The notes under the pieces: generated by a model | The model's database searches: none | What the model saw: the letters and a program-made list of their open reading frames with translations, nothing else | What the model was told of the DNA's origin: nothing | Program-made: the position numbers and the translations under genes | DNA from: Gammaproteobacteria bacterium | Lineage (GTDB): Bacteria; Pseudomonadota; Gammaproteobacteria; Eutrophobiales; Eutrophobiaceae | NCBI GenBank assembly: GCA_028819495.1 | Contig: JAPPLI010000130.1 | Span: 28,649-92,648 of the forward strand | Direction: 5' to 3' | DNA: 64,000 nucleotides | In this document: one piece after another, positions 1-64,000 of the stretch | Numbering within the stretch: position 1 is the first letter of the stretch | How the letters are laid out: each line of letters opens with the position of its first letter

Positions 1-162
1 TTCAAAATTGTGCAGCATTACCAGCCCGCGAATAAACAGGGCATGGGCTTCGGGGTCGCCGCTGGTATGGAAATCGGTGGACCCGTACTGCTGAGCGGCA
101 GTTTGGGCAGCGAGTAACGGCATGATAATTAGCAGTATCACCAAGTATCGTTTTATTGACAT
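1..162 (-). CDS. Partial CDS (N-terminal 54 codons, continues past window start): exported protein of unknown function
   Basis: Not in the ORF track because it is open at the window edge. The minus-strand ATG at 160-162 gives MSIKRYLVILLIIMPLLAAQTAAQQYGSTDFHTSGDPEAHALFIRGLVMLHNFE. It has a basic n-region, a hydrophobic core and an AxA-like site, so a signal peptide. Family not recognised. Confidence 0.4.
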   Translation of the reverse strand, partial: MSIKRYLVILLIIMPLLAAQTAAQQYGSTDFHTSGDPEAHALFIRGLVMLHNFE

Positions 163-176
163 GTCACTCTCCCAAT

Positions 177-737
177 CTAATCCACCAGCAGGTCGCAGAT
201 TTCGCTCAGGTCCTGTTTCCCCTGCCTGATTTCCTCAATGCTCAGACCGGCCAGTTCATGGGGAAACACCAGCCACTTATCGGTCTCGTGTATGAAATAA
301 TCAGGCACGATGCCGGTCTTGTTGTTCCCGGGCTTGTACCAGGGACAGGCGATCTTGTAGTTGACGGGCATATTGCGCCGGGTCTTGTCCTCCAGTTCTT
401 CCAGTACCGCCTTGATGCTCCTGCCGGAATCGAACACGTCATCGACAATGAGCAGGGCATCCTCGGCATTAACGTTTTCGATAATATAATGCAGGCCGTG
501 CACGCGGATGGTGTCAGACTGATCAGCGATGCCGTTATACGAAGAGGTACGGATGGCAATATGGTCCGTTTCCACCCCGCGGAATTCAAAATATTCCTGC
601 ACGGCAATACCCACCGGCGAACCGCCGCGCCAGATGCCCACGATAAAATGGGGACGAAAACCGCTGGCGTAAATCGCTGCGGCCAGCCGGAATGAATCTT
701 CCAGCAATTCCCGGGAACGGATGTAAAGTTTCTCCAT
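177..737 (-). CDS. Purine phosphoribosyltransferase family protein (Gpt/Hpt-like)
   Basis: PRPP-binding motif LLIVDDVFDSGRSIKAV, and GIWRGGSPVG resembling the Gpt SRGG loop. Start chosen at MEKLY (ATG 735-737), 1 nt after the allantoicase stop; the ORF-track start at 788 would overlap alc. Confidence 0.75.
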   Translation of the reverse strand: MEKLYIRSRELLEDSFRLAAAIYASGFRPHFIVGIWRGGSPVGIAVQEYFEFRGVETDHIAIRTSSYNGIADQSDTIRVHGLHYIIENVNAEDALLIVDDVFDSGRSIKAVLEELEDKTRRNMPVNYKIACPWYKPGNNKTGIVPDYFIHETDKWLVFPHELAGLSIEEIRQGKQDLSEICDLLVD

Positions 738-738
738 G

Positions 739-1809
739 TTACCCGGTGTATTTATAGCCGAAAACGCGGAAACGGCTGATGCCGCCATCAGGGTGCATGT
801 TGATCCTGATATGGGTGACCGGTCCTATGTCCTGCAGTTCTTTGCGCAACAGGTGCTCCCTGTCCGGCCCCATTTTGTGTTCAGGCAGGAGTGTACGCCA
901 AGTGGCGCTGTCCTTGAGCAGCGCATCGGGGTCCTGCTCCAGTATCAGGCCCAGCACGTCGTGCCAGGCGACTTCTTCCAGCGTGGGCGCATCCTTGGTG
1001 AACCCGGACAGGTACAGGGCATCCAGGCTGACCCGGTCCGGATAATTGCCCTTGAAAAAGGCGGTATCAATATTAATGCGTTCGACTGTCCCGGCATGGC
1101 CTAGTTGCAGGATGAGCCAGTCATGGCCGGCTTCACGCCGGCGCCGGGTTTCCCAGCCGTCTCCCATGTTGATGCCGCGGCCGGGCATGTTGATATTGCC
1201 CATGGCGCCGAAATGTTCGTCGTTGCAGGCCAGCGTCCGGCCGCCGTTCTCTACTGCAGCCAGGTCGATCAACTGCTTGCCGGTTACATCGGACCAGTCG
1301 CGGTAAACGTTGCCATATATGCGCAGGCGCGCCACGCCGCCGTCCGGATATATGTTCAGACGGGCATGGGTCCAGATATTCGTGTCGTCGGAATCGAAAA
1401 GGTTATGTGAATCACCTTCCAGGCTGGACTTGGGGATGATCTCCGTCCACTGGGTATTTTCATCGGGCGGGTTTCCCGAATAGCACGCTTCCAGCGATGC
1501 CTGCGCTGGATAGTTCCCGGTAAAATACCGGGTATCGATGTCCACGGCCTTGATGATGCCTGATACGCCTAACCGTACGATGCAGTAATCATGACCGCCC
1601 CTGCGCCTGCGCCGGGATTCCCAGCCGTCCATCCACTTGCCGTGCTCGGTAAACTTGCCGGGCATGTGAACGGGTTCCTCCGGTTTCAACAGGTTCTCCA
1701 TGGGCGCGAAGAAATCGTCAGTGCAATAAATCGCCCTGGTGCCCATGCGATTGTCGGCCAGGTCGACGAACGCGTGCCTTATGTCCAGCAGTCGGGGGTC
1801 TTCGCTCAT
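739..1809 (-). CDS. alc: Allantoicase (allantoate amidinohydrolase)
   Basis: 356 aa with two tandem allantoicase repeats (CTDDFFAP...GWESRRRR and CNDEHFG...GWETRRRR). Lies in a ureide-pathway neighbourhood. Confidence 0.9.
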   Translation of the reverse strand: MSEDPRLLDIRHAFVDLADNRMGTRAIYCTDDFFAPMENLLKPEEPVHMPGKFTEHGKWMDGWESRRRRRGGHDYCIVRLGVSGIIKAVDIDTRYFTGNYPAQASLEACYSGNPPDENTQWTEIIPKSSLEGDSHNLFDSDDTNIWTHARLNIYPDGGVARLRIYGNVYRDWSDVTGKQLIDLAAVENGGRTLACNDEHFGAMGNINMPGRGINMGDGWETRRRREAGHDWLILQLGHAGTVERINIDTAFFKGNYPDRVSLDALYLSGFTKDAPTLEEVAWHDVLGLILEQDPDALLKDSATWRTLLPEHKMGPDREHLLRKELQDIGPVTHIRINMHPDGGISRFRVFGYKYTG

Positions 1810-1946
1810 GCTTTATCTGTGAGATATATATTCGGATTTGTATTCAGGCGTCATTATAATGGTTTTTTCTCCGCTTGGCCTGTAGAGTAGCAGTACACAT
1901 TAAGAATTAAGAATTAGGAAGTAAGAATTCATAATTGAATTAAAGT

Positions 1947-2864
1947 ATGAGAGATACGGAGTACCCGCGTGATTTAATCGGCTACGGGGCAAATCCGCCC
2001 CATCCACAGTGGCCGAACGGCGCGCGCCTCGCCCTGCAGATAGTGCTCAACTACGAGGAAGGCGCGGAAAATTCCGTATTGCACGGCGATGCGGCATCGG
2101 AGACCTTTTTATCGGAGATCATCGGCGCCGAAGCGTACTCCGGAGTGCGTCACAAGAGTATGGAATCCCTGTACGAGTACGGCAGCCGGGCCGGTCTCTG
2201 GCGCCTGTTGCGTATCTTCCGCGAGCGCGACATCAGGGTCACCGTGTTCGGAGTGGCCATGGCCTTGCAGCGCAACCCCGAAGCCGTACGGGCCATGCTG
2301 GAAGACGGACACGAGATTGCAAGCCATGGCTGGCGCTGGACCAATTACCAGTTTGTGGACGAGGAGATCGAGCGCAGTCACATCAAACTGGCGGTGGATG
2401 CGATCACTGAGTTGACGGGCAGCCCGCCGCTGGGCTGGTACACCGGCCGCGACAGTCCGAATACCCGCCGGCTGGTCGTCGAACACGGCGGGTTCCTGTA
2501 TGACGCGGATTCCTACGCGGACGATTTGCCCTACTGGGAAGAGGTGGACGGCAAACCGCACCTGGTGGTGCCGTATACGCTGGATGCCAACGACATGCGT
2601 TTTGCCACCAGCCAGGGCTTCAACACCGGGGAGCAGTTTTTTACCTACCTCAGGGATACTTTCGACCTGCTCTACCGGGAAGGGGAGACGGCGCCGAAGA
2701 TGATGTCCGTCGGTCTGCACTGCCGCCTCATCGGCAGGCCGGGCAGGGCGGGCGCGCTGGAGCGTTTCCTGGACCATGTACGGCAGCACGACGGGGTCTG
2801 GATCTGCCGGCGTGTGGAGATAGCCAGGCATTGGTATGACACACACCCGTATACCGGAAAATAA
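1947..2864 (+). CDS. puuE: Allantoinase PuuE (polysaccharide deacetylase family)
   Basis: 305 aa. N-terminus YPRDLIGYG..PP.P.WP.GARLALQ.VLNYEEG is typical of PuuE. Divergent from alc. Confidence 0.85.
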   Translation: MRDTEYPRDLIGYGANPPHPQWPNGARLALQIVLNYEEGAENSVLHGDAASETFLSEIIGAEAYSGVRHKSMESLYEYGSRAGLWRLLRIFRERDIRVTVFGVAMALQRNPEAVRAMLEDGHEIASHGWRWTNYQFVDEEIERSHIKLAVDAITELTGSPPLGWYTGRDSPNTRRLVVEHGGFLYDADSYADDLPYWEEVDGKPHLVVPYTLDANDMRFATSQGFNTGEQFFTYLRDTFDLLYREGETAPKMMSVGLHCRLIGRPGRAGALERFLDHVRQHDGVWICRRVEIARHWYDTHPYTGK

Positions 2865-4008
2865 AAATAAGGCCCTGTTCGCCATCTTTGCGTGCGTGGC
2901 CATGTACGGCTTTACCCTGGGGCTGGGCCGGCCCCTGCTGGCCTTGATCCTGGAATCGCGGGACATTGACCGCAGCATCATCGGACTCAATGCCGCCATG
3001 CCTGCCATCGGCATATTCCTTTCCACCCCATTCATTCCGATGCTGGTGGAGAAACTGGGCATGCGCCGTTTCCTGGTGCTTGTCCTCATGCTGGACCTGG
3101 TGGTGTTGCTGCAATTTCCCCGTTTCGACCACCTGTATGCCTGGTTTTTCCTGGGCATCTTCCTGGGGGCGATGACCAACTGCCTGCTGGTGACCAGTGA
3201 AACCTGGATCAACGAAATCGTCGATGACGCCAACCGGGGCAGGTTGATGGGCCTGTATAACGCGCTGCTTGCCGCGACCATGGCCATGGGACCGCTGGTG
3301 ATCCCGGCGGTAGGCATACAGGGTTGGGCGCCGTTCCTGGTCGGCGCGTGCTTTATCGCGCTGGCCGCGCTGCCGTTGATATGGACGGGTCCGCACCGTT
3401 TGTCAACCCATGATCAGCCTTCGTTCAATATCATCAGCTTCCTGTGGGTGGCGCCGACCCTGGTTGCCGCGGTGCTGTTGTTTTCCCTGAAGGAAACGGC
3501 AGGCAATGCGTTGCTGCCGGTGTACGGGACGCGCAGCGGCATGAGCGAGGCGGGCGCCGCGATCATGCTCACCGTTATAGGCATTGGCGGGGTAACTCTG
3601 GCTTATCCCATGGGATGGCTGGCGGACAGGTTCAACCGCTACGGCCTGCTGGTATTTTGCGGCGTCTGCGGCCTGGCCGGCGCCATCCTGCTGCCTTATG
3701 CCATGGAATCCCGTTGGTTGCTGTACCCCTTGCTGTTCGGCTGGGGCGGCGTTTTTGCCGGCATGTACACCGCGGTACTGACCATCATCGGCCAGCATTT
3801 CCGCGGCAGGGACCTGGTGACGGCAAATGTTTCCCTCGGTATGCTCTGGGGTGTGGGCAGCCTGATCTGGCCGCCTGTAACCGGCGTAGCCATGGATATC
3901 CGCGACCCCGGCGGCTTCCCCCTGGTGTTTATTGCGGCCGCCCTGGTGTTTGTCCTATTCGCCTCGGGCAGGTGGCTGTTGAGCAAGGATAAATCCACGG
4001 TATTGTAA
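2836..4008 (+). CDS. MFS transporter
   Basis: 390 aa with about 12 hydrophobic segments and an MFS-like loop (GRLMGLYNA). Overlaps the puuE 3' end by 29 nt. Confidence 0.8.
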   Translation: MTHTRIPENKNKALFAIFACVAMYGFTLGLGRPLLALILESRDIDRSIIGLNAAMPAIGIFLSTPFIPMLVEKLGMRRFLVLVLMLDLVVLLQFPRFDHLYAWFFLGIFLGAMTNCLLVTSETWINEIVDDANRGRLMGLYNALLAATMAMGPLVIPAVGIQGWAPFLVGACFIALAALPLIWTGPHRLSTHDQPSFNIISFLWVAPTLVAAVLLFSLKETAGNALLPVYGTRSGMSEAGAAIMLTVIGIGGVTLAYPMGWLADRFNRYGLLVFCGVCGLAGAILLPYAMESRWLLYPLLFGWGGVFAGMYTAVLTIIGQHFRGRDLVTANVSLGMLWGVGSLIWPPVTGVAMDIRDPGGFPLVFIAAALVFVLFASGRWLLSKDKSTVL

Positions 4009-4020
4009 ACCCGTAAACCA

Positions 4021-4062
4021 GGGGTCAGAGTAAGAAATTCGAAGAATTTTTACTCTGACCCC
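4021..4062. repeat. Type-1 palindromic repeat (GGGGTCAGAGTAA...TTACTCTGACCCC)
   Basis: ggggtcagagtaagaaattcgaagaatttttactctgacccc, identical to the copy at 4633-4674. Confidence 0.9.
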
Positions 4063-4103
4063 ATAAATCCTGGACTTGCATAACATCTGAAGAACAAAAA
4101 GTC

Positions 4104-4613
4104 ATGACCAGTCGATATAAACCCGATGAGATCAACAACATGGACCGCCAAGCCTTCCTCGCCGCCTTCGGCGCGGTATTCGAAGCGTCCCCCTGGGCAG
4201 CCGAGGCAGCCTGGCAGTCCCGCCCGTTCAGGAACACGGCGCACGTGGCCGAAGCGCTGTTCGAAGCCGTCCGCAGCGCAGGCCCGGAGCGGCAACTGGC
4301 CCTGTTGCAGGCACATCCGGAACTGGGCGCCAGGAAGCCCCTGGCGGCATTCTCCGCACGCGAACAGGCCGGCGCCGGCCTGCAACGGGAGCAGGACGAC
4401 CAAAGTGCCCTGCTGACGGACCTGAACCGGCGCTACCGGGAGAAATTCGGTTTCCCGTTCATCCTGGCCGTGAAAGGCATTAACCCGGATAAAATAATCA
4501 CGCGATTCCGCGAGCGCCTGGAAAACGACCCGGAACACGAGTTCAACGAATGCCTGGAGCAGGTCTTCCGCATCGCCGCCTACCGTCTCGAAGACTTATT
4601 GGGATCAGAGTAA
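4104..4613 (+). CDS. uraD: 2-oxo-4-hydroxy-4-carboxy-5-ureidoimidazoline (OHCU) decarboxylase
   Basis: 169 aa. FEASPWAAE...LLQAHPELG...YREKFGFPFILAVKG match OHCU decarboxylase motifs. The last codons GSE-stop lie in a degenerate type-1 repeat half-site (4601-4619). Confidence 0.85.
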   Translation: MTSRYKPDEINNMDRQAFLAAFGAVFEASPWAAEAAWQSRPFRNTAHVAEALFEAVRSAGPERQLALLQAHPELGARKPLAAFSAREQAGAGLQREQDDQSALLTDLNRRYREKFGFPFILAVKGINPDKIITRFRERLENDPEHEFNECLEQVFRIAAYRLEDLLGSE

Positions 4614-4632
4614 AAATTTCAGCCGTCAACTC

Positions 4633-4674
4633 GGGGTCAGAGTAAGAAATTCGAAGAATTTTTACTCTGACCCC
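4633..4674. repeat. Type-1 palindromic repeat
   Basis: Identical 42-bp copy of 4021-4062. Marks the left edge of the AT-rich accessory block. Confidence 0.9.
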
Positions 4675-4687
4675 ATATATCCACATA

Positions 4688-5305
4688 TCACCCTTTAGTC
4701 ATCCGTTGCCCCTGTAAGTCATAAGCGCACCCGATTATACTTGTCGCGGATTCAAACAGGTCGTTTCCCGATAAGCCGGTCGACTTCAACAGGCGCTGTT
4801 CAAACGCTTCATTGGTTTCAATGCTCCCGTCCCCCCGGATATGCAGGATGGAAGCGACGCGCTGTCGCAGGTGGCGACAAATCAGAATCGTTCTGTGACA
4901 TGTCAGTGGGTCTTCCTCTGCGCACAGCAGGGCAGGCCTGGCTTGACTGGACTTGTCGATTATCCGGTCCAGCGCATCCGCAAACTCCGGTCTGGCAGCG
5001 ATCAAATCATATGATACTTTTCCATTGATGTAGCAATCGGGATCCGGGCTTTTGGCGCCCAGTTCCTTTCCGGAAAAGACGTAATCGATTCCCTTATTCC
5101 TTAACCTCTCGGCAAGCGCCTTCTGACGGAACTGCGGATTTCGCCTACTGTATGGAATGGAACGGACATCAAATACCAGAGAAACAGAAGCCTCTTTCAG
5201 TAACTTGACAAAGTGTTCGATGGGATGCCTGGAATGCCCTACGGTATACAGGACTTTTTCGTTATCGGCCTTTTGCAGGTTTGGCATCACGGAATTTACA
5301 GGCAA
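4688..5305 (-). CDS. DUF488 family protein
   Basis: LYTVGHS...FDVRS.P.SRRNPQF...LLCAEEDPLTCHR is the DUF488 signature as I remember it. The start may instead be the second Met (MPNLQK). Confidence 0.65.
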   Translation of the reverse strand: MPVNSVMPNLQKADNEKVLYTVGHSRHPIEHFVKLLKEASVSLVFDVRSIPYSRRNPQFRQKALAERLRNKGIDYVFSGKELGAKSPDPDCYINGKVSYDLIAARPEFADALDRIIDKSSQARPALLCAEEDPLTCHRTILICRHLRQRVASILHIRGDGSIETNEAFEQRLLKSTGLSGNDLFESATSIIGCAYDLQGQRMTKG

Positions 5306-5501
5306 TATCTAATGTTATAATTATCAGTCACAATGGTATCAAAGCTACAGGAATTGTTCATATTGTCGTAACAAGCATTTGTGTTTCAGTCAGTTTCGTC
5401 GCGAATAGGTAATTCAAAAAATATTTTCTGAAATCATCCAGAAAATTTAATGAAGCCTGCCCACGTATTCGACAATAATAAGCGCAGACAAAATATATCG
5501 T

Positions 5502-8270
5502 ATGACAAAGGCTAATCAGACACCGGAACAGGCGGCTCGGGACAATATCGACAATGTGCTGACTCTAGCAGGTTGGTCTGTTCAGGATAAAAAGAAGATT
5601 AACTTCGCTGCAGGACTGGGAATCGCGGTTCGCGAATACGATACTGATGTAGGCCCTGCAGATTACGTTCTGTTTGTTGATAAGGTTGCAGTTGGAGTCA
5701 TAGAAGCTAAACCCGAAAGCTACGGCTACAAACTGACACAGGTCGAAGGTCAATCAGGGGGCTACGCAGCCGCCAAGCTCAAGTGGGTCAACAACGAACA
5801 ACCTCTTCCGTTTGTTTACGAAAGTACAGGTATCATCACCAGGTTCACCAACGGCAGAGATCCTGCGCCCCGTTCTCGTGAGATTTTTAACTTTCCTCGT
5901 CCGGAAACGATGCGGGAATGGTTGTCCAAGCCTGCGTCGTTACGTTCTCGGGTGCAAACCATTCCTCCACTTCTGCACGCAGGTTTACGAGAGTGCCAGA
6001 TTACTGCCATTGAGAACCTGGAGGCATCGTTCAAGAATGATCACCCGCGCGCCCTAATTCAGATGGCCACAGGATCTGGCAAGACCTATGCAGCCATTAC
6101 ATCGGTTTATCGACTTCTGAAACACGCTGATGCCAAACGCGTTCTCTTTCTGGTAGATACCAAGAACCTGGGGGAACAGGCAGAGCAGGAATTCATGGCT
6201 TTTGTGCCGAACGACGGTAACCGTAAATTTACCGAACTCTACAATGTGCAACGTCTTAAATCGTCATTCGTCGCAAAAGACATCCAGGTTTGTATCAGCA
6301 CAATTCAGCGAATGTATTCGCTTCTGAAAGACGAAGACCTTGATGAGTTCGCCGAAGAAACCAATCCCGCGGAAGGCATACTGCAACTGAAAGAACCGGT
6401 CCCAGTTGCCTATAATCCGAGGATCCCGCCGGAGTTTTTCGATTTCATCATAATTGATGAATGTCATCGTTCCATTTATAACCTGTGGCGGCAAGTGCTT
6501 GAGTATTTTGATGCTTACCTGATCGGCCTGACGGCTACACCCGATAATCGAACATACGGGTTCTTCCGTAAGAATGTCGTCAGCGAGTACGACCATGAAA
6601 AAGCAGTCGCAGATGGTGTGAATGTCGGCAACGAGGTGTACGTTATTGAAACCGAACGCACCCGGCAAGGAGGTAAGCTCAGTATCGGTCAGTTGGTTGA
6701 ACGGCGGGAAAAATTATCGCGCGCCCGGCGCTGGGAGCGCCAGGACGAAGATGAGACATATACTGCTAAACAACTCGACCGCGATATCGTCAATCCCGAC
6801 CAGATTCGTACGGTCATTCGTACTTTTTGCGAGAAGTTGCCGGAGATATTTCCTGGTCGTGGGGAAATCCCGAAAACCCTCATCTTTGCCAAGACCGACA
6901 GCCACGCGGACGACATCATCCAGACAGTGCGTGAAGAATTCGGACAAGGCAATGAGTTTTGCAAGAAGGTAACTTATGGCTCAAAAGAGGATCCGAAGTC
7001 TGTTCTTGCTCAGTTTCGTAATGACTACAACCCGCGTATTACCGTGACGGTTGACATGATTGCTACCGGAACGGACGTAAGGCCACTCGAATGTCTCCTG
7101 TTCATGCGCGACGTGAAAAGTCGCAACTATTTCGAGCAGATGAAAGGACGCGGCACACGAACATTGGATCATGACGAGCTAAAAAAGGTTTCACCGTCTG
7201 CAACAAGCGCAAAGACGCACTACGTAATCGTTGATGCTGTTGGCGTGACCAAGTCCTTGAAAACGTCAAGCCAGCCTTTAGTTACCAAACACTCCATGTC
7301 ACTCAGGGATCTGGCAACCAGTGTCATGATGGGCGTCCGTGACGAAAATTATGTAAGTTCCCTTGCCGGACGCTTGGCCCGTCTTAATAAACAACTTGAT
7401 GAAAAGGAACAGAACCGGATAAAGGAGAAAGCTGGCGGTGTGTATCTCAAGGATATTGTACGCAGCCTGCTTGATGCCATCGACCCAGATAATATCCAGA
7501 TAAAGGTAGATGAACTTGAAAGCCTGCCGGCAATTGCAGAACCGGGAAAAGATATGCACCGGTTGGCTCAAGATAAGTTGGTTAGCGAAGCCGCCAGCAT
7601 TTTTAATGGCGAACTGATAAGCCTGCTCGATGGCATTCGGCGCGAGAAAGAACAGACCATCGATCACGAAGGTATTGATACCGTACTTGACACTGGATGG
7701 GCTGGCGATTCTAAAGAAAATGCAAAGCAGATGGTCCAGGATTTTAAGGAGTATCTGGAAGCCAACCGGGACCAGATTGAAGCACTTACCATCTTCTATA
7801 GCCAGCCTCATCGACGAAGCGAACTGACCTATACGATGATCCGGGAACTGCTGGATAAGCTGAAAGATGATAAGCCGCTACTGTCTCCGCTTCGGGTCTG
7901 GCGTGCCTATGCACTGCTGGATGAGTATAAGGGGAATGATCCAGTGACAGAATTGACTGCTCTTGTTGCATTAATCAGGCGAGTTTGTGGGATAGACAAG
8001 ACGCTCATGCCGTATGCGGATACGGTAAGGAAAAACTTCCAGGACTGGATTATGAAGCACCATAGTGGCAGTGGTGAGAAATTCAACGAAGAGCAAATGG
8101 ACTGGTTACGGATGATGCGCGAACACGTCATCACATCTTTTCATATTGAACGTGATGATTTTGAGATGGCGCCATTTGATGCCCGGGGTGGCCTGGGGCG
8201 TATGTATCAGCTTTTTGGAGATCAGATGGATGCTGTAATTCATGAATTGAATGATGCACTGGCGGCGTAG
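5502..8270 (+). CDS. hsdR: Type I restriction enzyme R subunit
   Basis: 922 aa. N-terminal nuclease-like PADYVLF...GVIEAKPES; SF2 motifs QMATGSGKT and IIIDECHRS; C-terminal GGLGRMYQLFG tail as in EcoEI/EcoAI-type R subunits. Confidence 0.9.
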   Translation: MTKANQTPEQAARDNIDNVLTLAGWSVQDKKKINFAAGLGIAVREYDTDVGPADYVLFVDKVAVGVIEAKPESYGYKLTQVEGQSGGYAAAKLKWVNNEQPLPFVYESTGIITRFTNGRDPAPRSREIFNFPRPETMREWLSKPASLRSRVQTIPPLLHAGLRECQITAIENLEASFKNDHPRALIQMATGSGKTYAAITSVYRLLKHADAKRVLFLVDTKNLGEQAEQEFMAFVPNDGNRKFTELYNVQRLKSSFVAKDIQVCISTIQRMYSLLKDEDLDEFAEETNPAEGILQLKEPVPVAYNPRIPPEFFDFIIIDECHRSIYNLWRQVLEYFDAYLIGLTATPDNRTYGFFRKNVVSEYDHEKAVADGVNVGNEVYVIETERTRQGGKLSIGQLVERREKLSRARRWERQDEDETYTAKQLDRDIVNPDQIRTVIRTFCEKLPEIFPGRGEIPKTLIFAKTDSHADDIIQTVREEFGQGNEFCKKVTYGSKEDPKSVLAQFRNDYNPRITVTVDMIATGTDVRPLECLLFMRDVKSRNYFEQMKGRGTRTLDHDELKKVSPSATSAKTHYVIVDAVGVTKSLKTSSQPLVTKHSMSLRDLATSVMMGVRDENYVSSLAGRLARLNKQLDEKEQNRIKEKAGGVYLKDIVRSLLDAIDPDNIQIKVDELESLPAIAEPGKDMHRLAQDKLVSEAASIFNGELISLLDGIRREKEQTIDHEGIDTVLDTGWAGDSKENAKQMVQDFKEYLEANRDQIEALTIFYSQPHRRSELTYTMIRELLDKLKDDKPLLSPLRVWRAYALLDEYKGNDPVTELTALVALIRRVCGIDKTLMPYADTVRKNFQDWIMKHHSGSGEKFNEEQMDWLRMMREHVITSFHIERDDFEMAPFDARGGLGRMYQLFGDQMDAVIHELNDALAA

Positions 8271-8271
8271 C

Positions 8272-9855
8272 ATGTATGAGAGATCATCCCAACAAATACC
8301 AAAGGGCTGGATAGAAACAACGTTAAATGAAATTGCGTTGTGGGGTTCAGGAGGTACGCCCTCTCGTAAGAATAATAAATTCTACAGGGGTTCTATTCCT
8401 TGGGTTAAGACAGGCGAACTCGGACCAAAATATATACGGTCTGCGCAAGAATATATAACACAAGAAGGTATTCAAAGATCTAGCGCCAAAGTCTTTCCAA
8501 AGGGTTCGGTCGGTATAGCAATGTATGGTGCTACAATTGGAAAGCTATCGATTTGGGGTGCTGATCTCTCAACAAATCAAGCGTGTGCTGTTGCTCAACC
8601 TTGTCTGGAAATACTTAGCTCTGAATTTCTATATTATTTTTTGTTGTCACAAAGGTATGCCTTGATTGAGGCAGGAAAAGGAGGGGCTCAACCGAACATT
8701 TCTCAAGGGCTTTTGAAGGATTGGCCGATTTGTCTACCACCTATTGACGAACAATGTCGGATCGTAGATAAGATAGAAGAACTTTTTTCCGAGTTGGACA
8801 AAGGCATTGAAAGCCTCAAAACTGCCCGTGGACAGCTTAAGGTCTATCGCCAAGCTGTCCTGAAACACGCCTTCGAAGGCAAACTAACGGAGCAGTGGCG
8901 GGAAGAGAATAAGAACAAGCTGGAAACTCCTGAAAGACTACGCACTCGTATCAAAAAAGAGCGTGAGAAGCGTTATCAACAGCAACTTGATCAGTGGAAA
9001 ACTGCTGTCAAGACCTGGGAGGTGGAAGGCAAGAAAGGCAGAAAGCCAAGAAAACCGGGTTTACTTGAACAACCCGAGGTTATCACATCTAACGAAACTA
9101 AATCGCTGCCTAAAATACCCTCCGCTTGGTGCTTTGTCAGACTTTGTGAGATTACAGATATCGGTTCGGGAATGTCAGTTAATAACTCCAGAAAAATTGA
9201 TAATCCTATCAAGGTTCCATATCTTCGTGTAGCAAACGTCCAGAGAGGCTTTTTAGATCTCTCAGAAGTCAAACACATGACAATCGAAATGTCACAGCTA
9301 GATAGTATGGCACTAAAGCAATGGGACATTTTATTTAATGAAGGAGGAGATCGTGACAAGCTTGGTAGAGGCTGGATTTGGCAATCCAAAATTATGCCAT
9401 GCATAACACAAAATCATGTTTTTCGAGCCAGCCCATACTTTCCTTCAAAAGAGCACTCCACTCTAATTTCGCATTGGGGGAATACATTCGGTCAACGATA
9501 TTTTGAAGAGATGGGAAAACAAACGACTAATTTAGCGTCTATCAACAAGACTGTATTGAGCGAATTCCCTGTACCACTGATGTCCATAGATGAACAGGAA
9601 GAGATCTGTAAGCAGATTGATAGCATGATGACACTCATAAATGCCCAACTTGACGAAATATCTGCGGTATTGGAGAAGTCTACAACGTTGCGTCAAGCAA
9701 TATTACGAAGCGCTTTTTCAGGCAAACTTATCCCACAAGACCCAAATGACGAACCTGCTTCTATTCTGTTGGAACGGATAAGAGCAGAGAAAACCGAACA
9801 GGAAAAGACGCATGGGAAAAGTAGTAGGAGAAAAACCGGAGAAGTTATTGTATGA
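8272..9855 (+). CDS. hsdS: Type I R-M specificity subunit
   Basis: Two target-recognition domains, each followed by a conserved helix (LPPIDEQCRIVDKIEELFSELDKG and VPLMSIDEQEEICKQIDSMM...LRSAFSGKL). Start taken at the ATG at 8272, 1 nt after the hsdR TAG. Confidence 0.85.
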   Translation: MYERSSQQIPKGWIETTLNEIALWGSGGTPSRKNNKFYRGSIPWVKTGELGPKYIRSAQEYITQEGIQRSSAKVFPKGSVGIAMYGATIGKLSIWGADLSTNQACAVAQPCLEILSSEFLYYFLLSQRYALIEAGKGGAQPNISQGLLKDWPICLPPIDEQCRIVDKIEELFSELDKGIESLKTARGQLKVYRQAVLKHAFEGKLTEQWREENKNKLETPERLRTRIKKEREKRYQQQLDQWKTAVKTWEVEGKKGRKPRKPGLLEQPEVITSNETKSLPKIPSAWCFVRLCEITDIGSGMSVNNSRKIDNPIKVPYLRVANVQRGFLDLSEVKHMTIEMSQLDSMALKQWDILFNEGGDRDKLGRGWIWQSKIMPCITQNHVFRASPYFPSKEHSTLISHWGNTFGQRYFEEMGKQTTNLASINKTVLSEFPVPLMSIDEQEEICKQIDSMMTLINAQLDEISAVLEKSTTLRQAILRSAFSGKLIPQDPNDEPASILLERIRAEKTEQEKTHGKSSRRKTGEVIV

Positions 9856-11342
9856 ATAGCAGTCACATCAGTTCCAAAGTTTGGAGTTTTTGTACGATAC
9901 TAAAGGATGACGGAGTAAGTTACGGAGACTACCTGGAACAACTCACCTATCTGATCTTTCTGAAAATGGCTGACGAATATGCCAAACCCCCATATAACCG
10001 TGATGTAGGTATTCCTGATGATTACAACTGGCAGAACCTTAAAAGCAAACGCGGGGCTGAACTGGAAAGTCACTACATCGAATCTTTACGTGAACTTGGC
10101 CAGAAGACAGGGATGCTGGGGCAGATATTCACCAAGTCGCAAAACAAAATTCAAGACCCGGCCAAGCTTTTTCGTCTGATCGACATGGTGGATGATGTGC
10201 AATGGGTCTCAATGGGAGCGGATGTCAAAGGCGTGATTTATGAAGATTTGCTGGAAAGGAACGCAGAAGATACCAAATCCGGTGCAGGGCAGTATTTTAC
10301 GCCACGCGCACTGATTCGTGCGATGGTCGAATGTGTTCGTCCAGAGCCGGAAAAGACCATCGCCGATCCAGCCTGTGGTACGGGAGGGTTTTTTCTATCC
10401 ACCTATGACTTCATTACCAATCCAGAGCATTACCGGCTCGACAAAAACCAAAAGGAGTTTCTGAAATACGAAACCTTCCACGGAAACGAAATTGTGGCAA
10501 ACACCCGTCGTCTTTGTCTGATGAATATGTTTCTGCATAACATCGGCGAGATTGATGAGGGTGTTTCAATTTCCCCTAATGATGCACTTGTTGCACCCAG
10601 TTCAATCACTTATGACTATGTTCTTGCCAATCCACCCTTTGGCAAGAAGAGCAGCATGACCTTTACCAATGAAGAGGGTGAGCAAGAAACAGACAATCTG
10701 ACTTATAACAGACAGGACTTTTGGGCTTCTACCTCGAATAAGCAGCTCAATTTTGTCCAACACATCCGCACCATGCTTAAGACGACCGGAAAGGCAGCCG
10801 TCGTCGTCCCGGATAATGTTTTATTCGAGGGAGGAGCAGGAGAGACCGTGCGGTGCAAACTTCTGGAGAATACCGATCTTCATACGATCCTGCGTCTGCC
10901 TACCGGTATATTTTATAAGCCTGGTGTGAAGGCCAACGTGATATTTTTTGACAACCGGGAAGCAAGTCCAAATCCCTGGACTAGGGAAGTCTGGTACTAC
11001 GATTATCGTACCAACGTGCATCACACACTCAAGAAAAAGACAATGCGATATGAAGACCTGGCTGAATTTATCGGATGTTACAACCCGATCAACCGGCATG
11101 AACGGAAAGCCACCTGGGATGCTGATAAAAATCCTGAAGGCCGGTGGCATAGATTCAGCTACGATGAATTGATAACACGTGACAAGACAAGCTTGGACAT
11201 ATTCTGGCTAAAAGACAAGAATCTGACGGACCTTGAAAATCTCCCTGACCCTGATGAGCTTGCTGAGGAGATTATAGAAAATTTAGAAGCAGGACTAAGC
11301 AGTTTTCGTGAAGTATTGGCTGGATTAGAGAAAGGCAACTAA
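9852..11342 (+). CDS. hsdM: Type I R-M N6-adenine DNA methyltransferase subunit
   Basis: HsdM N-domain (YLEQLTYLIFLKM), AdoMet motif ADPACGTGGF and catalytic LANPPFGKK. ATGA overlap with the hsdS stop. Confidence 0.9.
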   Translation: MNSSHISSKVWSFCTILKDDGVSYGDYLEQLTYLIFLKMADEYAKPPYNRDVGIPDDYNWQNLKSKRGAELESHYIESLRELGQKTGMLGQIFTKSQNKIQDPAKLFRLIDMVDDVQWVSMGADVKGVIYEDLLERNAEDTKSGAGQYFTPRALIRAMVECVRPEPEKTIADPACGTGGFFLSTYDFITNPEHYRLDKNQKEFLKYETFHGNEIVANTRRLCLMNMFLHNIGEIDEGVSISPNDALVAPSSITYDYVLANPPFGKKSSMTFTNEEGEQETDNLTYNRQDFWASTSNKQLNFVQHIRTMLKTTGKAAVVVPDNVLFEGGAGETVRCKLLENTDLHTILRLPTGIFYKPGVKANVIFFDNREASPNPWTREVWYYDYRTNVHHTLKKKTMRYEDLAEFIGCYNPINRHERKATWDADKNPEGRWHRFSYDELITRDKTSLDIFWLKDKNLTDLENLPDPDELAEEIIENLEAGLSSFREVLAGLEKGN

Positions 11343-13105
11343 TGGAACAGAATGAATTTGTTGGAAAGTATTGTTTACGCCCGCAGAATTTTGCATGGTT
11401 TCTGGGAGCCGGCACATCCCGCGCCGCCGGCCTGCCAACCGCAACTGACATATTGTGGGATATTAAGCGTCGTTACTATTGTCGAGAAGAGAATCAAGAG
11501 ATATCACGTCAAGATATCCAGAATGAATTTGTTAAGGTTCGTATCCAAGATTTCATGGAATCCAAAGGTTTCCCTAAGTTATGGGCAGATAATGAGTATT
11601 CTGCCTATTTCAATAAAATATTTGGAGATGATAAGGAACGGCAACGTAACTACCTACAGGCAATCTTGTCCGAAGACCATGTGTCCCTGTCAGTAGGGAA
11701 TAGAGTAATGGGAGGTTTACTCTCGTCAGGTCATATTCGGGCTGTATTTACAACAAATTTTGATTCTGTTGTTGAAAAAGCTATAGCTCAAACAGTAGGG
11801 GAATCGTTGTCAGCCTATCATTTAGAAGGTTCAGCATCAGCAAATAACGCTTTGAATAATGAAGAGTACCCTCTCTATGTGAAATTACACGGTGATTTTC
11901 GCTATGAAGCATTGAAAAACCTTCCAGAAGACCTAGAAACACAAAATGAGGAACTTTCTCAGTGTTTCATGAATGCAGCCAATCGATTCGGCTTTATTGT
12001 AATCGGTTATAGCGGACGTGATGTTAGTACTATGGCGCTATTTCGCGATTCTCTGGCTTCAAACAACCCGTTCCCACACGGTCTATATTGGATGGGAATC
12101 AAAGGGGCTCCTATACACCCAGAGGTCAGTGAATTGATGGAGTTAGCGCAAAGTAAAGGTGCACATGCAGACTATGTTGAAATAGAAACATTTGATGCTT
12201 TGATGTTGCGTTTGTGGCGTAATATCGAAGACAAACCGATAGATATAGACAAAAAAATTCGTAGGACCCAGCAGTCAAAAGTGGATATTCCTCTACCGAA
12301 TCCAGGTAAAGCAAATCCAATTATGCGCCTGAATGCCTTACCGGTTTTATCTTTTCCTGAGCAATGCCTGAAACTAACATTTCGAACACCCAAGACATGG
12401 TCGGATTTGAGAAAGGTAGAGAAGGAAACGCCTGGAAATCTGATATTCGTAAAAACAGATGCAGTATGGTGCTGGGGCCTTAAATCCGATGTCAAACAAG
12501 CTTTCCGTGAAGAACTTACATCTGTGGAACAAGTCGATATTCCGAGAGATCTTGCAGCAGTTACCAATCGGCCAATTAAGGGTTTTGTAGAGAAGGCTTT
12601 ATGTATGGCACTTGCACGAAGAAAACCGCTCCTATCCAGATCGACTCGAAATAAAACTTTCCTAATCGCCAATTCGCTTACCGATGATAATAATGCGTTA
12701 CATCCATTGACCGAAATTACCGGTTCGATCTCGGGCATTGTACCGGGTGTATTTACTCCTATTTCTGATGAATATCCACAGGCCGAACAAGTTCGCTGGT
12801 CGGAAGCCGTCCAAGCGTCTCTTGATGTTAAAGACGGTAATCTATGGCTGACACTGAATCCGGATATCTGGATTTGGCCATATAGTGCGCGCGAAATTTC
12901 AGTAGATTTTATGCAAAGAAGACGTAATGATCGGTTTAACAAAAAGTTTAATGACCTAATTAGTACATGGAGCAGAATAATCTTCGGAACAGACGAACTA
13001 AATGTAGAGATTGAGGTATCTAGCTTTGCGGAAGGGAGTGGTGCTCAGAACCCATACTTTCGTCTTGCAAGTCGGACTGCTTTCTCCAAGAAGCTATTGT
13101 CATGA
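11342..13105 (+). CDS. SIR2-APAZ protein (predicted NADase partner of a short Argonaute)
   Basis: 587 aa. SIR2 motifs [18 protein letters not shown] and KLHGDF in the N-terminal half; the C-terminal ~300 aa has no enzyme motif (APAZ-like). Its start overlaps the hsdM stop (TAATG) and its stop overlaps the pAgo start (ATGA). Confidence 0.8.
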
Positions 13106-14514
13106 TAGGACGAGTAAGTGAACTATGTGGTTATACCTCATTGCCAGAGCCAGAACTTTTGTTTAACGATAACGGACGACACAAGCATCCCCTCGTTGGG
13201 TTGATTCAAAATGGCCCATACAGCCTGCAATTCGGAGCACCTAACCAAATTCGATTGGCGCTTCTTGCGCCACGTAATGAGATTAATAAACTTGTAGATC
13301 TTAATACTGAACTTTTGAAGGAAGCAAAGCCAAAAGAAGCGACAAAGTACTATCCAGTTTATCCAGGTTTTAAAGAAGTTTTCAGGATTCCAATCGTAGA
13401 GCAGGATGAGCGATTGGTCTTGTCTTTCCCTGATCAATTAGAAATTCATGCGCGGAGGCGGGAGAAAGTTAAACTCGCCGACGGATTGTTCAACTGTATC
13501 TCACAACTAAAATCGATACGTACCAATTTTGATGTTGCTTTGATTTATTTGCCGGAGAGTTGGGAAGAATGCTTTGAAGACGAAGACTTCGATTTTCACG
13601 ACTATCTTAAGGCCTACTGTGCTCCATCAAATATTCCAATCCAGATTATACGGCAAAAGAGCCTTGACAGAGCATGTCGTGCCAATGTTATGTGGGGCTT
13701 GAGCGTAGCACTGTACGCAAAGGCAGGTGGAATACCATGGAAACTTAGCGGTCTCGGGAGGGACGAGGCGTTTATAGGAATTAGTTATGCCATGAAGTCC
13801 GCATCGGATGGGAATAAGTATACAACGTGTTGTAGCCAAGTATTCTATCCAGATGGTACTGGATTTCGGTTTGTAGCCTATGACACCAGAGAGTTTACCC
13901 AGGATGAACGAGAGAACCCGTACCTTTCTTATTATGAAATGCAATCCGTTTTGTCCCGCAGTCTGGAAATATATCAAAGCGGTCATTTCGGCCGCGTTCC
14001 AAAAAAGGTAACAATTCACAAGAATACCGAGTTTAAAGAAGATGAAATTCTCGGAGCGTTTGATAGCTTTCGTGAAGAAACTGAAGTCGAGCTTGTGCAA
14101 ATTATTAAAAGTATCGATTGGAAAGGGATAAGATTTAACACAGAAAATAGACCAACTCCCCACCAATATCCAGTTGCGCGCGGATCATACTTGCCTATGC
14201 AACCTAATGAAGCATTGTTTTGGTCACAAGGAAGTGTTCAAGGAGTGCATATCGGGAACCCTAGATATAACATTTACAAGGAAGGTAATCTCAAGCCGAC
14301 ACCTTCACCTCTACTCTTACGACGATTTTCAGGTGATGGCGGTTGGCACGAAACCTGCCGCAATATACTCGGGCTTACCAAGATGGACTGGAACAACAAC
14401 ACTCTCTATAAGAAGTTGCCAGTTACGCTCATCTATTCCAAAGCATTTGCCAATATTGTTCAGCAAAATACAAACATGATCGATGAAGTGTACGACTTTA
14501 GAAATTTTATGTAG
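13102..14514 (+). CDS. Short prokaryotic Argonaute (MID-PIWI, catalytically inactive)
   Basis: 470 aa. MID 5'-end pocket pattern DYLKAYC...IQIIRQKS; PIWI hallmark [17 protein letters not shown]. Catalytic positions are substituted (FIGISYA instead of GxD, TIHKNT instead of RDG). Confidence 0.8.
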
Positions 14515-14615
14515 CGTTCTATTCGTTTAAAGGCAGGAGAGGTTTTTTCGAACTAAAGCTTCTCTTTAGATTAAGGAGCCTCAACTATAATTGAAAAAAA
14601 CACCCTCGCTTGGCA

Positions 14616-14644
14616 TTGACAAACCATAAAATGTAAACTACAGT
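14616..14644 (+). promoter_or_regulatory. Putative sigma70 promoter of the HigBA-like pair
   Basis: TTGACA (14616-14621), a 17-nt spacer, then TACAGT (14639-14644). This implies a very short or absent leader before the ATG at 14654. Confidence 0.35.
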
Positions 14645-14653
14645 TCACATATA

Positions 14654-14947
14654 ATGGAGATTCGCAAAACGGAAATTTTTGTCGAGTGGCTTGACAATTT
14701 AAGGGACAGCAGGGCTAGAACCCGCATTATTGCCAGACTCGACAGAATGGAAATGGGCAATTTTGGTGATGTGCGGCCTGTTGGTGGCGGTGTTTACGAG
14801 TTACGTATCCATTACGGCCCAGGCTACAGAGTCTATTTTGTCCGATGCGGCCCTGCCGTTGTCATACTTCTTTGTGGCGGCGACAAGAAAACGCAACATG
14901 CAGATATCGCAAAGGCTATAAAGTTAGCCGATAAACTGGAGGACTGA
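14654..14947 (+). CDS. Type II toxin, RelE/ParE superfamily (HigB-like addiction module killer)
   Basis: 97 aa. GGGVYELRIHYGPGYRVYF core; the toxin gene precedes the antitoxin, as in HigBA. Confidence 0.8.
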   Translation: MEIRKTEIFVEWLDNLRDSRARTRIIARLDRMEMGNFGDVRPVGGGVYELRIHYGPGYRVYFVRCGPAVVILLCGGDKKTQHADIAKAIKLADKLED

Positions 14948-14950
14948 GGC

Positions 14951-15244
14951 ATGGCCCTTGCAACAACCCGCTGGGATTCAGCAGAACATCTCAAAACCGA
15001 AGAAGATATCCGGCTTTACCTGGAAGCCTGTCTTGAAGAAGCAGGGGATGACCCTGCATTCATAGTGCACGCCTTGAGTGTTGTTGCCCGTGCGCGCAAT
15101 ATGAGCCAGTTGGCCAGGGAAACAGGTCTGACCCGAGAGGGTCTGTATAAGGCATTGTCAGGTGATGGAAATCCAACTTTTGCCAACGTAGCAAAGGTGG
15201 CAAAAGCCCTTGGATTCAAACTGACCATACAACCCGTGCTTTGA
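14951..15244 (+). CDS. HigA-family HTH antitoxin (addiction module antidote)
   Basis: 97 aa. HTH MSQLARETGLTREGLYKALSGDGNPTFANVAKVAKALG. Starts 3 nt after the toxin stop. Confidence 0.8.
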   Translation: MALATTRWDSAEHLKTEEDIRLYLEACLEEAGDDPAFIVHALSVVARARNMSQLARETGLTREGLYKALSGDGNPTFANVAKVAKALGFKLTIQPVL

Positions 15245-15252
15245 GAGATAGG

Positions 15253-15345
15253 CACAGCTTACGGCTTTTCCAGGAGATAATTGGTCGTCCTGATGAATAC
15301 GAGGACCACCATATCGCTCAGTCGCTCACCGTGCGGTGCATCCAC
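15253..15345 (-). pseudogene. Relic of the 3' end of an S9 (DPP-IV-like) peptidase gene
   Basis: The minus strand translates to ...PLGVDAPHGERLSDMVVLVFIRTTNYLLEKP-stop. It aligns with the C-terminus of the intact peptidase (…QRHDLDDVRPHLFTRITDYFLEKL-stop, ending at 16557). The first ~40 nt are also similar at the DNA level (agcttac.gctt.tccagga.ataat). Confidence 0.5.
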
Positions 15346-15370
15346 ACCAAGCGGTTATTTCTTAAAATTA

Positions 15371-15400
15371 ATTTTACATTTAGACGGATAAATGTAAAAT
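15371..15400. promoter_or_regulatory. Perfect 12-bp inverted repeat (operator-like) just upstream of the ATPase gene
   Basis: ATTTTACATTTA-gacgga-TAAATGTAAAAT, ending 6 nt before the ATG at 15407. Confidence 0.5.
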
Positions 15401-15406
15401 ATAAAT

Positions 15407-16555
15407 ATGATTAAGCGAAATATATGGTTAAAGCAGCTTGAGAATGGCTGGTCTCGTCGTTCTATTGTGTGGCTATCCGGTGTACGGCGGGTGGGTAAGA
15501 CAACACTTGCAAGGATGCTGCCCGATGCATTCTACCTGAATTGTGACCTGCCTTCTGTGCACAGGACCCTGGAAGAACCGGAGTTGTTTCTTGATAGCCA
15601 GGCTCCTGACCGGGTATTGATTCTTGACGAGGTGCATCGCCTTGATGATCCGAGCAGGTTGCTGAAGATCGCTGCTGATGAATATCCGCATTTGCGGATA
15701 CTGGCCACGGGCTCCTCCACCCTGGCAGCAACCCGCAAGTTCCGTGACTCGCTCACCGGGCGCAAACAGGCCATCCATCTCTGTCCGGTATTGTGGGAAG
15801 AGTGCGAAGATTCCTTCGCTGTTCGCGACCTGGACCGGCGTTTGCTGTCCGGCGGTTTGCCCGAAGCATTGCTGGCAGCCGGCAAGGATCCTGCCTTTTT
15901 CAATGAGTGGCTTGACAGTTTCTACGCCCGGGACATTCTGGAACTGTTCGGGATACGTAATCGCCGGGGATTCCTGTCCCTGTTCAGGCTCCTGCTGCGC
16001 CAGAGCGGAGGGCAATTGGACTACGGCCGTCTGTCGAGCCTGAGCGAACAAAGCAGGCCCACGGTCAAATCACACGTTGAAGCCTTGCAGGTTGCCCACG
16101 CGGTGTTCCTGTTACCCCCTTTTCACGGCGGGGGCAAACGCGAGATAGTCAGCCGTCCGAAGTGTTATGCTTTCGATACCGGGTTCGTCACCTTTGAAAA
16201 AGGCTGGGACAACATCAGGGAGGACGATCGCGGCCTGCTGTGGGAACACCTGGTACTGGATGCCCTGCGTTTTCAACACGCTGATAAAGATATATTCTAC
16301 TGGCAGGATAAATCACGCCGCGAGGTGGATTTTGTGGTCCGGCGCACTCGTGACCGGGTAGACGCAATTGAATGCAAAATCAACCCTGACAGGTTCAATA
16401 CCGTCTCTGTTGAAACATTCCGATCCATATACCCTCACGGCGAAAACTATATTGTCTCACCCCACCTGAAAAGCGCCTATCGCATACGCCGGAACGACAT
16501 CATCTATACCGTGTGTACGGTTAAGGACTTAATACGGCTGCAAAGCGCAGAATAG
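15407..16555 (+). CDS. AAA-type ATPase with C-terminal DUF4143 (PD-(D/E)xK-like) domain
   Basis: Walker A GVRRVGKTT, Walker B LILDEVH, and C-terminal EVDFVV...DAIECK nuclease-fold-like motif. Its stop is 1 nt from the convergent peptidase stop. Confidence 0.75.
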   Translation: MIKRNIWLKQLENGWSRRSIVWLSGVRRVGKTTLARMLPDAFYLNCDLPSVHRTLEEPELFLDSQAPDRVLILDEVHRLDDPSRLLKIAADEYPHLRILATGSSTLAATRKFRDSLTGRKQAIHLCPVLWEECEDSFAVRDLDRRLLSGGLPEALLAAGKDPAFFNEWLDSFYARDILELFGIRNRRGFLSLFRLLLRQSGGQLDYGRLSSLSEQSRPTVKSHVEALQVAHAVFLLPPFHGGGKREIVSRPKCYAFDTGFVTFEKGWDNIREDDRGLLWEHLVLDALRFQHADKDIFYWQDKSRREVDFVVRRTRDRVDAIECKINPDRFNTVSVETFRSIYPHGENYIVSPHLKSAYRIRRNDIIYTVCTVKDLIRLQSAE

Positions 16556-16556
16556 C

Positions 16557-18761
16557 TTACAGCTTCTCCAGGAAATAATCGGTGATCCTGGTAAACAGGT
16601 GCGGTCGCACGTCGTCCAGGTCATGGCGCTGGTTCGGGTAGATCATCATGTCAAACTGTTTGTTGGCGGCGATCAGGGCGTGGGCCAGCTGCAGCGTGAA
16701 ACCGTACTTGACGTTTTCATCGCCGGTGCCGTGGATCAGCAGCAGGTTGCCCTGCAGCCGGTCGGCGAAGTTCATCAGGTCGACTTCATAGTAACCCCGC
16801 CGGTTGTTCTCGTAGGAATCCATCCAGCGTTCCACGCCGTAGGCCTGGTAGCGGTTCAGGTCGATGACCGGCGCGATACTGACCGCGGTTTTGAAGTGCG
16901 GAGCGCCCTTGGTCATAAGCGCCGCGGCCAGGTAGCCACCGCCGCTCCAACCCCAGAAGCCGAGTCTGTCCGCGTCCACGTAGGGCAGGGATTTCAGGTA
17001 GTTGACGCCTTCGAGGTAGTCGAGGACGGCGTATTTCCCGTAGTGCCCGTAGGTCAGGTTTTTCGCCGCCTTGCCTCTCCCGGCGGTTGTGCGATTGTCC
17101 ACGGCGAAGATGATATAGCCTTGTGCGGCCATGTAGCGGTGCCAGAGATCCTGTTTCGTGTTCTGCTGCCACGGCGAGGTCACCCACCTGTTGACCACCA
17201 CCTGTGAACCGGCATTGCCGTAGCCGTGGCCTATGACGGGGTATTTTTTCCCGGGATCAAAATCGGGCGGTTTAATCATGTAGCCGTCGATCAGTATGCC
17301 GTCACCGGTTTCCACCTTGATGAATTCCGCACGAGGTATTGTGTACTTGTCCATTGCCGCCGAATTGCCTGTTTCGAGCACACCTATTTCCTCTCCATTC
17401 GCCTTGCGCAGGGTCATGCCGGGCGGTGTGCCGGCATCCGACCAGGTCTCGATCACCAGCCGCCGGTCCGGCGAAAACTGCCACTCATGCCAGCCCGGCC
17501 TGTCCGTCAGCCTTTCCAGCTTCGAACCATCGAGCGTCACCCTGTATACATGCTGATCGATGAATGAATCCTTCTTCGCGTAGAAATACAGCCAGCCCGC
17601 GCCCTCATCGAGGGCGATAAGCGTAGAGATTTCCCAGTCTCCGCCGGTCAACTGCGTTTCGTTTCCATCATAGTCGTACAGGTAGGCATGGCGATACCCG
17701 CTTTTCTCCGAGGTCCAAACGAAGCGTTCCCGGTGCTTGAAAAACCGCAGATCATTCGTGACCTCCACCCAGGCCGTATCGGTATCCCTGACAATGGCTC
17801 CGGTTTTGCCGGTGGCGGTATCGGCAAGCAGCAGGACAAGCTCATCGTGGTCCCTGGCCTGGGTCTGGATAGCAAGCCGGCCAGATGAATTCGTCCAGTT
17901 GACCCTGGGAATATAGTCATCGGGATTGCCGCCGGTATCCATCCAGACTGTCCGTCCGCGTTCCAGGTCGAACATGCCTATCCGGGTGACTGCGAGACGC
18001 TCGCCGGTGTTCGGGTATTTCAGCGCGCGGACGGTATTGTATTTGCCCAGTTCATCCACCATGTAGAATACTTTTACGCCGGTGACATCCATCCTCCAGA
18101 ACGCGATCTTGTTCCCGTCAGGCGACCACGACCAGGCCTGCCCGGCGCCGAACATCCTGCTGCCGTAATCAAAATAACCGTTGAAGATATTGGCATCGCC
18201 GTCCGTCGTTACCGCGCGCGTGGTTCGATCATCCAGTTCCGTGACGTAGATGTTGTTGTCCAGCACGTAACCCACCCGCGCGCCGTTCGGCGATAGCTGC
18301 ACATTGAGCAGGCGCGGGTTGTTGTCGGCCAGCGGCCAGAGTTCACCACTACCGGTTTCATGGATGTAATAAGCTGCTTCCTTCCTGCCATCCCACGTAG
18401 TACTGACCGGGCCCGCCAGCAGGATATAGCGGCGGTCTGCAGTCCACCGGCACCGGGTCATTCCGACAGGTTCGTTCCGGTACCGGAGCGCATCACCGGA
18501 AATGATCAACCGGGAGGCGCCGGCGGCAACGTCGTATTCATGGATATCAAGCAGGCCGGTATCCGGGTCGGTTCTTGTGAAGGTGAAACGCTTTGAGTCG
18601 CTATGCCACTGGATGTTTTGCGGCAAACGGTTGTCAAATTCACTGCCGGCAAAAATGCTTTCCAGGGTCAACGGCAGCCTGTCCTGTCCGGCAACGCATG
18701 CCGTCCCGCTGAAAAACAGCAGGGACGCTGCCAGCGCCGGCAGAAGTTTATGGCACGTCAT
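16557..18761 (-). CDS. S9 family peptidase (dipeptidyl-peptidase IV-like), exported
   Basis: 734 aa with a signal peptide, a beta-propeller N-region and the catalytic triad context FWGWSGGGY, IHGTGDENV and NQRHDL. Confidence 0.85.
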   Translation of the reverse strand: MTCHKLLPALAASLLFFSGTACVAGQDRLPLTLESIFAGSEFDNRLPQNIQWHSDSKRFTFTRTDPDTGLLDIHEYDVAAGASRLIISGDALRYRNEPVGMTRCRWTADRRYILLAGPVSTTWDGRKEAAYYIHETGSGELWPLADNNPRLLNVQLSPNGARVGYVLDNNIYVTELDDRTTRAVTTDGDANIFNGYFDYGSRMFGAGQAWSWSPDGNKIAFWRMDVTGVKVFYMVDELGKYNTVRALKYPNTGERLAVTRIGMFDLERGRTVWMDTGGNPDDYIPRVNWTNSSGRLAIQTQARDHDELVLLLADTATGKTGAIVRDTDTAWVEVTNDLRFFKHRERFVWTSEKSGYRHAYLYDYDGNETQLTGGDWEISTLIALDEGAGWLYFYAKKDSFIDQHVYRVTLDGSKLERLTDRPGWHEWQFSPDRRLVIETWSDAGTPPGMTLRKANGEEIGVLETGNSAAMDKYTIPRAEFIKVETGDGILIDGYMIKPPDFDPGKKYPVIGHGYGNAGSQVVVNRWVTSPWQQNTKQDLWHRYMAAQGYIIFAVDNRTTAGRGKAAKNLTYGHYGKYAVLDYLEGVNYLKSLPYVDADRLGFWGWSGGGYLAAALMTKGAPHFKTAVSIAPVIDLNRYQAYGVERWMDSYENNRRGYYEVDLMNFADRLQGNLLLIHGTGDENVKYGFTLQLAHALIAANKQFDMMIYPNQRHDLDDVRPHLFTRITDYFLEKL

Positions 18762-19615
18762 TCGATGTTTTGTACCTGCTCGCGCATCTGTTCGATCAGC
18801 ACCTTGAGTTCAATCGATGCGTTGCTGGTATCGACGTGGGCAGACTTGGAACCCAGGGTGTTGGCCTCGCGGTTCATTTCCTGCATCAGGAAATCCAGGC
18901 GCCTGCCCATGGGTTCGGTTTCCGCCAGCACCCGCCTGACTTCGTTGATATGTGTCTCCAGGCGGTCCAGTTCCTCATCCACGTCCAGTTTCTGTGACAA
19001 CAGGGCGATCTCCTGCTCCACCCGGCCGTTATCCAGTTCAATGTTGAGTTCCCGGATCCGTTCCATTTGGCGTTCGCTGAGTGCGGTAATGATTTCCGGC
19101 ACCTTTGTCCGCATCTGTGAGACCTGGTCCAGGGCAAGCCCGCAACGGTCTTCGATCATCCGGCCGGTTTTCTCTCCTTCCCGGAGCCGGTTGTCGACAA
19201 TGTCCTGCAGCGCGCTGTCCAGCAGGACGAGCAGGCATGCGCCGGTTTGTTCCAGGTCGGGCGTATTCTTCTCGATCACGCCGGGCCAGCGCAGGATGTC
19301 GACCGGGTTGAGCGGGGCGGGGTTATCGACGGGCAGGCTGCGGGATGCCTGGATGATTTTTTCGGTGAGCCTGGTGTTGACGGCAATATTGTCCAGGGTG
19401 GAGTCCGCATCGTAGCGCAGGTTGCATTCCACCTTGCCGCGCTTGAGCCGGTCCGATATGCGTTCCCTGACGCCGCTTTCCAGGACGCGTAATTCCTCGG
19501 GCAAGCGGATTGAAACATCGAGGTAGCGGTGGTTTACCGTGCGGATTTCCCACACCGCATGGCCCCATTCGCCGGAGTCCTCCAGCCGGGCAAAAGCAGT
19601 CATGCTGGAAACCAT
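18758..19615 (-). CDS. yicC: YicC family stress-induced protein (endoribonuclease YicC)
   Basis: 285 aa. SMTAFAR...WEIRTVNHRYLD...REANTLGSKS are YicC signatures. ATGA overlap with the downstream peptidase start. Confidence 0.85.
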   Translation of the reverse strand: MVSSMTAFARLEDSGEWGHAVWEIRTVNHRYLDVSIRLPEELRVLESGVRERISDRLKRGKVECNLRYDADSTLDNIAVNTRLTEKIIQASRSLPVDNPAPLNPVDILRWPGVIEKNTPDLEQTGACLLVLLDSALQDIVDNRLREGEKTGRMIEDRCGLALDQVSQMRTKVPEIITALSERQMERIRELNIELDNGRVEQEIALLSQKLDVDEELDRLETHINEVRRVLAETEPMGRRLDFLMQEMNREANTLGSKSAHVDTSNASIELKVLIEQMREQVQNIE

Positions 19616-19663
19616 TCGTATCCTCTTTCAGTGGTCAATGACAGCAACTGTCTTTCTTCACGG

Positions 19664-20854
19664 TTATTTCTTCCACAGGGTTACTTTGAAATAATCTTCA
19701 GTTGCTTCAAAATCCGGTTCCGTGCCGTTGTGTTTTTTCATCAAGGGTATAACTTTCTGGCGGATACCCATTCCCTGGTGTTCTACGTAACCATAGTCCC
19801 TGAATATTCTGGTAGTATGAGGATTACGTTGAATTGTCACGCCATTTTTCATCTTTTCGACTGTCATCCCATTTGGTAAGGAACCAGGACTAACGATTTC
19901 AAGACGGTCAGAGTACGCAACCACGCGCACATAATCCTGTTTAGTCCAGTCTCGATGGACCAGCGCATTTATCAAGAGCTCTCTGACTGTTTCTTCAGGG
20001 TAATCCCACATTCGTCTGCGCGTCATTCCCTCTAGCTGTTCACGACTGATGTATTCTTTTATTTGTGGGTTTCCGTGCAGTGGAGGTTCAACGGGTTCAT
20101 TGTTTTGGAGGTCTCCCCGGTATTCCATTAAGGGCAGGTTGAAGATTTTGTCAAACCTGGAACTGTAGTCCTTATCTGCTCCTTCATATACGGTCAGTCT
20201 TAACCCGGCTTGCGGCAGTCTTAGTTGCGGTGATCTGGCAAATAAAGCGTAGGCGAAATAACTGCAAAAGAGGCTAGTGTGTTCACCCACCAGGAAACTG
20301 TGATCTGCCAGCAGGCCTTGTACATCAGTTTGCTGATGCCGCAGAATTCTCTTGAAATACTCGTTATAACGCCGCTCATCCAGATCTGCGAGTGAGGAAC
20401 CATAAACGGGTAATTTCTCTGCTGACAGCAATCCCCCCGTATCAAATAACCTAGCTTGCTGTTCGCGCCCGGCTAACTGACAAGTATCGCCGTAGCGCAC
20501 GTAGATATCTTCACGGTCATTATGTCGAAGCACATAAGGCTTACCGGTACCCTGGTGAATTTTGACGACTGCCACTCTATATTCATCAACAGCTACTTCT
20601 TCATAATCCGGCAAGACAAAGGGATGCACGTGTCTACCAATCACCGTATCCATCAGCCATGCCTGAAGATTTTCCCTGTGAATGCCAGTTATAAGACCAT
20701 CATTTTCGACACCAACCAATATAGTTCCGCCGTTCATGTTGGCAAAGGCAACAATTTCCTTTGCCATTGTTTCGGGACGTACGTCATCCCGTTTGAAATC
20801 CAGCTTTGCGCCTTCTTTCTGGTTGAGAAGGGTCAATAGTTCACTTGGTAGCAT
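19664..20854 (-). CDS. AlbA_2 (Schlafen-like) domain protein with a C-terminal HATPase_c_4/wHTH-like region
   Basis: N-terminus EGAKLDFKRD...AKEIVAFANMNGGTILVGVENDG (AlbA_2). C-terminus ELLINALVHRDW...RLEIVSPGSLPNGMT...RNP...IFRDYGYVEHQGMGI. Starts 9 nt downstream of the PHP-ATPase stop. Confidence 0.7.
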   Translation of the reverse strand: MLPSELLTLLNQKEGAKLDFKRDDVRPETMAKEIVAFANMNGGTILVGVENDGLITGIHRENLQAWLMDTVIGRHVHPFVLPDYEEVAVDEYRVAVVKIHQGTGKPYVLRHNDREDIYVRYGDTCQLAGREQQARLFDTGGLLSAEKLPVYGSSLADLDERRYNEYFKRILRHQQTDVQGLLADHSFLVGEHTSLFCSYFAYALFARSPQLRLPQAGLRLTVYEGADKDYSSRFDKIFNLPLMEYRGDLQNNEPVEPPLHGNPQIKEYISREQLEGMTRRRMWDYPEETVRELLINALVHRDWTKQDYVRVVAYSDRLEIVSPGSLPNGMTVEKMKNGVTIQRNPHTTRIFRDYGYVEHQGMGIRQKVIPLMKKHNGTEPDFEATEDYFKVTLWKK

Positions 20855-20863
20855 TAGTTAGCT

Positions 20864-23548
20864 CTAAAATCCGTATTTTCTCTTGCGCATTTCAAAGGCT
20901 GCTTTGCCGCCTTCCAATATCTCTGCTGCTTTTTCACGTATTGCCGGTTTATCGATAGAACCCTCTTCAAAACTCCCAGCATCTCTGTTACTTTCTAAAA
21001 CCGCAATCAACTCAGCGTCGCCAAATACGGGAATATTCGCATTATGGGTAGCAAACAAGAATTGCCTGTTTGTTTTGAACTTTCGTAAATCCTGCACTAT
21101 ACGGTTTGCGATAAAGGCATTATCCAAGTTATCTTCCGGTTGGTCGATAATTAGGGGATCATCTCTACTCAACAACAATAAGTTCAGAATAGCGGTACAT
21201 TTTTGCCCGATAGAAAGCATATTTAATGGTACAAAATGTTCTTCGGCATCCTCATGTGCGGTGTTGAGTTCAATTTCCACGGTATCCATGAGTTCAATTT
21301 CTTCCAATTCCAGGCATTGCTCAGGTTCAAGGCTGCACAATTTATCCGCCACGCTCAGGGTCATTCCTAATGGTTTGTATGCGTTCAGAAAAGCATCTGA
21401 GTTACTTTCTTTAATCCACTTAGCCCATTGAATCAAGTCCAAGTTGTCGCGCGCATGTTCTAACCATTCAATTTTTGTTGTCCCAATTCCACTCAAGCTG
21501 AGTAAAAAAGTTTTGAGATTATCCAGGTTGCCCTTCTGTTTGATAGCAATTCTTACTTTTCCTTCCAATTGTTTGTTGACTTCTTTTGTGGATTTATCCA
21601 TGGCAGAGTATCGAGAAAAGGCCAGATTTCGATAATCTTCCAGCAAATTGTCACGTTCTGACCTGAGTTCTCCGAGGATCTTTCCCTGATTCTCATGAGT
21701 CCGTTTTAGCCTTTCAACTTTTGTTAGTTGCGCAATTATATTGGTATATTCTGAACCTAACTGACTACCGGTTTTGCCAGCTTGTTCGGGTAACTGAGCA
21801 ATTGCATTGTTTAAATCATCACGAACGCTATCTCGTTTTTCATCCCATTTCAGGAGCACACCATGATATTCCGATTTGGCGCTTGTAACAGCTTCATTAG
21901 CTTTTTGAACCAGCATATCAATAGCATTCTTCAGGTTTACAACAATCCTTACTGCTTCTTCAATGATCTCAGCACTTGGTAAGTTTTTTATATTCTCGTC
22001 CTGAAGGAACGCAAGATCAAAAACTTCCCGGTAGTTTTCCAACCAGCCATCGATGGTATTCAGTTGCTCCTCAATATTTTTTTGAATATTCTTTTCACGT
22101 TCAATTAAACGAACATTTTTCAATTTTTCTTCTATGCCGAGTTTTTTGAATTGTTCAACCTGTTCTTTAAGTTTTGCTTCTTTCGCGACCTCCGTATCAA
22201 GACGCTCATGCTCATTGGTTGCCTCGAGGAGCTGTTCCCGGTTTTTTTTCAGTTTGTTTTTGATTTCGCCAATACGCTGTTTAAACTGCTCACTGTTAGA
22301 TAAAAAGCGGCTCGTGAGGTCGAGCTTTGCCTTTTCATCTTTCTCGATTTCAAGTATTTCATTTTGTCCCAGGATTTCGATATCTGGCAAGATTTCGTCA
22401 GGCCGTAGATAAGACACCTCGTTCTGCTCACTCTTCACTACCGGTTGCTCACCATATCGTCTGCTGATGCTATAGATATTTCCATTTTGAGCCTTTGAGC
22501 GTGCTTGCAAAATAACTTGAGAATCTCTCAAAGTAGTTCTACGTAGGCTGTCTTTCTCGTCTCCGCCTCGAGTCGGCGCATCTAAAACATATCTGATACT
22601 CTCAATCAGGGTGGATTTCCCGGCACCTCGACCACCGATTACTACATTTAAATTTTGGGAGAAAGTCAGACTTTTTTCTCTGAAAAAGCCAGCGCCGCGC
22701 CATTGAATGGATTCAATTATGGAATAAGGCTGCTCTGGCACATCATGATTAAGACGAATTCTTGATTCAGGATCTAAAAAAGCCTGTTTGAACGCCTCAA
22801 AATTGGCATCTGTCATTTTGATTAAACAGGAAGCAGATTTGTGTTTCAGATGATCCGGGTCCTTAATATCTTTTGCGTTAATGATTGCAATTGGCTTATC
22901 TCGCCGATAGTCGGGATTTTTGTTTTCAATAATCTCTCGATATTTTTTTAATTCTTCTTGTACTTCCTGCAAATCTTCTATCCTTCCAGGAATTTGCCCG
23001 GCTATGACGAGTTCCTCTTTCTTCCATAATTGAACATAATTCCCGCCACTACCATCCAACTTCAGCAGCCCATTTCTTCCGGTCATGTGTGCGGCGTACC
23101 AAAAACCTCCTTGAGTATTTATCACTTTACCGGCGATTTGCTCACAACTTAGTGAGGATGGATGAGTTGGCTCTTGGTCAAGTTTGGCGCTGTTTTCCCC
23201 CATCAACTGCCCAAGGTTTTGGTTGAGAGTTGCCAAGGAGCTATTTTCAGGATACAGACATACCATATGAATTTTTTCAGAACTGGCAATCTCGAATCCT
23301 GGAAACACGGCGATTCCATTTGTTGTCAAAAAATTCTGTAGTTCTTCTGAATCCTCAACTCTGCCATGATCAGCAAGCCCCACGACTTCAATTTCGTTAG
23401 CTTGGCATTGCTGCAAAATTTTCTGGTTGTAGTTCGCCTCGTCTTGAGTTTCTTCACCGCGATACTGGTTATAACTATATGGATTCACCTGCAAGGCGCA
23501 CTTGTAAAATCGGGCGCCTTGATAGGTATCCAGGTTTTCGTTATTCAT
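20864..23548 (-). CDS. PHP-domain phosphoesterase fused to an ABC/SMC-like ATPase (PplA-like candidate defence protein)
   Basis: 894 aa. N-terminal PHP motifs (VVGLADHGRV, GFEIASSEKIHMVCLY); Walker A GGRGAGKST; a long coiled-coil region; signature-like LSIGQKCTA; Walker B LIIDQPEDNLD; H-loop FATHNANI. Confidence 0.7.
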   Translation of the reverse strand: MNNENLDTYQGARFYKCALQVNPYSYNQYRGEETQDEANYNQKILQQCQANEIEVVGLADHGRVEDSEELQNFLTTNGIAVFPGFEIASSEKIHMVCLYPENSSLATLNQNLGQLMGENSAKLDQEPTHPSSLSCEQIAGKVINTQGGFWYAAHMTGRNGLLKLDGSGGNYVQLWKKEELVIAGQIPGRIEDLQEVQEELKKYREIIENKNPDYRRDKPIAIINAKDIKDPDHLKHKSASCLIKMTDANFEAFKQAFLDPESRIRLNHDVPEQPYSIIESIQWRGAGFFREKSLTFSQNLNVVIGGRGAGKSTLIESIRYVLDAPTRGGDEKDSLRRTTLRDSQVILQARSKAQNGNIYSISRRYGEQPVVKSEQNEVSYLRPDEILPDIEILGQNEILEIEKDEKAKLDLTSRFLSNSEQFKQRIGEIKNKLKKNREQLLEATNEHERLDTEVAKEAKLKEQVEQFKKLGIEEKLKNVRLIEREKNIQKNIEEQLNTIDGWLENYREVFDLAFLQDENIKNLPSAEIIEEAVRIVVNLKNAIDMLVQKANEAVTSAKSEYHGVLLKWDEKRDSVRDDLNNAIAQLPEQAGKTGSQLGSEYTNIIAQLTKVERLKRTHENQGKILGELRSERDNLLEDYRNLAFSRYSAMDKSTKEVNKQLEGKVRIAIKQKGNLDNLKTFLLSLSGIGTTKIEWLEHARDNLDLIQWAKWIKESNSDAFLNAYKPLGMTLSVADKLCSLEPEQCLELEEIELMDTVEIELNTAHEDAEEHFVPLNMLSIGQKCTAILNLLLLSRDDPLIIDQPEDNLDNAFIANRIVQDLRKFKTNRQFLFATHNANIPVFGDAELIAVLESNRDAGSFEEGSIDKPAIREKAAEILEGGKAAFEMRKRKYGF

Positions 23549-23563
23549 GTCTTAGCTATTGCC

Positions 23564-23632
23564 GGGGTCAGAGTAAAATGCTTGAGTCCAGCGGCACAAC
23601 CCGCCAGATTGCTTGCATTTTACTCCGACCCC
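23564..23632. repeat. Type-1 palindromic repeat (long-loop variant)
   Basis: ggggtcagagtaaaatgc ...33 nt... gcattttactccgacccc, with one arm mismatch. Confidence 0.85.
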
Positions 23633-23769
23633 CTATATTTGGCAAAAGTTAGCGGGAGCCGCTGAGATACGAGTGGCTGCTGAAAACAGGACACGGAGAT
23701 AGCATGGAGACCGTTTTTCAGTTCTATTAATCAAAAGGTTATAATGGCGGAGAATACCCGGTTCAATTG

Positions 23770-23941
23770 GAGATTACCCATGCGCGCCAGTGGAGGCGAA
23801 CTGATAGAGATCCAGGGCACCGCGGAAGGTCATCCGTTTACCTTCGCCGAACTGGAACAGATGCTGGCGCTGGCCAGGACGGGCATCGAAAGCCTGTTTG
23901 CCATCCAGACCGCGGCGCTCAGCTTTCAGCGACCGGACTAA
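23770..23941 (+). pseudogene. rph: RNase PH, C-terminal relic only (about the last 55 codons)
   Basis: [47 protein letters not shown] aligns with the E. coli RNase PH C-terminus ([43 protein letters not shown], recalled from memory). The N-terminal ~180 codons are absent. Confidence 0.75.
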
Positions 23942-23957
23942 ATTTTACTCCGGCCCC
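23941..23957. repeat. Type-1 repeat half-site
   Basis: aattttactccggcccc, immediately after the rph relic stop. Confidence 0.6.
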
Positions 23958-23970
23958 ATAATATCGTCCG

Positions 23971-24582
23971 ATGAACAACAGGGAAATCGTAGTAGCCAGC
24001 GCCAACCAGGGTAAACTGAGGGAGTTTTCCCAGTTGTTTTCCGCGTGGCGAATCCGTGTTCTGCCGCAATCGGAGTTTGCTGTGCCTGCTGTTGCGGAAA
24101 CCGGAACAAGCTTTGAGGAAAACGCACTGCTCAAGGCGCGTCACGGCGCAGCCCATGCCCGGCATCCCGTCATTGCCGATGATTCCGGTATTGAAGTGGA
24201 CGTATTGAACGGCGAGCCGGGCATATATTCAGCGCGTTATGCCGGTGCAGGCGCCTCGGACGCCGACAACCTGGCCCTGCTGTTGCGCAATATTCAGGCC
24301 GCTGGCGCGCGTCATCCTTCAGCCAGATTCCGTTGTGTGATCGTTTATGTGCGCAGCCCCGATGACGCGGAACCCCTGGTCGCGCAAGGGATCTGGGAAG
24401 GCTACATCGTCGATAAACCGGCGGGCAGTAACGGGTTCGGGTATGATCCGGTATTTCATGTACCGAGCCACGGCTGTACTTCGGCCGAGTTGCCGCCGCT
24501 GGTCAAGAATGCCGTCAGCCACAGGGGGCAGGCCCTGCGCAATCTGGTGGAACTGATGAAAGAGGCAAAAGCATTTGAATAG
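23971..24582 (+). CDS. rdgB: dITP/XTP pyrophosphatase (Ham1 family)
   Basis: 203 aa. IVVASANQGKLREF...EETG.SFEENA..KA...DDSG..VD.L.G.PG.YSARY are RdgB motifs. Confidence 0.9.
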   Translation: MNNREIVVASANQGKLREFSQLFSAWRIRVLPQSEFAVPAVAETGTSFEENALLKARHGAAHARHPVIADDSGIEVDVLNGEPGIYSARYAGAGASDADNLALLLRNIQAAGARHPSARFRCVIVYVRSPDDAEPLVAQGIWEGYIVDKPAGSNGFGYDPVFHVPSHGCTSAELPPLVKNAVSHRGQALRNLVELMKEAKAFE

Positions 24583-25702
24583 ATCTGAATCAAGGCGAAA
24601 CAGGGCGGAGATCAATCCAAATCCGCTGTGCCTACTTGTCCTGCTGCTCGCGGGGGGGGGTGCCCTCGCGCAGGACAACAGGGCGATACCGGTCAAGGTC
24701 ATGCGGCCCGTCGTCGCGCCCGTGTACGAGGAACTGCCGCTGACCGGCAGCGTCACCACCCGCCGTCAGTCCCGGCTTTCTCCTGAAGTGGCCGGACTGG
24801 TTGCAAAGCTGTACGTGGACGAGGGGGACGAAGTAAACCGGGGCGATGCCTTGCTGGAACTGGACCGGGATATTGCGGTTATCGACAGGGACAGCGCCGC
24901 CGCGCGGGTAACGGAGGCGCAGGCCAGGTTGAAGGAGTCGCTGAGGCAGCAGAACGAAGCGGCGCAACTGATCGAGAAGAAACATATTCCGCCCACCAGG
25001 TATGAAGCTGCCAAGGCTACGGTTGCCATGGACAGGGCGGCGCTGGAACGCCTGAAAAAGGAACTGGAACGCCAGGAAGAGCTGGTCAGGCGCCATACCA
25101 TCAGCGCGCCCTTCGACGGCGTCATCACGCAGAAGATGGTGGAACAGGGCGAATGGGTCAAGATAGACACCCCGTTGTTTGAACTGACGGAGATAGGCCG
25201 GCTGCGGGTGAACGTGCCCGTCCCCCAGTTTTATTTTGATGACGTGCAGTTGGGTACCCCGGTGAGGCTTACCTTCGATGCCTACCCGGACCGGGAGTTC
25301 CATGCCGGCGTCACCATGAAAGTCCCGGAAAGCAGCGAGACGGCAAGGACTTTCCCGGTCAGGATAGACCTGGACAACAGCGAGCGCCTGATTGCGCCCG
25401 GCATGTCGGTGCGGGCGGTCTTCCAGCTTGGTAACGCCGGCGAAGCGGACACCCTGCTGCTGTCCCAGGACGCGCTGGTCAGGAAGCCGGACGGCAGCAA
25501 GTTGATCTGGGTCATACGGACCGATGGCGAAGGGATGAAGGCCAGCCAGGTCGCCGTGAGCACCGGCCGCGCCTACCGGGAGAACATTGAAATCACTGCC
25601 GGAGACGTCCGCGCCGGCGATCGCGTCGTGGTGCGCGGCAACGAGATCCTGCGCCCGGGACAACTCGTGGAGATAAAGGAAGAACTGGAACTGAATTTGT
25701 GA
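24575..25702 (+). CDS. RND efflux periplasmic adaptor (MFP)
   Basis: 375 aa with a signal/lipobox-like N-terminus, a coiled-coil hairpin and barrel domains typical of HlyD/AcrA-family adaptors. There is no ATG near the 5' end; the ORF-track start is a TTG overlapping the rdgB stop, so the start is uncertain. Confidence 0.75.
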   Translation: MNRSESRRNRAEINPNPLCLLVLLLAGGGALAQDNRAIPVKVMRPVVAPVYEELPLTGSVTTRRQSRLSPEVAGLVAKLYVDEGDEVNRGDALLELDRDIAVIDRDSAAARVTEAQARLKESLRQQNEAAQLIEKKHIPPTRYEAAKATVAMDRAALERLKKELERQEELVRRHTISAPFDGVITQKMVEQGEWVKIDTPLFELTEIGRLRVNVPVPQFYFDDVQLGTPVRLTFDAYPDREFHAGVTMKVPESSETARTFPVRIDLDNSERLIAPGMSVRAVFQLGNAGEADTLLLSQDALVRKPDGSKLIWVIRTDGEGMKASQVAVSTGRAYRENIEITAGDVRAGDRVVVRGNEILRPGQLVEIKEELELNL

Positions 25703-25845
25703 TTTATCCGCAGATGACGCAGATGAACGCAGATTATTTTTTTAATTGTGAGTTGCTAAGATTCCGGTTCAAGAACCATGTAACTTCTTTAATGACAAAA
25801 AACTTTTATTTCATCTGCGGTAATCTGCGTCATCTGCGGATAAAT
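25702..25845. repeat. Type-2 MITE-like element (CGCAGAT/ATCTGCG repeats) with ~34-bp terminal inverted repeats
   Basis: Left arm atttatccgcagatgacgcagatgaacgcagatt; right arm catctgcggtaatctgcgtcatctgcggataaat. It fills the MFP-RND intergenic space. Confidence 0.85.
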
Positions 25846-25850
25846 TAAAC

Positions 25851-28800
25851 ATGTTCAGGTTTGCCATTGAGAAACCGCTGATTATCGCTGTCGCGGTGCT
25901 GATCATCTGCCTGTTCGGCCTGCTGGCCATCTTCCGCGTGCCCATCCAGATGATTCCCGACCTCGACGTCAGGGTCGTCACGGTGATTACCCAGTGGCCC
26001 GGCGCCACTCCCCAGGACGTGGAAAAGGAGATCATCATAGAGCAGGAGGAATACCTGCGGCGCATCCCCGGCCTGGAACGCATGATCTCCCAGGCCCGTA
26101 CCGGGCGCGCAGAGATCGAGCTGGAATTTCCCTACGGCGTTGAAATCAACGAAGTCCTGATCCGGGTCAACAACGCCCTGACCCAGGTGCCCGGCTACCC
26201 GGAAAACGTCGATGAGCCGCGCCTGGTCACCAGCACCGTCTCCAATAATCCGTTCCTTTTTTTCCTGGCCCGGCCCCTGCCGGGCAACCCGCAGAACGTG
26301 AACATGGTGGAAATGCGCGACTTCCTGGAGGACAACGTGCGCGTGCAGATTGAACGGGTGCCGGGCGTGTCGGAGGTGCGTATATGGGGCGGCGCGGAGC
26401 GTCAGATCAAGGTTTACGTGGATCCGGTCAAGCTGGCCGAGAGGCAGATCACGCTGTCCGAGGTCCGCAACGCCATCCGCGCGCGTAACCGGGACGTTTC
26501 CGGGGGCGACCTGGACAGCGGCAAACGTCGCTACCTGTTGCGCACGGTGGGCCGTTTCTCCACCACGGAAGATATTGAAAACATGGTCATCGCCCATCGC
26601 GACGGCGTATTTATCCGCCTGCGCGACCTGGGTTATGCGGAGTTGTCCACCTTTGAAATCCAATCCTACTCCTACGCCAACGGAACACCCAACATCAGCC
26701 TGGGGGTGCGCCGGCAGATCGGTTCCAACGTGGTGGAAGTCAAGGAGGACGTGGTGAAAAAGGTGGAACAGCTCAACGACGGCCTGCTCAAGGAGCGCGG
26801 CCTGTACATGGTGCTGAATGCCGATGACGTGAAGTACGTCACCGATTCCGTGGTGAATGTGCGCAAGAACCTGGTTATCGGCGCCCTGCTGGCTACCATC
26901 GTCCTATTCCTGTTCCTGAGAACGCCTTCCGCCACCCTTATCGGCGCCATCGGCATACCCATCTGCACACTCGCCGCGTTTCTCGGCCTGCTGGTCAGCG
27001 GACGCACCATCAACGTGATCTCCCTGGCCGGCGTCGCTTTTGCCATCGGCATGACCCTGGATAACAGCATCGTGGTGCTGGAGAACATTTACCGGCACAT
27101 GGCTTCCGGCAAGCAGCGCCGGCGCGCCGCTATCGACGGGGTGACCGAGGTATGGCCGGCGCTGCTGGCATCCACACTGACCACGGTGCTGGTATTCCTC
27201 CCCATCATCTTCATCAAGCAGGAAGCCGGGCAGTTGTATTCCGATATCGCCGTTGCCATTTCCGCATCCATACTGATGTCGTTGCTGGTCGCGACCCTGG
27301 TGGTGCCGACCCTGTGCAGCCGTTTTCTCACGCCGAACAGGGTTGAAATGTCCGCCAGTTCCGGCCTGTACGCCGGGGGACAACGGTTCGGCGCGGCGCT
27401 GCTCCGGTTCGTCAACTGGTTGATGGAGACGGTGGCCCGGCGGCTGGCCCTGGTGGCCGTGGTCGCCTGCGTCACCCTGCTGATTTTTGCGTCCATCCCC
27501 AAGGCGGAATACCTGCCGGAAGGCGAGGAACCGAAGATGTTTGTCCAGATGTACGCGCCGCCCGGATACAACATCGATGAGATGCACGGCATCTTCAAGG
27601 ACCTGGAAGCGTACCTGCTGCCGTATGTCGGCCAGGACCCGGAACTGTACGCCAGGAGGGAATCCGGACTGCCCGGCCTGAAATACGTAATCGGGTATGC
27701 CAGTGCTTCCCGTAACATTGTGATCCCGGAGGTGACGGACATCGGACAGGCCAACGACCTGCTGGATCTCATCGTGGAGAAGATCAGGGAAATCCCGGGC
27801 GTACACGCGTTTGCCTCCCGCGGTTCCATTTTCTCCAGCAACTGGGGCGGTTCCAGGAGCATCAACCTGGAGTTGAGTGGCGCCGACCTGGTGCCCTTGT
27901 TCGACGCCGGACTCAAGGCCTTTGTCCAGGCGCAATCCGTGTTTGAGAACCCGCAGATCCGCCCGGAACCCTCCACCCTGGCCCTGGGCCAGCCCCTGGT
28001 GGAGGTGCGCCCCGACTGGGAGCGCGCCAGCGAACTGGGCCTGGACGTGGGCGACCTGGGTTACAGCATCTGGGCCTTCTCGGACGGGGCATTCGTTGAC
28101 GAGTTCTTCCTGGGCGACGAGAAAATTGACATCTTCCTGTATTCCACCCAAGGCACGATCCGGCAACCGGAGGATGTGGCCGACATCATGCTGTACTCCC
28201 CCACGGGCGGCATGGTGCCGCTCAGCGCGGTGGCGGCGGTGCGCCAGACCGTGAATACCGAGACCATCCGCCGGGTCGACAGCAGCAGGACCATCACCCT
28301 GGGCATCGTCCCGCCGCGGGACATCCCGCTGGAGCAGGGGGTGGACATGGTGCGGCGCGGCGTCATCGACGAGTTGCGCGCTAGCGGCGAGATCGGGGAC
28401 GACATCGCCATGCGCATCACCGGGGCCAGCGATCTGCTCAGCGCGACCCGCAACGCCCTGAAGGGGAACTTCATCGTGGCGGTATTCATCTCGTACCTGT
28501 TGCTGGTGGCCATCTTCTCCCACTGGGGTTATCCGCTGCTGGTGATGACCACCGTTCCCGTCGGCATCGGCGGAGGGTTGATCGGCCTGTGGCTGCTGAA
28601 CGCCATAGGCGGCAACCTGTCATTGCTGGGACTGTCGGATATCTACCAGCCCTTCGATGTGATCACCATGCTCGGTTTCCTGATCCTCATCGGCACCGTG
28701 GTGAACAACCCGATCCTGATCATCGATCGTACCATGCGCAACGTCAGGACCAGTGGCATGGCATCGATTGACGCGGTGATGGAAAGCGTGCGCGCCCGGC

Positions 28801-29036
28801 TCAGGCCCATCATGATATCCAGCATCACCACCATCTTCGGCCTCTCGCCCCTGGTGTTCAGCCCGGGAGCGGGCACGGAGTTGTATCGCGGCCTGGGGGC
28901 CATAGTGATGTTCGGCCTGCTGTTCTCGACGCTGATCACGCTGACCTTCATGCCGACCCTGCTGTCGCTGACCTTGCAGTTCAGGGAACGGCTGGGACCG
29001 TCCGCAGATAAATTATCCGCAGATTACGCAGATTAG
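25851..29036 (+). CDS. RND efflux permease (AcrB/HAE family)
   Basis: 1061 aa with a 12-TM, two-large-loop architecture; MFRFAIEKPL...VITQWPGATPQDVE...LAGVAFAIGMTLDNSIVVLENI. The last 11 residues (SADKLSADYAD) are encoded by a type-2 repeat. Confidence 0.9.
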   Translation: MFRFAIEKPLIIAVAVLIICLFGLLAIFRVPIQMIPDLDVRVVTVITQWPGATPQDVEKEIIIEQEEYLRRIPGLERMISQARTGRAEIELEFPYGVEINEVLIRVNNALTQVPGYPENVDEPRLVTSTVSNNPFLFFLARPLPGNPQNVNMVEMRDFLEDNVRVQIERVPGVSEVRIWGGAERQIKVYVDPVKLAERQITLSEVRNAIRARNRDVSGGDLDSGKRRYLLRTVGRFSTTEDIENMVIAHRDGVFIRLRDLGYAELSTFEIQSYSYANGTPNISLGVRRQIGSNVVEVKEDVVKKVEQLNDGLLKERGLYMVLNADDVKYVTDSVVNVRKNLVIGALLATIVLFLFLRTPSATLIGAIGIPICTLAAFLGLLVSGRTINVISLAGVAFAIGMTLDNSIVVLENIYRHMASGKQRRRAAIDGVTEVWPALLASTLTTVLVFLPIIFIKQEAGQLYSDIAVAISASILMSLLVATLVVPTLCSRFLTPNRVEMSASSGLYAGGQRFGAALLRFVNWLMETVARRLALVAVVACVTLLIFASIPKAEYLPEGEEPKMFVQMYAPPGYNIDEMHGIFKDLEAYLLPYVGQDPELYARRESGLPGLKYVIGYASASRNIVIPEVTDIGQANDLLDLIVEKIREIPGVHAFASRGSIFSSNWGGSRSINLELSGADLVPLFDAGLKAFVQAQSVFENPQIRPEPSTLALGQPLVEVRPDWERASELGLDVGDLGYSIWAFSDGAFVDEFFLGDEKIDIFLYSTQGTIRQPEDVADIMLYSPTGGMVPLSAVAAVRQTVNTETIRRVDSSRTITLGIVPPRDIPLEQGVDMVRRGVIDELRASGEIGDDIAMRITGASDLLSATRNALKGNFIVAVFISYLLLVAIFSHWGYPLLVMTTVPVGIGGGLIGLWLLNAIGGNLSLLGLSDIYQPFDVITMLGFLILIGTVVNNPILIIDRTMRNVRTSGMASIDAVMESVRARLRPIMISSITTIFGLSPLVFSPGAGTELYRGLGAIVMFGLLFSTLITLTFMPTLLSLTLQFRERLGPSADKLSADYAD

Positions 29037-29146
29037 CGCAGATGAGGAGATAGGTGGGGTCAGAGTAAAATCGCCGAGGACGTGGGCAACAGCAGAGTCG
29101 GTGGTGATTTTACTCTGACCCCGGAATTTTAATCTGCAGATAAATC
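29001..29146. repeat. Composite repeat: type-2 arm, nested type-1 palindrome (29056-29122), truncated type-2 arm
   Basis: tccgcagataaattatccgcagattacgcagattagcgcagatg, then ggggtcagagtaaaatc...gattttactctgacccc, then aatctgcagataaatc. Confidence 0.85.
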
Positions 29147-29148
29147 TT

Positions 29149-30288
29149 ATGAATAACATACCCTTGGCTTTGTATGTACACCTGCCCTGGTGTGTCAGGA
29201 AATGTCCCTACTGTGATTTCAATTCCCATGAAATAAAAAACGGCTCCTTCCCGGAACGGGAATACGTGGATGCGGTGGTGCGGGACATCAAATTCAGCGC
29301 CGGCCTGTTCCGGGGGAGGAAGCTTGAGTCTGTCTTCCTTGGCGGCGGTACCCCCAGCCTCATATCGGTGCAGGGCATCGCCGCTATCCTGGAGGCGGCC
29401 GATGCCGTATCCGGGCTATGTTCCGGCACTGAAATTACCCTTGAAGCAAACCCCGGCGCCGCCGACAGCCTGCGCTTTGCCGGTTACCGGGGCCTGGGCG
29501 TGAACCGGCTTTCCATCGGCGCGCAGAGCTTCGATAACCATAAACTCAAGTCCATTGGCAGGATTCACGATGCCGCCGGGGCCCGGTCTGCGGTTGCGGC
29601 GGGCGCAGCCGCAGGTTTTGCCGATATCAATGTCGACCTCATGTACGGGCTGCCCGGCCAGACGGCCGAAGACGCCCTGGCGGACCTCAGCGCTGCGGTC
29701 AGTCTCGAATCGGCGCACATCTCCTGGTACCAGCTCACCATCGAACCCAATACCTTGTTCCACGCGAAACCGCCGCCGCTGCCCGGGGACGATCTCACCT
29801 GGGAGATGCAAAACTGCGGCGAGGAGTACCTGGCGGGGCAGGGCTACCGGCAATACGAGGTTTCGGCCTGGTCGAGGCCGGGCAGTGAATGCGGTCACAA
29901 CCTTAACTACTGGGAATTCGGCGATTATATCGGCGTTGGTGCCGGCGCCCACGGCAAGATTACCAACGGGACGGTAACCAGGCAGTCACGCCTGCGCGTG
30001 CCGCAGGGTTATATGCGCGCCGCCGGTTCGGATGCGGCCATAGCCGCAAAGAGAACGCTGAACGAGCAGGACTGCATCCTGGAATTCATGCTGAACGCCC
30101 TGCGTCTGAAAGACGGCGTACCATTGTCCCGGTTCAGCGCCAGGACCGGCCTGGCGCCGGCGCGCGTGCAGGCACAAGTCGACGCCGCCAGGGCGGACGG
30201 CCTGCTGGAAGACGAACCGTCACTGCTCAAGGCGACGGAAAAAGGCGCCCGCTACCTGAACGACTTGTTACAATACTTCATGTCCTGA
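29149..30288 (+). CDS. hemW: Radical SAM heme chaperone HemW (HemN-like)
   Basis: 379 aa with the CxxxCxxC cluster WCVRKCPYCDF. Conserved rdgB-hemW neighbourhood. Confidence 0.85.
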   Translation: MNNIPLALYVHLPWCVRKCPYCDFNSHEIKNGSFPEREYVDAVVRDIKFSAGLFRGRKLESVFLGGGTPSLISVQGIAAILEAADAVSGLCSGTEITLEANPGAADSLRFAGYRGLGVNRLSIGAQSFDNHKLKSIGRIHDAAGARSAVAAGAAAGFADINVDLMYGLPGQTAEDALADLSAAVSLESAHISWYQLTIEPNTLFHAKPPPLPGDDLTWEMQNCGEEYLAGQGYRQYEVSAWSRPGSECGHNLNYWEFGDYIGVGAGAHGKITNGTVTRQSRLRVPQGYMRAAGSDAAIAAKRTLNEQDCILEFMLNALRLKDGVPLSRFSARTGLAPARVQAQVDAARADGLLEDEPSLLKATEKGARYLNDLLQYFMS

Positions 30289-30309
30289 TTCATCAAACCC
30301 TGTTCGCGA

Positions 30310-30858
30310 ATGGATATCAAAAACCTCGTCACAAGCCGGCGCACCATACACCAGTTCAAGCCGGGCATCCTGCCGGATGAAGCCGTGGTGCGTGCGGCCA
30401 TGGAACAGGCCGTATGGGCGCCGAACCATTACCTGACGCAACCCTGGCGCTTCTACCTGCTGGGTGAGCAGAGCAAGGAGCGCATCTGCCTGCTGAACGC
30501 AAGGCTCGTCAATGATAAACAAGGGAAGCGGGCCGCGGATATCAAGCTCAGGCGCTGGCGGGAAGTGCCCGGCTGGCTGGCGCTGACCTGCCTGAAATCG
30601 GGTGACGCGGTCACCATGCAGGAGAACTATGCCTCCTGTTGCTGCGCTGCCCAGAACCTGATGCTGCTGTTGTGGGATGAGGGTATCGGGGTTAAATGGA
30701 CCACCGGCGCAGTGACCAGGACCAGCGAGTTTTATCACATCATCGGAGCGGACCCCGACCGGGAAGATCTGGTGGGGTTGTTCTGGTACGGCTTCCCGGC
30801 TGAGGTGCCGGCGGCGCAGCGCCCGGCCCTGGAGCAGGTCCTTACCCAACTCCCCTGA
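30310..30858 (+). CDS. Nitroreductase family protein
   Basis: 182 aa. SRRTIHQFKP...APNHYLTQPWRF is a nitroreductase-fold signature. Confidence 0.8.
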   Translation: MDIKNLVTSRRTIHQFKPGILPDEAVVRAAMEQAVWAPNHYLTQPWRFYLLGEQSKERICLLNARLVNDKQGKRAADIKLRRWREVPGWLALTCLKSGDAVTMQENYASCCCAAQNLMLLLWDEGIGVKWTTGAVTRTSEFYHIIGADPDREDLVGLFWYGFPAEVPAAQRPALEQVLTQLP

Positions 30859-30867
30859 AACGGCGCA

Positions 30868-32031
30868 ATGGGCTACCTGACGGAAGAACGGATCATGCTG
30901 CGGGACGCTGCCCGGGAGTTTGCCCTGAAGGAAGTGCTGCCCGTGGCGAACAGGCTCGATCCGGAGAAGGGCGACATTCCCCCCGAACTGATAGAGAAGC
31001 TTGCGCAACTGGGTTATTTCGGAATCATGATCCCGGAGGAGTACGGCGGGATGGGTCTGGGGTGCTTCGAATACTGCCTGGTCAGCCAGGAACTGTCCAG
31101 GGCCTGGATGAGCGTGGGCAGCATCATTCGTTCCGGCAATATCCTGATCGGATCCAACGAACTCAGCGAGGAACGCAGAAAAAAATACCTCACCAGGGCG
31201 GCCAGGGGCGAATTTCTCGGCGCGCTCGCCATGTCCGAACCCAATGCCGGTTCGGACGTAGGCAATATCTCCACCCGGGCGGTAAAAAAGGGCGATCACT
31301 GGTCTATCACCGGCAGCAAGTACTGGTGCACCTTCGCCGACGGGGCCGATTACATCACGGTGGTCGCGCGTACGGACCCTGACGTCGACCCGGGCCGTAA
31401 ACACCGGGGACTGAGCGTTTTCCTGGTCGAAAAACCCCGCGGTGAACTGCCCCGGGGGGTCAGCGGCAACCCGATCCCCAAGATCGGCTATTACGGCTGG
31501 AAGACCTGGGAACTGGCTTTCGACGATGCGCGCGTTCCCCTGGACGCAATCATCGGCGCCGAGGGCCGGGGCTTTTATATCATTTCCAGGGAGCTAGAGA
31601 CCGGTCGCGCCCATACCGCGGCCCGCGCCATCGGGGTGGCGCAGGGGGCTTATGAAGACGCGCTGGCCTACGCACAGGAAAGAGAGCAGTTCAACCGGCC
31701 CATAGCCGATTTCCAGGCCATCCGCTTCAAACTGGCAAAAATGAAAATAGAGATAGAGGCGGCGCAACAACTGATGTATTACGTGTGTGACGCCATCGAC
31801 AGCGGCAGGCGCTGCGACCGGGAGGCGGCGATGGTGAAATATTATGCCGGGGAGATGGCCGAACGCGTGACCAGCGAGGCCCTGCAGATCCACGGCGGAG
31901 CGGGTTACACCACCCACTTTGCCGCGGAACGCTACTGGCGGGACGCCCGCCTGACGAAAATCTTTGAAGGGACTTCGGAAATTCAACTGCGCATTGTTTC
32001 CGACCACATCCTGGGAAAGGCCGGGCAATGA
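30868..32031 (+). CDS. Acyl-CoA dehydrogenase
   Basis: 387 aa. MSEPNAGSD, YWCTF and the C-terminal RDARLTKIFEGTSEIQ (catalytic Glu context). Confidence 0.85.
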   Translation: MGYLTEERIMLRDAAREFALKEVLPVANRLDPEKGDIPPELIEKLAQLGYFGIMIPEEYGGMGLGCFEYCLVSQELSRAWMSVGSIIRSGNILIGSNELSEERRKKYLTRAARGEFLGALAMSEPNAGSDVGNISTRAVKKGDHWSITGSKYWCTFADGADYITVVARTDPDVDPGRKHRGLSVFLVEKPRGELPRGVSGNPIPKIGYYGWKTWELAFDDARVPLDAIIGAEGRGFYIISRELETGRAHTAARAIGVAQGAYEDALAYAQEREQFNRPIADFQAIRFKLAKMKIEIEAAQQLMYYVCDAIDSGRRCDREAAMVKYYAGEMAERVTSEALQIHGGAGYTTHFAAERYWRDARLTKIFEGTSEIQLRIVSDHILGKAGQ

Positions 32032-32056
32032 CCATGCTCCTGCAACCTTATCAAAC

Positions 32057-35000
32057 ATGTTCAGGTTTGCCATAGAGAAGCCGCTGATCGTCGCGGTGGC
32101 GGTGCTGATCATCTGCCTGTTCGGCATCCTTGCCGTTTTTCGCGTGCCCATACAGATGATCCCGGATCTCGACGTGCGGGTGGTGACCGTGATAACCAAG
32201 TGGCCCGGCGCCACGCCCCAGGACGTGGAAAAGGAGATCATCGTCGAACAGGAGGAATACCTGCGCCGGATTCCGGGTCAGGACCGCATGATCTCCCGGG
32301 CGGTGACCGGCCTGGGCGAGATCAAGCTGGAGTTCCCTTACGGCACGGACATCAACGAGGTCCTGATCCGGGTAAACAATGCCCTGACCCAGGTCCCCGG
32401 CTACCCGGAAAACGTCGATGAACCCCGTCTCGTCGCCAACTCCGCGGAGAACCCGTTCATGTTCTTCTCCACGCAGCCCCTGCCGGGCAATCCGCAGGGC
32501 ATCGACATGGTGGAAATGCGCGATTTCCTGGAAGATAACGTGCGCGTGCAGCTTGAGCGGGTCTGGGGCGTCTCGGAAGTCACCATGTACGGCGGGGCGG
32601 AGCGGCAGGTCAAGATATACGTGGACCCGGTAAAGCTGGTCGAACGCCGGATCACGCTGTCCGAGGTGCGCAACGCCATCCGCGCCCGCAACCGGGATGT
32701 GTCCGGCGGCGATCTTGATAGCGGCAAGCGCCGTTACCTGCTCAGGACCATTGGGCGCTTTGAGACCACCGCGGACATGGAAAACATGGTGGTCGCCCGC
32801 CGTGACGGCGCGTTCGTGCGTTTGCGCGACCTGGGCCATGTCGAACTGTCCACGTTCGAGATTGACACCTACTTCTACTCGCACGGGGTACAGACCGTGA
32901 GCCTTGGGGTAAGCCGGCAGATCGGCGCCAACGTGGTGGAAGTCAAGGACAGGGTCCTGGAAAAAGTCGAAGAACTGAATAACGGCCTGTTGCAGGAGCG
33001 CGGCATGCGCATGCAGTACAACTTCGATGACGTCCAGTACATCACCGACTCCGTGAGCAACGTGCGCAATAATCTGGTCCTCGGCGCCCTGCTGGCCACG
33101 CTGGTCCTGTACCTGTTCCTCAGGACGCCATCCGCCACCCTCATCGGCGCCCTGGGCATTCCCGTCTGCACCCTCGCGGCCTTCCTGGGCCTGCTCATCA
33201 GCGGGCGCACCATCAATGTGATCTCGCTGGCCGGGATCGCCTTTGCCATCGGCATGACGCTGGACAACAGCATCGTGGTGCTGGAAAACATCTACCGGCA
33301 CCGGACAGCCGGCAAGGACCGCCGGCGCGCCGCGCTGGACGGGGTTGCAGAGGTGTGGCCGGCGCTGCTGGCATCCACGCTGACGACGGTGTTCGTATTT
33401 ATCCCGATCATTTTCATCAGGCAGGAGGCCGGGCAGTTGTATTCCGATATAGCTGTCGCCATTTCCGCATCCATACTGATGTCACTGCTGGTTGCGACCC
33501 TGGTGGTGCCGACCCTGTGCAGCCGGTTTCTTGCGCTGAACAGGGCCGAACCCGCGGCCGTTGCCGGGTTGTACGTTGCGGGACAGCGGGTCGGCGGGAT
33601 GCTGATCCGGTTCGTACAGTGGTTGATGAAGGGAATGACGCGCCGGCTGGGCCTGGTAGTCCTGGTAGGCTGCATCACCGCGCTCATCTTTGCCGCCATC
33701 CCCAAGGCGGAATACCTGCCGGAGGGAGAGGAACAGAAGATATTCGTCCGCTTGTTTGCGCCGCCGGGCTACAACATCGATGAGATGCACGCGATCCACA
33801 AGAGTGTAGACGACTTCCTGGTGCCCCATATCGGCGAGGACCCGGACAAGTACGCCAGTGGGGAATCCGGCTTCCCCGGCCTGAATTATGTTATCGGCTA
33901 TGCAACCTCCTCGCGCAGCGTGCTCATGCCGGAGGCCACGTCCCCGGACCAGGTTGATGACATGCTCGACATCGTGATGGGGAAGATCCGGGAGATCCCG
34001 GGAATACATGCGTTTGCGTCCAGGGGCTCGCTGTTTTCCGGCAACATGGGCGGTTCGAGAAGCATCAACCTGGAGTTGAGCGGCGCCGACCTGGTGCCCC
34101 TGTTCGACGCCGGTCTCAAGGCCTTTGTCCAGGCGCGCTCGGTATTCGAGAACCCGCAGATCCGCGCCCAACCCCCCGGCTTGACCATAGGGCAACCGCT
34201 GGTGGAGATACTCCCCGACTGGGAACGGGCCGGTGAACTGGGCATTGACGCCGGCGACCTGGGCTACGCCATCTGGGCCTTCTCGGACGGCGCGTTCGTG
34301 GATGAGTTCTTCCTGGGTGACGAGAAGATCGACATGTTCCTGTACTCCACCCGGGGCACCATCTCGCAACCGGAGGACGTGGACGACATAATGCTGTACT
34401 CGCCGCGCGGCGGCGTGGTGCCGCTGAGCGCAGTGGCGGAGGTGCGGCAGACCGTGAATACCGAGACCATCCGCTGAGTGGACAGCGAGAGGACCATTAC
34501 CCTGGGCATCGTCCCGCCGCGGGACATACCGCTGGAGCAGGGTGTGGACATGGTCCGGCGCGGCATTATCGACGAACTGAGGGCGAGCGGTGAAATCGGG
34601 GACGGCATCAGCATGCGCATCACCGGGGCCAGCGACCAACTCGAAGATACCCGGGATGCCCTGAAAGGGAATTTCATCATCGCCGTGTTCATTTCCTACC
34701 TGTTGCTGGTGGCCATCTTCTCCCACTGGGGCTACCCGCTGCTGGTGATGACCACCGTTCCCGTCGGCATCGGCGGGGGTCTGTTCGGACTGTGGCTGCT
34801 GAACGCCGTAGGCGGCAACCTGTCACTGCTTGGACTCGATGACGTACAGCAGTCCTTCGACGTGATCACCATGCTGGGTTTTCTGATCCTCATCGGCACG
34901 GTGGTGAACAACCCGATCCTGATCATCGACCGCACCATGCGCAACATCAAGACCAAGGGTATGGCATCGGTCGATGCGGTTCTGGAGAGCACCCGTGCCC

Positions 35001-35239
35001 GGCTCAGGCCGATCATGATATCCAGCATCACGACCATCTTCGGCCTGTCGCCCCTGGTGTTCAATCCCGGCGCCGGCACCGAACTCTACCGCGGCCTGGG
35101 CGCCATCGTGATGTTCGGCCTGCTGTTCTCAACGCTGATCACCCTGACCTTCATGCCGACCCTGCTCTCGCTCACCCTCCAGGCCAGGGAACGCCTGGGA
35201 CTGTCCGCAGATAAATTATCCGCAGATTACGCAGATTAG
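32057..35239 (+). pseudogene. Second RND permease paralogue with an in-frame TGA (34475-34477); no cognate adaptor gene
   Basis: Same start context (aaacATGttcaggtttgcc) and, by eye, roughly four of five residues identical to 25851-29036. ETIR-stop-VDSERTITLG here versus ETIRRVDSSRTITLG in the intact copy. The ORF-track start at 31964 would overlap the ACAD gene and is rejected. Confidence 0.8.
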
Positions 35240-35385
35240 CGCAGATGAAGAGATGGGTGGGGTCAGAGTAAAATCACCCCGGTCCCACCAGTGGCCACGA
35301 TGGTAACGATTTTACTCTGACCCCGGAATTCATTCATAAATCAAAAAAATAATCTGCGTTCATCTGCGTCATCTGCGGATAAATC
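35204..35385. repeat. Composite repeat: type-2 arm, nested type-1 palindrome (35259-35324), type-2 arm
   Basis: Same left arm as 29001-29044; right arm aatctgcgttcatctgcgtcatctgcggataaatc abuts the permease stop. Confidence 0.85.
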
Positions 35386-36721
35386 ACTTGCCGCGGGTTT
35401 TTGTCAATTCCAGGATAAGGGTCATGAGGATGATGAGGAAACCGCCGGCGTTCATGCCGTTGCGCAGCAGGCCGCCGGCGAATTCGTCGAGGTAAGCCGG
35501 GAATATCAGGCCGTACTGGCAGCCGGTCCCGGCCAGGAACGCGACGCCGGTGATAAGCCCCTTGCCGGTGTCCATGCCGTCATCGATGATCATCTTCAAG
35601 CCTATCATGAACAGCAGCGCAAGCATGATGAACAGGTAGCCCGCGAACACGGAATCCGGTATGGCCAGGACCACGGCGACGAGCTTCGGCAGGAATGCCA
35701 GGATGATGAAGGCCGCCCCGGTGGCTACGCCGACGTTGCGGGCCGCCACCCTGCTGAGTTCGGTCATGGACACGCTGGTCGTTATGGCTGATCCCGGTAC
35801 CGTACCCATCAACCCGGACACCATGTTACCCACGCCGTCCACGTTCAGGGCGCCCTGTACCGCGCTGAAATCCACGGGCCGCTCATCCCGCCAGGATACG
35901 CGCTGGATGGCAATGGCGCTGCTCATGGTGCGGATGCCGGCAACCAGGGCCACCAGCCGGAACGAAGGGAGCAGCGTCCAGAAGGCCGGCCCGAAATCGA
36001 GATCATGGCCCGGCCAGCGGTTCTCGGGAACATCGAACCAGGCGGCGCCGGCAACGCGGCCGATGTCGTACAGGCCGAACGTTGCGGCGATTACCGAGCC
36101 GGTCACGACGCCGATCACCGCCCCCCACACGCGCATGCCTACAGGCGCCTTCAGGGCGAACGCGCAAATCACCAGCGCCGTGATGAGAAAACTCAGCGCA
36201 GAGCCGGGCGGGGCGCTGCCGTCAACCGCGCTGCCAAGCAGTTCGGAGACTACCGGCAGTATCGTGATGGGTATCAGCATGATGATCGTCCCCGAGACCG
36301 TGGGTGTCAGGATGCGCCGGAACAGCTGTAGCTTCTAGGATAACGCCGGTGGGACCAGGGACGCAATAACGACCAGGGTGGCCATCATGGCCGGGCCGCC
36401 CGCCGCGAGCGCCATGATGCACACGGGGATGAAGGCCGCCGAAGAGCACATCACGATGATGTGGCCGGCGCCGATACGTCCGAAACGGAGGGCCTGCAAT
36501 ATCGTGGTCATGCCGCAGATCATGACCGCGGTGAGCACGGCCCAGGACAGGTAGGCTTCGGTTTCGCCCGCGGCGCGCACGATGACCGTGGGGACAAGCA
36601 CCACCGCAGCGATATTGAGCCCGGCGAGCTGCAGGCCGAGGCTTATGACAAGCGCCAGGGGAGGATTTTCATCGGGCTGGTATTGCACGCCCGTCCCGTC
36701 TCCTGTCCGGTTGCCGGTCAT
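35384..36721 (-). pseudogene. NCS2 (xanthine/uracil permease family) transporter with an in-frame TAG (36335-36337)
   Basis: ORF-track fragments 36335-36721 and 35384-36280 are contiguous in one frame: ...SLVPPALS-stop-KLQLFRRILTPTVSGTIIMLIPITILP... A multi-TM Xan_ur_permease-like sequence. Confidence 0.75.
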
Positions 36722-36732
36722 TGCATATCCGG

Positions 36733-39700
36733 TTATTCGATCCAGTAACGCCGGCGCTGGAACGGATAGCCGGGCAACGGGATGCGGCGCCGGTTTTCTC
36801 CCGCAAACAGTTCGGTAAAGGAAACCATCTCGCCGGCTTCGTAGGCCTGCGCTGCCGCTTGCGCCGCCGCATTCCCGTCTCCCGCCGCTGCTTCGCCGCC
36901 GGACGGCCGGTACGCGCCTGATGGTTCAACCGGTGTCAGCGCGGTTGCGTCCGTTTGCGCAAGCGCCTCCAACCCTTCACGGAGCGACGCCGGGTCGTTG
37001 AATACTATGCCCTTGCGGTATGTAAAATGCGACCTCCCTACACCCGCGGTCCAGGCCATGTCGGCCAGCAACGTAGCGGCAGCGTCGCCGTCGGACGGGC
37101 TTTCTTCAATACGTTCGTCCAGCCATAACAGGTAGCGTTGCGCCAGTTCCCTGAGCGCCTCGCCGGTTTTGCCCGAGAGCGGCAGGAACCGGTCCTGTCC
37201 GTCCCGCGGGTTATCTTCTGGCGCAGGCGGGTCCGTATATCCCTCGATCACGACATGCGCGTTTGTGCCCGATATCCCGAATGAACTGACTGCCGCCCCG
37301 AGAGGTCGCTCGGGATGGCGCGGCCAGTCAACCATGTCCGAAACAACGCGTACCGGGAGGCGGTCCCATTCCAGGTTCGGGTTCGGGTCCCGGAAATGCA
37401 GTTGTTTGGGAATCACTCCGTACTTCATTGCCAGGACTACCTTGATGATACCGGCGACTCCGGCGGCCGTTTCCAGGTGGCCGATATTGGTTTTCACCGA
37501 ACCGATCAGCAGCGGGCTATCCTCCTGCCGCCCGTTCCCATAAGCCGATGCCGCCGCCTGCACCTCGATCGGGTCGCCAAGGGCCGACCCGGCGCCATGG
37601 GCTTCCAGGTAGTCCACTTGTGCCGGCTCAATGCCGGCCTGCGCCAGCGCCGTTTCGATGACCCGTTCCTGCCCCGGGCCGTTCGGCGCCGTCGGTCCGG
37701 CGCTCGGCCCGTTCTGGTTGACCGCCGCGCCGCGCACCACGGCCCGGATATGGTCGCCATCAGCTTGCGCCTCGGACAGGCGTTTCAGTACCAGCATTCC
37801 GCAACCCTCACCGCGCGCAAAGCCATCGGCGGAAGCATCGAAGGTCTTGCAGCGCTGTTCCTTCGACAGCATGCCCAGTTCCGCCATTTCGCGTGTTTTC
37901 CCGGGCGACAGTACCGTGTTCACCCCGCCGGCCAGCGCCAGGTTTACCTCGCCCTGGCGCAGCGCCGTCAGGGCATGGTGTACGGAGACCAGCGAAGATG
38001 CGCAATTGAGTTCCACGGGCACCGCCGGGCCGGTAAGACCCAGTTTGAACGATACCCCGCCGACGGCCATACTGTTGGCAGTGCCGACGTAGCTGATACT
38101 GCTTCCGGCGGCAAGCATCAGGTCCCGGTACTCGCTGGAGGCGACGCCGGCGAACACGCCGGTGTTGCTGCCTCTCAGGTCGTCCGGGTTAATCCCTGCA
38201 TCTTCCAGGGCATGCCAGCTCGTTTCCAGGAGCAGGCGGTGTTGCGGGTCCGTGGCGCGCGCGCTGATCGGCGATATCCCGAAGAAACGGGCGTCAAACA
38301 GGTCTATCCCCTCGATGAAACCAGCGCGCCGTAAGGCGCTGTCGCTTTGGGCAGGATCTCCGGTAACGCCTTCCCAGGAACCGGGATCCCGGCGCCCGTC
38401 CGTCACCGCGTCTACGCCGGCTTCGAGCAGGCGCCAGAAGGACTGAAGATCCGGCGCGCCCGGGAAACGGCACGCCATGCCGATGATCGCGATGCCGTCG
38501 TCCCCGCTGCCCGGTGAAGGGCCGGGCCCGGTCACGATCTGCGCCCCGGGTTGTGTTTCAGGTTGTGGCTCGGGTTGTGGCCAGGGTTGTGCCGGGGCGG
38601 CGGGCATGTCGATAGCCTCTCCCAGTTCTCCAACAAGATGCCCGGCGAGAGTGGAGATATCGGGGTAGTCGAACACAACGGTGTTGGATGCTGTGTATTC
38701 CCCGGAAAACGCCCGGTTCAGCCGGTTGCGCAATTCCACCGCCATCAGCGAGTCCATCCCCAGGTCAAAGAAACCCACTTTGGGTTCAGGCGCACTCTGC
38801 AGCCGCAGCACCGCCTGTACTTCCTGTTGCAGGAAGGACGCGAGCAGTTCCTCATGCATTGTTGCCGGCGCTTCCCGCAGGGAGGTAAGCAGATCGTCCG
38901 GCGAGGCTACGTTCTTGGCTATGTCGTCTGAGTCTGTGGATAACAGGTCTTCCAGCAGGGGCGGACGCTCTTCTACAGCCTCCTCGAATACCGACCAGCC
39001 CATCGACATCACCACGGCGGTCGTGGCGTCCTGGCGCACCAGCCGGTCAAGCGCCCTGATACCCTGCTGCGGGGTAAACCAGCGCCCGCCGAGCGCCGAG
39101 CGTTGCCGGTCAATCCGGTCCCGCTGCTCAGCCGCCTCACCGATATCCGACCAAGCCCCCCAGGCGATGGCCTGACCCGGCAAGCCCAGCGCGCGCCGGT
39201 GACCGGCGAGCTGGTCCAGGAAGGCATTGGCCGCGGCATGGTTGGCCTGTCCCGGGTTGCCCATCACGCCGACCCGGCTGGAGAACAGGATAAAGAAATC
39301 CAGGTCGCGATCGGCAGTCGCGCGATGCAGGTGCCAGCCCCCCAGTATTTTCGGCCACAATACTTCCTCAAACCTGTCCCAACTCTGGTTGGTCAGCGCG
39401 CCGTCCGACAGCACGCCCACGCTATGTATCACGCCTCCCAACGGCGGCAGTTCCCGGTTCACGCGCGCCAGCATACCGTCCACGGCAGCCATATCCGTCA
39501 TGTCCGCCAGTTCAACCTGTACCCTCACGCCCCGGTCCTTCAGCGCCTCGATTACCTCTTGCGCGGCGGCGTCCGGGTCCCGGCGCCCGTTCAGCACGAT
39601 GATGCCCGCGCCATGGTCGGCAAGCCAGCCGGCGACGGCGCATCCGATCCCGCCCAGGCCGCCGGTTACCAGGTAGGTCCGGTCCTGCCGCAGCCGGTCC

Positions 39701-40059
39701 TTCACCAGCGGCGGGGTCGTCACCACGACCTTGCCGAGGTGCCGGGCTGAGCGCATGAACGACAGTGCGGCGCCCGCTTCGGCCAGCGGCCAGCGGCTGT
39801 GTATGATCGGTTTCAGTTCCCCTGAAGAAAGACGCTCCATTATCCCTCTCAGTACCTTTCCGACCCGCGCCGGTTCCGTCTTTTTGAGAACATCCAGTTC
39901 CAGTATATGGTATGGCACGTCCGGTCGCAGGGCCGCCATCTCGTCTTCACTCAGGATGTCCCGCCTGGCCATCTCCACGAAGCGGCCGCCCTGCCTGAGG
40001 CAGGACAGGCTGGTGTCTATGAAGCCTTCCCCTGTCAGGCTGTTCAGCACCACATCCAC
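36733..40059 (-). pseudogene. Type I PKS fragment 4: ER (C-terminal part)-KR-ACP-KS2-linker, no AT
   Basis: Continues the ER after the TAG at 40063-40065 (…ILAATGG-stop-GVDVVLNSLTGEG). KR LVTGGLGGIG (about 39681-39160), but GQANHAAAN instead of YAAAN. ACP FFDLGMDSL (Ser codon about 38749-38751). KS2 about 38499-37240 (IAIIGMACRFPG, NCASS, EAHGAGS, KTNIGHLE). Ends GYPFQRRRYWIE. Confidence 0.85.
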
Positions 40060-40062
40060 ACC

Positions 40063-42153
40063 CTAGCCGCCCGTGGCCGCCAGGATCTCCTGCCCGAACG
40101 CGGTAGTGCGGCTGTCGAATATATGCTTGACGCCAAGCGAGCGAAGGTACGCCTGTTTCGGCATGCTTGCGGTAGCGAAGACTTCCGCTCCCGCGGCCTG
40201 CACCAACTGGATGGCCGCCAGGCCCACGCCGCCCGCGCCGGCATGGACCAGGACCCGGTCCCCGGCCTTGAGTCCGGAGAACTCGAAGGACAACGCAGCC
40301 GACACGAATGCGCTCGGTACCGTTGCAAGTTCCGAGACGGAGAATCCCTTCGGCGCGGGTGTCACCAGCTCCTCATGCGTGATCATTTGCGGCCCGAACG
40401 CGCCGAACCCCAGTCCCACAATATGGTCGCCGGCAGAAACGGTCGATACCTCGGCGCCGGTCTCAAGAATGTAACCGCACATCTCCCTGCCCAGCAGACC
40501 CTCCTCGATGAAGCCGAGAGAACGGAACACGTCCCAGAAGTTGAGCCCGGCAGCGTCCACCGTGACGCGTACTTCCCTGGGTTCCAGGGCGCGCACCGGC
40601 AACGGATCTTCAGGGCCCAGGAGCACGGTGAAACCGGCGTCCGTCTCCGCCACTACCCCGGATCTGGCCAGCATTTCGAACATGCGGCGGAACAGGCGCC
40701 TGTGTTCCTCGATAACATTTAATTGTTGCCGCAACGCCTCCGGGTCCACGGTTTCGCCTGCCACGCGTTGCCAGCCCAGTTCTTCCAGGGTTGCCAGCGC
40801 GCGCCTGCGCGACCACCGCTCCAGGTCCTGCAACAAGGCATCCCTGCTCTCGGGCGGGACTCCTGCTTCAGTCAGGTAATCAGTGAACAACTGCGCTTCG
40901 GCCGCAACGGTTGCCGGGCCCGGGAAGAAGTCAGCGGCTTTCATTCCGGGGGGGAGGGCGCGCTCGCGCCACACGATTTCGTACAGCAGGTCCTTTACTC
41001 CCTCGACTGCCGAGAGCAGGGCAGCCCGTGTTGCCCGCTTCACCGTGTAACCGTTAATACCGCCGATCAGAACTCCGTTTGCATCGTAAATACGCAATTC
41101 ACCGCTCAGGACCTCCGGCGGTTCTCCCGTATCCTGTTCTTGGGAAACCTGGTTCATACGCACGTGGCAGAGCGCCTGCTCCGGCAATTTCTGCGTAAGC
41201 CATAACCGTTCCCAGCCGAAAGGCAGGTAGGTAGTCGTGCTTTGCGTTCCGGTCAGGCCGCGCGCAATGCCCACGACCTGAAAACATCCGTCCAGTAAAA
41301 GTGGATGGATATCCGTCCCGCTGCTCCCGAGGGCTGCCGGGAAAGACACCTCACCCAGCGCCTCGCCCTGCCGGGACCAGGCATTCCCAAGGGTGCGGAA
41401 CGACGGGCCGAGATCAACACCGGTATCTGCCCTGGCGCGGTAATAGCCCGCCACGTCCACCGGACTCAGTACGGACTTCAGGCCTTCCGCATCGATGCGC
41501 CCGGCGGCTTCCGGGACAGGCGCATCCGCCGACACGCGTCCTTCCACGTGTACCGTCCATCCCTCTTCATTCCCCTTGCTGAATATCTGTACGGGGCGTG
41601 ACAGCGCTTGCTCTGAAGCATCAAGCACTACCTGCAGCTTGCGGCTGTCCTTATCCTCATCTTTGCCGGCCTTATTTTCCCTGGTCTCATATTCTTTGCC
41701 GCTCTCCTCCGGGAACACCAGCGGGTTATGCAGTTGCATGTCTTCAACTACTACCGGCCAGTTTCCTTCGCAGAGCATTGCGGAGGCCGCCATTGCGCCG
41801 TACAGCGTCCCCGGCGCCACCACCCGGTTGAACACCCGGTGATCGTTCAGCCACTCCGGATCCGAGCGAAACAGTTCCGTCTCGAAGGTGATCTCGCCAC
41901 GCGCCGATTCATGACGCTCGCCCAGCAAGGGGTGATCGGCAATGCCGCGCCGCTGCTTCGCCGTCTCTACCCAGTGGCGCCGGCGCTGGAACGGGTAACC
42001 GGGTATCGAGATGCGGCGCCGCGACTCACCGGCGAAAAGTCCTGCGAATCGAACCGGAAGCCCCGCCTCGTATGCTGCCGCGACCGCCTCCGTAAAACTG
42101 CCGCCTGCAGGCGCCGCGCCGTTGCCTGACGGTCTTTGCAGGCTTGACAGCAC
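40063..42153 (-). pseudogene. Type I PKS fragment 3: post-AT linker-DH-pseudoKR-ER (N-terminal part)
   Basis: GYPFQRRRHWVE; DH LNDHRVFNRVVAPG (about 41937-41030); ER EVRVTVDAAGLNFWD and LVHAGAGGVGLAAIQL (from about 40641). Terminated by an in-frame TAG in mid-ER. Confidence 0.85.
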
Positions 42154-42183
42154 TATCGGAGCCGGTGTTTGGGCCGACTCCGG

Positions 42184-43686
42184 CTAGGCCGAAAGCGCCA
42201 TCGGGGCCAGCACCGCGTGGGGGCCTATCTCCAGCACCAGGTCCACCCCGAGTTCGGCTAATGTACCGACCCCGCGGGCGAATGCCACCGGTTCCCGGGC
42301 ATGCCGCCTCCAGTATGTCCCGTCCAGTGCCTGGCCGGATTTAACCACCCGGCCCGTCAGGTTGCTGACCACGGCCAGGGAGGGAGGCCCGGTTTTCACG
42401 CCGTCCAGGGACGTTTCCAGTGCGTCCAGCGCCGGCTCGACCAGGGCGCTGTGGAATGTTTTTGCCGTGTTCAGCCTCCTGGCCCGGGTCCCCTGCGCTT
42501 CGAGGCGCTTCATGATGGTTTCAACCTCGTCGACCGGCCCGCTGATCACCTGGTGGGTTCCGTTGTCCGTCGAAATGTTCACCCCGATTCCGGTAGACAA
42601 TTTATTCGCTGCCCGGACTTCGGCTGCCACCTGCGGCGCCGGCGCAAAAACCGCGGACATGGCGCCCGGTTCGGTTGCGGACAGCAGGGCGCCGCGCGCG
42701 CAGGCAAAACGCATGCCGTCCTGCAGGCTGAATACTCCCGCCGTGTGCGCCGCCGCCAGTTCCCCGACACTGTGTCCCATCACCACCCCGGGCCGGATGC
42801 CCACACTGGACCAGAGCGCCGTCAGTGCGCATTCCAGCGCGAACAGCGCCGGTTGCTCCCAGGCCGTGTCGCCCAGTTTCCCTTCCGTCCCGGCGCGGGC
42901 GAACATGACGTCCAGCAGGGAGGTTCCCCGTTCATCCCGGAATACTGTCTCACAGTGATCCAGGACCGCCTTCGCCACCGGTTCGCTCTCGTACAGCGCC
43001 TGCCCCATGCCGGCCCACTGGCTTCCCTGGCCGGTGTAGACGAACGCGACCTTGTTCACCGGCCGGGACTTGGCCACCTCACCGGTTTCGGCCAGTTCTC
43101 TGAGCCGTTCCTGCAGGGATCCGGCATCGTGGAAAGCAATACCTGTGCGGTATTCGAAATGGCTGCGTCCCGCGCCCGCAGTCCACGCCATGTCCGCCAG
43201 CAAGGGTTCCGGTACGGCGCCGTCCCCCCCCATCTCTCCTGCCATCTCCCCGGCCGGTTCACCGAGCCATGACAGGTAGCGCCCGGCAAGTTCCCGGAGC
43301 GCGTACTCCGATTTGGCTGATAACGGAAGAAAACGGATCTTGCGCGGTCCCATCTCCTGCTCCGGTAACGGCAGTTGCGCTACGTCCGCGGGCAGGGAAA
43401 CCGCTGACATCTGCGCACAGCCCGCTGCCTGGTATTGCTTACCGGGCGCCGTGTCCGGAGAGACGTACTCCTCCAGCACGATATGGGCGTTGGTCCCGGA
43501 TATCCCGAAGGAGTTCACTCCCGCCAGACGCGGTCTTCCGTTCCGGCGCGGCCACTCCGTCAAGTCTGTTGTCACTTGTAACGGCAGGCGGTCCCAGTCG
43601 ATAGCCGGGTTGGGATCATGGAAATGCAGGTGTTTGGGAATCACACCGCGCCTGGTCGCCAGTACGGCCTTGATCACGCCGGCCAC
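42184..43686 (-). pseudogene. Type I PKS fragment 2: KS1 C-terminus-linker-AT
   Basis: AGVIKAVLA...FGISGTNAHIVLEE; AT from about 43053 (FVYTGQGSQWAGMG, GHSVGELAAAH, KTFHS). Ends at an in-frame TAG (42184-42186) at the AT/post-AT linker boundary. Confidence 0.85.
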
Positions 43687-44770
43687 TCCTGCAGCCGATT
43701 CCAGGTGACCGAACGTTGGTTTTCACGGAACCGGTCAGGAGCGGCTGGCCGGTTGCGCGTCCCTGGCAATAGACTTCGGCTACAGCATTGATCTCAATCG
43801 GGTCGCCCACGGTCGTTCCGGTCCCGTGTGCCTCCAGGTAATCCACGTCCGTGGCCGCGACTCCTGCCTGCGACAGGGCCTCTCCCATGACCTGCACCAG
43901 CGCCGGCGTGTTGGGAACCGTGAGTCCCACGCTGGCGCCGCCGTGGTTGACCGCCGAGCCCCGGATTACCCCCCAGATCCGGTCACCGGCCGCCTCCGCA
44001 TCACTAAGCCGCTTCATGACCACAACCCCGCAACCTTCTCCCCGTACGTAACCGTTCGCGGACGCATCGAAGGTCTTGCACTGTCCATCAGGCGACAACA
44101 TCATTGCATCCGCGCGCAGTTCGTAGATGCGGCTGTTCAGCAGGGCCTGCACGCCGCCGGCAAGCGCCAGGTCCGCCTTGCCCTGCTGCAGGTCCGCCAC
44201 GGCATCATGGATAGACACCAGGGATGATGCGCAGGCAGCGTCAACCGCCTTCACCGGGCCCATCAGACCCATTACAAAAGCAACCCTCCCTGCGGCGCCG
44301 TTCAGGTTGGTGCCGCTCAGGGCGTAGAGGCAGGAGGCTGCATCGGCAGGTTTGCCGGAGTCCAGGACCAGCATCCGGTACTCGTCATTGCTGATCCCAA
44401 CGTACACGCCGGTGCGGCTGCCTTCCAGGCTGTCCGGGTCTATCCCCGCATCCTCGAGAGCCTGCCAGCTTGTTTCCAGCATCATCCGTTGTTGCGGACC
44501 CAGCAATTGCGATTCAACCGGAGAAATCCGGAAGAACGTTTCATCGAACTGATCTATGTCGCTGACAAAAGCGCCAAATCGACAGCCTTCGTTCAGCTGC
44601 GCGGCATCAGGGAAGAGTTCCCCTATGCGCCCGACTCCCGATCCCGGAACACCCTCGGTCACGGCATTCTCTCCGGCTTCCAGCAAACGCCAGAAGGAGG
44701 GGATATCCGGCGCGCCGGGGAAGCGGCACGCCATGCCCACTATCGCGATCGGTCGTTCAGTTTCGTACAT
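43616..44770 (-). pseudogene. Type I PKS fragment 1: KS1 N-terminal part, ended by a +1 frameshift
   Basis: IAIVGMACRFPGAPD, AACASSLVSIHDA, YLEAHGTGTTVGDPIE. The coding strand reads aac gtt C ggt cac ctg gaa where GSVKTNVGHLE is expected, with an extra base near 43711. SD AAGGAAG lies upstream of the ATG at 44770. Confidence 0.85.
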
Positions 44771-44781
44771 CGTTCACTTCC

Positions 44782-45723
44782 TTACCGGGAGCCGGGAAGC
44801 ACCTCCTGCTCAATGAAGCCGCGCATGGTGGCGACACATTCCTCCGGTTGTTCCAGTTGCATCAGGTGCGTCGTGTCCGGCAGGAAATCATAGTCTACGC
44901 TCAATATGTCGCTCAGGTCTATGGTAGGCAGGTAAGAATAGGGCAGGGTGGGGTCGGCGCCGATGACCTTGGTCGGGCAATGCAGCTCATCCAGGTCCAC
45001 CAGCGGTGAGTAACTCCTGATGTAATCGATGATCCGCGCCTCGTACTCGGGCGGGCAGCAAAGTTCGTATCCATCTCCGTCAGCGGCCTCGCGCAGTGTC
45101 GTAGCCGCCACCAGTTCGCCCACGCCGGGAACGACGTTCCTGAAGGGCGGCATGAACTCGAGCAGTTCAACATACTGTTCCCTGGACTTGAAGCGGTTCG
45201 AGCGCCGCCGGGTCATCGCTGCCATCTTTTCGGCGGCCTCGTCGAATTTTTCCTGGCTGGCGCCGGGTTTGCACAGGGGCGGGTCGAACAGCACCAGCGC
45301 CGAGAAAGCGCTGCTTTCCAGGGTAAGCGCAGGGATGGCCAGTATCGAACTTGACATCAGCGTTATCAGGGATGAAGCGGAATGGAACACGCCGATTTTC
45401 GGTTCCTCCCCGTATTGCTCGTCGATGGCCGCGAGGATGCAGTTATGGTCGCGCATGAATGCCGGCACATTATGGTTTTCAATGGCGCCGGCATTGTTCC
45501 GGCCGTGATTTCTGAGGTCGTAGATGACCAGGTCGTAATCGTCCATGAGCAACGACCAGAAAGGGAAGTAGAGATCGATGGCGAGGCCGTTGCCGTGGCT
45601 CAACACGAGGCGCGGCCCTGCCGGGTTACCGTAACGGCGCAGGTTAATGACGGTGTCACCGTCCGGACGGACTTCACAGACGGAAGCGGGTTCAGGTATC
45701 TCCCACAGGACTTCTGAAGACAT
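44782..45723 (-). CDS. Alpha/beta hydrolase (possible releasing or editing thioesterase of the PKS operon)
   Basis: LVLSHGNGL oxyanion region and GVFHSASS nucleophile-elbow-like motif. Start taken at MSSEVLW (ATG 45721-45723); the longer ORF-track start at 45762 runs into a type-1 repeat half-site. Confidence 0.65.
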   Translation of the reverse strand: MSSEVLWEIPEPASVCEVRPDGDTVINLRRYGNPAGPRLVLSHGNGLAIDLYFPFWSLLMDDYDLVIYDLRNHGRNNAGAIENHNVPAFMRDHNCILAAIDEQYGEEPKIGVFHSASSLITLMSSSILAIPALTLESSAFSALVLFDPPLCKPGASQEKFDEAAEKMAAMTRRRSNRFKSREQYVELLEFMPPFRNVVPGVGELVAATTLREAADGDGYELCCPPEYEARIIDYIRSYSPLVDLDELHCPTKVIGADPTLPYSYLPTIDLSDILSVDYDFLPDTTHLMQLEQPEECVATMRGFIEQEVLPGSR

Positions 45724-45728
45724 AAGGA

Positions 45729-45744
45729 TTTTTACTCTGACCCC
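45729..45744. repeat. Type-1 repeat half-site
   Basis: tttttactctgacccc, directly upstream of the hydrolase start. Confidence 0.6.
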
Positions 45745-45829
45745 GCCCATCCCGTCACACAACGCCGGACAGGACGAACCACTACCTGTCCGGCATAAGC
45801 GGCGTCACGCCCCGGGTCGTTCGGCCGGA

Positions 45830-46066
45830 CTAGCCGCCGAGATGATCAATCAGCTTCTGTATGGTATTGACTGTCTCACAATCCTCGATTGTGAAGGTAA
45901 TATTGAACTCTTTTGAAACCAGTTTCGCGAAAGCGACGACATCCAGTGAGGATACGCCAAGCTCGGTGAGCCCGGTATTCAGGTCCGCCGACAGGTTCAG
46001 AGGTTGCCCGTCCACTTCCAGGTTATCGCTGACGAGTTGTCTGACGCGTTCTTCGGTTGTAGCCAT
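45830..46066 (-). CDS. Stand-alone acyl carrier protein
   Basis: 78 aa with the phosphopantetheine-site context LGVSSLDVVAF. First gene of the ACP-hydrolase-PKS operon. Confidence 0.8.
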   Translation of the reverse strand: MATTEERVRQLVSDNLEVDGQPLNLSADLNTGLTELGVSSLDVVAFAKLVSKEFNITFTIEDCETVNTIQKLIDHLGG

Positions 46067-46215
46067 GACTATTGCTCTCCCATAATTACGGTTATTGTTG
46101 TACGAAGATTTAGAGCTATCCCACTTTTACAATCCCGTCAACAAAAGAAGGCATTAAGTTCATTCCCTGATATAATTTCTTCCTCATGAACAGCAACTAA
46201 TCACAGGAGATCACA

Positions 46216-46698
46216 GTGACAATACAAGTCGGAGATAAAGCCCCTGAGGGACGGTTTCACGTAATCAATGCAGATGGGCCGGGCTCGGTGAGCACGGATG
46301 AATTGTTCGGCGGCAAAAAAGTCGTGGTGTTTTCGGTGCCGGGCGCGTTCACCCCAACCTGTTCGAAAGAACACCTGCCGGGATTCATCAATAATGCCGA
46401 TGCCATCAGTGCGAAGGGCGTGGACACCATCGCCTGCATGGCGGTGAACGACATGTTCGTGATGGACGCCTGGGGCGCGAGCGCCGGCGCCGGCGACAAG
46501 GTATTGATGCTGGCCGACGGCAACGGCACGTATACCGCAGCCCTGGGGCTGGAACTGGACGGTTCCGGTTTCGGCCTGGGCACCCGGGGCCAGCGTTTTG
46601 CCATGGTGGTGGAACACGGTACCATTACCCAACTGCACGTCGAAGCGCCCATGGAATTCAAGGTCAGTTCGGCGGAGAATATCTTGGCGAACCTGTAA
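46216..46698 (+). CDS. Peroxiredoxin (Prx5/PrxV type)
   Basis: 160 aa. Peroxidatic Cys in VPGAFTPTCS. GTG start preceded by AGGAG; extended -10 (TGATATAAT) upstream. Confidence 0.85.
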   Translation: MTIQVGDKAPEGRFHVINADGPGSVSTDELFGGKKVVVFSVPGAFTPTCSKEHLPGFINNADAISAKGVDTIACMAVNDMFVMDAWGASAGAGDKVLMLADGNGTYTAALGLELDGSGFGLGTRGQRFAMVVEHGTITQLHVEAPMEFKVSSAENILANL

Positions 46699-46711
46699 CC
46701 GGGGCGTTAAC

Positions 46712-46755
46712 TGGCTGGGGGCAGAGGATTCGAACCTCTACTGGCGGAGTCAGAG
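46712..46755. repeat. 44-bp direct repeat of the tRNA-Gln 3' part (distal att site of the islet)
   Basis: tggctgggggcagaggattcgaacctctactggcggagtcagag is identical to 50563-50606 (anticodon loop to CCA of tRNA-Gln). Confidence 0.9.
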
Positions 46756-46832
46756 GAATTAATTCTATCGCCCCTGGTCTTTTGCAATACCAGCGCAATG
46801 CAAGCTTAATCGCTTGATTCGTGATAAAATCA

Positions 46833-46861
46833 TTGACTAAAGACGTCTGGACGTCTATAAT
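46833..46861 (+). promoter_or_regulatory. Near-consensus sigma70 promoter with two GACGTC palindromes in the spacer
   Basis: TTGACT (46833-46838), a 17-nt spacer, then TATAAT (46856-46861). The spacer contains GACGTCTGGACGTCT (GACGTC at 46842-46847 and 46850-46855). Confidence 0.6.
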
Positions 46862-48059
46862 GCCGGATATGAAACCCCAGGCGTCACGCAATCCCCCCGG
46901 TCAGGTACGTGATGCCATCCTGCAAACGCTGTTGTTAACCTCCAAGCCACTGTCAGTAAAGGAAATTGAGGGACGGGTACAAAAAATAGCCGGACCAACA
47001 CCTCAATCCTCAATCAGGTCCTACCTGCGACTCAATACACCGGCTGTTTTTGTTCGCGAAGAACGCGGTGTTTACCGTCTTCGCACACGCCATCCGGAAC
47101 ATCTCTCAGGCATTCAACGTGAACTTGTTTCAGATGAACAATGGCGGGAGCCGTATCTCTTTGGCAGATCAACCCTGGTACATGCCGACTGTTTTGACTG
47201 GCTCGAAGGCCGGGAGGATAACAGTATCCATGCCGTTGTCACAGACCCACCCTACGGATTGCATGAATACACCCCTGAACAACAAAGAAAGTTACGTAGC
47301 GGGAAAGGTGGTGTCTGGAGAATTCCCCCCTCTTTTGATGGACATAAACGGTCTCCGCTCCCCAGGTTTACCACACTCACGCAAGAACAATTGGAGCAGT
47401 TGGGTTCATTTTTCTTCGTGTGGGCCAAGTTATTGCTTCCGAAACTCGTACCCGGCGCTCATGTTGTCGTAGCATCCAATCCTCTTGTCTCTTATATAGT
47501 TTCAACTGCGCTGGCTGACTCCGGTTTGGAAAGAAGGGGAGAGATCGTTCGCCTCACTATGACCATGCGCGGCGGTGACCGCCCGAAAGCGGCACATGAG
47601 GAATTCAGTGAAATCAGCGTGATGCCTCGTTCGATGTGGGAGCCTTGGATCGTTTACAGAAAACCTGTTGAAGGCCGTGTCCAGGATAACTTGAGAAAAT
47701 GGAAAACAGGCGGGTTTCGCCGGCCGCTGGCAGAAAAGCCTTTTGGTGACGTAATCGCATCATCGCCTACCAGAAAAAGTGAAAAGTCACTTGCACCACA
47801 TCCGAGCCTCAAACCCCAGGCGTTTATGCGGCAGGTTGTTTACGCTTCGTTACCCCTTGGCGAAGGCGTGGTCCTGGATCCTTTTGCAGGAGCCGGTTCT
47901 ACTCTGGCGGCAGCGGAAGTGGCAGGTTATGCCAGTATCGGTGTGGAAAAAGATACTGGTTTTTTTACCATGGCGCGTGAGTCAATACCCAGACTGACGG
48001 CATATAAGGTAAATGGAAGCGCTAAAGCCTGTATATCCAGCTATCCCGAAGTTTCTTGA
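46860..48059 (+). CDS. Beta-class DNA methyltransferase (DPPY...FxGxG order) with an N-terminal HTH (HARE-HTH-like) domain
   Basis: VVTDPPYGL (motif IV) precedes LDPFAGAGSTLAAAE (motif I). N-terminal VRDAILQTLLLTSKPLSVKEIEGRVQKI...GVYRL. The start is ambiguous: GTG 46821, ATG 46860 or ATG 46869, the last fitting a leaderless transcript. Confidence 0.75.
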   Translation: MPDMKPQASRNPPGQVRDAILQTLLLTSKPLSVKEIEGRVQKIAGPTPQSSIRSYLRLNTPAVFVREERGVYRLRTRHPEHLSGIQRELVSDEQWREPYLFGRSTLVHADCFDWLEGREDNSIHAVVTDPPYGLHEYTPEQQRKLRSGKGGVWRIPPSFDGHKRSPLPRFTTLTQEQLEQLGSFFFVWAKLLLPKLVPGAHVVVASNPLVSYIVSTALADSGLERRGEIVRLTMTMRGGDRPKAAHEEFSEISVMPRSMWEPWIVYRKPVEGRVQDNLRKWKTGGFRRPLAEKPFGDVIASSPTRKSEKSLAPHPSLKPQAFMRQVVYASLPLGEGVVLDPFAGAGSTLAAAEVAGYASIGVEKDTGFFTMARESIPRLTAYKVNGSAKACISSYPEVS

Positions 48060-48624
48060 CGCCGTCTTTATGTAATGTGGCCGTACGCGTCCCCAGTTCA
48101 CCTCTGGGGTTTTTTCGGAAATCTTCCACTCTTACTTGTCCCAGGTAAACCTCTGTAAATGTCATCGGTAGCCTGTTGGTAGCGGGTTCCGAAACGGTAT
48201 CAACCGTATAAACGAATACGCACATCCACTGATCTCTTGCTCCATGAGTATCAACGGCTCCCCCGGCTTTTCTTGTGGTTTTTATTTCCACTCCCTCAGA
48301 ACCTGCTTTCACTGCGTTATCGGGATACACACCCTGCATGATCAGGTCAGGATGACCGTTAAAATATTCGTTTTCTATCAATACGCGGGAATGTCTTGCG
48401 AGACTTGCAGTCAGCATATCTGAAAGTAAACCGGACATGATAGCGGGACGCAGCATGTCATCGAAACGTTGCAGTCCCTTGTTCAGGAGATGAGAGTTTA
48501 CGTCAAAAAAGAAATCATACACATCCTGCATTGCCATTTGAAAATCCTGCCAGCGTAGTTCGTATGGCGGTTCAGCTTTATCATTAAATTTGGAGGTATC
48601 TACGATATTGCGTGTGATTTCCAT
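48022..48624 (-). CDS. Putative type II restriction endonuclease (PD-(D/E)xK)
   Basis: 200 aa. GHPDLIMQGVY...GSEGVEIKTTRK fits PD-x17-ExK. Convergent with the methyltransferase gene and overlapping its 3' end by 38 bp. Family not recognised. Confidence 0.5.
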   Translation of the reverse strand: MEITRNIVDTSKFNDKAEPPYELRWQDFQMAMQDVYDFFFDVNSHLLNKGLQRFDDMLRPAIMSGLLSDMLTASLARHSRVLIENEYFNGHPDLIMQGVYPDNAVKAGSEGVEIKTTRKAGGAVDTHGARDQWMCVFVYTVDTVSEPATNRLPMTFTEVYLGQVRVEDFRKNPRGELGTRTATLHKDGVKKLRDSWIYRL

Positions 48625-48905
48625 AATGTTTTTGATATGTCCAAAGGAAAAGTCCTCGGCCCCTTATACTACTTTTCTTTTTTATGAGAAAAAAGAGGGC
48701 AGATTTATTTTTTCCACAGGGGCCGTGTAAGAGCACTTTCTGTTGTAAAGGTCGCGATCCAACGGTTGAGCCGCTATTTGGACCTGTTCTGCTGTAAGGA
48801 CGAATTTTAGTTAAGTATTGTGTCCCCTAAATTGCTCCCGAGTTGAGGCGTGGACTCCGATGCCAGTGGTGATTTGATTACCGTAACCGATGCCGGACGG
48901 CAGGA

Positions 48906-48934
48906 TTGACTTAAGTCACAGTCTCCACTATAAT
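48906..48934 (+). promoter_or_regulatory. Near-consensus sigma70 promoter of the phd/vapC pair
   Basis: TTGACT (48906-48911), a 17-nt spacer, then TATAAT (48929-48934). Confidence 0.55.
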
Positions 48935-48976
48935 CTGACCAGGCTGACCAGAAACATTGAGAGTAAGACCGCATTG

Positions 48977-49231
48977 ATGAGAACAACAAACTGGCAATTG
49001 CAGGAGGCCAAGGCGCACCTGAGTGAACTGGTAAGGAGCGTTCAAGAAAACGGGCCGCAACGGATCACGGTGCACGGCAAGCCTGCCGCTGTCATCCTGT
49101 CTTGTGACGACTATGCCCGGCTTGCCCGGAAAAAGCCGTCATTTGTTAACCTGATGCGGCAATCACCACTCATGGGCGTGGACCTGCAACTTGAGCGTGA
49201 CCAATCGCTGACACGCGAACACACCTTGTGA
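48977..49231 (+). CDS. Phd/YefM family antitoxin
   Basis: 84 aa from ATG 48977: MRTTNWQLQEAKAHLSELVRSVQENGPQRITVHGKPAAVILS. Confidence 0.8.
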   Translation: MRTTNWQLQEAKAHLSELVRSVQENGPQRITVHGKPAAVILSCDDYARLARKKPSFVNLMRQSPLMGVDLQLERDQSLTREHTL

Positions 49232-49653
49232 GCTATCTCCTGGACACCAACGTGGTGTCTGAACTGGTCAGGCCAAAACCTGACCCGGAAGTGCTGGCCT
49301 GGTTCGGCAATACGCCTGATGATGCATTGCACCTGAGCGTGCTGTCGCTGGGCGAGATCCGCAAGGGCGTGGAGAAGCTTGAGCCATCACCAAGACGGGA
49401 AGCGTTGCGAGTCTGGCTGGAACAGGAACTGGCGGACTGGTTTGATGATCGGATTTTACCCGTTGACCGCGGTGTCGCAGACCGGTGGGGGACCCTGCTA
49501 GCCCATGCGGGGCGTCCGGTGCCGACGATTGACAGCCTGCTGGCGGCCACGGCCATGTATCACGGTCTGAGATTGGCGACCCGCAACGTCACTGATTTCC
49601 GGTTTACCGGTTTGGAGGTTGTCAATCCCTGGGATGGGGCTAATCCCTACTAA
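49228..49653 (+). CDS. vapC: PIN-domain toxin, VapC/FitB-like
   Basis: 141 aa. YLLDTNVVSE...; GTGA overlap with the antitoxin stop. Confidence 0.85.
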   Translation: MSYLLDTNVVSELVRPKPDPEVLAWFGNTPDDALHLSVLSLGEIRKGVEKLEPSPRREALRVWLEQELADWFDDRILPVDRGVADRWGTLLAHAGRPVPTIDSLLAATAMYHGLRLATRNVTDFRFTGLEVVNPWDGANPY

Positions 49654-49784
49654 TGTCGGATGCGGCCAAAGACCCGATTTTGTGACGTATCCGGGACGCC
49701 ATTCGAGCAAAGGTCGGCTCGGTTTGCTTTGACGATTAGGTATGCGTATAATTATTACACATACATATCTCTTATGAGTAACAT

Positions 49785-50060
49785 ATGGCTAGAGTACAAT
49801 TATTGATTTCAGATGAAGACCGTACCCGGTTCGTTTATCAGGCACACCAGGAAGGTATGTCCCTGAGCGCATGGCTGCGCGCCGCGGCGCGCGAGCGGCT
49901 TGAACGGCAGTCACAGGTCCAGCCGTTCGAGTCCGTTGCAGAGGTTGAAACCTTCTTCGCTCAGTGCGATAAACTGGAACCGGCAGGTACAGAGCCTGGC
50001 TGGGAGCAGCATCTGGCTGTCATGGATGAAGCTCGCAAACGCGGTGCGACAAGTACGTGA
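49785..50060 (+). CDS. Ribbon-helix-helix antitoxin (VapB-like)
   Basis: 91 aa. N-terminal MARVQLLISDEDRTRFVYQAHQEGMSLSAWLRAAARERL is RHH-like. Confidence 0.7.
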   Translation: MARVQLLISDEDRTRFVYQAHQEGMSLSAWLRAAARERLERQSQVQPFESVAEVETFFAQCDKLEPAGTEPGWEQHLAVMDEARKRGATST

Positions 50061-50443
50061 TTTTCATCGATACCAATGTATTCATGTACTCGGTAGGCAG
50101 GGATCACCCGCTCAGGGAGCCTGCCCGCGAGTTTTTCAACGAGGCGCTCCGCATGCAAACGCGCTTGTACACCTCGGCTGAAGTATTACAGGAGCTTGCC
50201 TATTGCTATATCCCCGTCAACCGCACGGCAACTCTCGAAGCGGCAATGTCACTTATTTCCAGGGTAGGTGTGGAGGTGTGGCCCCTGGAAAGTGAAGATG
50301 TATTTCTCGCCTGCCGGCTTCATGAACAGTTTCCGATGCTGGGGGTCAGGGACCTTTGTCACCTGGCCAGTTGTCAGCGACGCGGGGTAAGCCGCATCAA
50401 GACATTCGATCAGACCTTTGCCGCTGTGGCAAACAAATCCTGA
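50057..50443 (+). CDS. vapC: PIN-domain toxin, VapC family (second copy)
   Basis: 128 aa. MIFIDTNVFMY...; overlaps the antitoxin stop. Confidence 0.8.
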   Translation: MIFIDTNVFMYSVGRDHPLREPAREFFNEALRMQTRLYTSAEVLQELAYCYIPVNRTATLEAAMSLISRVGVEVWPLESEDVFLACRLHEQFPMLGVRDLCHLASCQRRGVSRIKTFDQTFAAVANKS

Positions 50444-50562
50444 CATCAGTCTCCCCAATAACCACACAATCGACCCCATTGTATCCAGGATTTTGCCACG
50501 TGCCCGTTTCGTGCTATCTTCATGTCCACGGCCAGGAAACGAAACATTTTGAAACTGTGAAT

Positions 50563-50636
50563 TGGCTGGGGGCAGAGGATTCGAACCTCTACTGGCGGAG
50601 TCAGAGTCCGCTGTCCTGCCGTTAGACGAGCCCCCA
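50563..50636 (-). tRNA. tRNA-Gln (anticodon CUG)
   Basis: Folded by hand. Acceptor UGGGGGC/GCCCCCA with U1-A72 and discriminator G73 (glutamine identity features); D stem GUCU/GGAC; anticodon stem GCGGA/UCCGC with loop CUCUGAC; T arm AGAGG-UUCGAAU-CCUCU; encoded CCA. Confidence 0.9.
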
Positions 50637-50700
50637 TCTGCACGAGGCTTCCTATTATAACAAGAGAAAGGGGACAGATTTAAGTCTGTCCCTTTCTACC

Positions 50701-50805
50701 CGTCATACCAGCCAGGGAATGGCCGGTATCCAGGAACAGGGATGTGTAATGTGTCGCCGGAGGCGACTCTCTTCTTACTGGATTCCGGCATTCGCCGGAA
50801 TGACG
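50701..50805. repeat. Type-3 repeat (~100 bp; cgtcat...atccag / ctggat...atgacg arms around a gtgtcgcc..ggcgac hairpin)
   Basis: cgtcataccagccagggaatggccggtatccag...gtgtcgccggaggcgac...ctggattccggcattcgccggaatgacg. Related copies at 56892-56986 and 59228-59323. Confidence 0.8.
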
Positions 50806-50824
50806 AACGAGGAGCAGCATTGTC

Positions 50825-51502
50825 ATGACTGAAGGAAAAAAAATAGCCATTCTCGGCGGTACCGGCAACCTGGGATACGGCCTGGCCTGGCGCTGGGCGC
50901 GGGCCGGGCACGAGGTCATTATCGGTTCAAGGGTTGCGGAGAAGGCGCAGAATGCGGCCTCCGAACTCAACAAGAAGCCCGGCGCCGGTTCCATTACGGG
51001 GACTGATAATCTCAGCGCGACGCGACAGGCGGAAGTCGTGACGCTGACCGTCCCTTTTGCCGCCCATGCAGCCACCCTGGAGAGCATCCTGCCGGGCCTG
51101 AACGGGCAGGTCCTGATAGACACCACGGTGCCCCTCATCCCGCCGAAGGTGGCAGTGGTCCAGTTGCCGGAAGCCGGGAGTGCCGCCGTCATCACGCGCG
51201 AGACAGTGGGTGACCGGGCGAGAGTCACAGCGGCGTACCACAACGTGGCCGCCAACCTGCTGGAACAGGACGTGGAGATAGATTGCGACATCCTGGTGAC
51301 CGGCGACGACCCGGAAACCCGCAGGGAAGTGATGCAACTGGTGGAAGACAGCGGTTGCAGGGCCATCAATGCCGGGAAGCTGGCCAACGCCGCGGCTGCC
51401 GAAGCCCTGACCAGCCTGCTGATCCATATCAACCGGGCTTACAAGACCCCCCATTCCGGCATCCGCATCACCGGCATCGATGAAATTTCGGGGTCAGAGT
51501 AA
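50825..51502 (+). CDS. npdG: NADPH-dependent F420 reductase family protein
   Basis: 225 aa. Rossmann motif IAILGGTGNLGYGLAWRWARAGHEVIIGSR is typical of NpdG/Fno. Its last codons GSE-stop are supplied by a type-1 repeat. Confidence 0.7.
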   Translation: MTEGKKIAILGGTGNLGYGLAWRWARAGHEVIIGSRVAEKAQNAASELNKKPGAGSITGTDNLSATRQAEVVTLTVPFAAHAATLESILPGLNGQVLIDTTVPLIPPKVAVVQLPEAGSAAVITRETVGDRARVTAAYHNVAANLLEQDVEIDCDILVTGDDPETRREVMQLVEDSGCRAINAGKLANAAAAEALTSLLIHINRAYKTPHSGIRITGIDEISGSE

Positions 51503-51532
51503 AAATTCTGACGAATTTCTTACTCTGACCCC
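51490..51532. repeat. Type-1 palindromic repeat
   Basis: ggggtcagagtaaaaattctgacgaatttcttactctgacccc, the exact reverse complement of the copy at 58273-58315. Confidence 0.9.
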
Positions 51533-51550
51533 TGGCTTTATATTCGAAAC

Positions 51551-52186
51551 ATGTGGGTGATCATCCCCGTAAAACGGCTGGAGCACTCCAAGTTGCGGCT
51601 TGCCGGTGTATTGACACCGGATCAACGCCGGCAACTCAGCTTGCGCATGCTGGAAGACATTCTCGGCGTCCTGGCCGGTTCATCCCCGGTCGGCGGCGTT
51701 ACGGTGGTCAGTTGCGATACGGATGTCATGGAGTTGGCGCGCGCAAAAGGCGTTGACGTACTCGACACCGGAACCGACGGTGGTTATGCCGCGGACGTTC
51801 TGAAAGGTATAAAACATATCACCGGCAAGAGCGCTCACAAGACACTCATTATCCCCGCCGACGTGCCGGAACTCGAAGAACGGGACCTGGTTTACCTGGA
51901 CCGGGTTCACAGGGAAGGCGTCACCCTGTGCCCCGCCGCCAACGACGGCGGCACCAACGGCTTGGTGTTCACCCCGCCCCTTGCCATGGAATTGAAATAC
52001 GGCGAGAACAGTTTCGAAGAATTCCGCAGGGAAGCGGAACAACGCCGGATACCCTTCAACGTTGTGAAGCCCACCGGCCTGGCCCGGGACATGGACCTGC
52101 CCGACGACCTGCATGCGTTACGAAAACAGTCCGGGGCAAACCGTACCTGGCGTTACCTGCGATCGCTGGAATCGATTGATAGGTGA
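51551..52186 (+). CDS. cofC: 2-phospho-L-lactate/phosphoenolpyruvate guanylyltransferase (CofC/FbiD family)
   Basis: 211 aa. IIPVKRLEHSKLRLAGVL...R..L...ML.D.L and DGGTNGL match the CofC pattern. Confidence 0.7.
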   Translation: MWVIIPVKRLEHSKLRLAGVLTPDQRRQLSLRMLEDILGVLAGSSPVGGVTVVSCDTDVMELARAKGVDVLDTGTDGGYAADVLKGIKHITGKSAHKTLIIPADVPELEERDLVYLDRVHREGVTLCPAANDGGTNGLVFTPPLAMELKYGENSFEEFRREAEQRRIPFNVVKPTGLARDMDLPDDLHALRKQSGANRTWRYLRSLESIDR

Positions 52187-52219
52187 TATACTGAAACAGT
52201 TTTACGACCGGAGGACACC

Positions 52220-52957
52220 ATGGCCGTCATCGACCTGACACTGCCAGTCAATCGCCACATGCAGGGCATCCCGAACCTGCGCGAGTATGAAGAGAATCCC
52301 ACTCGCTGCGTGGTGTTGTCCTGCATGGGAGAAGTGCAGAAAGCATACCTGGAGAGCCGCGACATCGAACTGGACGACAACCTCGAGTTCACCCCGCACA
52401 TGCTGTCCCGGCTGGAGATCCTTACCCATATCGGCACCCATATCGACGCCCCCTGCCATTTCCTGGAGTCCGGCGGCTGGACGGTGGAACAGATCCCCCT
52501 GGAGCACACCATCGGCAAAGGCGTGGTAGTGCCCCTGACGCACCTGAAGGGACGGGAACGCATCACCGCGGACGAGATCATCAGGACCGGTGTGGAGCTC
52601 GATAACAGCGTCATCCCCGTCCTGTACACCGGCTGGACCGAACGGGCCTGGGGCACTGACGAATTCTGGGGCGAATCCATATTCCTGGATACCACCGCGG
52701 CGGAATACATCGTGGAGAAAGGCTGCAAGGCAGTGGCCCTGGACTGCTTCCCCGAGGCGCCGTTCTGGCTCGGCATCGAGGCGGACCAGCCGCCCGGACG
52801 CAACCACAAGACCCTGCTGGGCAACAAGACCATCATCATCCAGTTGCTCACCGACATAGGCAAACTGGCCGGCAGGGAGTTCACCCTGTACGGCATCCCT
52901 CTGCCCCTGGACGGCATGGACGGCTCCCCCGCCAGGGTCTTCGCCATCACCGAATGA
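52220..52957 (+). CDS. Cyclase family protein (kynurenine formamidase-like)
   Basis: 245 aa with the metal motif THIGTHIDAPCHF. Confidence 0.75.
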   Translation: MAVIDLTLPVNRHMQGIPNLREYEENPTRCVVLSCMGEVQKAYLESRDIELDDNLEFTPHMLSRLEILTHIGTHIDAPCHFLESGGWTVEQIPLEHTIGKGVVVPLTHLKGRERITADEIIRTGVELDNSVIPVLYTGWTERAWGTDEFWGESIFLDTTAAEYIVEKGCKAVALDCFPEAPFWLGIEADQPPGRNHKTLLGNKTIIIQLLTDIGKLAGREFTLYGIPLPLDGMDGSPARVFAITE

Positions 52958-52984
52958 CATATTTAAATCATGTCCGACACACAC

Positions 52985-53113
52985 ACAAGGTTTAAGGAAC
53001 TGTTTTGTTGTGCGCTATCCCGGCTCCCAACGGGTCTGGACAAATCTGTCAGGAACAGATTTGGCCACCCGAAGGGTGCCCGAAGGGTGTGCGCCAAGGA
53101 AGGCGCACAGCAA
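52985..53113 (+). other. 129-nt structured inverted-repeat element in the leader of the IOR gene
   Basis: A 21-bp long-range stem (52985-53005 with 53093-53113, one G-U) encloses the hairpin CAAATCTG-tcaggaa-CAGATTTG (53031-53053) and a tandem CCCGAAGGGTG x2 (53058-53079). A local hairpin TGTGCGCC-aaggaa-GGCGCACA (53078-53099) competes with the long stem. Confidence 0.6.
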
Positions 53114-53144
53114 AACAGTTCCTCAACCCGTCTCGATCTATCCA

Positions 53145-56100
53145 ATGGCTGAGCGTTCCTTCGCAAAGGAGGTACAAATGCTCCGTCTGGGAGACGGCGA
53201 CGAACTGCATGGGGAGGGCATCCTCGCGGTGACCAAGGCCCTGCTGCAATCCGGTGTCTCCTATATCGGCGGCTACCAGGGGTCCCCCATCAGCCACCTG
53301 ATCGACGTTTTTTCCGATTCCAGGGAGACCCTGGAAGAACTGGGCGTCCACTTCGAGCAGTCCGCCAGTGAGGCGGCTGCGGCCTCCATGCTGGCCGCCT
53401 CGATCAATTATCCGCTGCGCGGCGCGGTGGCCTGGAAATCCACCGTCGGCACCAACGTGGCCTCGGACGCGCTGGCCAACGTAGCCTCCGCCGGGGTCAG
53501 GGGCGGCGCGCTCATCATCATCGGGGAGGATTACGGCGAAGGCGCGTCCATCATGCAGGAACGGTCCCATGCCTTTGCCATGAAATCCCAGATGTGGTTG
53601 CTCGACCCTAGACCCAACCTGAACGACATTGCCGGGATAGTCGAGAAGGGTTTTGAATTGTCCGAAGCGTCATCCACACCCGTGATGCTGCAACTGCGGG
53701 TGCGGGCCTGCCACGTCCACGGCGTATTGAATACCAAAGACAACAGGCGCCCGGCATTTACCGTGACCGATGCCCTGGACGACCCGGCGCGGGACGTGGA
53801 GCGCATCGTCCTGCCCCCGTTCAACTATCAACATGAGACGGAAAAAACCGAACAACGCTGGCCGGCGGCGCTGAAATTCATAGAGGAGAACAGCCTGAAC
53901 GACGTGATAGAGGGCCGCTTCAAGGATATCGGTATTATCGTCCCCGGCGGCCTCTACAACACCCTGAACCGGGCCATGGAGCACATGGGATGTTCCGATG
54001 TGTTCGGCAATAACACCATCCCCATGTATATCCTGAACGTAGCTTATCCCCTGGTCGATGCGGAGGTAGTGCGTTTCTGTGGTGACAAAAAGGCGGTGCT
54101 GTTGGTGGAGGAAGGCCAGCCGGACTACCTGGAACAGAACATCAACACCATCCTGAGACGCCACGACGTGCAGGCCCGGGTGCACGGCAAGGACGTGTTT
54201 GCCATGGCCGGGGAGTACACCTGCCAGTTGATGGAGGAAGGGCTGCGCAAATTCCTGGCGCGCTGGGAACCCGGCGCGGCTACCGTTCCGCCGTTGGAAA
54301 AGACCAACGGCGCGAACCGGGAAGAACTGGCGCAACTGGTGCCCCAACGGCCGTCCGGCCTGTGTACCGGATGCCCGGAACGCCCGTTCTTCTCCGCGGT
54401 CAAGCTGCTGGAGAAGGAATTCGGCAAACTGCAGGTGAGCATGGACATCGGCTGCCATTCCTTCGCCACGGTCGCCCCCTTTAACATCGGCAACACCATC
54501 ACCGGCTACGGCCTGGGCCCGTCCAGCGCCTCGGCCCTGATGGTGCCCCACGAAAAACGCGCGATGAGCATCATGGGCGACGGCGGATTCTGGCACAACG
54601 GCCTTGCCACCGGAGTCGGCAACGCGGTGGAAAACGAGCATGACGGCATCATCGTGGTGGTCGATAACGGTTATTCCGCGGCAACGGGGGGGCAGTGGAT
54701 CCCGTCATCAAAGGCCGATGCGGAAAGGCGCCAGTACCGGGTGTCCATCGTCGATGCGCTCAAAGGCGCGGGCGTGAGATGGATCAGGAAAGTCCATACC
54801 TACAATATCCAGGAATCCCTGCATGCCCTGAGAGAGGCCATGACCACCAGGGACAAGGGTCCGAAACTCATCGTGGCAGAAGGAGAATGCCAGCTTAACC
54901 GGCAGCGGCGCATCAGGCCGCAGGTAAGAAACCTGCTTAAACAAAAGAAACGCTACGTGCGGGAGCGCTTCGGTATTGATGAAGACACCTGCACCGGCGA
55001 TCATTCCTGCATCAGGCTGTCCGGTTGCCCGTCGCTGACCATCAAGGACAACCCCGACCCCCTGAGAAAGGATCCGGTAGCAACCGTCGTCAACAGTTGT
55101 GTCGGGTGCGGCGTCTGCGGCGAGGTGGCCCATGCCGCGGTACTGTGCCCGTCGTTTTACAAGGCCGATATCGTCTATAACCCCAACCTTGCCGACAGGG
55201 CATTGGCGGCCTTCCGTTCGTTCGTCATAGGCAGGCTGCAGGCCTGGTCGGACCTGCTCCGCCGCAGACGGACCATTGCAACGACAGACCCTGCCGGAGC
55301 GGGACAGGAAGGTCATTCCGACTCCCTGCCAGTGTGGAAGCAGGAGAAAATTAACCGGGAGGGCGCAGATGCCCCACAGGCAGGACAGATCGAACCCATC
55401 AAGATCGCCATCCTGGCCATGGGCGGGCAGGGCGGCGGCGTGCTCAGCAACTGGCTGATCCAGGTGGCTGAGCGTTCCGGTTACCTGGCGCAATCCACCT
55501 CCGTGCCCGGCGTTGCCCAGCGCACCGGGGCGACCGTTTACTACCTGGAGTTCTTCCCGCGGGATGCGGTCGGGGATGACCCGGCGGTGCTGGCTCTTAT
55601 GCCGGTGCCCGGGCGCGTGGACCTGGTCATCGCCGGCGAACTCATTGAGGGCGGGCGCGCCGTGTTGCGGGGTCTGATCACACCGGACCGCACCACCGCG
55701 CTGGTGTCCACCCACCGGGATTACGCCATCGGGGAGAAAACCGCACTGGGCGATGGGCGGGCGAATACCGACAGGATCATGGAAGCCGTGACGGAAAATG
55801 CCAGGCGCTTCATCGGTTTCGACATGGATGTGCTGGCCGGTCGGACAGGCAGCGTCATCAGTTCAGTGTTGCTGGGCGCGGCCGCCGGTTCCGGCGCCCT
55901 GCCGTTCAGCCGGGAAGCCTTTACCGAGATCATCACCGAGGGAGGTGTCGCGGTTGAGGCCAACCTGAAAGGGTTTGACGCAGGCTATGCGCACGCACAG
56001 AAGCAGCAGGAACAACAGGAGCGGCCGCCGGCCCACGCAGCCGGAAGGGGACGGACTTCAAGTCCGTCCCCCTGCCAGACCCTGCTGGACCGGGTCCGGG

Positions 56101-56879
56101 CTGAGTTCCCGCCGCAAACCCATGAGATCATCCGGGCAGCCGCAAGCAAACTGGCGGATTACCAGGACGTCCGTTACGCCAATCAGTATCTGGACAGGCT
56201 GCAACCCGTCCTGCGGGCGGATCGTGCCGACCGGGACTACCTGTTGACCGTTGAGACCGCCCGTTACCTGGCGCTCTCGATGGCTTACGAAGACGCGATC
56301 CGGGTGGCGGACCTGAAAATACGCTCCACGCGCTTTGACAGGGTGAGAAAAGAAGTACAGGCGGAGCAGGGCCAGGTCGTGACTTGGCAGGAATTCATGC
56401 ACCCCAGGGTGCAGGAGCTGTGCGACATCATGCCTGCCTGGAAGGGTGCCCTGCACATGAAAATCCCGTTATTGAGGAATTTCATAGGCCTGTTTTGCGG
56501 ACGCGGCAGGAAGATCAACACCACCAGCCTGTCCGGCTTCGTGTTGCTTTACCTGCTTGCCGGACTGCGGGTCACGCGCCGTGGGACTCTGCGTTATAAA
56601 ACGGAAACCGTTGCCCTGGATCAATGGCTGGCCGCTGTGCTGTCCTGCGCCGCTGCCGATTACGACCTGGCCGTGGAAGTGGCAGAATGCCGGCGCCTGG
56701 TAAAAGGCTATGGCGAGACCCACGAGAGGGGAGTGGCGAACTTCAACCGCATCATGGAGGCGCTGGACAGCCTGCGCAACCAGCCGAACGCGGCGACAAA
56801 GATCAGGGAATTACGGGATGCGGCGCTGGCGGATGAGCAGGGGGAGGCCCTGGAGGCTACCCTGCAGAAAGTTGCCTGA
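53145..56879 (+). CDS. Indolepyruvate:ferredoxin oxidoreductase family protein (fused alpha/beta)
   Basis: Start at MAERSF (ATG 53145); the ORF-track start at 53010 lies inside the palindromic leader. TPP motif MGDGGFWHNG, Cys clusters CTGDHSCIRLSGCPS and CVGCGVCGEVAHAAVLCPS, and a C-terminal IorB-like region. Confidence 0.85.
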   Translation: MAERSFAKEVQMLRLGDGDELHGEGILAVTKALLQSGVSYIGGYQGSPISHLIDVFSDSRETLEELGVHFEQSASEAAAASMLAASINYPLRGAVAWKSTVGTNVASDALANVASAGVRGGALIIIGEDYGEGASIMQERSHAFAMKSQMWLLDPRPNLNDIAGIVEKGFELSEASSTPVMLQLRVRACHVHGVLNTKDNRRPAFTVTDALDDPARDVERIVLPPFNYQHETEKTEQRWPAALKFIEENSLNDVIEGRFKDIGIIVPGGLYNTLNRAMEHMGCSDVFGNNTIPMYILNVAYPLVDAEVVRFCGDKKAVLLVEEGQPDYLEQNINTILRRHDVQARVHGKDVFAMAGEYTCQLMEEGLRKFLARWEPGAATVPPLEKTNGANREELAQLVPQRPSGLCTGCPERPFFSAVKLLEKEFGKLQVSMDIGCHSFATVAPFNIGNTITGYGLGPSSASALMVPHEKRAMSIMGDGGFWHNGLATGVGNAVENEHDGIIVVVDNGYSAATGGQWIPSSKADAERRQYRVSIVDALKGAGVRWIRKVHTYNIQESLHALREAMTTRDKGPKLIVAEGECQLNRQRRIRPQVRNLLKQKKRYVRERFGIDEDTCTGDHSCIRLSGCPSLTIKDNPDPLRKDPVATVVNSCVGCGVCGEVAHAAVLCPSFYKADIVYNPNLADRALAAFRSFVIGRLQAWSDLLRRRRTIATTDPAGAGQEGHSDSLPVWKQEKINREGADAPQAGQIEPIKIAILAMGGQGGGVLSNWLIQVAERSGYLAQSTSVPGVAQRTGATVYYLEFFPRDAVGDDPAVLALMPVPGRVDLVIAGELIEGGRAVLRGLITPDRTTALVSTHRDYAIGEKTALGDGRANTDRIMEAVTENARRFIGFDMDVLAGRTGSVISSVLLGAAAGSGALPFSREAFTEIITEGGVAVEANLKGFDAGYAHAQKQQEQQERPPAHAAGRGRTSSPSPCQTLLDRVRAEFPPQTHEIIRAAASKLADYQDVRYANQYLDRLQPVLRADRADRDYLLTVETARYLALSMAYEDAIRVADLKIRSTRFDRVRKEVQAEQGQVVTWQEFMHPRVQELCDIMPAWKGALHMKIPLLRNFIGLFCGRGRKINTTSLSGFVLLYLLAGLRVTRRGTLRYKTETVALDQWLAAVLSCAAADYDLAVEVAECRRLVKGYGETHERGVANFNRIMEALDSLRNQPNAATKIRELRDAALADEQGEALEATLQKVA

Positions 56880-56891
56880 TATTGCCTTGTT

Positions 56892-56986
56892 CGTCATGCC
56901 GGGCTTGACCCGGCATCCAGTGAAATATTGTGTCGCCTGAAAGGCGACCCTTTACTCACTGGATTCCCGCCTGCGCGGGAATGACG
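56892..56986. repeat. Type-3 repeat
   Basis: cgtcatgccgggcttgacccggcatccagtg...gtgtcgcctgaaaggcgac...actggattcccgcctgcgcgggaatgacg. Supplies the last ~12 codons (SSFPRRRESSE) and the stop of the DUF2784 gene. Confidence 0.85.
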
Positions 56987-57377
56987 ATGGCGGCGCCAGG
57001 TACCAGGCCAGGACCACCAGCGCGCCGAATACGGTATAACATAGCGTAAATACCCAGGCTTCCGCCTGGTAGAAGATCAACTTGTGCAGCCAGTGCTGGA
57101 TGAACGAACCGGCGTAGGTTGCTTCGCCGGCTTTGTCCCGCAGGCTATTTTCCCAGATCGTCAACGGGCAGATTATATTCAACCAGGCCTGTATGACCAC
57201 GACGCCTATTGCGCCCAGATGAATGAAACGGAACCAGGGATTCCTGATCCAGCGCCACCCCCTGACCAGGCCGGCGATAATGAATATCAGCCCGAAAACC
57301 ACAAAGGCGATAAACAGGGCGTGAATAATCAGCAACCCGTCGGCGGCAAGCAGTAACCAGGTCGGGGACAGCGTCAC
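56952..57377 (-). CDS. DUF2784-like small membrane protein
   Basis: 141 aa with 4 TM segments and the CPLTIWENSLR motif. GTG start 1 nt after the gloB stop. Confidence 0.55.
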   Translation of the reverse strand: MTLSPTWLLLAADGLLIIHALFIAFVVFGLIFIIAGLVRGWRWIRNPWFRFIHLGAIGVVVIQAWLNIICPLTIWENSLRDKAGEATYAGSFIQHWLHKLIFYQAEAWVFTLCYTVFGALVVLAWYLAPPSSFPRRRESSE

Positions 57378-57378
57378 C

Positions 57379-58170
57379 TTACCAGCTGTTTCTTATCTCC
57401 CGCAACTTCAGGAAGACCGTTTTTTCGTCGGGTTCGGCAGGCAGATCGGGGAAATCTTCGCGCAGTTTCTCTATGACTTCCGGGTTTCTCAGGCGGAAGA
57501 AGGTGTTGACGGTTTTTTCCATTCCAAGGGTGGTGACCAGGGCGTCATCCGGGTCCTGGTCGATCAACTCATCCCTTAATGACCGGGCGTCTGAATTGCC
57601 GGGCTCCCTGCTCAGGGTGAACTGCAGGTTGTTGATGATGTAGTCATGGCCGGGATAAACCAGGGTATCATCGGGCAGGAGTGCCAGTTGGCCGGAAAAA
57701 GTCAGGTACAATTCGTTCGGGTGCCCGCCGTTATGGCAGTTACCCGCTCCCGCGTTGAACAAGGTATCCCCGCAGAACAGGGCAGGCTGGTCCGTATGGG
57801 ACAGCAGGCAGATGTGGCTCATGGTATGACCCGGCGTATCCAGCGCTTCCAGTTCCACGGTCCTGCCGACTTTAATGACGTCACCCGCGGACAACGGCCT
57901 GTCTATCCCGACAATCCTGTCCCTGGCATTTTTATGGGCGAGCAACTGCGCGCCCGTCGCGTCTATCATTGCGGCATTGCCGCCCGTGTGGTCATGGTGT
58001 TCGTGGGTATTCAGCACCTGGGTGATTTCCCAGCCCTGGTCCTGGGCGTGCAGCAAGCATTTTTCGTGGTCCAGGGGGTCGATGGCCAGCGCCTCGCCGG
58101 TGTCAGGGCAGGCGATGAGGTAATTGAAGTTGCGCCAGTCGTTGCCCGTCCATACCTGTTCGACAATCAT
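57379..58170 (-). CDS. gloB: Hydroxyacylglutathione hydrolase (glyoxalase II, MBL fold)
   Basis: Start at MIVEQV (ATG 58168-58170, AGGA upstream). Metal motif THEHHDHTGG, and the C-terminal HAGH-like ...FLKLREIRNSW. Confidence 0.85.
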   Translation of the reverse strand: MIVEQVWTGNDWRNFNYLIACPDTGEALAIDPLDHEKCLLHAQDQGWEITQVLNTHEHHDHTGGNAAMIDATGAQLLAHKNARDRIVGIDRPLSAGDVIKVGRTVELEALDTPGHTMSHICLLSHTDQPALFCGDTLFNAGAGNCHNGGHPNELYLTFSGQLALLPDDTLVYPGHDYIINNLQFTLSREPGNSDARSLRDELIDQDPDDALVTTLGMEKTVNTFFRLRNPEVIEKLREDFPDLPAEPDEKTVFLKLREIRNSW

Positions 58171-58220
58171 CGTTATTCCTCGCTGTGACGCCTGTGGCTC
58201 ATACCCTCGTAAGTTTAACC

Positions 58221-58267
58221 CCAAAAATACAGGACACCCAAGTTAATTATATGGGTGTCCTGTATTT
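58221..58267 (-). terminator. Putative intrinsic terminator after the bkd operon
   Basis: Perfect 15-bp stem (58225-58239 with 58253-58267) and a 13-nt loop, followed on the minus strand by a U-run (uuuuu). Confidence 0.5.
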
Positions 58268-58272
58268 CCTTT

Positions 58273-58315
58273 GGGGTCAGAGTAAGAAATTCGTCAGAAT
58301 TTTTACTCTGACCCC
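58273..58315. repeat. Type-1 palindromic repeat
   Basis: ggggtcagagtaagaaattcgtcagaatttttactctgacccc. Confidence 0.9.
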
Positions 58316-58325
58316 GAAAATCTGA

Positions 58326-59579
58326 TCAGGATTCAGGCAGGAACAATGTTGCCGGGAATTCCAGGTATTGCTTCAGCGCCCGGATGGCGCAGGCAGCGTC
58401 ATGGCCGTCAACGACGCGGTGGTCGAATGAGGATGAGATGTTCATCATCAGACGGGGGGTAACCCCGTTATTTTGGAATACCGGGCGTTGTTGCGTCCTG
58501 TTTATGCCGATGATGGCGACTTCAGGGTGATTGATGATCGGAGTGGAAACAATGCCGCCCAGTGCGCCCAGACTGGTGATAGTGATGGTGGAACCGGTGA
58601 GTTCTTCCCTTCGAGCCTTGCCGGTTCTCGTTTTTTCCGCCACCTGGCGCAGTTCCCGGGCGCATTGCCACAGGTCCAGGGTTTCAACGTGCCGGATCAC
58701 TGGCACCATCAGGCCGTCACCGGTCTGCACCGCAATACCAATGTGGATCGAATCGAATTGCGTGATGACCTGGCGCTCATCGTCAAAGTGTGCATTACAC
58801 TGGGGAAATTCACTTGCTACCTTCACCAGGGCCTGCATGATGAAGGGCAGGTAGGTGAGTTCGGGCCGGCTTTCCTGCCGCTTCCCATTTAGCTGCCGGC
58901 GCAGTTGTTCCAGATCGGTGACATCGACTTCCTCGACATAACTGAAGTGCGGGATACGGCTGGCGCTCAGGCTCATCTGTTCGGCTATCTTGCGGCGCAG
59001 GCCCACCAGCTTGATTTCATGGACGCCGGTCGCATCCGCTTCGGTTTTAGCCTCCGCCTGTTTCCCGGCCTGAGCAAGGCAGGCTTCGATATCGGCGCGG
59101 GTAATGCGTCCGTTCGTCCCGGTGCCGCTTATTCGGTCGAGATTGATGCCGCGTTCCCTGGCGAGACGGCGAATAGCGGGGGAGGTCTGCGGCCTGACGG
59201 GCGCAGGCTCGCCGCTCTCCTCTACCTCGTCATGCCGGACTTGTTCCGGCATCCAGTGGGATACTGTGTCGCCCTCCGGGTGACCCGTTATTTCACTGGA
59301 TTCCCGCCTGCGCGGGAATGACGAATGGGGAGCGTCGCCACCTGTGGCAAATACTGCCAACTCGGCGCCCACCGCGATGACATCGCTGGCCTCGCCGGCG
59401 ATAGAGACCAGGGTGCCGGTGACCGGCGCGGTGATCTCTATGGTGGCCTTGTCCGTCATCACATCCACCAGGGGTTGATCAGTTTCGATGGTATCACCGA
59501 CCCCGGCGCGCCAGGCGACGATCTCGGACTCGACGGTGCCTTCGCCCAGGTCCGGCAACTTGAACGAATACTCAGCCAC
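58326..59579 (-). CDS. bkdB: Branched-chain 2-oxoacid dehydrogenase E2 (dihydrolipoyl transacylase) carrying an in-frame repeat insertion
   Basis: GTG start at 59577-59579, 2 nt after the E1-beta stop. Lipoyl domain (DVMTDKATIEI), PSBD (SPAIRRLARERGINLDRISGTG) and catalytic DHRVVDG. A 96-nt type-3 repeat lies in the inter-domain linker. Confidence 0.85.
   Translation of the reverse strand: MAEYSFKLPDLGEGTVESEIVAWRAGVGDTIETDQPLVDVMTDKATIEITAPVTGTLVSIAGEASDVIAVGAELAVFATGGDAPHSSFPRRRESSEITGHPEGDTVSHWMPEQVRHDEVEESGEPAPVRPQTSPAIRRLARERGINLDRISGTGTNGRITRADIEACLAQAGKQAEAKTEADATGVHEIKLVGLRRKIAEQMSLSASRIPHFSYVEEVDVTDLEQLRRQLNGKRQESRPELTYLPFIMQALVKVASEFPQCNAHFDDERQVITQFDSIHIGIAVQTGDGLMVPVIRHVETLDLWQCARELRQVAEKTRTGKARREELTGSTITITSLGALGGIVSTPIINHPEVAIIGINRTQQRPVFQNNGVTPRLMMNISSSFDHRVVDGHDAACAIRALKQYLEFPATLFLPES
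59228..59323. repeat. Type-3 repeat inserted in frame inside bkdB
   Basis: 96 nt = 32 codons, read as ...HSSFPRRRESSEITGHPEGDTVSHWMPEQVRHDE... between the lipoyl domain and the PSBD. Confidence 0.85.
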
Positions 59580-59581
59580 AG

Positions 59582-60667
59582 TCAGGCTTCCAGGGTCCGT
59601 TGCAGCGCGGTGGCGACCCGCGCCTGGCCCGGGAAATACGCCCATTCCTGCGCGTGCGGGTAGGGCGTGTCCCAACCCGTTACCCGTTCGATGGGGGCTT
59701 CAAGGTTCCAGAAACAATGCTCCTGGACCTGTGCAGAGAGTTCCGCTCCATAGCCGCAGAAGCGCGTGGCTTCGTGTACGATCACGCAGCGCCCGGTCCG
59801 GCACACGGATTCGCAGAGGGTATCGATATCCAGTGGCATCAGCGTGCGCACGTCGATGACCTCGGCGTCGATGCCCGTTTGACCGGTCGCCGCCAACGCT
59901 ACATGCACCATGGTGCCGTAGGCGAGTACGGTTACGTCGTTGCCGGCGCGGACCGTTTCGGCCTTGCCCAGCGGCACCCGGTAGTGGCCAGCGGGAACCT
60001 GCCCTTTTTCGTGTCCGTCCCAACTCACGGCCGGCCTGCCGGGGTTGCCGTCAAACGGACCGTTGTAGAGCCGTTTCGGTTCGAAGAAGATGACCGGGTC
60101 ATCATCCTCGATGGCGCTGATCAGCAGGCCCTTGGCATCGTAGGGATTCGACGGCATTACCGTCTTCAGTCCGCAGACGTGAGCAAACAGGGCCTCCGGT
60201 GTCTGTGAGTGGGTCTGCCCGCCGCGGATGCCGCCGCCGCAGGGGGTGCGTATCGTCACCGGCGACCAGAACTGGCCGGCGCTACGATAACGCAGGCGGG
60301 CCAGTTCGCTGGCAATCTGGTCGAAGGCCGGGTAAATATAGTCGGCAAACTGGATCTCAACCACCGGTCGCAGGCCGTTGACGCCCATGCCGATGGCCGT
60401 CGCCACGATACCGCCCTCGGCAATCGGCGTATCGAACACGCGGTCCTCGCCGTGCTTCTGCTGCAGGCCTTCGGTGCAGCGGAACACGCCGCCGAAGTAG
60501 CCGACGTCTTCGCCGAAAATGACCACGTTGGGGTCCCGTTCCAGCATCACATCCATGGCGGAGTTCAGGGCCTGGATCATGGACATTGCATGCACTTCCC
60601 CGGGCGCCGCCTCTGTCGCCGCAGGTTGCGGCGCCGGGCCGTCCTCGATATCTAATACTGCATTCAT
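59582..60667 (-). CDS. bkdA2: Branched-chain 2-oxoacid dehydrogenase E1 beta subunit
   Basis: 361 aa with a transketolase-like pyrimidine-binding fold (IFGEDVGYFGGVFRCT). ATGA overlap with the E1-alpha stop. Confidence 0.9.
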   Translation of the reverse strand: MNAVLDIEDGPAPQPAATEAAPGEVHAMSMIQALNSAMDVMLERDPNVVIFGEDVGYFGGVFRCTEGLQQKHGEDRVFDTPIAEGGIVATAIGMGVNGLRPVVEIQFADYIYPAFDQIASELARLRYRSAGQFWSPVTIRTPCGGGIRGGQTHSQTPEALFAHVCGLKTVMPSNPYDAKGLLISAIEDDDPVIFFEPKRLYNGPFDGNPGRPAVSWDGHEKGQVPAGHYRVPLGKAETVRAGNDVTVLAYGTMVHVALAATGQTGIDAEVIDVRTLMPLDIDTLCESVCRTGRCVIVHEATRFCGYGAELSAQVQEHCFWNLEAPIERVTGWDTPYPHAQEWAYFPGQARVATALQRTLEA

Positions 60668-61890
60668 TTTATTGCCTCAAGCTGCCGGCGCTGTTCCAGG
60701 AGATGCGGCGGCATCTCCTTGTAAACGTGTTCGAACATGGCCGAGTCGGGCGGGCGCGGGCCTTCATTCAACGTTCCCAGCGAGAGCGCCTCTTCCCAGG
60801 TTCTGCTCACCGTGTCCTCCAGTTCCGATTGCATCTGTTCGTGTTCCGTCTCGGACCATTCACCCCGGGCGATTAAATGTTGTTTCAGGCGCGCTATGGG
60901 ATCGCCCAGGGGCCAGTGTTCCCATTCATCGACCGGCCGGTACCTGCCGGGGTCGTCGCTGGTGGAATGGGCCGCGGCGCGGTAGGTATACAATTCGATG
61001 AGGGTGGGGCCGCCCCCGGCCCGCGCCCGGCCCGCGGCCCAGCGCGTGGCGGCGAATACAGCGAGAAAATCATTACCGTCCACGCGCAGGCCGGGAATAC
61101 CGTAACCGATGGCGCGCGCGGCAAACGGGTTCTGCTCACCCCCGGCGACGTTCTGAGAGGTGGATATGGCCCATTGGTTGTTGACCACGTTCAGTATGAC
61201 AGGCGCGCGGTACACCGCGCTGAAGGTAAGGGCATAGTGGAAATCCGCCTCCGCGCTGGTGCCTTCACCCACCCAGGCCGCTGCAATATCCCCGGTCTTC
61301 CTGTACCCGGCGGCCATGGCCCAGCCGACAGCCTGGGAAAACTGGGTGCCCAGGTTGCCGGAAATGCTGAAAAATTTATGTACATCCGAACTGTACATAA
61401 CCGGCATTTGCCGGCCCTGCAACCTGTCTCCGGCGTTGGACAGGCACTGGCACATCATGTCCAGCAGGGGATAACCGCGCGTGACCAGCAGGGCCTGCTG
61501 CCGGTACGTGGGAAACAGCATATCGCCGTCATCCAGCGCCATGCACTGGGCAACCGATACGGCTTCTTCGCCGGTGCACTTAAGGTAGAACGACATCTTT
61601 CCCTGGCGCTGCATCCTGAGCATACGGTCATCGTACAGGCGTGTCAGCAGCATGTGCCGCAGCCCGTCATGGAGCACGCCGGCGGGCAGTTCCGGGTTCC
61701 AGGGACCAGCGGCCCGGTGTTCCTCATCGAGGACCCGTATCATGCCGAAGGCCATGTCGCGTAACTCATCGGCAGGCGCCAGTTCGTCGGGACGGTCCAG
61801 CGCGCCGGGTTCGGGCAGGGCAATGGCGCTGAAATCCGGTTCTTCGCCCGGACGGTACGGCGCAGTCGGAATATGTAATCTGGCAGCCAT
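60664..61890 (-). CDS. bkdA1: Branched-chain 2-oxoacid dehydrogenase E1 alpha subunit (TPP-dependent)
   Basis: 408 aa with the TPP motif GEGTSAEADFHYALTFSAVYRAPVILNVVNNQWAIS. Confidence 0.9.
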   Translation of the reverse strand: MAARLHIPTAPYRPGEEPDFSAIALPEPGALDRPDELAPADELRDMAFGMIRVLDEEHRAAGPWNPELPAGVLHDGLRHMLLTRLYDDRMLRMQRQGKMSFYLKCTGEEAVSVAQCMALDDGDMLFPTYRQQALLVTRGYPLLDMMCQCLSNAGDRLQGRQMPVMYSSDVHKFFSISGNLGTQFSQAVGWAMAAGYRKTGDIAAAWVGEGTSAEADFHYALTFSAVYRAPVILNVVNNQWAISTSQNVAGGEQNPFAARAIGYGIPGLRVDGNDFLAVFAATRWAAGRARAGGGPTLIELYTYRAAAHSTSDDPGRYRPVDEWEHWPLGDPIARLKQHLIARGEWSETEHEQMQSELEDTVSRTWEEALSLGTLNEGPRPPDSAMFEHVYKEMPPHLLEQRRQLEAIK

Positions 61891-62013
61891 GTCGATGAAT
61901 GGAAACGGTTGGTCACATTTTAGAGCGTATCAAGGAGATAATTATTGCGTTTTTGGCTGAAAAACCAGATAATTTGCAAAAAATTACCTAATATATGCAA
62001 ATTAGAGGAAAAT

Positions 62014-62490
62014 ATGACCGTAAAGCTGGACAAGTTCGATAAGCATATACTGACCCTCCTGCAACAGGATGCCGGCCTGACCGTCAGCGAACTGGCGGCC
62101 GAAGTCGGCCTGTCCACCTCGCCCTGCTGGCGCCGCCTCAAGCGCCTGGAGGATGCCGGTGTTCTGAAGAAACGGGTGGCGATCCTGGATCACAACGAAC
62201 TGGGTCTGGACGTCATCGTGTTTGCGGAAGTCAAACTCGAAGCACACGGCCACGAAGCCCTGCCGAATTTCCAGAAAGCCGTGGAGAAACTGCCTGAAGT
62301 ACTTGAATGCTACACGGTGCTCGGAGAGATGGATTTCCTGTTAAAAGTCGTGGCAACGGATATCCATGCCTACGAGCGGTTTCTGCACCACCTGCTGTCC
62401 CTGCCGGCCGTGCGCGAAGTGCATTCCAAGATGGTAGTATCCGAAATCAAGTGCACCAACGAACTGCCCTTGGATTTGATCGATCAGTAA
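62014..62490 (+). CDS. bkdR: Lrp/AsnC family transcriptional regulator (BkdR-like)
   Basis: Start at MTVKLDKFD (ATG 62014, GAGGAA upstream). HTH HILTLLQQDAGLTVSELAAEVGLSTSPCWRRLKRLEDAGVL. Divergent from bkdA1, as in the Pseudomonas bkd locus. Confidence 0.8.
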   Translation: MTVKLDKFDKHILTLLQQDAGLTVSELAAEVGLSTSPCWRRLKRLEDAGVLKKRVAILDHNELGLDVIVFAEVKLEAHGHEALPNFQKAVEKLPEVLECYTVLGEMDFLLKVVATDIHAYERFLHHLLSLPAVREVHSKMVVSEIKCTNELPLDLIDQ

Positions 62491-62506
62491 TGGTATCGAG
62501 CCGGCC

Positions 62507-62644
62507 ATGGATCTGCTGACTGCCTTCCCGTACTGGGGAATAATCATTGTCATTGCCGTTAACGCCGTGATCGTTTCCCGTATGACGATCCACATCAGCG
62601 AACAGCCGGAGGAAGACGAAGACGGAAACGAGGGCGGGCAGTAA
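62507..62644 (+). CDS. Small (45 aa) single-TM protein translationally coupled to the symporter
   Basis: MDLLTAFPYWGIIIVIAVNAVIVSRMTIHISEQPEEDEDGNEGGQ. Not in the ORF track (too short). Its TAA overlaps the symporter ATG (TAATG). Confidence 0.4.
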   Translation: MDLLTAFPYWGIIIVIAVNAVIVSRMTIHISEQPEEDEDGNEGGQ

Positions 62645-64000
62645 TGATCGATTACCTGGTCGAGCACGCCACCGTCCTTGGCCTGATGATCGTGTACCTG
62701 GTTTTTTGCCTGGGTGTGGGTTGGTATTTCAGGAACAGGGCGGCAGCCGGGGTCAAGGCCTTTTACGTCGCCAAACGCGAAATTCCCGGTTGGGTCGTCT
62801 CGCTCGCATTTTTCTCTACCTTTGCCAGCACCAATACCTACATCGGCCAGGCAGGCAAATCCTTCCAGTACGGGTTGTCCTGGGCCTGGGTCGGACTCAT
62901 CTGGTCGATCTTCTGCGTCATTTCCTGGCTGGTGCTGGGTCCCCGGATGCGCAACCAGTCGGCGCTGCTGGGGTCCTATACCATCCCCGATTATTTTCAC
63001 CTGCGCTATAAATCTTCCCTGTCAAAGTCGATCCGGGTTTTGTCCGCCGTGATCATCCTGTTTGCCACACTCTGGTACATGGTGGGTATTACCAAGGGAC
63101 TGGGTCATGTATTGACCGCAGTACTCGACGTACCTTATGCCTGGGGCACGGCGCTGATGATCATAATAACCGGCGCTTACACCATCTGGGGCGGCATGTA
63201 CGGCGTGTTATGGACCGATGCCGTCCAGGGGATCATGATGTTCGCCGTGGCCGTCATTCTCGTCATGTTGCCGTTTATCCATGCCGGCGGTGCGGCTGAA
63301 CTCATGAGCCGGATAGAATGGACGGCACATCCAGACCGTTTCGGACAACCCATGGGCAACGGACTGGTTACTTTCGGGCAACTGGTGTCGTTCTTTTATA
63401 TCCTTGGTATCGGCCTCGCCGTCGGTATGAAGCAGATTGCAGAACCCCGTTGCCTGATCCGGTTTTATTCCATCGACAACGCCCGCAGCATGAAGTTTGC
63501 AATGATATGGACGCCTGTTTTCCTCGGTATCTCCCTGATTTGCGTGATGGGACTGGGCGCGCTGGTCCACGGCATGGCGACGGAACAGGAAGCTGCCTAC
63601 CTGGTACGGCACACGGACGAGGTCGTGGGTTTCATGCTGGCAAAGTTTGATGACCCGTGGATAAGCGGTATTTGCGTAGCTGGATTGTTCGCAGCCGGCA
63701 TGTCATCGCTGGCAGCAGTCCTGCTTATCGTCGGCACCGCCTTCATCCAGGATATCTGGCACGTCTCAAGACCGATGGAAAAGGGTAGACTGGTGCCGCG
63801 CACCAGGTGGACGATTTTCGGCTACAGTGTATTGCTGTATGTATTCACGCTCTATCCGCCCGCCGGTATCGTCGAACTTACAGCTTTTTCAGGGGCCGTA
63901 TTTGCAGCCAGTTTCTTCCCGGCCATCTTCGGCGGTCTTTACCTGCGTTGGGGAACCGATACGGGTGCACTGGCATCCATGCTGGCCGGAATACTGACCT
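62644..64000 (+). CDS. Sodium:solute symporter family transporter (partial, runs off the window end)
   Basis: Not in the ORF track because it is open-ended. My translation is open from ATG 62644 to 64000: MIDYLVEHATVLGLMIVYLVF...YTIWGGMYGVLWTDAVQGIMMF..., typical SSF motifs. Confidence 0.8.
   Translation, partial: MIDYLVEHATVLGLMIVYLVFCLGVGWYFRNRAAAGVKAFYVAKREIPGWVVSLAFFSTFASTNTYIGQAGKSFQYGLSWAWVGLIWSIFCVISWLVLGPRMRNQSALLGSYTIPDYFHLRYKSSLSKSIRVLSAVIILFATLWYMVGITKGLGHVLTAVLDVPYAWGTALMIIITGAYTIWGGMYGVLWTDAVQGIMMFAVAVILVMLPFIHAGGAAELMSRIEWTAHPDRFGQPMGNGLVTFGQLVSFFYILGIGLAVGMKQIAEPRCLIRFYSIDNARSMKFAMIWTPVFLGISLICVMGLGALVHGMATEQEAAYLVRHTDEVVGFMLAKFDDPWISGICVAGLFAAGMSSLAAVLLIVGTAFIQDIWHVSRPMEKGRLVPRTRWTIFGYSVLLYVFTLYPPAGIVELTAFSGAVFAASFFPAIFGGLYLRWGTDTGALASMLAGILT

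Follow-up and report, generated by a model that had tools for sequence, protein, structure and literature searches.

The locus described here raises the question of why a type I restriction-modification (R-M) operon and a two-gene SPARSA pair lie end to end as one uninterrupted block, and whether the two halves work as one system or two. Type I R-M systems methylate their own sites and cut unmethylated incoming DNA, and SPARSA systems load small RNA guides, recognise invader DNA and deplete NAD+, so that infection is aborted or plasmid establishment is stopped. A preliminary description of the window, by which we mean the whole 64,000-nt stretch of DNA that was analysed, had offered two explanations: layered defence travelling as one cassette, or functional cross-talk between the halves. 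Our results favour a model in which the block is a horizontally acquired composite cassette of two autonomous modules, R-M and SPARSA, probably co-transcribed and providing layered defence.

Gene content and junctions

The five genes hsdR, hsdS, hsdM, SIR2-APAZ and short pAgo follow one another head to tail on the + strand. Their open reading frames are present as the preliminary description had proposed, and Pfam, PADLOC and NCBIfam profiles bear out its gene calls for all five:

5502..8270, + strand: hsdR, type I restriction subunit, 922 aa (ResIII 1.9e-41; EcoEI_R_C 5.6e-41; PADLOC REase_I 2e-43)
TAG 8268-8270, c 8271, ATG 8272-8274, + strand: hsdR/hsdS junction
8272..9855, + strand: hsdS, specificity subunit, 527 aa (Methylase_S in two stretches; PADLOC Specificity_I 4e-98; full-length matches)
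ATGA 9852-9855, + strand: hsdS/hsdM junction, hsdM start overlapping hsdS stop
9852..11342, + strand: hsdM, N6-adenine methyltransferase subunit, 496 aa (N6_Mtase 4e-66; HsdM_N; PADLOC MTase_I 1.4e-188)
TAATG 11340-11344, + strand: hsdM/SIR2-APAZ junction, SIR2-APAZ start overlapping hsdM stop by 1 nt
11342..13105, + strand: SIR2-APAZ, predicted NADase effector partner of pAgo, 587 aa (PADLOC Aga_SIR2-PNTD1-PNTD2 3.6e-193)
ATGA 13102-13105, + strand: SIR2-APAZ/pAgo junction, pAgo start overlapping SIR2-APAZ stop
13102..14514, + strand: short pAgo, MID-PIWI only (no N or PAZ domain), 470 aa (PADLOC pAgo_I 3.7e-193)

Direct reading of the sequence confirmed all four junctions, as well as the first real gap, which follows pAgo (14515-14653, 139 nt). 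The block is thus contiguous, with cistrons spaced by -4 to +1 nt; an alternative in-frame ATG for hsdS at 8251 would overlap hsdR by 20 nt. A Shine-Dalgarno-like GGAG lies 10 nt upstream of the hsdM ATG and a Shine-Dalgarno-like GAGAAAGG 6 nt upstream of the SIR2-APAZ ATG, and only weak purine-rich stretches precede the hsdS and pAgo starts. The block thus has overlapping or nearly abutting cistrons with such sequences inside the upstream gene, as expected of a polycistronic, translationally coupled operon.

The five predicted proteins retain their catalytic motifs, with residues mapped for HsdR, HsdM and SIR2-APAZ. HsdR comprises ResIII, Helicase_C and an EcoEI_R_C tail in Pfam, and carries a PD-(D/E)xK nuclease motif (D54...E68-A-K70) together with the GSGKT191 and DECH319 motifs of an SF2 ATPase/translocase. 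HsdM has the AdoMet-binding motif DPACGTG172 and NPPF260, as expected of a gamma-class methyltransferase, and HsdS has two target-recognition domains. These features (HsdR motifs and tail, HsdM NPPF and paired HsdS domains) are shared with type I systems whose HsdR bears EcoEI_R_C, the family IB relatives EcoAI and EcoEI. The window differs from these in that its HsdR falls below the NCBIfam equivalog cut-offs (EcoAI, 187 against 550; PRK11448, 369 against 729), and in its R-S-M order, which is the norm for its own family and occurs in most of 80 metagenome loci. As judged from these motifs, hsdR-hsdS-hsdM is predicted to be a complete type I R-M operon of a widespread and highly conserved family.

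Sequence alignment places SIR2-APAZ and pAgo as clear relatives of the structurally solved Geobacter sulfurreducens GsSir2/Ago (SPARSA) pair. SIR2-APAZ matches the GsSir2 chains 8jl0/8in8 in the PDB (1.2e-147, residues 3-582), the Gs residues N142, H186 and D230 are matched by its N139, H183 and D227, which do not vary across 18 homologues, and the short pAgo matches GsAgo 8in8_C over its full length (2.1e-176). The pair therefore has the Sir2 NADase residues and the MID-PIWI pAgo adjoining and overlapping an APAZ gene that mark SPARSA. Like the Geobacter pair it consists of two overlapping genes, whose products align with the solved chains from end to end, and by homology it would share the same mechanism, in which RNA-guided recognition of invader DNA leads to NAD+ depletion. 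It differs from that pair in that no intergenic region precedes it, the SIR2-APAZ start lying within the stop codon of hsdM; Zaremba et al. reported that the systems in their study had no further conserved partner in the operon (10.1101/2021.12.14.472599).

Composition and island edges

The composition of the block looks foreign. Its GC content is 45.0%, against 58% in both flanks, and GC3 is 0.36-0.52, against 0.73-0.78 in core genes; recounting gave 38.3% for 8281-8340 and 61.7% for 2281-2340, which shows the hand counts of the preliminary description to be exact. The low-GC island extends somewhat beyond the five genes:

4688..5305, - strand: DUF488 gene, PADLOC candidate PDC-M45B (Pfam DUF488 3.5e-21; PADLOC PDC-M45B 1.3e-66)
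14654-14947, + strand: HigB-like toxin (TIGR02683 1.2e-39, above cut-off; Pfam Gp49)
14951-15244, + strand: HigA-like antitoxin (TIGR02684 1.7e-34, above cut-off; Pfam dnstrm_HI1420)
15407..16555, + strand: AAA_14/DUF4143 ATPase, PADLOC candidate PDC-S01 (Pfam; PADLOC PDC-S01 3.5e-56)

The DUF488 gene forms the left edge of the island, and a 73% identical copy occupies the same place in locus L084. The HigB/HigA-like pair neighbours SPARSA in syntenic relatives too (80-95% identical in L084 and L086). The ATPase gene forms the right edge, and its distant homologues (26-28% identity) are found inside R-M operons of the window's R-M family in L124 and L146.

The cassette in other genomes

The arrangement recurs in independent contigs, and the cassette is therefore not a chance juxtaposition. 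The five genes occur together in L084-L087, L089 and L090. In three syntenic relatives, identity to the window is 87% for HsdR, 91-93% for HsdM, 86-87% for SIR2-APAZ and 90-94% for pAgo; HsdS is only 37-60% identical in relatives, compared with 87-94% for their other genes, as would be expected if its target-recognition domains had been swapped. L084 and L086/L087 retain the five genes at the same chromosomal site, between flanking core genes that are themselves only 71-93% identical. L089 and L090 are much more diverged, with SPARSA proteins 65% identical to those of the window, and lie in integrase-linked islands in different contexts; they nonetheless keep the same gene order, with an hsdM/SIR2-APAZ overlap of TAATG or TGATG and all junctions overlapping or 2 nt apart. 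L091 has lost SPARSA and kept hsdS and hsdM, its hsdR being split by an insertion sequence.

A metagenome-assembled genome (MAG) could in principle contain a one-off juxtaposition or an assembly chimera, and the window's matches are to MAG and metagenome contigs only. However, the identical junction was assembled independently in an NCBI MAG and two Logan assemblies, and diverged versions exist in five further loci (L084, L085, L086/L087, L089 and L090) from other samples. We rejected this reading, whose probability is negligible given that independent assemblies and diverged loci share the junction and the cassette. The presence of the five-gene unit in three syntenic relatives and two distant integrase-linked islands instead agrees with the first of the two earlier proposals, layered defence travelling as one cassette.

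Partners of SPARSA and of the R-M family

The pairing of SPARSA with type I R-M is not specific. Direct, co-oriented adjacency was seen in about 7 of the 80 surveyed species, and SPARSA mostly occurs without type I R-M. Elsewhere, SPARSA directly follows type II R-M, BREX brxL, AbiEii, Fic, reverse-transcriptase or FRG genes. Systems based on DNA modification make up about half of the partners tightly linked upstream, a share that could reflect selection or only abundance. From the side of the R-M family, none of the 46 further loci whose downstream sequence is long enough carries SPARSA, and in some of them the same 3' position is taken by Gabija (gap 0) or PDC-S06 (gap 3).

Other SPARSA lineages are found immediately after, within or ahead of type I R-M operons of at least three further kinds. 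Different R-M kinds or layouts occur in L014, L019, L026, L037, L046 and L050, and L028 has a decayed hsdR. Altogether the linkage spans at least four R-M kinds, at least five layouts and, in a neighbour-joining tree, at least five SPARSA clades. The gap between SPARSA and type I R-M is 2-7 nt in L019, L026 and L037. Strict embedding between hsd genes was found only in L046 (hsdM-hsdS-SPARSA-AbiEi-like-hsdR); the window's SPARSA comes after all three hsd genes.

Judging from where DNA similarity between SPARSA loci begins and ends, SPARSA is a discrete unit that brings along no upstream sequence. Similarity between the window and L088, a 69% relative without R-M, is confined to 11340-14513; L014 and L037 share 86% identity from the start codon onwards, although the hsdR genes that precede it are unrelated; and similarity between L026 and L017/L021 begins 8 nt upstream of the ATG.

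Expression of the block

The preliminary description had held that there is no room for a promoter between hsdM and SIR2-APAZ. This stands for the intergenic space only, and a promoter inside hsdM is possible. The promoter-like sites from a consensus scan for promoters and terminators include two outside the genes of the block:

5295..5324, + strand: candidate promoter, TTTACA-18-AATTAT, 9 of 12 consensus matches, within the AT-rich 196 nt that precede hsdR
14616-14644: promoter-like site, TTGACA-17-TACAGT, inside the 14515-14653 gap and just 5' of higB

The first is a weak candidate for the cassette promoter, as such sites are no more frequent in the region than expected by chance (18 found, against 17.6 expected from shuffled sequence), a count that speaks neither for nor against an internal promoter. 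The scan found no terminator-like site at any of the four junctions, and no convincing intrinsic terminator was found in 14515-14653 (RNA fold z-score -0.8).

The tight junctions might reflect packing only, with a SPARSA promoter inside the 3' part of hsdM and overlaps that stem from deletion-driven compaction in a defence island and are no sign of co-expression. Promoter-like hexamers do lie within genes, such as TGGACA-17-AAGAAT (11194-11222), some 120 nt ahead of the SIR2-APAZ start; compactness is general among defence islands; and hsdR is often driven by a promoter separate from that of hsdMS in classical type I systems. However, internal promoter-like sites are no commoner than in shuffled sequence, and the 1-nt stop/start overlap is kept in diverged cassettes. 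In several independent contexts, moreover, SPARSA similarity begins 0-8 nt before the start codon, so those modules would arrive without a promoter. Co-orientation is also the rule among systems embedded in type I R-M (96.7% of cases), and the authors of that survey suggest that it may enable co-regulation (Payne 2024, 10.1101/2024.01.29.577857). We therefore consider packing without co-expression doubtful, and favour co-transcription of the composite cassette.

Relation to known systems and functional coupling

The preliminary description knew of no report of such a coupling, but this does not hold, since earlier papers describe R-M/pAgo association, immunity-suicide coupling and systems embedded in type I R-M. 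pAgo genes were found to be statistically associated with R-M and Abi genes (Makarova 2009, PMC2743648), the immunity-suicide coupling hypothesis was set out in a paper that also noted the linkage of Sir2 enzymes both with type I R-M and with pAgo (Makarova 2012, PMC3506569), and pAgo operons include HsdS, methyltransferase and Res-type orthogroups (Ryazansky 2018, PMC6299218). Among the texts that we searched, no paper contains both "SPARSA" and "type I restriction", and none names SPARSA as such cargo. DarTG2 (PMC12255303), TgvAB (10.1101/2024.04.04.588119) and the systems of the guilt-by-embedding survey by Payne resemble the window in that a second defence, independent in mechanism, lies on the same strand, and probably the same transcript, as type I R-M. 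In these systems, as in the window's family, whose cargo includes Gabija, PDC-S06 and PDC-S01-like genes, the R-M operon is a docking hotspot; the window differs in that its cargo is SPARSA and is terminal rather than embedded.

The closest precedent for a functional link is PrrC in the EcoprrI type Ic R-M system, likewise a suicide effector in a co-oriented string of hsdM, hsdS and hsdR genes whose linkage is conserved across taxa (PMC3506569). With its gene between hsdS and hsdR, PrrC binds to the Hsd complex and is almost confined to embedding in type I R-M, whereas the window's SPARSA is appended after the last hsd gene, belongs to a type mostly free of type I R-M elsewhere and has no known Hsd interaction. 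The cassette follows a pattern already known, in which suicide modules dock onto restriction operons.

By analogy, the Hsd complex might hold or sense SPARSA, whose NADase would be freed when restriction fails or is inhibited (for example, through anti-restriction proteins); alternatively, HsdR translocation and cleavage products might supply pAgo with more targets or guides. Such wiring would be consistent with the PrrC precedent, with the Sir2 enzymes of the immunity-suicide hypothesis, with the origin or persistence of type I R-M linkage in several SPARSA clades, R-M families and gene orders, with the embedding in L046 and narrow gaps in L019, L026 and L037, and with an hsdM/SIR2-APAZ overlap kept down to 65% SPARSA identity. 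Nonetheless, R-M-linked SPARSA proteins equal unlinked ones in length and domains and are polyphyletic, and sister modules lie behind unrelated R-M families (L014 and L037) or have no type I R-M (L017, L021 and L088). Gabija or PDC-S06 can occupy the same docking site, and L091 keeps hsdS and hsdM without SPARSA. GsSir2/Ago expressed alone protects E. coli (10.1101/2021.12.14.472599). Such variable partners argue against an obligate SPARSA-Hsd association, and we consider wiring of the two halves unlikely. The specific cross-talk proposed earlier, with HsdR products feeding pAgo or methylation gating it, found no support.

A broader version would see SPARSA modules as promoterless plug-in suicide cassettes that dock repeatedly at the 3' end or interior of type I and type II R-M and BREX operons and are functionally wired to them, by being expressed in step with R-M induction, by sensing restriction failure in the manner of PrrC or by taking restriction-made DNA ends as targets, so that the whole forms one two-stage immune device. 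We consider this quite unlikely. Still, type I R-M linkage recurs more than simple hitch-hiking would require, and functional synergy therefore has some room.

Model and implications

In the composite-cassette model, a two-gene SPARSA unit would have docked on the 3' end of hsdM, such that the hsdM stop overlaps the SIR2-APAZ start. Judging from gene geometry, transcription of the five genes would start at an hsdR-proximal promoter and their translation would proceed by termination-reinitiation where they overlap, and the suicide module would therefore be made whenever R-M is made. Both modules pair freely with other partners, which suggests that they are autonomous; each would act on its own, with no obligatory biochemical partnership, and the selective benefit would lie in layered immunity, then suicide, moving as one transferable unit.

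The known mechanisms of R-M and SPARSA are unchanged by these results. If the block is one transcription unit, it would be a natural transferable construct that co-expresses a restriction barrier and an Argonaute-guided, NAD+-depleting suicide switch, and a clean model for the immunity-suicide coupling proposed in 2012, in which synergistic and additive protection could be compared. Our work also adds a modest but concrete point to the picture of defence-island assembly: SPARSA moves as an exact pair of genes that repeatedly lands directly behind other defence operons, and the 3' end of the window's R-M family takes SPARSA, Gabija or PDC-S06 as alternative cargo.

Results

In the window, a type I restriction-modification (R-M) system is followed by a SPARSA module (SIR2-APAZ plus short pAgo, an NAD+-depleting suicide pair of the GsSir2/Ago type), together forming a cassette of five ORFs:

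5502-8270, + strand, hsdR
8251/8272-9855 (two candidate starts), + strand, hsdS
9852-11342, + strand, hsdM
11342-13105, + strand, SIR2-APAZ
13102-14514, + strand, pAgo

A preliminary description had read these genes as a coupled operon, and direct reading of the sequence bore out each of its junctions: TAG-c-ATG at hsdR/hsdS (8268-8274), ATGA at hsdS/hsdM (9852-9855), TAATG at hsdM/SIR2-APAZ (11340-11344) and ATGA at SIR2-APAZ/pAgo (13102-13105), with the first true gap following pAgo (14515-14653, 139 nt). Its hand-counted GC values were also exact (38.3% at 8281-8340, 61.7% at 2281-2340); the whole block has 45.0% GC versus 58% in each flank, and a GC3 of 0.36-0.52 versus 0.73-0.78 in core genes. 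Shine-Dalgarno-like sequences precede hsdM (GGAG) and SIR2-APAZ (GAGAAAGG), in each case within the upstream gene. A consensus scan found no terminator-like site at any cassette junction, and a search for an intrinsic terminator 3' of pAgo gave no convincing candidate. The scan found 18 promoter-like sites in the cassette region, with 17.6 expected from shuffled sequence, and thus says neither yes nor no on internal promoters. Judged from sequence, the five genes are likely co-transcribed.

Motifs and alignments suggest that the R-M system and SPARSA are each intact. In HsdR, ResIII, Helicase_C and EcoEI_R_C domains accompany the motifs D54...E68-A-K70, GSGKT191 and DECH319; HsdS matches Methylase_S in two stretches; and HsdM combines HsdM_N and N6_Mtase domains with the motifs DPACGTG172 and NPPF260. 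Because scores against the NCBIfam EcoAI/EcoEI equivalogs fell under their cut-offs, we place the system beside family IB, as an EcoEI_R_C-type relative, and do not assign it to that family. SIR2-APAZ and pAgo match the PADLOC models Aga_SIR2-PNTD1-PNTD2 and pAgo_I (E near 1e-193 for each), and their alignments to the solved Geobacter sulfurreducens Sir2/Ago chains run end to end (1.2e-147 and 2.1e-176). Sir2 residues N139, H183 and D227, which correspond to Gs N142, H186 and D230, are invariant across 18 homologues.

The cassette recurs elsewhere. Identical copies are present in one NCBI MAG and two Logan assemblies, and comparison loci L084-L087, where SIR2-APAZ is 84-87% identical, carry hsdR-hsdS-hsdM-SIR2APAZ-pAgo-higBA at the same chromosomal site as the window. 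In the syntenic relatives, identities are 87% for HsdR, 91-93% for HsdM, 86-87% for SIR2-APAZ and 90-94% for pAgo; HsdS is the outlier at only 37-60%, and flanking core genes are 71-93% identical. Two further loci, L089 and L090, have the same gene order, with every junction overlapping or leaving a 2-nt gap; SPARSA is only 65% and HsdM 81-83% identical to the window. Their surroundings are unlike the window's, with phage-type integrases upstream and Fic or Hachiman genes downstream. In both, the hsdM stop overlaps the SIR2-APAZ start (TAATG and TGATG), the very junction that the preliminary description had proposed seeking in other genomes. Independent assemblies and diverged copies rule out an assembly artefact or a one-off, and the diverged copies in differing surroundings indicate that the cassette is old and mobile. 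A plasmid database gave just four distant SIR2-APAZ matches and thus no evidence for a plasmid-borne cassette. In a test for a separate SPARSA-linked clade within the R-M family, the L089 and L090 HsdR and HsdM proteins proved roughly as near to those of the unlinked loci L093 and L094 as to those of the window; the data therefore fit one ancient fusion or repeated fusions alike. At the syntenic site in L091 (1672-9494) lies a decayed form of the cassette: a DDE_Tnp_1 insertion sequence interrupts hsdR, while hsdS and hsdM are intact, SPARSA and higB have been lost, and an orphan higA-like gene is left.

The cassette lies in a low-GC island of ~4.69 to 16.56 kb, which also holds:

in the island, - strand, DUF488 gene (PDC-M45B, a PADLOC candidate)
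14654-15244, directly 3' of pAgo, HigB/HigA-like toxin-antitoxin pair with promoter-like TTGACA-17-TACAGT ahead
15407-16555, after the HigB/HigA-like pair, AAA_14/DUF4143 ATPase (PDC-S01)

The HigB/HigA-like pair is kept in L084 and L086; the ATPase is present in L086, with only remnants in L084. No integrase was found within the island, and candidate att-like direct repeats around it were only REP-like palindromes. The Rfam scan of the whole window matched a tRNA-Gln alone. To the left of the island are purine-degradation genes (allantoicase, OHCU decarboxylase). Elsewhere the window contains:

19664-23548, - strand, second low-GC insertion (40-46% GC), two genes
36733-43686, - strand, large polyketide-synthase genes (KS, KR, ACP, DH, ER domains)
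4021-4062, 4601-4674, 23564-23632, 29056-29122, 35259-35324, 45732-45744, 51490-51532 and 58273-58315, REP-like element sites

The second insertion, which encodes a 396-aa Schlafen AlbA_2/HATPase_c_4 protein and an 894-aa SMC_N/AAA_23 ATPase (partial PADLOC Ppl match, 9e-35), is probably a further defence island; L084 lacks the segment ~19.64-23.80 kb, with RNase PH directly after yicC at the syntenic locus. The REP-like palindrome (GGGGTCAGAGTAA...TTACTCTGACCCC) occurs at ~8 intergenic sites, with 16 arm matches versus 0.06 expected by chance. Two copies border the outer edges of the two low-GC islands: the first lies immediately left of the DUF488 gene, the second just past the start of the 894-aa gene. 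RND efflux pump genes (25.8-34.5 kb) adjoin the polyketide-synthase genes.

To place the SPARSA half, we surveyed 80 species-representative genomes with SIR2-APAZ 43-61% identical. In seven loci type I R-M genes immediately adjoin SPARSA on the same strand. Three of these (L014, L019 and L026) share one R-M family, and their hsdM-hsdS-hsdR genes precede SPARSA at distances of 32, 5 and 7 nt. SPARSA lies 2 nt behind an R-M system of a different family in L037, precedes hsdM...hsdR in L050, and immediately follows hsdR remnants in L028. In L046 it is embedded between hsdS and hsdR with an AbiEi-like gene, a 204-aa ORF initially considered a resolvase. Four further loci of this survey have hsd-like genes within 10 kb, differently arranged. 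In a neighbour-joining tree of SIR2-APAZ and pAgo, R-M-adjoining loci are spread over at least five clades, and sister SPARSA modules are found behind unrelated R-M families.

Other partners take the same upstream position (same strand, ~0-80 nt before SPARSA; 160 nt in L072): type II R-M genes (L004, overlapping; L045), BREX brxL (L015), AbiEii (L031, L064, L066), Fic (L020, L025, L054), reverse transcriptases (L010, L072) and an FRG protein gene (L041). L069 and L070 each have an upstream ORF of the size of these AbiEii genes.

SPARSA itself has sharp limits. Similarity between the window and L088 (69% identical, no R-M) is confined to 11340-14513, exactly both coding sequences; between L026 and its nearest relatives, L017 and L021, which have no type I R-M, it begins 8 nt before the ATG; and L014 and L037 DNA is 86% identical from the start codon to that of a convergent PDC-S28 helicase gene. 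Because these limits fall at or near SPARSA start codons, SPARSA behaves as a cassette of exactly two genes and moves without its own upstream region. L026, L017 and L021 (9993-15236) represent another SPARSA lineage, with a retron-type RT-Toprim (type I-C) gene directly 3' of SPARSA; DNA identity of this combined module is 84% among genomes with or without upstream type I R-M. The 5.7-kb module of L014, L019 and L037 (~9992-15657) consists of SIR2-APAZ, pAgo and the convergent DEAD/ResIII helicase (PADLOC candidate PDC-S28). Its DNA is 80-86% identical among Iodidimonas (Alphaproteobacteria), a Thermodesulfobacteriota MAG and Chromatocurvus (Gammaproteobacteria), and each of its edges coincides exactly with an outer start codon, a pattern that suggests recent transfer between phyla as a discrete unit. 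The convergent gene (825-951 aa) had been suspected of encoding a Tn3-type transposase because it is 86-92% identical across phyla, but it proved to be the helicase.

The R-M half was surveyed in 80 metagenome loci of the window's family (HsdM 71-83% identical), in which R-S-M is the usual gene order. SPARSA was found in 0 of the 46 loci having at least 1.8 kb of downstream sequence. In some loci, directly after hsdM were Gabija (L102, gap 0), PDC-S06 (L106, gap 3), a phosphoesterase and ankyrin pair (L094) and RtcB (L121). In this family, the hsd 3' end is a docking site for alternative second-line systems. Extra sequence of 1-3 kb separates hsdS from hsdM in many loci (L098, L099, L109 and L119 among them), and a PDC-S01-like AAA ATPase lies between hsdS and hsdM in L124 and between hsdR and hsdS in L146. 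HsdM identity within the family is 81-94% over the best 120 matches, whose sources include several phyla.

Discussion

Of the two readings offered by the preliminary description, layered defence travelling as one cassette is supported, the cassette being conserved and mobile, whereas specific Hsd-SPARSA cross-talk finds no support. The promiscuous pairing of R-M and SPARSA argues against cross-talk as an obligate feature, and GsSir2/Ago is functional alone in E. coli (Zaremba 2022, 10.1101/2021.12.14.472599).

The window cassette is a suicide module attached to type I R-M, an arrangement already known. A statistical association (p = 5e-7) ties pAgo genes to R-M and Abi genes (Makarova 2009, PMC2743648), and pAgo operons include HsdS, SAM-methyltransferase and Res-type orthogroups (Ryazansky 2018, PMC6299218). 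Immunity-suicide coupling was proposed with PrrC-EcoprrI as its paradigm, and Sir2 enzymes were noted to have links to pAgo as well as to type I R-M (Makarova 2012, PMC3506569). Near GsAgo are restriction endonucleases and toxin-antitoxin systems, with no other conserved operon (Zaremba 2022, 10.1101/2021.12.14.472599). Systems embedded in type I R-M are co-oriented in 96.7% of cases (Payne 2024, 10.1101/2024.01.29.577857) and include DarTG2 (PMC12255303) and TgvAB (10.1101/2024.04.04.588119). Within the searchable literature, "SPARSA" and "type I restriction" were not found together in one paper. The useful gains of our study are comparative: SPARSA as an exact two-gene unit, and an hsd 3' end open to alternative systems.

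Follow-up and report, generated by a model that had tools for sequence, protein, structure and literature searches.

The trlF–trlG pair of an uncultured gammaproteobacterium: the conserved core of the Photorhabdus temperature restriction locus as a candidate abortive-infection cassette

A low-GC block in the genome of an uncultured gammaproteobacterium is a horizontally acquired trlF–trlG cassette, the conserved core of the Photorhabdus 'temperature restriction locus' (TRL). We analysed this block within a window of 64,000 nucleotides (GCA_028819495.1, JAPPLI010000130.1:28649-92648), where both genes lie on the minus strand: trlF (20864–23548) encodes an 894 amino acid protein with a PHP-like domain followed by an SMC/Rad50-like ABC ATPase, and trlG (19664–20854) a 396 amino acid protein combining a Schlafen/AlbA_2 nuclease domain with a GHKL-like (HATPase_c_4) domain. 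The spacer between them is only 9 nt long (20855–20863, minus strand) and suggests operon-like coupling; the two reading frames lie precisely where an earlier note, made from the sequence alone, had placed them. On balance, we favour the view that trlFG is a candidate defence cassette of the abortive-infection type, in which TrlG would be an RNase effector and TrlF a Ppl-like sensor or gate.

The TRL operon, trlR-trlF-trlG, was described in Photorhabdus laumondii (Hapeshi et al. 2020, PMC7554251), where its transcription is induced by temperature and where growth arrest at 36 °C is relieved by mutations in trlG. Deletion of the operon removes the arrest, supplying it in trans brings the arrest back and the mapped temperature-tolerant mutations were all in trlG, with none in the 2.2-fold larger trlF (PMC7554251). 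These experiments demonstrate TrlG-dependent growth arrest in Photorhabdus; that TrlF is dispensable for the heat-triggered toxicity argues against a simple model in which TrlF activates TrlG. The window pair matches the Photorhabdus trlF–trlG in both proteins, their order, the tightness of the spacing and the domain architecture, TrlF being ~41% identical to its P. akhurstii orthologue and TrlG 44% identical over its full length (E=4e-118). The loci also differ. In Photorhabdus, trlF is preceded by trlR, whose 79 amino acid product is a small presumed regulator (PMC7554251), whereas in the window no fitting ORF is seen 5′ of trlF and a TrlR-like profile HMM, built from two sequences, matched nothing in the six-frame translation. 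The chromosomal site is yicC|rph here and polA|dsbA in Photorhabdus, and the present host is an uncultured organism (a metagenome-assembled genome, MAG). Because the pairing has already been described and named trlF/trlG (PMC7554251; NF045780), the window pair does not define the new two-component system that the earlier note had entertained.

The pair is indeed AT-rich, with a GC content of 0.39–0.47 against 0.56–0.62 in the flanks. On one side lies the housekeeping gene yicC (18758–19615, minus strand; Pfam YicC-like_N and YicC-like_C) and on the other, 195 bp from trlF, a remnant of rph (23780–23941, plus strand) in which the start of RNase PH is joined to residues ~195–237. The location between these two genes had been recognised correctly, but rph was not truncated by the insertion as had been supposed: the remnant results from an internal deletion of ~190 codons, the gene's own start (MRASGG) being joined to codon ~195. 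In two relatives (L086 and L166), rph is intact and encodes 239 amino acids, and trlFG is found at the same chromosomal site in a relative with an intact 239 amino acid rph. The best sigma-70-like promoter match 5′ of trlF, TTGCCA-17-TAAAAT (23617–23645, minus strand), is weak, and promoter-like sites in this region are no more numerous than in shuffled sequence.

In TrlG, Pfam identifies AlbA_2 (PF04326) at residues 14–127 (E=1.5e-22) and HATPase_c_4 at residues 309–393 (E=4e-21; 19676–19930, minus strand), the latter also being supported by conservation and Foldseek. Both domains had been proposed from the sequence, along with a wHTH-like region that we did not find in TrlG: the protein terminates with HATPase_c_4, although longer relatives carry a C-terminal extension. 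Foldseek searches with the AF2 model (pLDDT 86) returned 3lmm, SLFN14, SLFN12, SLFN11, SLFN13, SLFN5, the tRNase domain of SAMD9 and the CA domains of histidine kinases. The Schlafen motif Ex4(E/D)xK, as defined by Taboada et al. and corresponding to the E-D-K triad of Cash, is present as E14-x4-D19-x-K21 (20792–20815, minus strand), and E14, D/E19 and K21 are invariant in all 63 TrlG sequences compared. With PF04326, this motif and a predicted Schlafen fold, TrlG can be classed as a prokaryotic Schlafen (pSlfn). The suggestion that the second gene encodes a regulator is unlikely to be correct because the nuclease triad is invariant and there is no wHTH. Invariant residues in the GHKL-like domain include E292, N296, H300, R301, D302, S322-P323-G324, G361 and G363; ATP binding by this domain is uncertain, since S-P-G stands where the canonical DxGxG has its aspartate. 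Older annotations label TrlG 'RecG-like' or 'DNA-binding'.

TrlF belongs to the NCBIfam 'TrlF family AAA-like ATPase' (NF045780), its score of 529.6 bits exceeding the cutoff of 350, with residues 11–893 aligned to model positions 2–944. The PHP-plus-ATPase layout first read from the sequence has held up, the ATPase through Pfam matches to SMC_N, AAA_21 and AAA_23 and the PHP domain, which is marginal in Pfam (E=0.019, under the gathering score), through structure prediction. An AF2 model of residues 1–272 (22733–23548, minus strand; pLDDT 88, pTM 0.88) found only PHP proteins among its top 26 Foldseek matches in the PDB, all at probability 1.00 (best E=1.6e-6) and including PsfC, RNase AM, Pol III alpha and PolC. 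At the level of the predicted model, this confirms a PHP (beta/alpha)7-barrel fold, albeit a divergent one. The HxH of PHP motif I is replaced by Q20-x-N22, QxN being found at this position in 80/80 TrlF loci, whilst H61, E86, H94, H154 and D227 are kept. Judged by its sequence, then, the PHP site lacks three canonical histidine metal ligands; the invariant Q20 and N22 could support catalysis, and TrlF may remain a nuclease.

All four motifs quoted earlier from the ATPase region are found in the translation. Walker A (GGRGAGKST, G305–T313; 22610–22636, minus strand), identified by reading of the sequence, has G305, G306, G308, G310 and K311 as its invariant residues. The signature LSIGQK (778–783), the Walker B/D-loop IIDQPEDNLD (800–809) and H-loop residue H835, within ATHNANI, lie together at 21029–21217 (minus strand), with S779, G781, Q782, D802, Q803, P804, E805 and H835 invariant. 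The SMC_N match is split over residues 290–839, Rad50 aligns with residues 289–486 and an alignment-based profile search of the PDB matched the heads of SMC3 and Rad50. The two halves of the head are separated by a long insert (residues ~400–740; 21329–22351, minus strand), which would form a coiled-coil arm with a conserved motif, AIAQLPxQAGKSG (P587, G591, G594), at its apex. The full motif set and the long insert dividing the head indicate a predicted ABC architecture of the SMC/Rad50 type.

The single-gene anti-phage protein Ppl (Gao et al. 2020; NF042955; PADLOC PDLC02208) is built likewise, its PHP domain at the N-terminus and, after it, an ABC ATPase that contains a long insert. The likeness to Ppl pointed out in the earlier note is borne out by profile comparisons, which indicate homology over the full length: TrlF scores 154.1 bits with NF042955 (cutoff 1000) and E=9e-35 with the PADLOC model, the latter match being partial (residues 69–322), and identity of 27–29% is confined to two segments. 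Membership of Ppl, and with it the idea that the pair might be a Ppl variant, was nonetheless rejected on the sub-cutoff score and the different PHP motif I: the canonical DFHNHT and GSDAH of Ppl are replaced across all 80 TrlF loci by ALQVN and D-x-variable (D227-I-K in the window protein). Ppl is, moreover, a single-gene system whilst TrlF usually has a Schlafen partner. In the summary given in PMC12904381, Ppl is a PHP exonuclease gated by DNA ends and NTP; TrlF probably shares a related sensing of DNA ends or NTP. Matches in PADLOC to AriA, GajA, LmuB and PtuA are weak and limited to P-loop/signature segments (E=1e-8 to 1e-5), and Lamassu, PARIS, Gabija and Septu were rejected as the matches are to segments only and the cognate LmuA/C, AriB, GajB and PtuB are absent. 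The PADLOC check proposed in the earlier note supported the link to Ppl; the trlF–trlG pair itself is not among the models of PADLOC v2.

Two further groups of systems bear comparison. Prokaryotic Schlafens that carry the Ex4(E/D)xK motif act as tRNases and confer abortive defence. TrlG shares the Slfn/AlbA_2 fold, the triad, linkage to R-M and BREX genes and a growth-arrest phenotype with those we compared (RorSlfn5, DUF262-Slfn, Cash, SLFN-pAgo and BREX-linked Slfn-HisK-wHTH). It differs in lacking a sensor domain of the Ig-like, Csx15, Ago or wHTH type and in being encoded beside a large PHP-ABC ATPase, a pairing that the pSlfn papers do not mention. The second group comprises PARIS (AriA/AriB), P2 OLD, PrrC and RloC, with which trlFG would share surveillance by an ABC/Rad50-like ATPase coupled to a tRNA-targeting nuclease, the description of OLD as a tRNase coming from a preprint. 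This resemblance is one of analogy, not membership: the nuclease folds are unrelated (Schlafen as against Toprim or the PrrC anticodon-nuclease domain) and TrlF bears an additional PHP domain. PrrC and RloC are anticodon nucleases embedded in R-M operons, and trlFG resembles them in lying inside type I R-M operons.

The pairing of the two genes is strongly conserved. In 65/80 loci, spanning over 12 phyla and an archaeon, trlG is the next gene 3′ of trlF on the same strand; the median spacer in these 65 is 9 nt, 62 of them fall within ±30 nt and the stop and start codons sometimes overlap. Only five other AlbA_2 matches occur in 1.26 Mb of flanking sequence, and TrlF and TrlG co-diverge (Spearman 0.87); the two genes thus make up a conserved unit. 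Solo genes also exist: TrlF stands alone in ~10/80 loci, its PHP site being QxN there too, and natural solo TrlG genes, beside which no remnant of trlF is left, retain their catalytic residues. Since both solo forms occur, neither protein depends strictly on the other and TrlF has no obligate antitoxin role.

These solo genes are one reason to consider that trlF and trlG are two single-gene defences simply inherited side by side, TrlF as a DNA-targeting protein like Ppl and TrlG as a Schlafen-HisK tRNase sufficient in itself, giving layered but uncoupled immunity. Ppl functions as a single gene, Slfn plus a HisKinase-clan domain, the architecture of TrlG, is the commonest stand-alone pSlfn class (Taboada et al.), Slfn-HisK(-wHTH) proteins of BREX loci have been described as backup effectors that act autonomously and the Photorhabdus phenotype requires TrlG only (PMC7554251). 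The fixed order, strand and spacing, together with the co-divergence, are however tighter than is usual for neighbours in a defence island, the TrlF PHP domain is without the histidine ligands that Ppl retains and the wHTH of the BREX-linked relatives is missing from TrlF-linked TrlG. We therefore regard independent action as unlikely.

The genomic surroundings of trlFG support a defence context, in keeping with the setting envisaged in the earlier note, and the pair is often enclosed by R-M operons of type I or type III or by BREX operons. The order hsdM-hsdS-trlF-trlG-hsdR is found at four loci, and trlFG-PglZ-BrxL and mod-trlF-trlG-res at one each; in all, R-M or BREX genes are present in the flanks of at least 19/80 loci, a raw count made without a matched control gene set. 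In the window, PDC-S01, SIR2-APAZ/short pAgo and type I R-M genes lie 3–5 kb from trlFG. On the other side, the literature that we searched contained no phage-challenge data on trlFG, and only one clear orthologue lies on a viral contig.

This setting bears directly on the original proposal of Hapeshi et al. 2020 (PMC7554251), in which TRL regulates growth as part of the host's physiology: a brake on replication or growth, responsive to temperature or stress, that synchronises the host life cycle or limits IS activity. The sole phenotype known from experiment, that of Photorhabdus, where temperature restricts growth and induces transcription (PMC7554251), speaks in its favour. Against this, trlFG is spread sporadically and with variable insertion sites, in a manner resembling horizontal transfer, across those phyla and the archaeon and on many conjugative plasmids, it is found within R-M and BREX operons and just 2/80 loci, this one not among them, have trlR, the presumed regulator. 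Nor does a 36 °C switch have an obvious role in the organism from which this MAG derives. Such a function for the family is improbable.

TrlF family genes are found on many plasmids, including conjugative ones, often beside toxin–antitoxin (TA) and partition genes. This, the toxicity of TrlG and the lack of trlF loss-of-function mutants among the Photorhabdus survivors (PMC7554251) would all fit an addiction module, with TrlG as toxin and TrlF as its neutraliser, stabilising islands, plasmids or host R-M operons. We think this quite improbable: since natural solo TrlG genes are catalytically intact, TrlF cannot be an antitoxin that TrlG always requires, and an 894 amino acid ATPase with invariant catalytic motifs would be atypical for one. 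The reading of trlFG as housekeeping genes for DNA repair, an ATPase of the SbcC/Rad50 type and an accessory regulator that binds DNA, for which the weak Rad50/SMC similarity of the TrlF head and the older TrlG labels might be cited, is effectively refuted by profile scores of 14–27 bits (17–27 for the Rad50 models) against Rad50/SMC cutoffs of 700–1000, by the absence of an Mre11/SbcD partner gene near trlFG, by the pair's low GC, variable insertion site and absence from most genomes and by the fact that TrlG has a nuclease triad and no helicase, the real recG being encoded elsewhere.

Returning to trlFG as a candidate anti-phage cassette of the abortive-infection type, we propose that toxicity resides in TrlG, which as an endoribonuclease of the Schlafen family would most likely cleave tRNA and so halt translation and growth, and which may be regulated by its GHKL-like domain. 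TrlF would probably carry out surveillance, responding like Ppl to DNA ends and/or to the nucleotide pool, and would probably gate TrlG in one direction or the other instead of serving as the main nuclease.

Two ORFs make up the pair, both on the minus strand and 9 nt apart: an 894-aa ORF, trlF (20864-23548), and a 396-aa ORF, trlG (19664-20854). Every motif quoted in the earlier note is found in their translations, and the pair does form an AT-rich block, with a GC content of 0.39-0.47 compared with 0.56-0.62 on either side. Pfam likewise bears out the domains proposed: SMC_N, AAA_21 and AAA_23 in the larger protein, AlbA_2 (residues 14-127) and HATPase_c_4 (309-393) in the smaller. Among NCBIfam models, NF045780 ("TrlF family AAA-like ATPase") matches window TrlF end to end, scoring 529.6 bits where the cutoff is 350; the Ppl model reaches only 154 bits of the 1000 it requires, and the scores of the Rad50, SMC and RecF models are 14-27 bits. 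Compared with the P. akhurstii proteins, TrlF shows ~41% identity and TrlG 44% over its full length. The window proteins are orthologs of Photorhabdus TrlF and TrlG, and the pairing, previously put forward as undescribed, has therefore already been described and named, as trlF/trlG of the temperature restriction locus (TRL). The sequence features that define the TrlF family and the TRL pair are present, with the exception of trlR; the locus is a further copy of a named but mechanistically unexplained gene pair. Assignment of the ATPase to Rad50/SbcC failed on profile scores, and Lamassu, PARIS, Gabija, Septu and MADS mad3 were rejected on partial P-loop/signature matches and absent cognate partners.

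The TrlF name comes from work on Photorhabdus laumondii, in which the trlR-trlF-trlG operon was designated the "temperature restriction locus" (Hapeshi et al. 2020, PMC7554251). In mutants that arose spontaneously and grow at 36 °C, trlG, whose AlbA_2 plus HATPase_c_4 product had been misannotated as recG, was hit by substitutions, stop codons or IS insertions, and none of the mutants was altered in the larger gene, trlF (PMC7554251). Deletion of the operon lifts the restriction, supplying it in trans brings the restriction back, and a temperature upshift raises TRL transcription (PMC7554251). TrlG has been shown to be the growth-arrest determinant in Photorhabdus. In the literature searched we found no description of the pair as a defence system, and searches by name and by domain combination (Schlafen with PHP; Ppl with PHP and an ATPase) found the 2020 TRL paper alone.

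A scan in which each species was represented by one genome confirmed at least 563 relatives, the best 80 of which were examined as loci. These 80 span the Gamma-, Beta-, Alpha-, Delta- and Zetaproteobacteria, together with Nitrospirota, Bacteroidota, Chloroflexota, Planctomycetota, Acidobacteriota, Verrucomicrobiota, Firmicutes, Spirochaetes, Chlamydiales and an ANME-1 archaeon. In 65 of the best 80 loci TrlF is followed directly, on its own strand, by a TrlG homolog; the median spacer is 9 nt, equal to that of the window, and 62 of the 65 spacers fall within +/-30 nt. Elsewhere in 1.26 Mb of flanking DNA from the 80 loci there are just five AlbA_2 matches, one of them a frameshifted TrlG and another a TrlG separated by an IS, and the bit scores of TrlF and TrlG are correlated across pairs (Spearman 0.87). 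The pairing is strongly conserved. The small upstream gene trlR, by comparison, is missing from the window and was found in just 2 of the 80 loci, so the conserved unit is trlF-trlG. Mutual dependence of the two genes is not absolute: around 10 of the best 80 loci hold a solo TrlF whose score still places it in the TrlF family, and two close TrlG homologs stand alone without any trlF remnant, one at the yicC/rph site that the pair occupies in the window. No TrlF-TrlG fusions were found among long TrlG homologs, their extra length being C-terminal extensions. At one locus in a Candidatus Poriferisocius MAG (L069, 10630-13650) an inserted element of ~2.2 kb, encoding a serine-recombinase-like ORF and a 545-aa ORF (IS607/TnpB-like by eye), parts trlF from trlG, and the TrlG ORF is shortened.

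By sequence the PHP domain of TrlF is marginal (Pfam E=0.019; one PDB sequence match, 9etk, E=0.35), so structure prediction was needed to place it. The AF2 model of residues 1-272 (pLDDT 88, pTM 0.88) confirms the N-terminal PHP fold that had been proposed: its top 26 Foldseek matches are all PHP domains, and PsfC, RNase AM, Pol III alpha and PolC are among the structures matched. For comparison of motifs we used the annotated Ppl of plasmid pEC15-NDM-5 (L164, 4767-7442; motif I DFHNHT, with a DUF4238 gene adjoining) and the solo gene of E. coli E2348/69 plasmid pMAR2 (L165, 4545-7166; motif I DFHLHT), which RefSeq labels "TrlF family". Both proteins retain D-F-H-x-H-T at motif I, and the Ppl also retains G-S-D-A-H at motif V, where TrlF of the window, Photorhabdus and Pseudomonas has A-L-Q-V-N and D-x-K/A, respectively. 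Q-x-N is found at motif I in all 80 TrlF loci and the motif V histidine position is unconserved; the TrlF clade has therefore lost three canonical histidine ligands kept by its validated relative Ppl, and the residues that replace them are held invariant. TrlF keeps D60/H61, E86, H94, H154 and D227. Since the pMAR2 protein is HxH at motif I under a TrlF label, the annotated TrlF family mixes HxH and QxN sites. The suggested resemblance to Ppl, an anti-phage protein, therefore holds as full-length homology but not as membership, the score lying below the Ppl cutoff and motif I being different: canonical PHP ligands are Ppl's and QxN is TrlF's. Ppl itself is a 3'-5' exonuclease on ssDNA that NTPs keep inactive and that is switched on when NTPs are depleted and 3'-OH ends are present (summarised in PMC12904381). 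The ABC ATPase motifs of TrlF (Walker A, signature LSxGQ, Walker B DQPED and the H-loop) are invariant. Its ABC head (Pfam SMC_N 290-839, with SMC3/Rad50 head matches) is split by ~340 residues, an insert predicted to form a coiled-coil arm whose apex bears a conserved motif.

TrlG carries E14-x4-D19-x-K21, a match to the Ex4(E/D)xK catalytic motif defined for prokaryotic Schlafens (Taboada et al.), and this triad is invariant in 63 of 63 TrlG sequences. The E-D-K/Mg2+ centre seen in the Cash structures is the same Schlafen motif, and proteins that carry such a centre are tRNases and bring about abortive infection (Cash and prokaryotic Schlafen papers). The AF2 model of TrlG (pLDDT 86) has as its best full-length match 3lmm, an uncharacterised AlbA_2-HATPase_c_4 protein; in Foldseek its N-terminal half matches human SLFN14, 12, 11, 13 and 5 and the SAMD9 tRNase domain, and its C-terminal half matches the CA (GHKL) domains of histidine kinases. 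Invariant in the GHKL-like half are E292, N296, H300-R301-D302, S322-P323-G324 and G361/G363. ATP binding by this half is uncertain because the canonical DxGxG aspartate is missing. Thirteen Photorhabdus TrlG substitutions have been published, of which the four with numbering verifiable against the P. akhurstii ortholog (S16, V35, A36 and R126) were retained and the remainder excluded; mapped on the family, S16N falls among the residues of the catalytic motif, V35I and A36V within the Slfn core. Slfn plus a HisKinase-clan domain is the commonest prokaryotic Schlafen architecture, at 34% (Taboada et al.), and Slfn-HisK-wHTH proteins have been catalogued in BREX loci as "backup suicidal effectors". 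TrlG shares the Slfn and HisK parts with these, but the wHTH is theirs alone: contrary to the earlier note, TrlG ends at the GHKL-like domain. With the catalytic triad invariant and no wHTH, a role for the second gene as a regulator is disfavoured. What survives of the proposed defence pair is a real candidate cassette, albeit one already named, with an ATPase other than Ppl and a second gene that is unlikely to be a regulator.

The pair is flanked on one side by yicC and on the other by an rph remnant, followed by rdgB. The remnant (23780-23941, plus strand) joins the native start (MRASGG) and upstream region to RNase PH residues ~195-237, an internal deletion of ~190 codons that leaves a pseudogene, so the organism probably lacks RNase PH, barring a second copy elsewhere. 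It is true, as had been noticed, that rph is damaged, but the lesion is an internal deletion that the insertion did not cause: in L086 (8896-14975), a relative with trlFG 81% identical to the window's at the same junction, rph is intact, and the insertion thus predates the lesion. The rph genes at this position in L086 and L166 are both 239 aa. In L166 (1242-7091) a solo trlG sits behind an unrelated FG-GAP/Peptidase_M10_C/HemolysinCabind protein with no trlF remnant; the junction is a variable hotspot in this lineage. Neither target-site duplications nor integrase signatures were found around the insertion, and the locus itself has no tRNA and no Rfam element; a promoter/terminator scan gave no more sites than shuffled sequence.

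A REP-like intergenic 16-mer, ATTTTACTC[T/C]GACCCC, occurs 12 times in the window against 0.15 expected (at 4047, 4659, 23564, 23617, 23942, 29056, 29107, 35259, 35309, 45729, 51490 and 58300), frequently as inverted pairs ~50 nt apart, including one (23564-23632) in the gap between trlF and the rph remnant. A 19-nt repeat bracketing the remnant, considered as an insertion signature, proved to be this dispersed element.

The window pair adjoins a defence island (4688-16555) made up of a PDC-M45B-like gene (4688-5305, minus strand), type I R-M hsdR/hsdS/hsdM (5502-11342, plus strand), SIR2-APAZ (11342-13105), a class I short pAgo (13102-14514), a Gp49/HigB-like toxin (14654-14947) with a HigA-like antidote (14951-15244) and a PDC-S01 AAA_14/DUF4143 ATPase (15407-16555); GC falls to ~0.41 at 14.0-14.7 kb, within the island. 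Elsewhere trlFG is found inside other defence operons and in their orientation: four loci (L024, L027, L032 and L055) have the order hsdM-hsdS-trlF-trlG-hsdR-YgjP, one (L010) has trlFG-PglZ-BrxL and one (L169) has mod-trlF-trlG-res, representing type I R-M, BREX and type III R-M, respectively. Solo TrlF lies right behind BrxL or hsdMSR in another four (L018, L036, L044 and L045). R-M or BREX genes flank at least 19 of the 80 loci, a lower bound obtained with few probes, and in a PADLOC batch scan the nearest neighbours in 26 loci were mostly type I/III R-M and BREX families. PrrC and RloC are anticodon nucleases embedded in R-M (hsd) loci, and trlFG is likewise set inside hsd operons; these two, with PARIS and P2 OLD, are the nearest functional analogies to trlFG, sharing the ABC-ATPase plus tRNase logic proposed for it. 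TrlF-family and Ppl genes are present in 868 plasmid records, for the most part conjugative. The one clear viral TrlF ortholog (L087, 6001-8652, IMG/VR UViG_3300028580_000125) is 40% identical over its full length, with no TrlG detectable in its flanks; the remaining viral matches are only distantly related, have no PHP domain and align from residue ~273 on.

How might the two proteins work together? In general terms, a sensor or gate coupled to a Schlafen effector in an abortive-type defence is, by a small margin, the probable answer. TrlG would be the RNase effector, stopping translation, and TrlF, with its ATPase motifs intact and its PHP site remodelled, would survey DNA ends and/or nucleotide status and gate TrlG. 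The fuller proposal, that TrlFG is a widespread candidate two-gene anti-phage system in which a Ppl-derived SMC-like ATPase, its canonical PHP nuclease ligands lost, gates or senses for a Schlafen tRNase encoded by a gene of its own, and that the Photorhabdus restriction is heat-triggered autoimmunity, is plausible but falls somewhat short of an even chance. The specific direction of control between TrlF and TrlG is put forward no more firmly than that. The lack of trlF mutations among heat-tolerant clones, in a target 2.2-fold larger, argues that TrlF is dispensable for heat activation of TrlG, and fits either a restraining or guard role for TrlF or independence of the two proteins. Such independence is what the main rival supposes, namely two layered single-gene systems that transfer together; the missing trlF mutants are compatible with it, but we consider it unlikely. 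That TrlF is an obligate antitoxin is argued against by the natural solo TrlG genes.

New here are the conserved trlF-trlG core without trlR, the replacement of Ppl's HxH by QxN, the invariance of the nuclease triad and the embedding in R-M and BREX operons. These comparative results make trlFG a well-defined candidate defence system, and both a defence role and temperature restriction as autoimmunity are now directly testable. Were the fuller proposal to prove correct, TrlG would be the first Schlafen effector under the control, in trans, of a surveillance ATPase of the ABC/SMC type, and the repeated insertion of trlFG into R-M and BREX operons would be explained as provision of a backup layer. 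Confirmation would link a puzzling bacterial temperature restriction to immune autoactivation, and would give the Schlafen immune nucleases common to bacteria and humans a member that is regulated in trans.

Follow-up and report, generated by a model that had tools for sequence, protein, structure and literature searches.

In the 64,000-nt stretch of DNA analyzed here (the window), a 96-nt palindromic repeat composed of two unlike CGTC-tagged REP hairpins lies in frame within linker 1, between the lipoyl and E3-binding domains, of a gene for the E2 subunit of a probable branched-chain 2-oxoacid dehydrogenase (BCKDH). The reading that is favored here, with a probability of about 0.8, is that this CGTC-REP dimer is a tolerated passenger in the linker, and that the DNA palindrome is conserved rather than the encoded peptide. 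A genomic copy of the repeat would have become part of E2 linker 1 in a sponge-symbiont gammaproteobacterium and, with a length that is a multiple of three and a frame free of stop codons, would add 32 polar residues to the swinging arm when read through. Since the linker needs length and flexibility, and not a particular sequence, the gene can tolerate such an insert. The peptide would be the passenger and the palindrome the conserved part; likely causes of the nucleotide conservation are a functional or recognized DNA or RNA element, homogenization with the other copies, or spread of the allele by recombination. The whole linker behaves as an exchangeable cassette of repeat modules.

The host gene has the characteristic features of an E2 (dihydrolipoyl transacylase), namely a DKA lysine in its lipoyl domain, a subunit-binding domain, the catalytic DHRxxDG motif, and a location in one operon with the genes of E1 alpha and E1 beta (Table 1). 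The names of E2 homologues in JGI agree with an assignment to branched-chain 2-oxoacid dehydrogenases, and judged from sequence the substrate probably is a branched-chain 2-oxoacid. In relatives, the genes are arranged in the order Lrp/AsnC regulator, E1 alpha, E1 beta, E2, metallo-beta-lactamase-fold hydrolase, DUF2784, and a large TPP/POR enzyme. The operon is also present on closed or nearly closed contigs, namely ERZ25069412 ctg853963_26x_l, ERZ25068633 ctg160204_15x_l, ERZ25072384 ctg341748_1023x_c, and ERZ24894576 ctg49694c. The source clade consists of uncultured sponge Gammaproteobacteria; the closest E2 protein stems from assembly GCA_028820555.1, and the window stretch was recovered in sponge metagenome runs.

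Table 1. Repeat copies, repeat modules, and genes of the host operon, with positions in the window.
Feature	Position	Strand	Description
Complete repeat, CGTC-REP heterodimer, tags outward	59228-59323	minus	96 nt = E2 residues 86-117, read SSFPRRRESSEITGHPEGDTVSHWMPEQVRHD
NTS / dRS3 / CGTC-1 arm	59296-59323	minus (E2 coding strand)	CGTC tag, 8-bp stem ATTCCCGC, 4-nt loop, CCAG tail
Structured spacer	59257-59295		Central hairpin GTCGCC CTCC GGGTGAC and CCAGTG../..CACTGG stem extension
Second CGTC-tagged arm	59228-59256	plus	CGTC, 8-bp stem ATGCCGGA, 5-nt loop CTTGT, TCCGGCAT, CCAG tail
Sister copy	56892-56986	minus	95 nt; last 11 residues (SSFPRRRESSE) and stop of DUF2784 gene
Third copy, longer left-arm variant	50701-50805	minus	105 nt; intergenic, tRNA-Gln to F420-dependent oxidoreductase gene
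E2 (dihydrolipoyl transacylase, bkdB-like)	58326-59579	minus	417 aa, GTG start at 59579, stop at 58326
E2 lipoyl domain	59352-59564	minus	Residues 6-76 (Pfam)
E2 E3-binding domain	59085-59186	minus	Residues 132-165 (Pfam)
E2 2-oxoacid dehydrogenase catalytic domain	58338-59021	minus	Residues 187-414 (Pfam)
E1 beta subunit	59582-60667	minus	Stop codon 2 nt upstream of E2 GTG
E1 alpha subunit	60664-61890	minus	Pfam OxoDH_E1alpha_N (2-oxoisovalerate dehydrogenase E1-alpha N-terminal domain)

Within E2, the repeat begins at the second position of codon 86 and ends at the first position of codon 118. The limits of the Pfam domains (lipoyl domain, residues 6-76; E3-binding domain, residues 132-165) place it in linker 1, and the claim of the earlier note that this copy comprises exactly 32 codons between the lipoyl and subunit-binding domains thus proved correct. 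When aligned to the full-length E2p of G. stearothermophilus, the insert falls opposite the inter-domain linker of that protein. Relatives that share the gene order and lack the insert have linkers of 7 residues (P0034/L001), of 16 residues with the sequence TDAEGGDTSQPAPAAR (P0050/L004 and about 25 others), or of 19 residues with the sequence TEKGTELNSVPGESAPAPA (P0024/L003 and others). Based on these alignments, in which same-order relatives have linkers of 7-19 residues without the 32 residues, the segment can be regarded with confidence as an insertion relative to the orthologues, as had been surmised before. The 120 best E2 homologues are 300-535 aa long. Apart from two truncated sequences, their length differs mainly through the linkers, the C-terminus, and an insert close to the beginning of the catalytic domain. 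No dRS3-type hairpin was present in 79 distant E2 loci (1.4 Mb), which were obtained by a contig profile search with the E2 alignment; this search was dominated by alpha- and betaproteobacterial E2s and gave a single moderately close locus (L007).

A clean empty site with a target-site duplication was not found for the lineage of the window, whose linker has been rearranged too much near the insert. Two related loci (L090 and L091) carry an 8-9-nt flanking direct repeat, (G)ACGGGGAA, that overlaps the tag; these are the sole cases. In both of them the repeat lies upstream of the conserved segment GGDTSQPAPA, and in the window lineage it follows the corresponding GGD. The differing positions relative to this segment indicate at least two insertion positions, or rearrangements. 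An AlphaFold2 model computed from a 51-sequence alignment had a mean pLDDT of 50, with the lipoyl domain also predicted without confidence, and was not used. One example of a predicted tryptic peptide of the insert region is ESSEITGHPEGDTVSHWMPEQVR.

Contigs assembled from short reads are interrupted at the repeat (those of run X1 end at 59254 and resume at 59301), which raises the question of whether the insert is an assembly artefact or the gene a pseudogene. This is extremely improbable, because the same in-frame insert occurs in independent ENA and NCBI assemblies, including contigs of 3.7-4.9 Mb, because the open reading frame is undisrupted and encodes the three domains together with the catalytic motif, and because the ratio omega of about 0.1 in the folded domains shows that purifying selection acts on the E2 gene. 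The same observations, an intact frame, three Pfam domains including the downstream DHRVVDG motif, and recovery in independent assemblies, bear out two statements of the earlier note, that frame and catalytic motifs are undamaged and that the E2 tolerates the repeat.

The arms reported before, CGTCAT..ATCCAG and CTGGAT..ATGACG around a core, were recovered at 59228-59323, with the core reading GTCGCC..GGTGAC. Each of the two arms, read on its own strand, has an unpaired terminal CGTC tag beside a hairpin with an 8-bp stem that starts with AT, a loop of 4 nt (first arm) or 5 nt (second arm), and a CCA tail. For CGTC-tagged REPs, the published description gives a stem of 8-9 bp starting with A-T, a short CCA tail, and a loop that has 4 nt in CGTC-1 and 5 nt in CGTC-2 to -4 (PMC3733652). 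The 96-nt element is a CGTC-REP heterodimer consisting of a CGTC-1 arm, an arm of CGTC-2 format, and a structured spacer; CGTC REP heterodimers with a structured spacer have been described earlier (PMC3733652). The first arm, with the layout ATTCCCGC / GCAG / GCGGGAAT / CCAG and the coding-strand sequence CGTCATTCCCGCGCAGGCGGGAATCCAG, is an exact match to the 28-nt consensus of the Neisseria Transformation Sequence (NTS), CGTCATTCCCGCGMAVGCGGGAATCYRG, which contains the dRS3 repeat (PMC11893778). An exact NTS is also found at 56959-56986 in the sister copy, and 50778-50805 in the third copy fits the degenerate pattern of the Ssn-related motif (SRM), which has 3-4 matches in the window compared to 0.42 expected from shuffled sequences. 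In all three dimers the second arm falls outside the SRM pattern. Both dRS3 and the Rickettsia element RPE-6 have been classified as CGTC-1 REPs, and RPE-4 as CGTC-4 (PMC3733652). The resemblance noticed earlier between the encoded peptides and repeat-derived reading frames of other genomes is accounted for by this identity of the arm as dRS3/NTS/CGTC-1 REP, the frames of which give VIPAQAGIQ, SFPRRRESS, and IPACAGMT. For annotation, these strings flag repeat-derived sequence and are not protein motifs.

Repeat finding and alignment also retrieved the two further copies that had been listed for the window, 50701-50805 and 56892-56986. The latter indeed forms the end of the DUF2784 gene, contributing 11 residues and the stop codon where about 12 codons had been estimated. 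It occupies the same place in four relatives (L089, L090, L091, and L092) and in a fifth, L088, in which an IS element interrupts its NTS arm; the third copy is kept in L005 and L087. The window thus contains three dimers per 64 kb, and further ones occur in the flanking DNA of relatives. The left-arm 46-mer of the E2 copy has a single occurrence in the window and no match in 100 shuffles. Of the six reading frames of the E2 copy, only two are free of stops throughout. The frame used by the E2 copy contains, in the DUF2784 copy, the stop that terminates the DUF2784 gene. In contigs from the sponge metagenome runs, which represent a mixed community, the depth was ~65x for E2, ~1,100x for the left arm, ~2,400x for the spacer, and ~36,900x for the NTS arm. 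This profile suggests hundreds of copies of the NTS hairpin in the community and tens of the composite element. A metagenome scan for the composite element yielded eight loci, which are mostly intergenic and have variant tags. No relevant match was obtained in Rfam, whether the whole window was searched at gathering thresholds or 59150-59400 with permissive settings, and a full-text literature search found no paper on the repeat-encoded peptides.

The palindrome is predicted to be highly structured. A 111-nt stretch at the E2 copy folds as RNA with -52.7 kcal/mol (z = -5.96 relative to dinucleotide shuffles) and as DNA with z = -5.29, and none of 200 shuffles was as stable. The predicted single-strand fold consists of a closing stem formed by CGTCAT and ATGACG and three hairpins; since the tags face away from each other and the arms are separated by a spacer that itself forms a hairpin, a single strand would fold as a four-way junction. 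Thirteen copies from the window and its relatives share a consensus fold that is likewise this four-way junction, in which four pairs show compensatory changes.

The evolution of the insert was assessed with five insert-bearing orthologues (window, L005, L087, L088, and L089) that form two sub-groups, so that the comparison covers 32 codons and the pairs are non-independent. Between the sub-groups, 28-30 of the 32 third codon positions of the insert are identical; for the folded domains the figure is 68-73% (Fisher p 0.001-0.025). The insert has a dS of 0.07-0.18, a dN of 0.09-0.12, and an omega of 0.6-1.5, compared to a dS of 0.47-0.58, a dN of 0.05-0.08, and an omega of about 0.1 in the folded E2 domains, and all three positions of its codons are about equally conserved. 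An omega of about 1 together with equal conservation of the codon positions means that no protein-level selection on the peptide is detectable. These values are suggestive of an insert that evolves in a DNA-like manner, changing less than neutral sites elsewhere in E2. The low dS fits structural constraint, gene conversion, or a recent spread of the allele equally well.

The same data bear on the alternative that selection acts on the repeat peptide as a co-opted protein segment, for instance as a longer swinging arm or as an interaction motif. The insert is kept in about 30 of 93 E2 sequences (the window and 92 homologue clusters) and is in frame in every one of them; moreover, linkers without a repeat module are short (7-16 residues), so that repeat modules supply most of the linker length. 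However, omega is 0.6-1.5 in the insert but about 0.1 in the domains, strains that are nearly identical have instead a 19-residue linker without common sequence, and truncated, duplicated, and nested variants are all tolerated, which makes co-option improbable.

The tolerated-passenger reading is further illustrated by the diversity of linker 1 among 100 homologues. Besides the 16-residue base form, the linker may contain a perfect hairpin of 25 nt (peptide GTELNSVP), the NTS dimer, or a dimer with the longer arm of the copy at 50701 (HVPVPGYRPIPGRYD). In P0007 a single NTS arm is fused to GTELNSVP, in P0036 the module has undergone tandem expansion with SSFPGDT repeated, in P0003/L087 an extra hairpin is nested within the arm loop, and other sequences have retained decayed remnants. 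In a neighbor-joining tree based on 357 gap-free columns, these linker states are interleaved. The most clear-cut pair is P0012, which carries the dimer, and P0044, which carries GTELNSVP: the proteins are 98.6% identical outside the linker and their linkers are entirely different. On the DNA level this difference is a sharp replacement of 132 nt versus 57 nt between near-identical flanks, which extends from the end of the lipoyl domain to the start of the E3-binding domain. The insert of the window is one allele of a clade-wide polymorphic linker cassette built of repeat modules.

A single ancient, vertically inherited insertion was also considered. The interleaving of states in the tree and the contrast between P0012 and P0044, two nearly identical proteins with different linkers, lead to the rejection of this scenario; recurrent gain and loss, or exchange of alleles by homologous recombination, is the more likely history.

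Another alternative, which overlaps with the tolerated-passenger reading, is that the repeat is kept for an action in cis on DNA or RNA, whether as a recombination or cleavage site of an Ssn-type nuclease, as a landing site of IS110-type recombinases, or as an mRNA structure that tunes stability or translation of the E1 alpha-E1 beta-E2 transcript. The small GIY-YIG nuclease SsnA cuts the Neisseria NTS as single-stranded DNA and on one strand only (PMC11893778); in E2 the NTS strand is the coding strand. Genes for ssnA (cd10448 GIY-YIG) are often flanked by the motifs, and SRM-rich genomes are enriched among symbionts of plants and animals (PMC11893778). An action in cis would agree with the nucleotide conservation at all three codon positions, with an arm that is exactly the NTS and hence the single-stranded target of SsnA in Neisseria, with the IS110-family element within the NTS hairpin of the sister copy in L088, with the very stable predicted fold (-52.7 kcal/mol), and with the recombination-style linker cassette. 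On the other hand, no Ssn-type GIY-YIG gene was found when the window and eight close loci (about 170-230 kb), translated in six frames, were crudely screened for a GIY..YIG motif, and recent spread or gene conversion explains the low dS equally well. Furthermore, many close strains lack the repeat in E2, and the repeat is thus not required for the operon. Altogether, maintenance by an action in cis appears rather unlikely.

A broader proposal is tentative and in our view possible at slightly better odds than maintenance in cis. Linker 1 might be a recombination-driven, strain-variable cassette of several hairpin-repeat families, as might, in relatives, linker 2, the C-terminus, and the N-terminal portion of the catalytic domain; the coding NTS hairpin would still be an active DNA element that serves as a recombination or cleavage site and as a landing pad for IS110. 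If this were true, the coding sequence of a core enzyme would double as a 'docking' locus for repeats, and co-existing symbiont strains would hold alternative linker alleles.

Repeats of this super-family, and in-frame REPs within E2 genes, are already known (PMC3733652). More than half of the intragenic REPs are dimers or grouped repeats coding for 20-30 residues; the pyruvate dehydrogenase E2 of S. alaskensis (Sala_1235) contains a CGTC-1 REP at residues 180-187, the O. terrae E2 genes Oter_4191 and Oter_4192 contain GTAG-17 dimers, and the hypothetical protein Swit_4867 of S. wittichii contains a CGTC-1 dimer peptide, VIPAKAGIS...IPAFAGMT (PMC3733652). Given the known super-family and these earlier E2 cases, the repeat described here is a clear but largely ordinary example. 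It shares with the CGTC REPs the pairing of unlike partners, the structured spacer, and the occurrence of in-frame intragenic dimers (PMC3733652). CGTC REPs are typically dispersed through a genome in high number and prefer the 3'-ends of genes (PMC3733652), a tendency that the present repeat may share. Unlike most of them, which are found mainly in alphaproteobacteria (PMC3733652), it resides in an uncultured sponge-symbiont gammaproteobacterium, and it differs from the catalogued cases as a 96-nt four-way-junction composite that sits in a BCKDH-type E2 and represents a polymorphic linker allele.

With dRS3/NTS of Neisseria the element has in common an arm with the exact 28-nt consensus, the fit to the SRM pattern, and, as is frequent for SRM-rich genomes, a symbiont host (PMC11893778); in Neisseria, however, the elements form intergenic clusters, whereas the E2 copy is coding and its second arm deviates from the SRM pattern. 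As with the Rickettsia RPEs, a palindromic repeat is located in frame in an open reading frame and the host protein is intact. The link to them is given by the literature classification of RPE-6 as CGTC-1 and RPE-4 as CGTC-4 (PMC3733652); RPE-1 is a different, longer element, and the RPE hosts are obligate intracellular alphaproteobacteria. Like REP/BIME elements and MITEs, the repeats are short, structured, multicopy dimers with outward recognition tags and inverted termini (CGTCAT / ATGACG). In contrast to REP/BIME, the tag is CGTC and not GTAG, and no RAYT or other parent transposase was identified here; compared to MITEs, inverted ends are present, a flanking direct repeat exists in L090 and L091 only, and a parent element was not found.

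The novelty is accordingly modest. It lies in a repeat arm of a sponge symbiont that is an exact NTS, in an insert that probably evolves in a DNA-like manner, in a linker that is polymorphic between strains, and in an IS110 element within an NTS hairpin. The case provides a natural example of an NTS/dRS3-type repeat, a class recently tied to single-strand DNA nucleases, in the reading frame of an enzyme of an essential pathway. As close strains with and without the insert exist, it can be asked what repeats in coding DNA do, and how free the sequence of a swinging-arm linker is.

A side observation concerns the copy at the end of the DUF2784 gene in L088. There, an element with an IS110-family transposase is located inside the NTS hairpin in the arrangement GTCATTCCC, IS element, GCGCAGGCGGGAATCCAG, with no target duplication. 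This insertion parallels the situation in Neisseria, where dRS3 is used as target by a phage recombinase (PMC11893778).

Repeats other than the CGTC-REP heterodimer are also found inside orthologues of the branched-chain 2-oxoacid dehydrogenase E2 gene. A second repeat is a perfect hairpin of 25 nt, GGGGACAGAATTAAATTCTGTCCCC, with (K)GTELNSVP as its in-frame translation; it lies in many E2 orthologues either in linker 1, between the lipoyl and E3-binding domains, or in linker 2. It is absent from the window E2, and a related copy at window 50671-50692 directly adjoins the CGTC-REP copy starting at 50701. A third, multi-hairpin segment, translated as NLPGADLDAQRAPAGGAPGKAH (L087:10770-10850; L091:10640-10760), forms, in a subset of E2 orthologues (including P0003, P0030, P0036, P0038, and P0049), an in-frame insert near the beginning of the catalytic domain, and is present in duplicate in L091. 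In relatives, the 3' end of E2 is overlapped by arms of the Neisseria Transformation Sequence (NTS) type (L091:11486-11513; L007:11193-11220), one of which lengthens the E2 C-terminus in L091 (...LFLPPPRVRHSRESRNPVQ before the stop).

The DUF2784 gene (window 56952-57377) terminates within the CGTC-REP copy at 56892-56986, which contributes its final 11 residues (SSFPRRRESSE) and the stop codon; a DUF2784 gene ending in a repeat copy was also found in L089, L090, L091, and L092. At the orthologous site of L088, an IS110-family transposase element (L088:12750-14170; DEDD_Tnp_IS110 and Transposase_20 domains) is located within the NTS hairpin of the repeat, so that the sequence uninterrupted in L089 (...CGTCATTCCCGCGCAGGCGGGAATCCAG) is split into ...GTCATTCCC and GCGCAGGCGGGAATCCAG. 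The insertion has no target duplication.

Hairpin repeats of a separate family, GGGGTCAGAGTAA...TTACTCTGACCCC, also occur in the window, and one of them lies just past the E2 stop codon in a terminator-like position. Between the copies at 51486-51532 and 58273-58319, complementarity is 100% over 47 nt.

Coordinates of repeat features in the window and in loci of its relatives
Feature	Placement	Location
Diverged direct repeat pair		window 25844-26546 vs 32050-32749
Diverged direct repeat pair		window 37242-38493 vs 43470-44749
TTATCCGCAGAT / ACGCAGAT motif clusters		window 25695-25852, 28997-29045, 35207-35398
(K)GTELNSVP hairpin	E2 linker 2	L001, L088, L089
(K)GTELNSVP hairpin	E2 linker 1	L003, L092, L102
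GGGGTCAGAGTAA...TTACTCTGACCCC hairpin family		window 4021-4062, 4633-4674, 23564, 29056-29122, 35259-35324, 45732, 51486-51532, 58273-58319

The window also has two pairs of direct repeats that have diverged (72-83% identity), the members of each pair being spaced ~6.2 kb apart, a pattern that suggests duplicated gene clusters. On the flanks of the duplicated region, the TTATCCGCAGAT / ACGCAGAT motifs form clusters in which both direct and inverted orientations occur; the motifs at 25699 and 35339 share 98% complementarity over up to 49 nt. Another direct repeat of 50 nt (window 46706-46755 and 50557-50606; 96% identical) spans the 3' part of tRNA-Gln (50563-50636). The ~3.85 kb segment between its two copies carries an ORF resembling a PIN-domain toxin and a small upstream ORF, and looks like an element integrated at tRNA-Gln.
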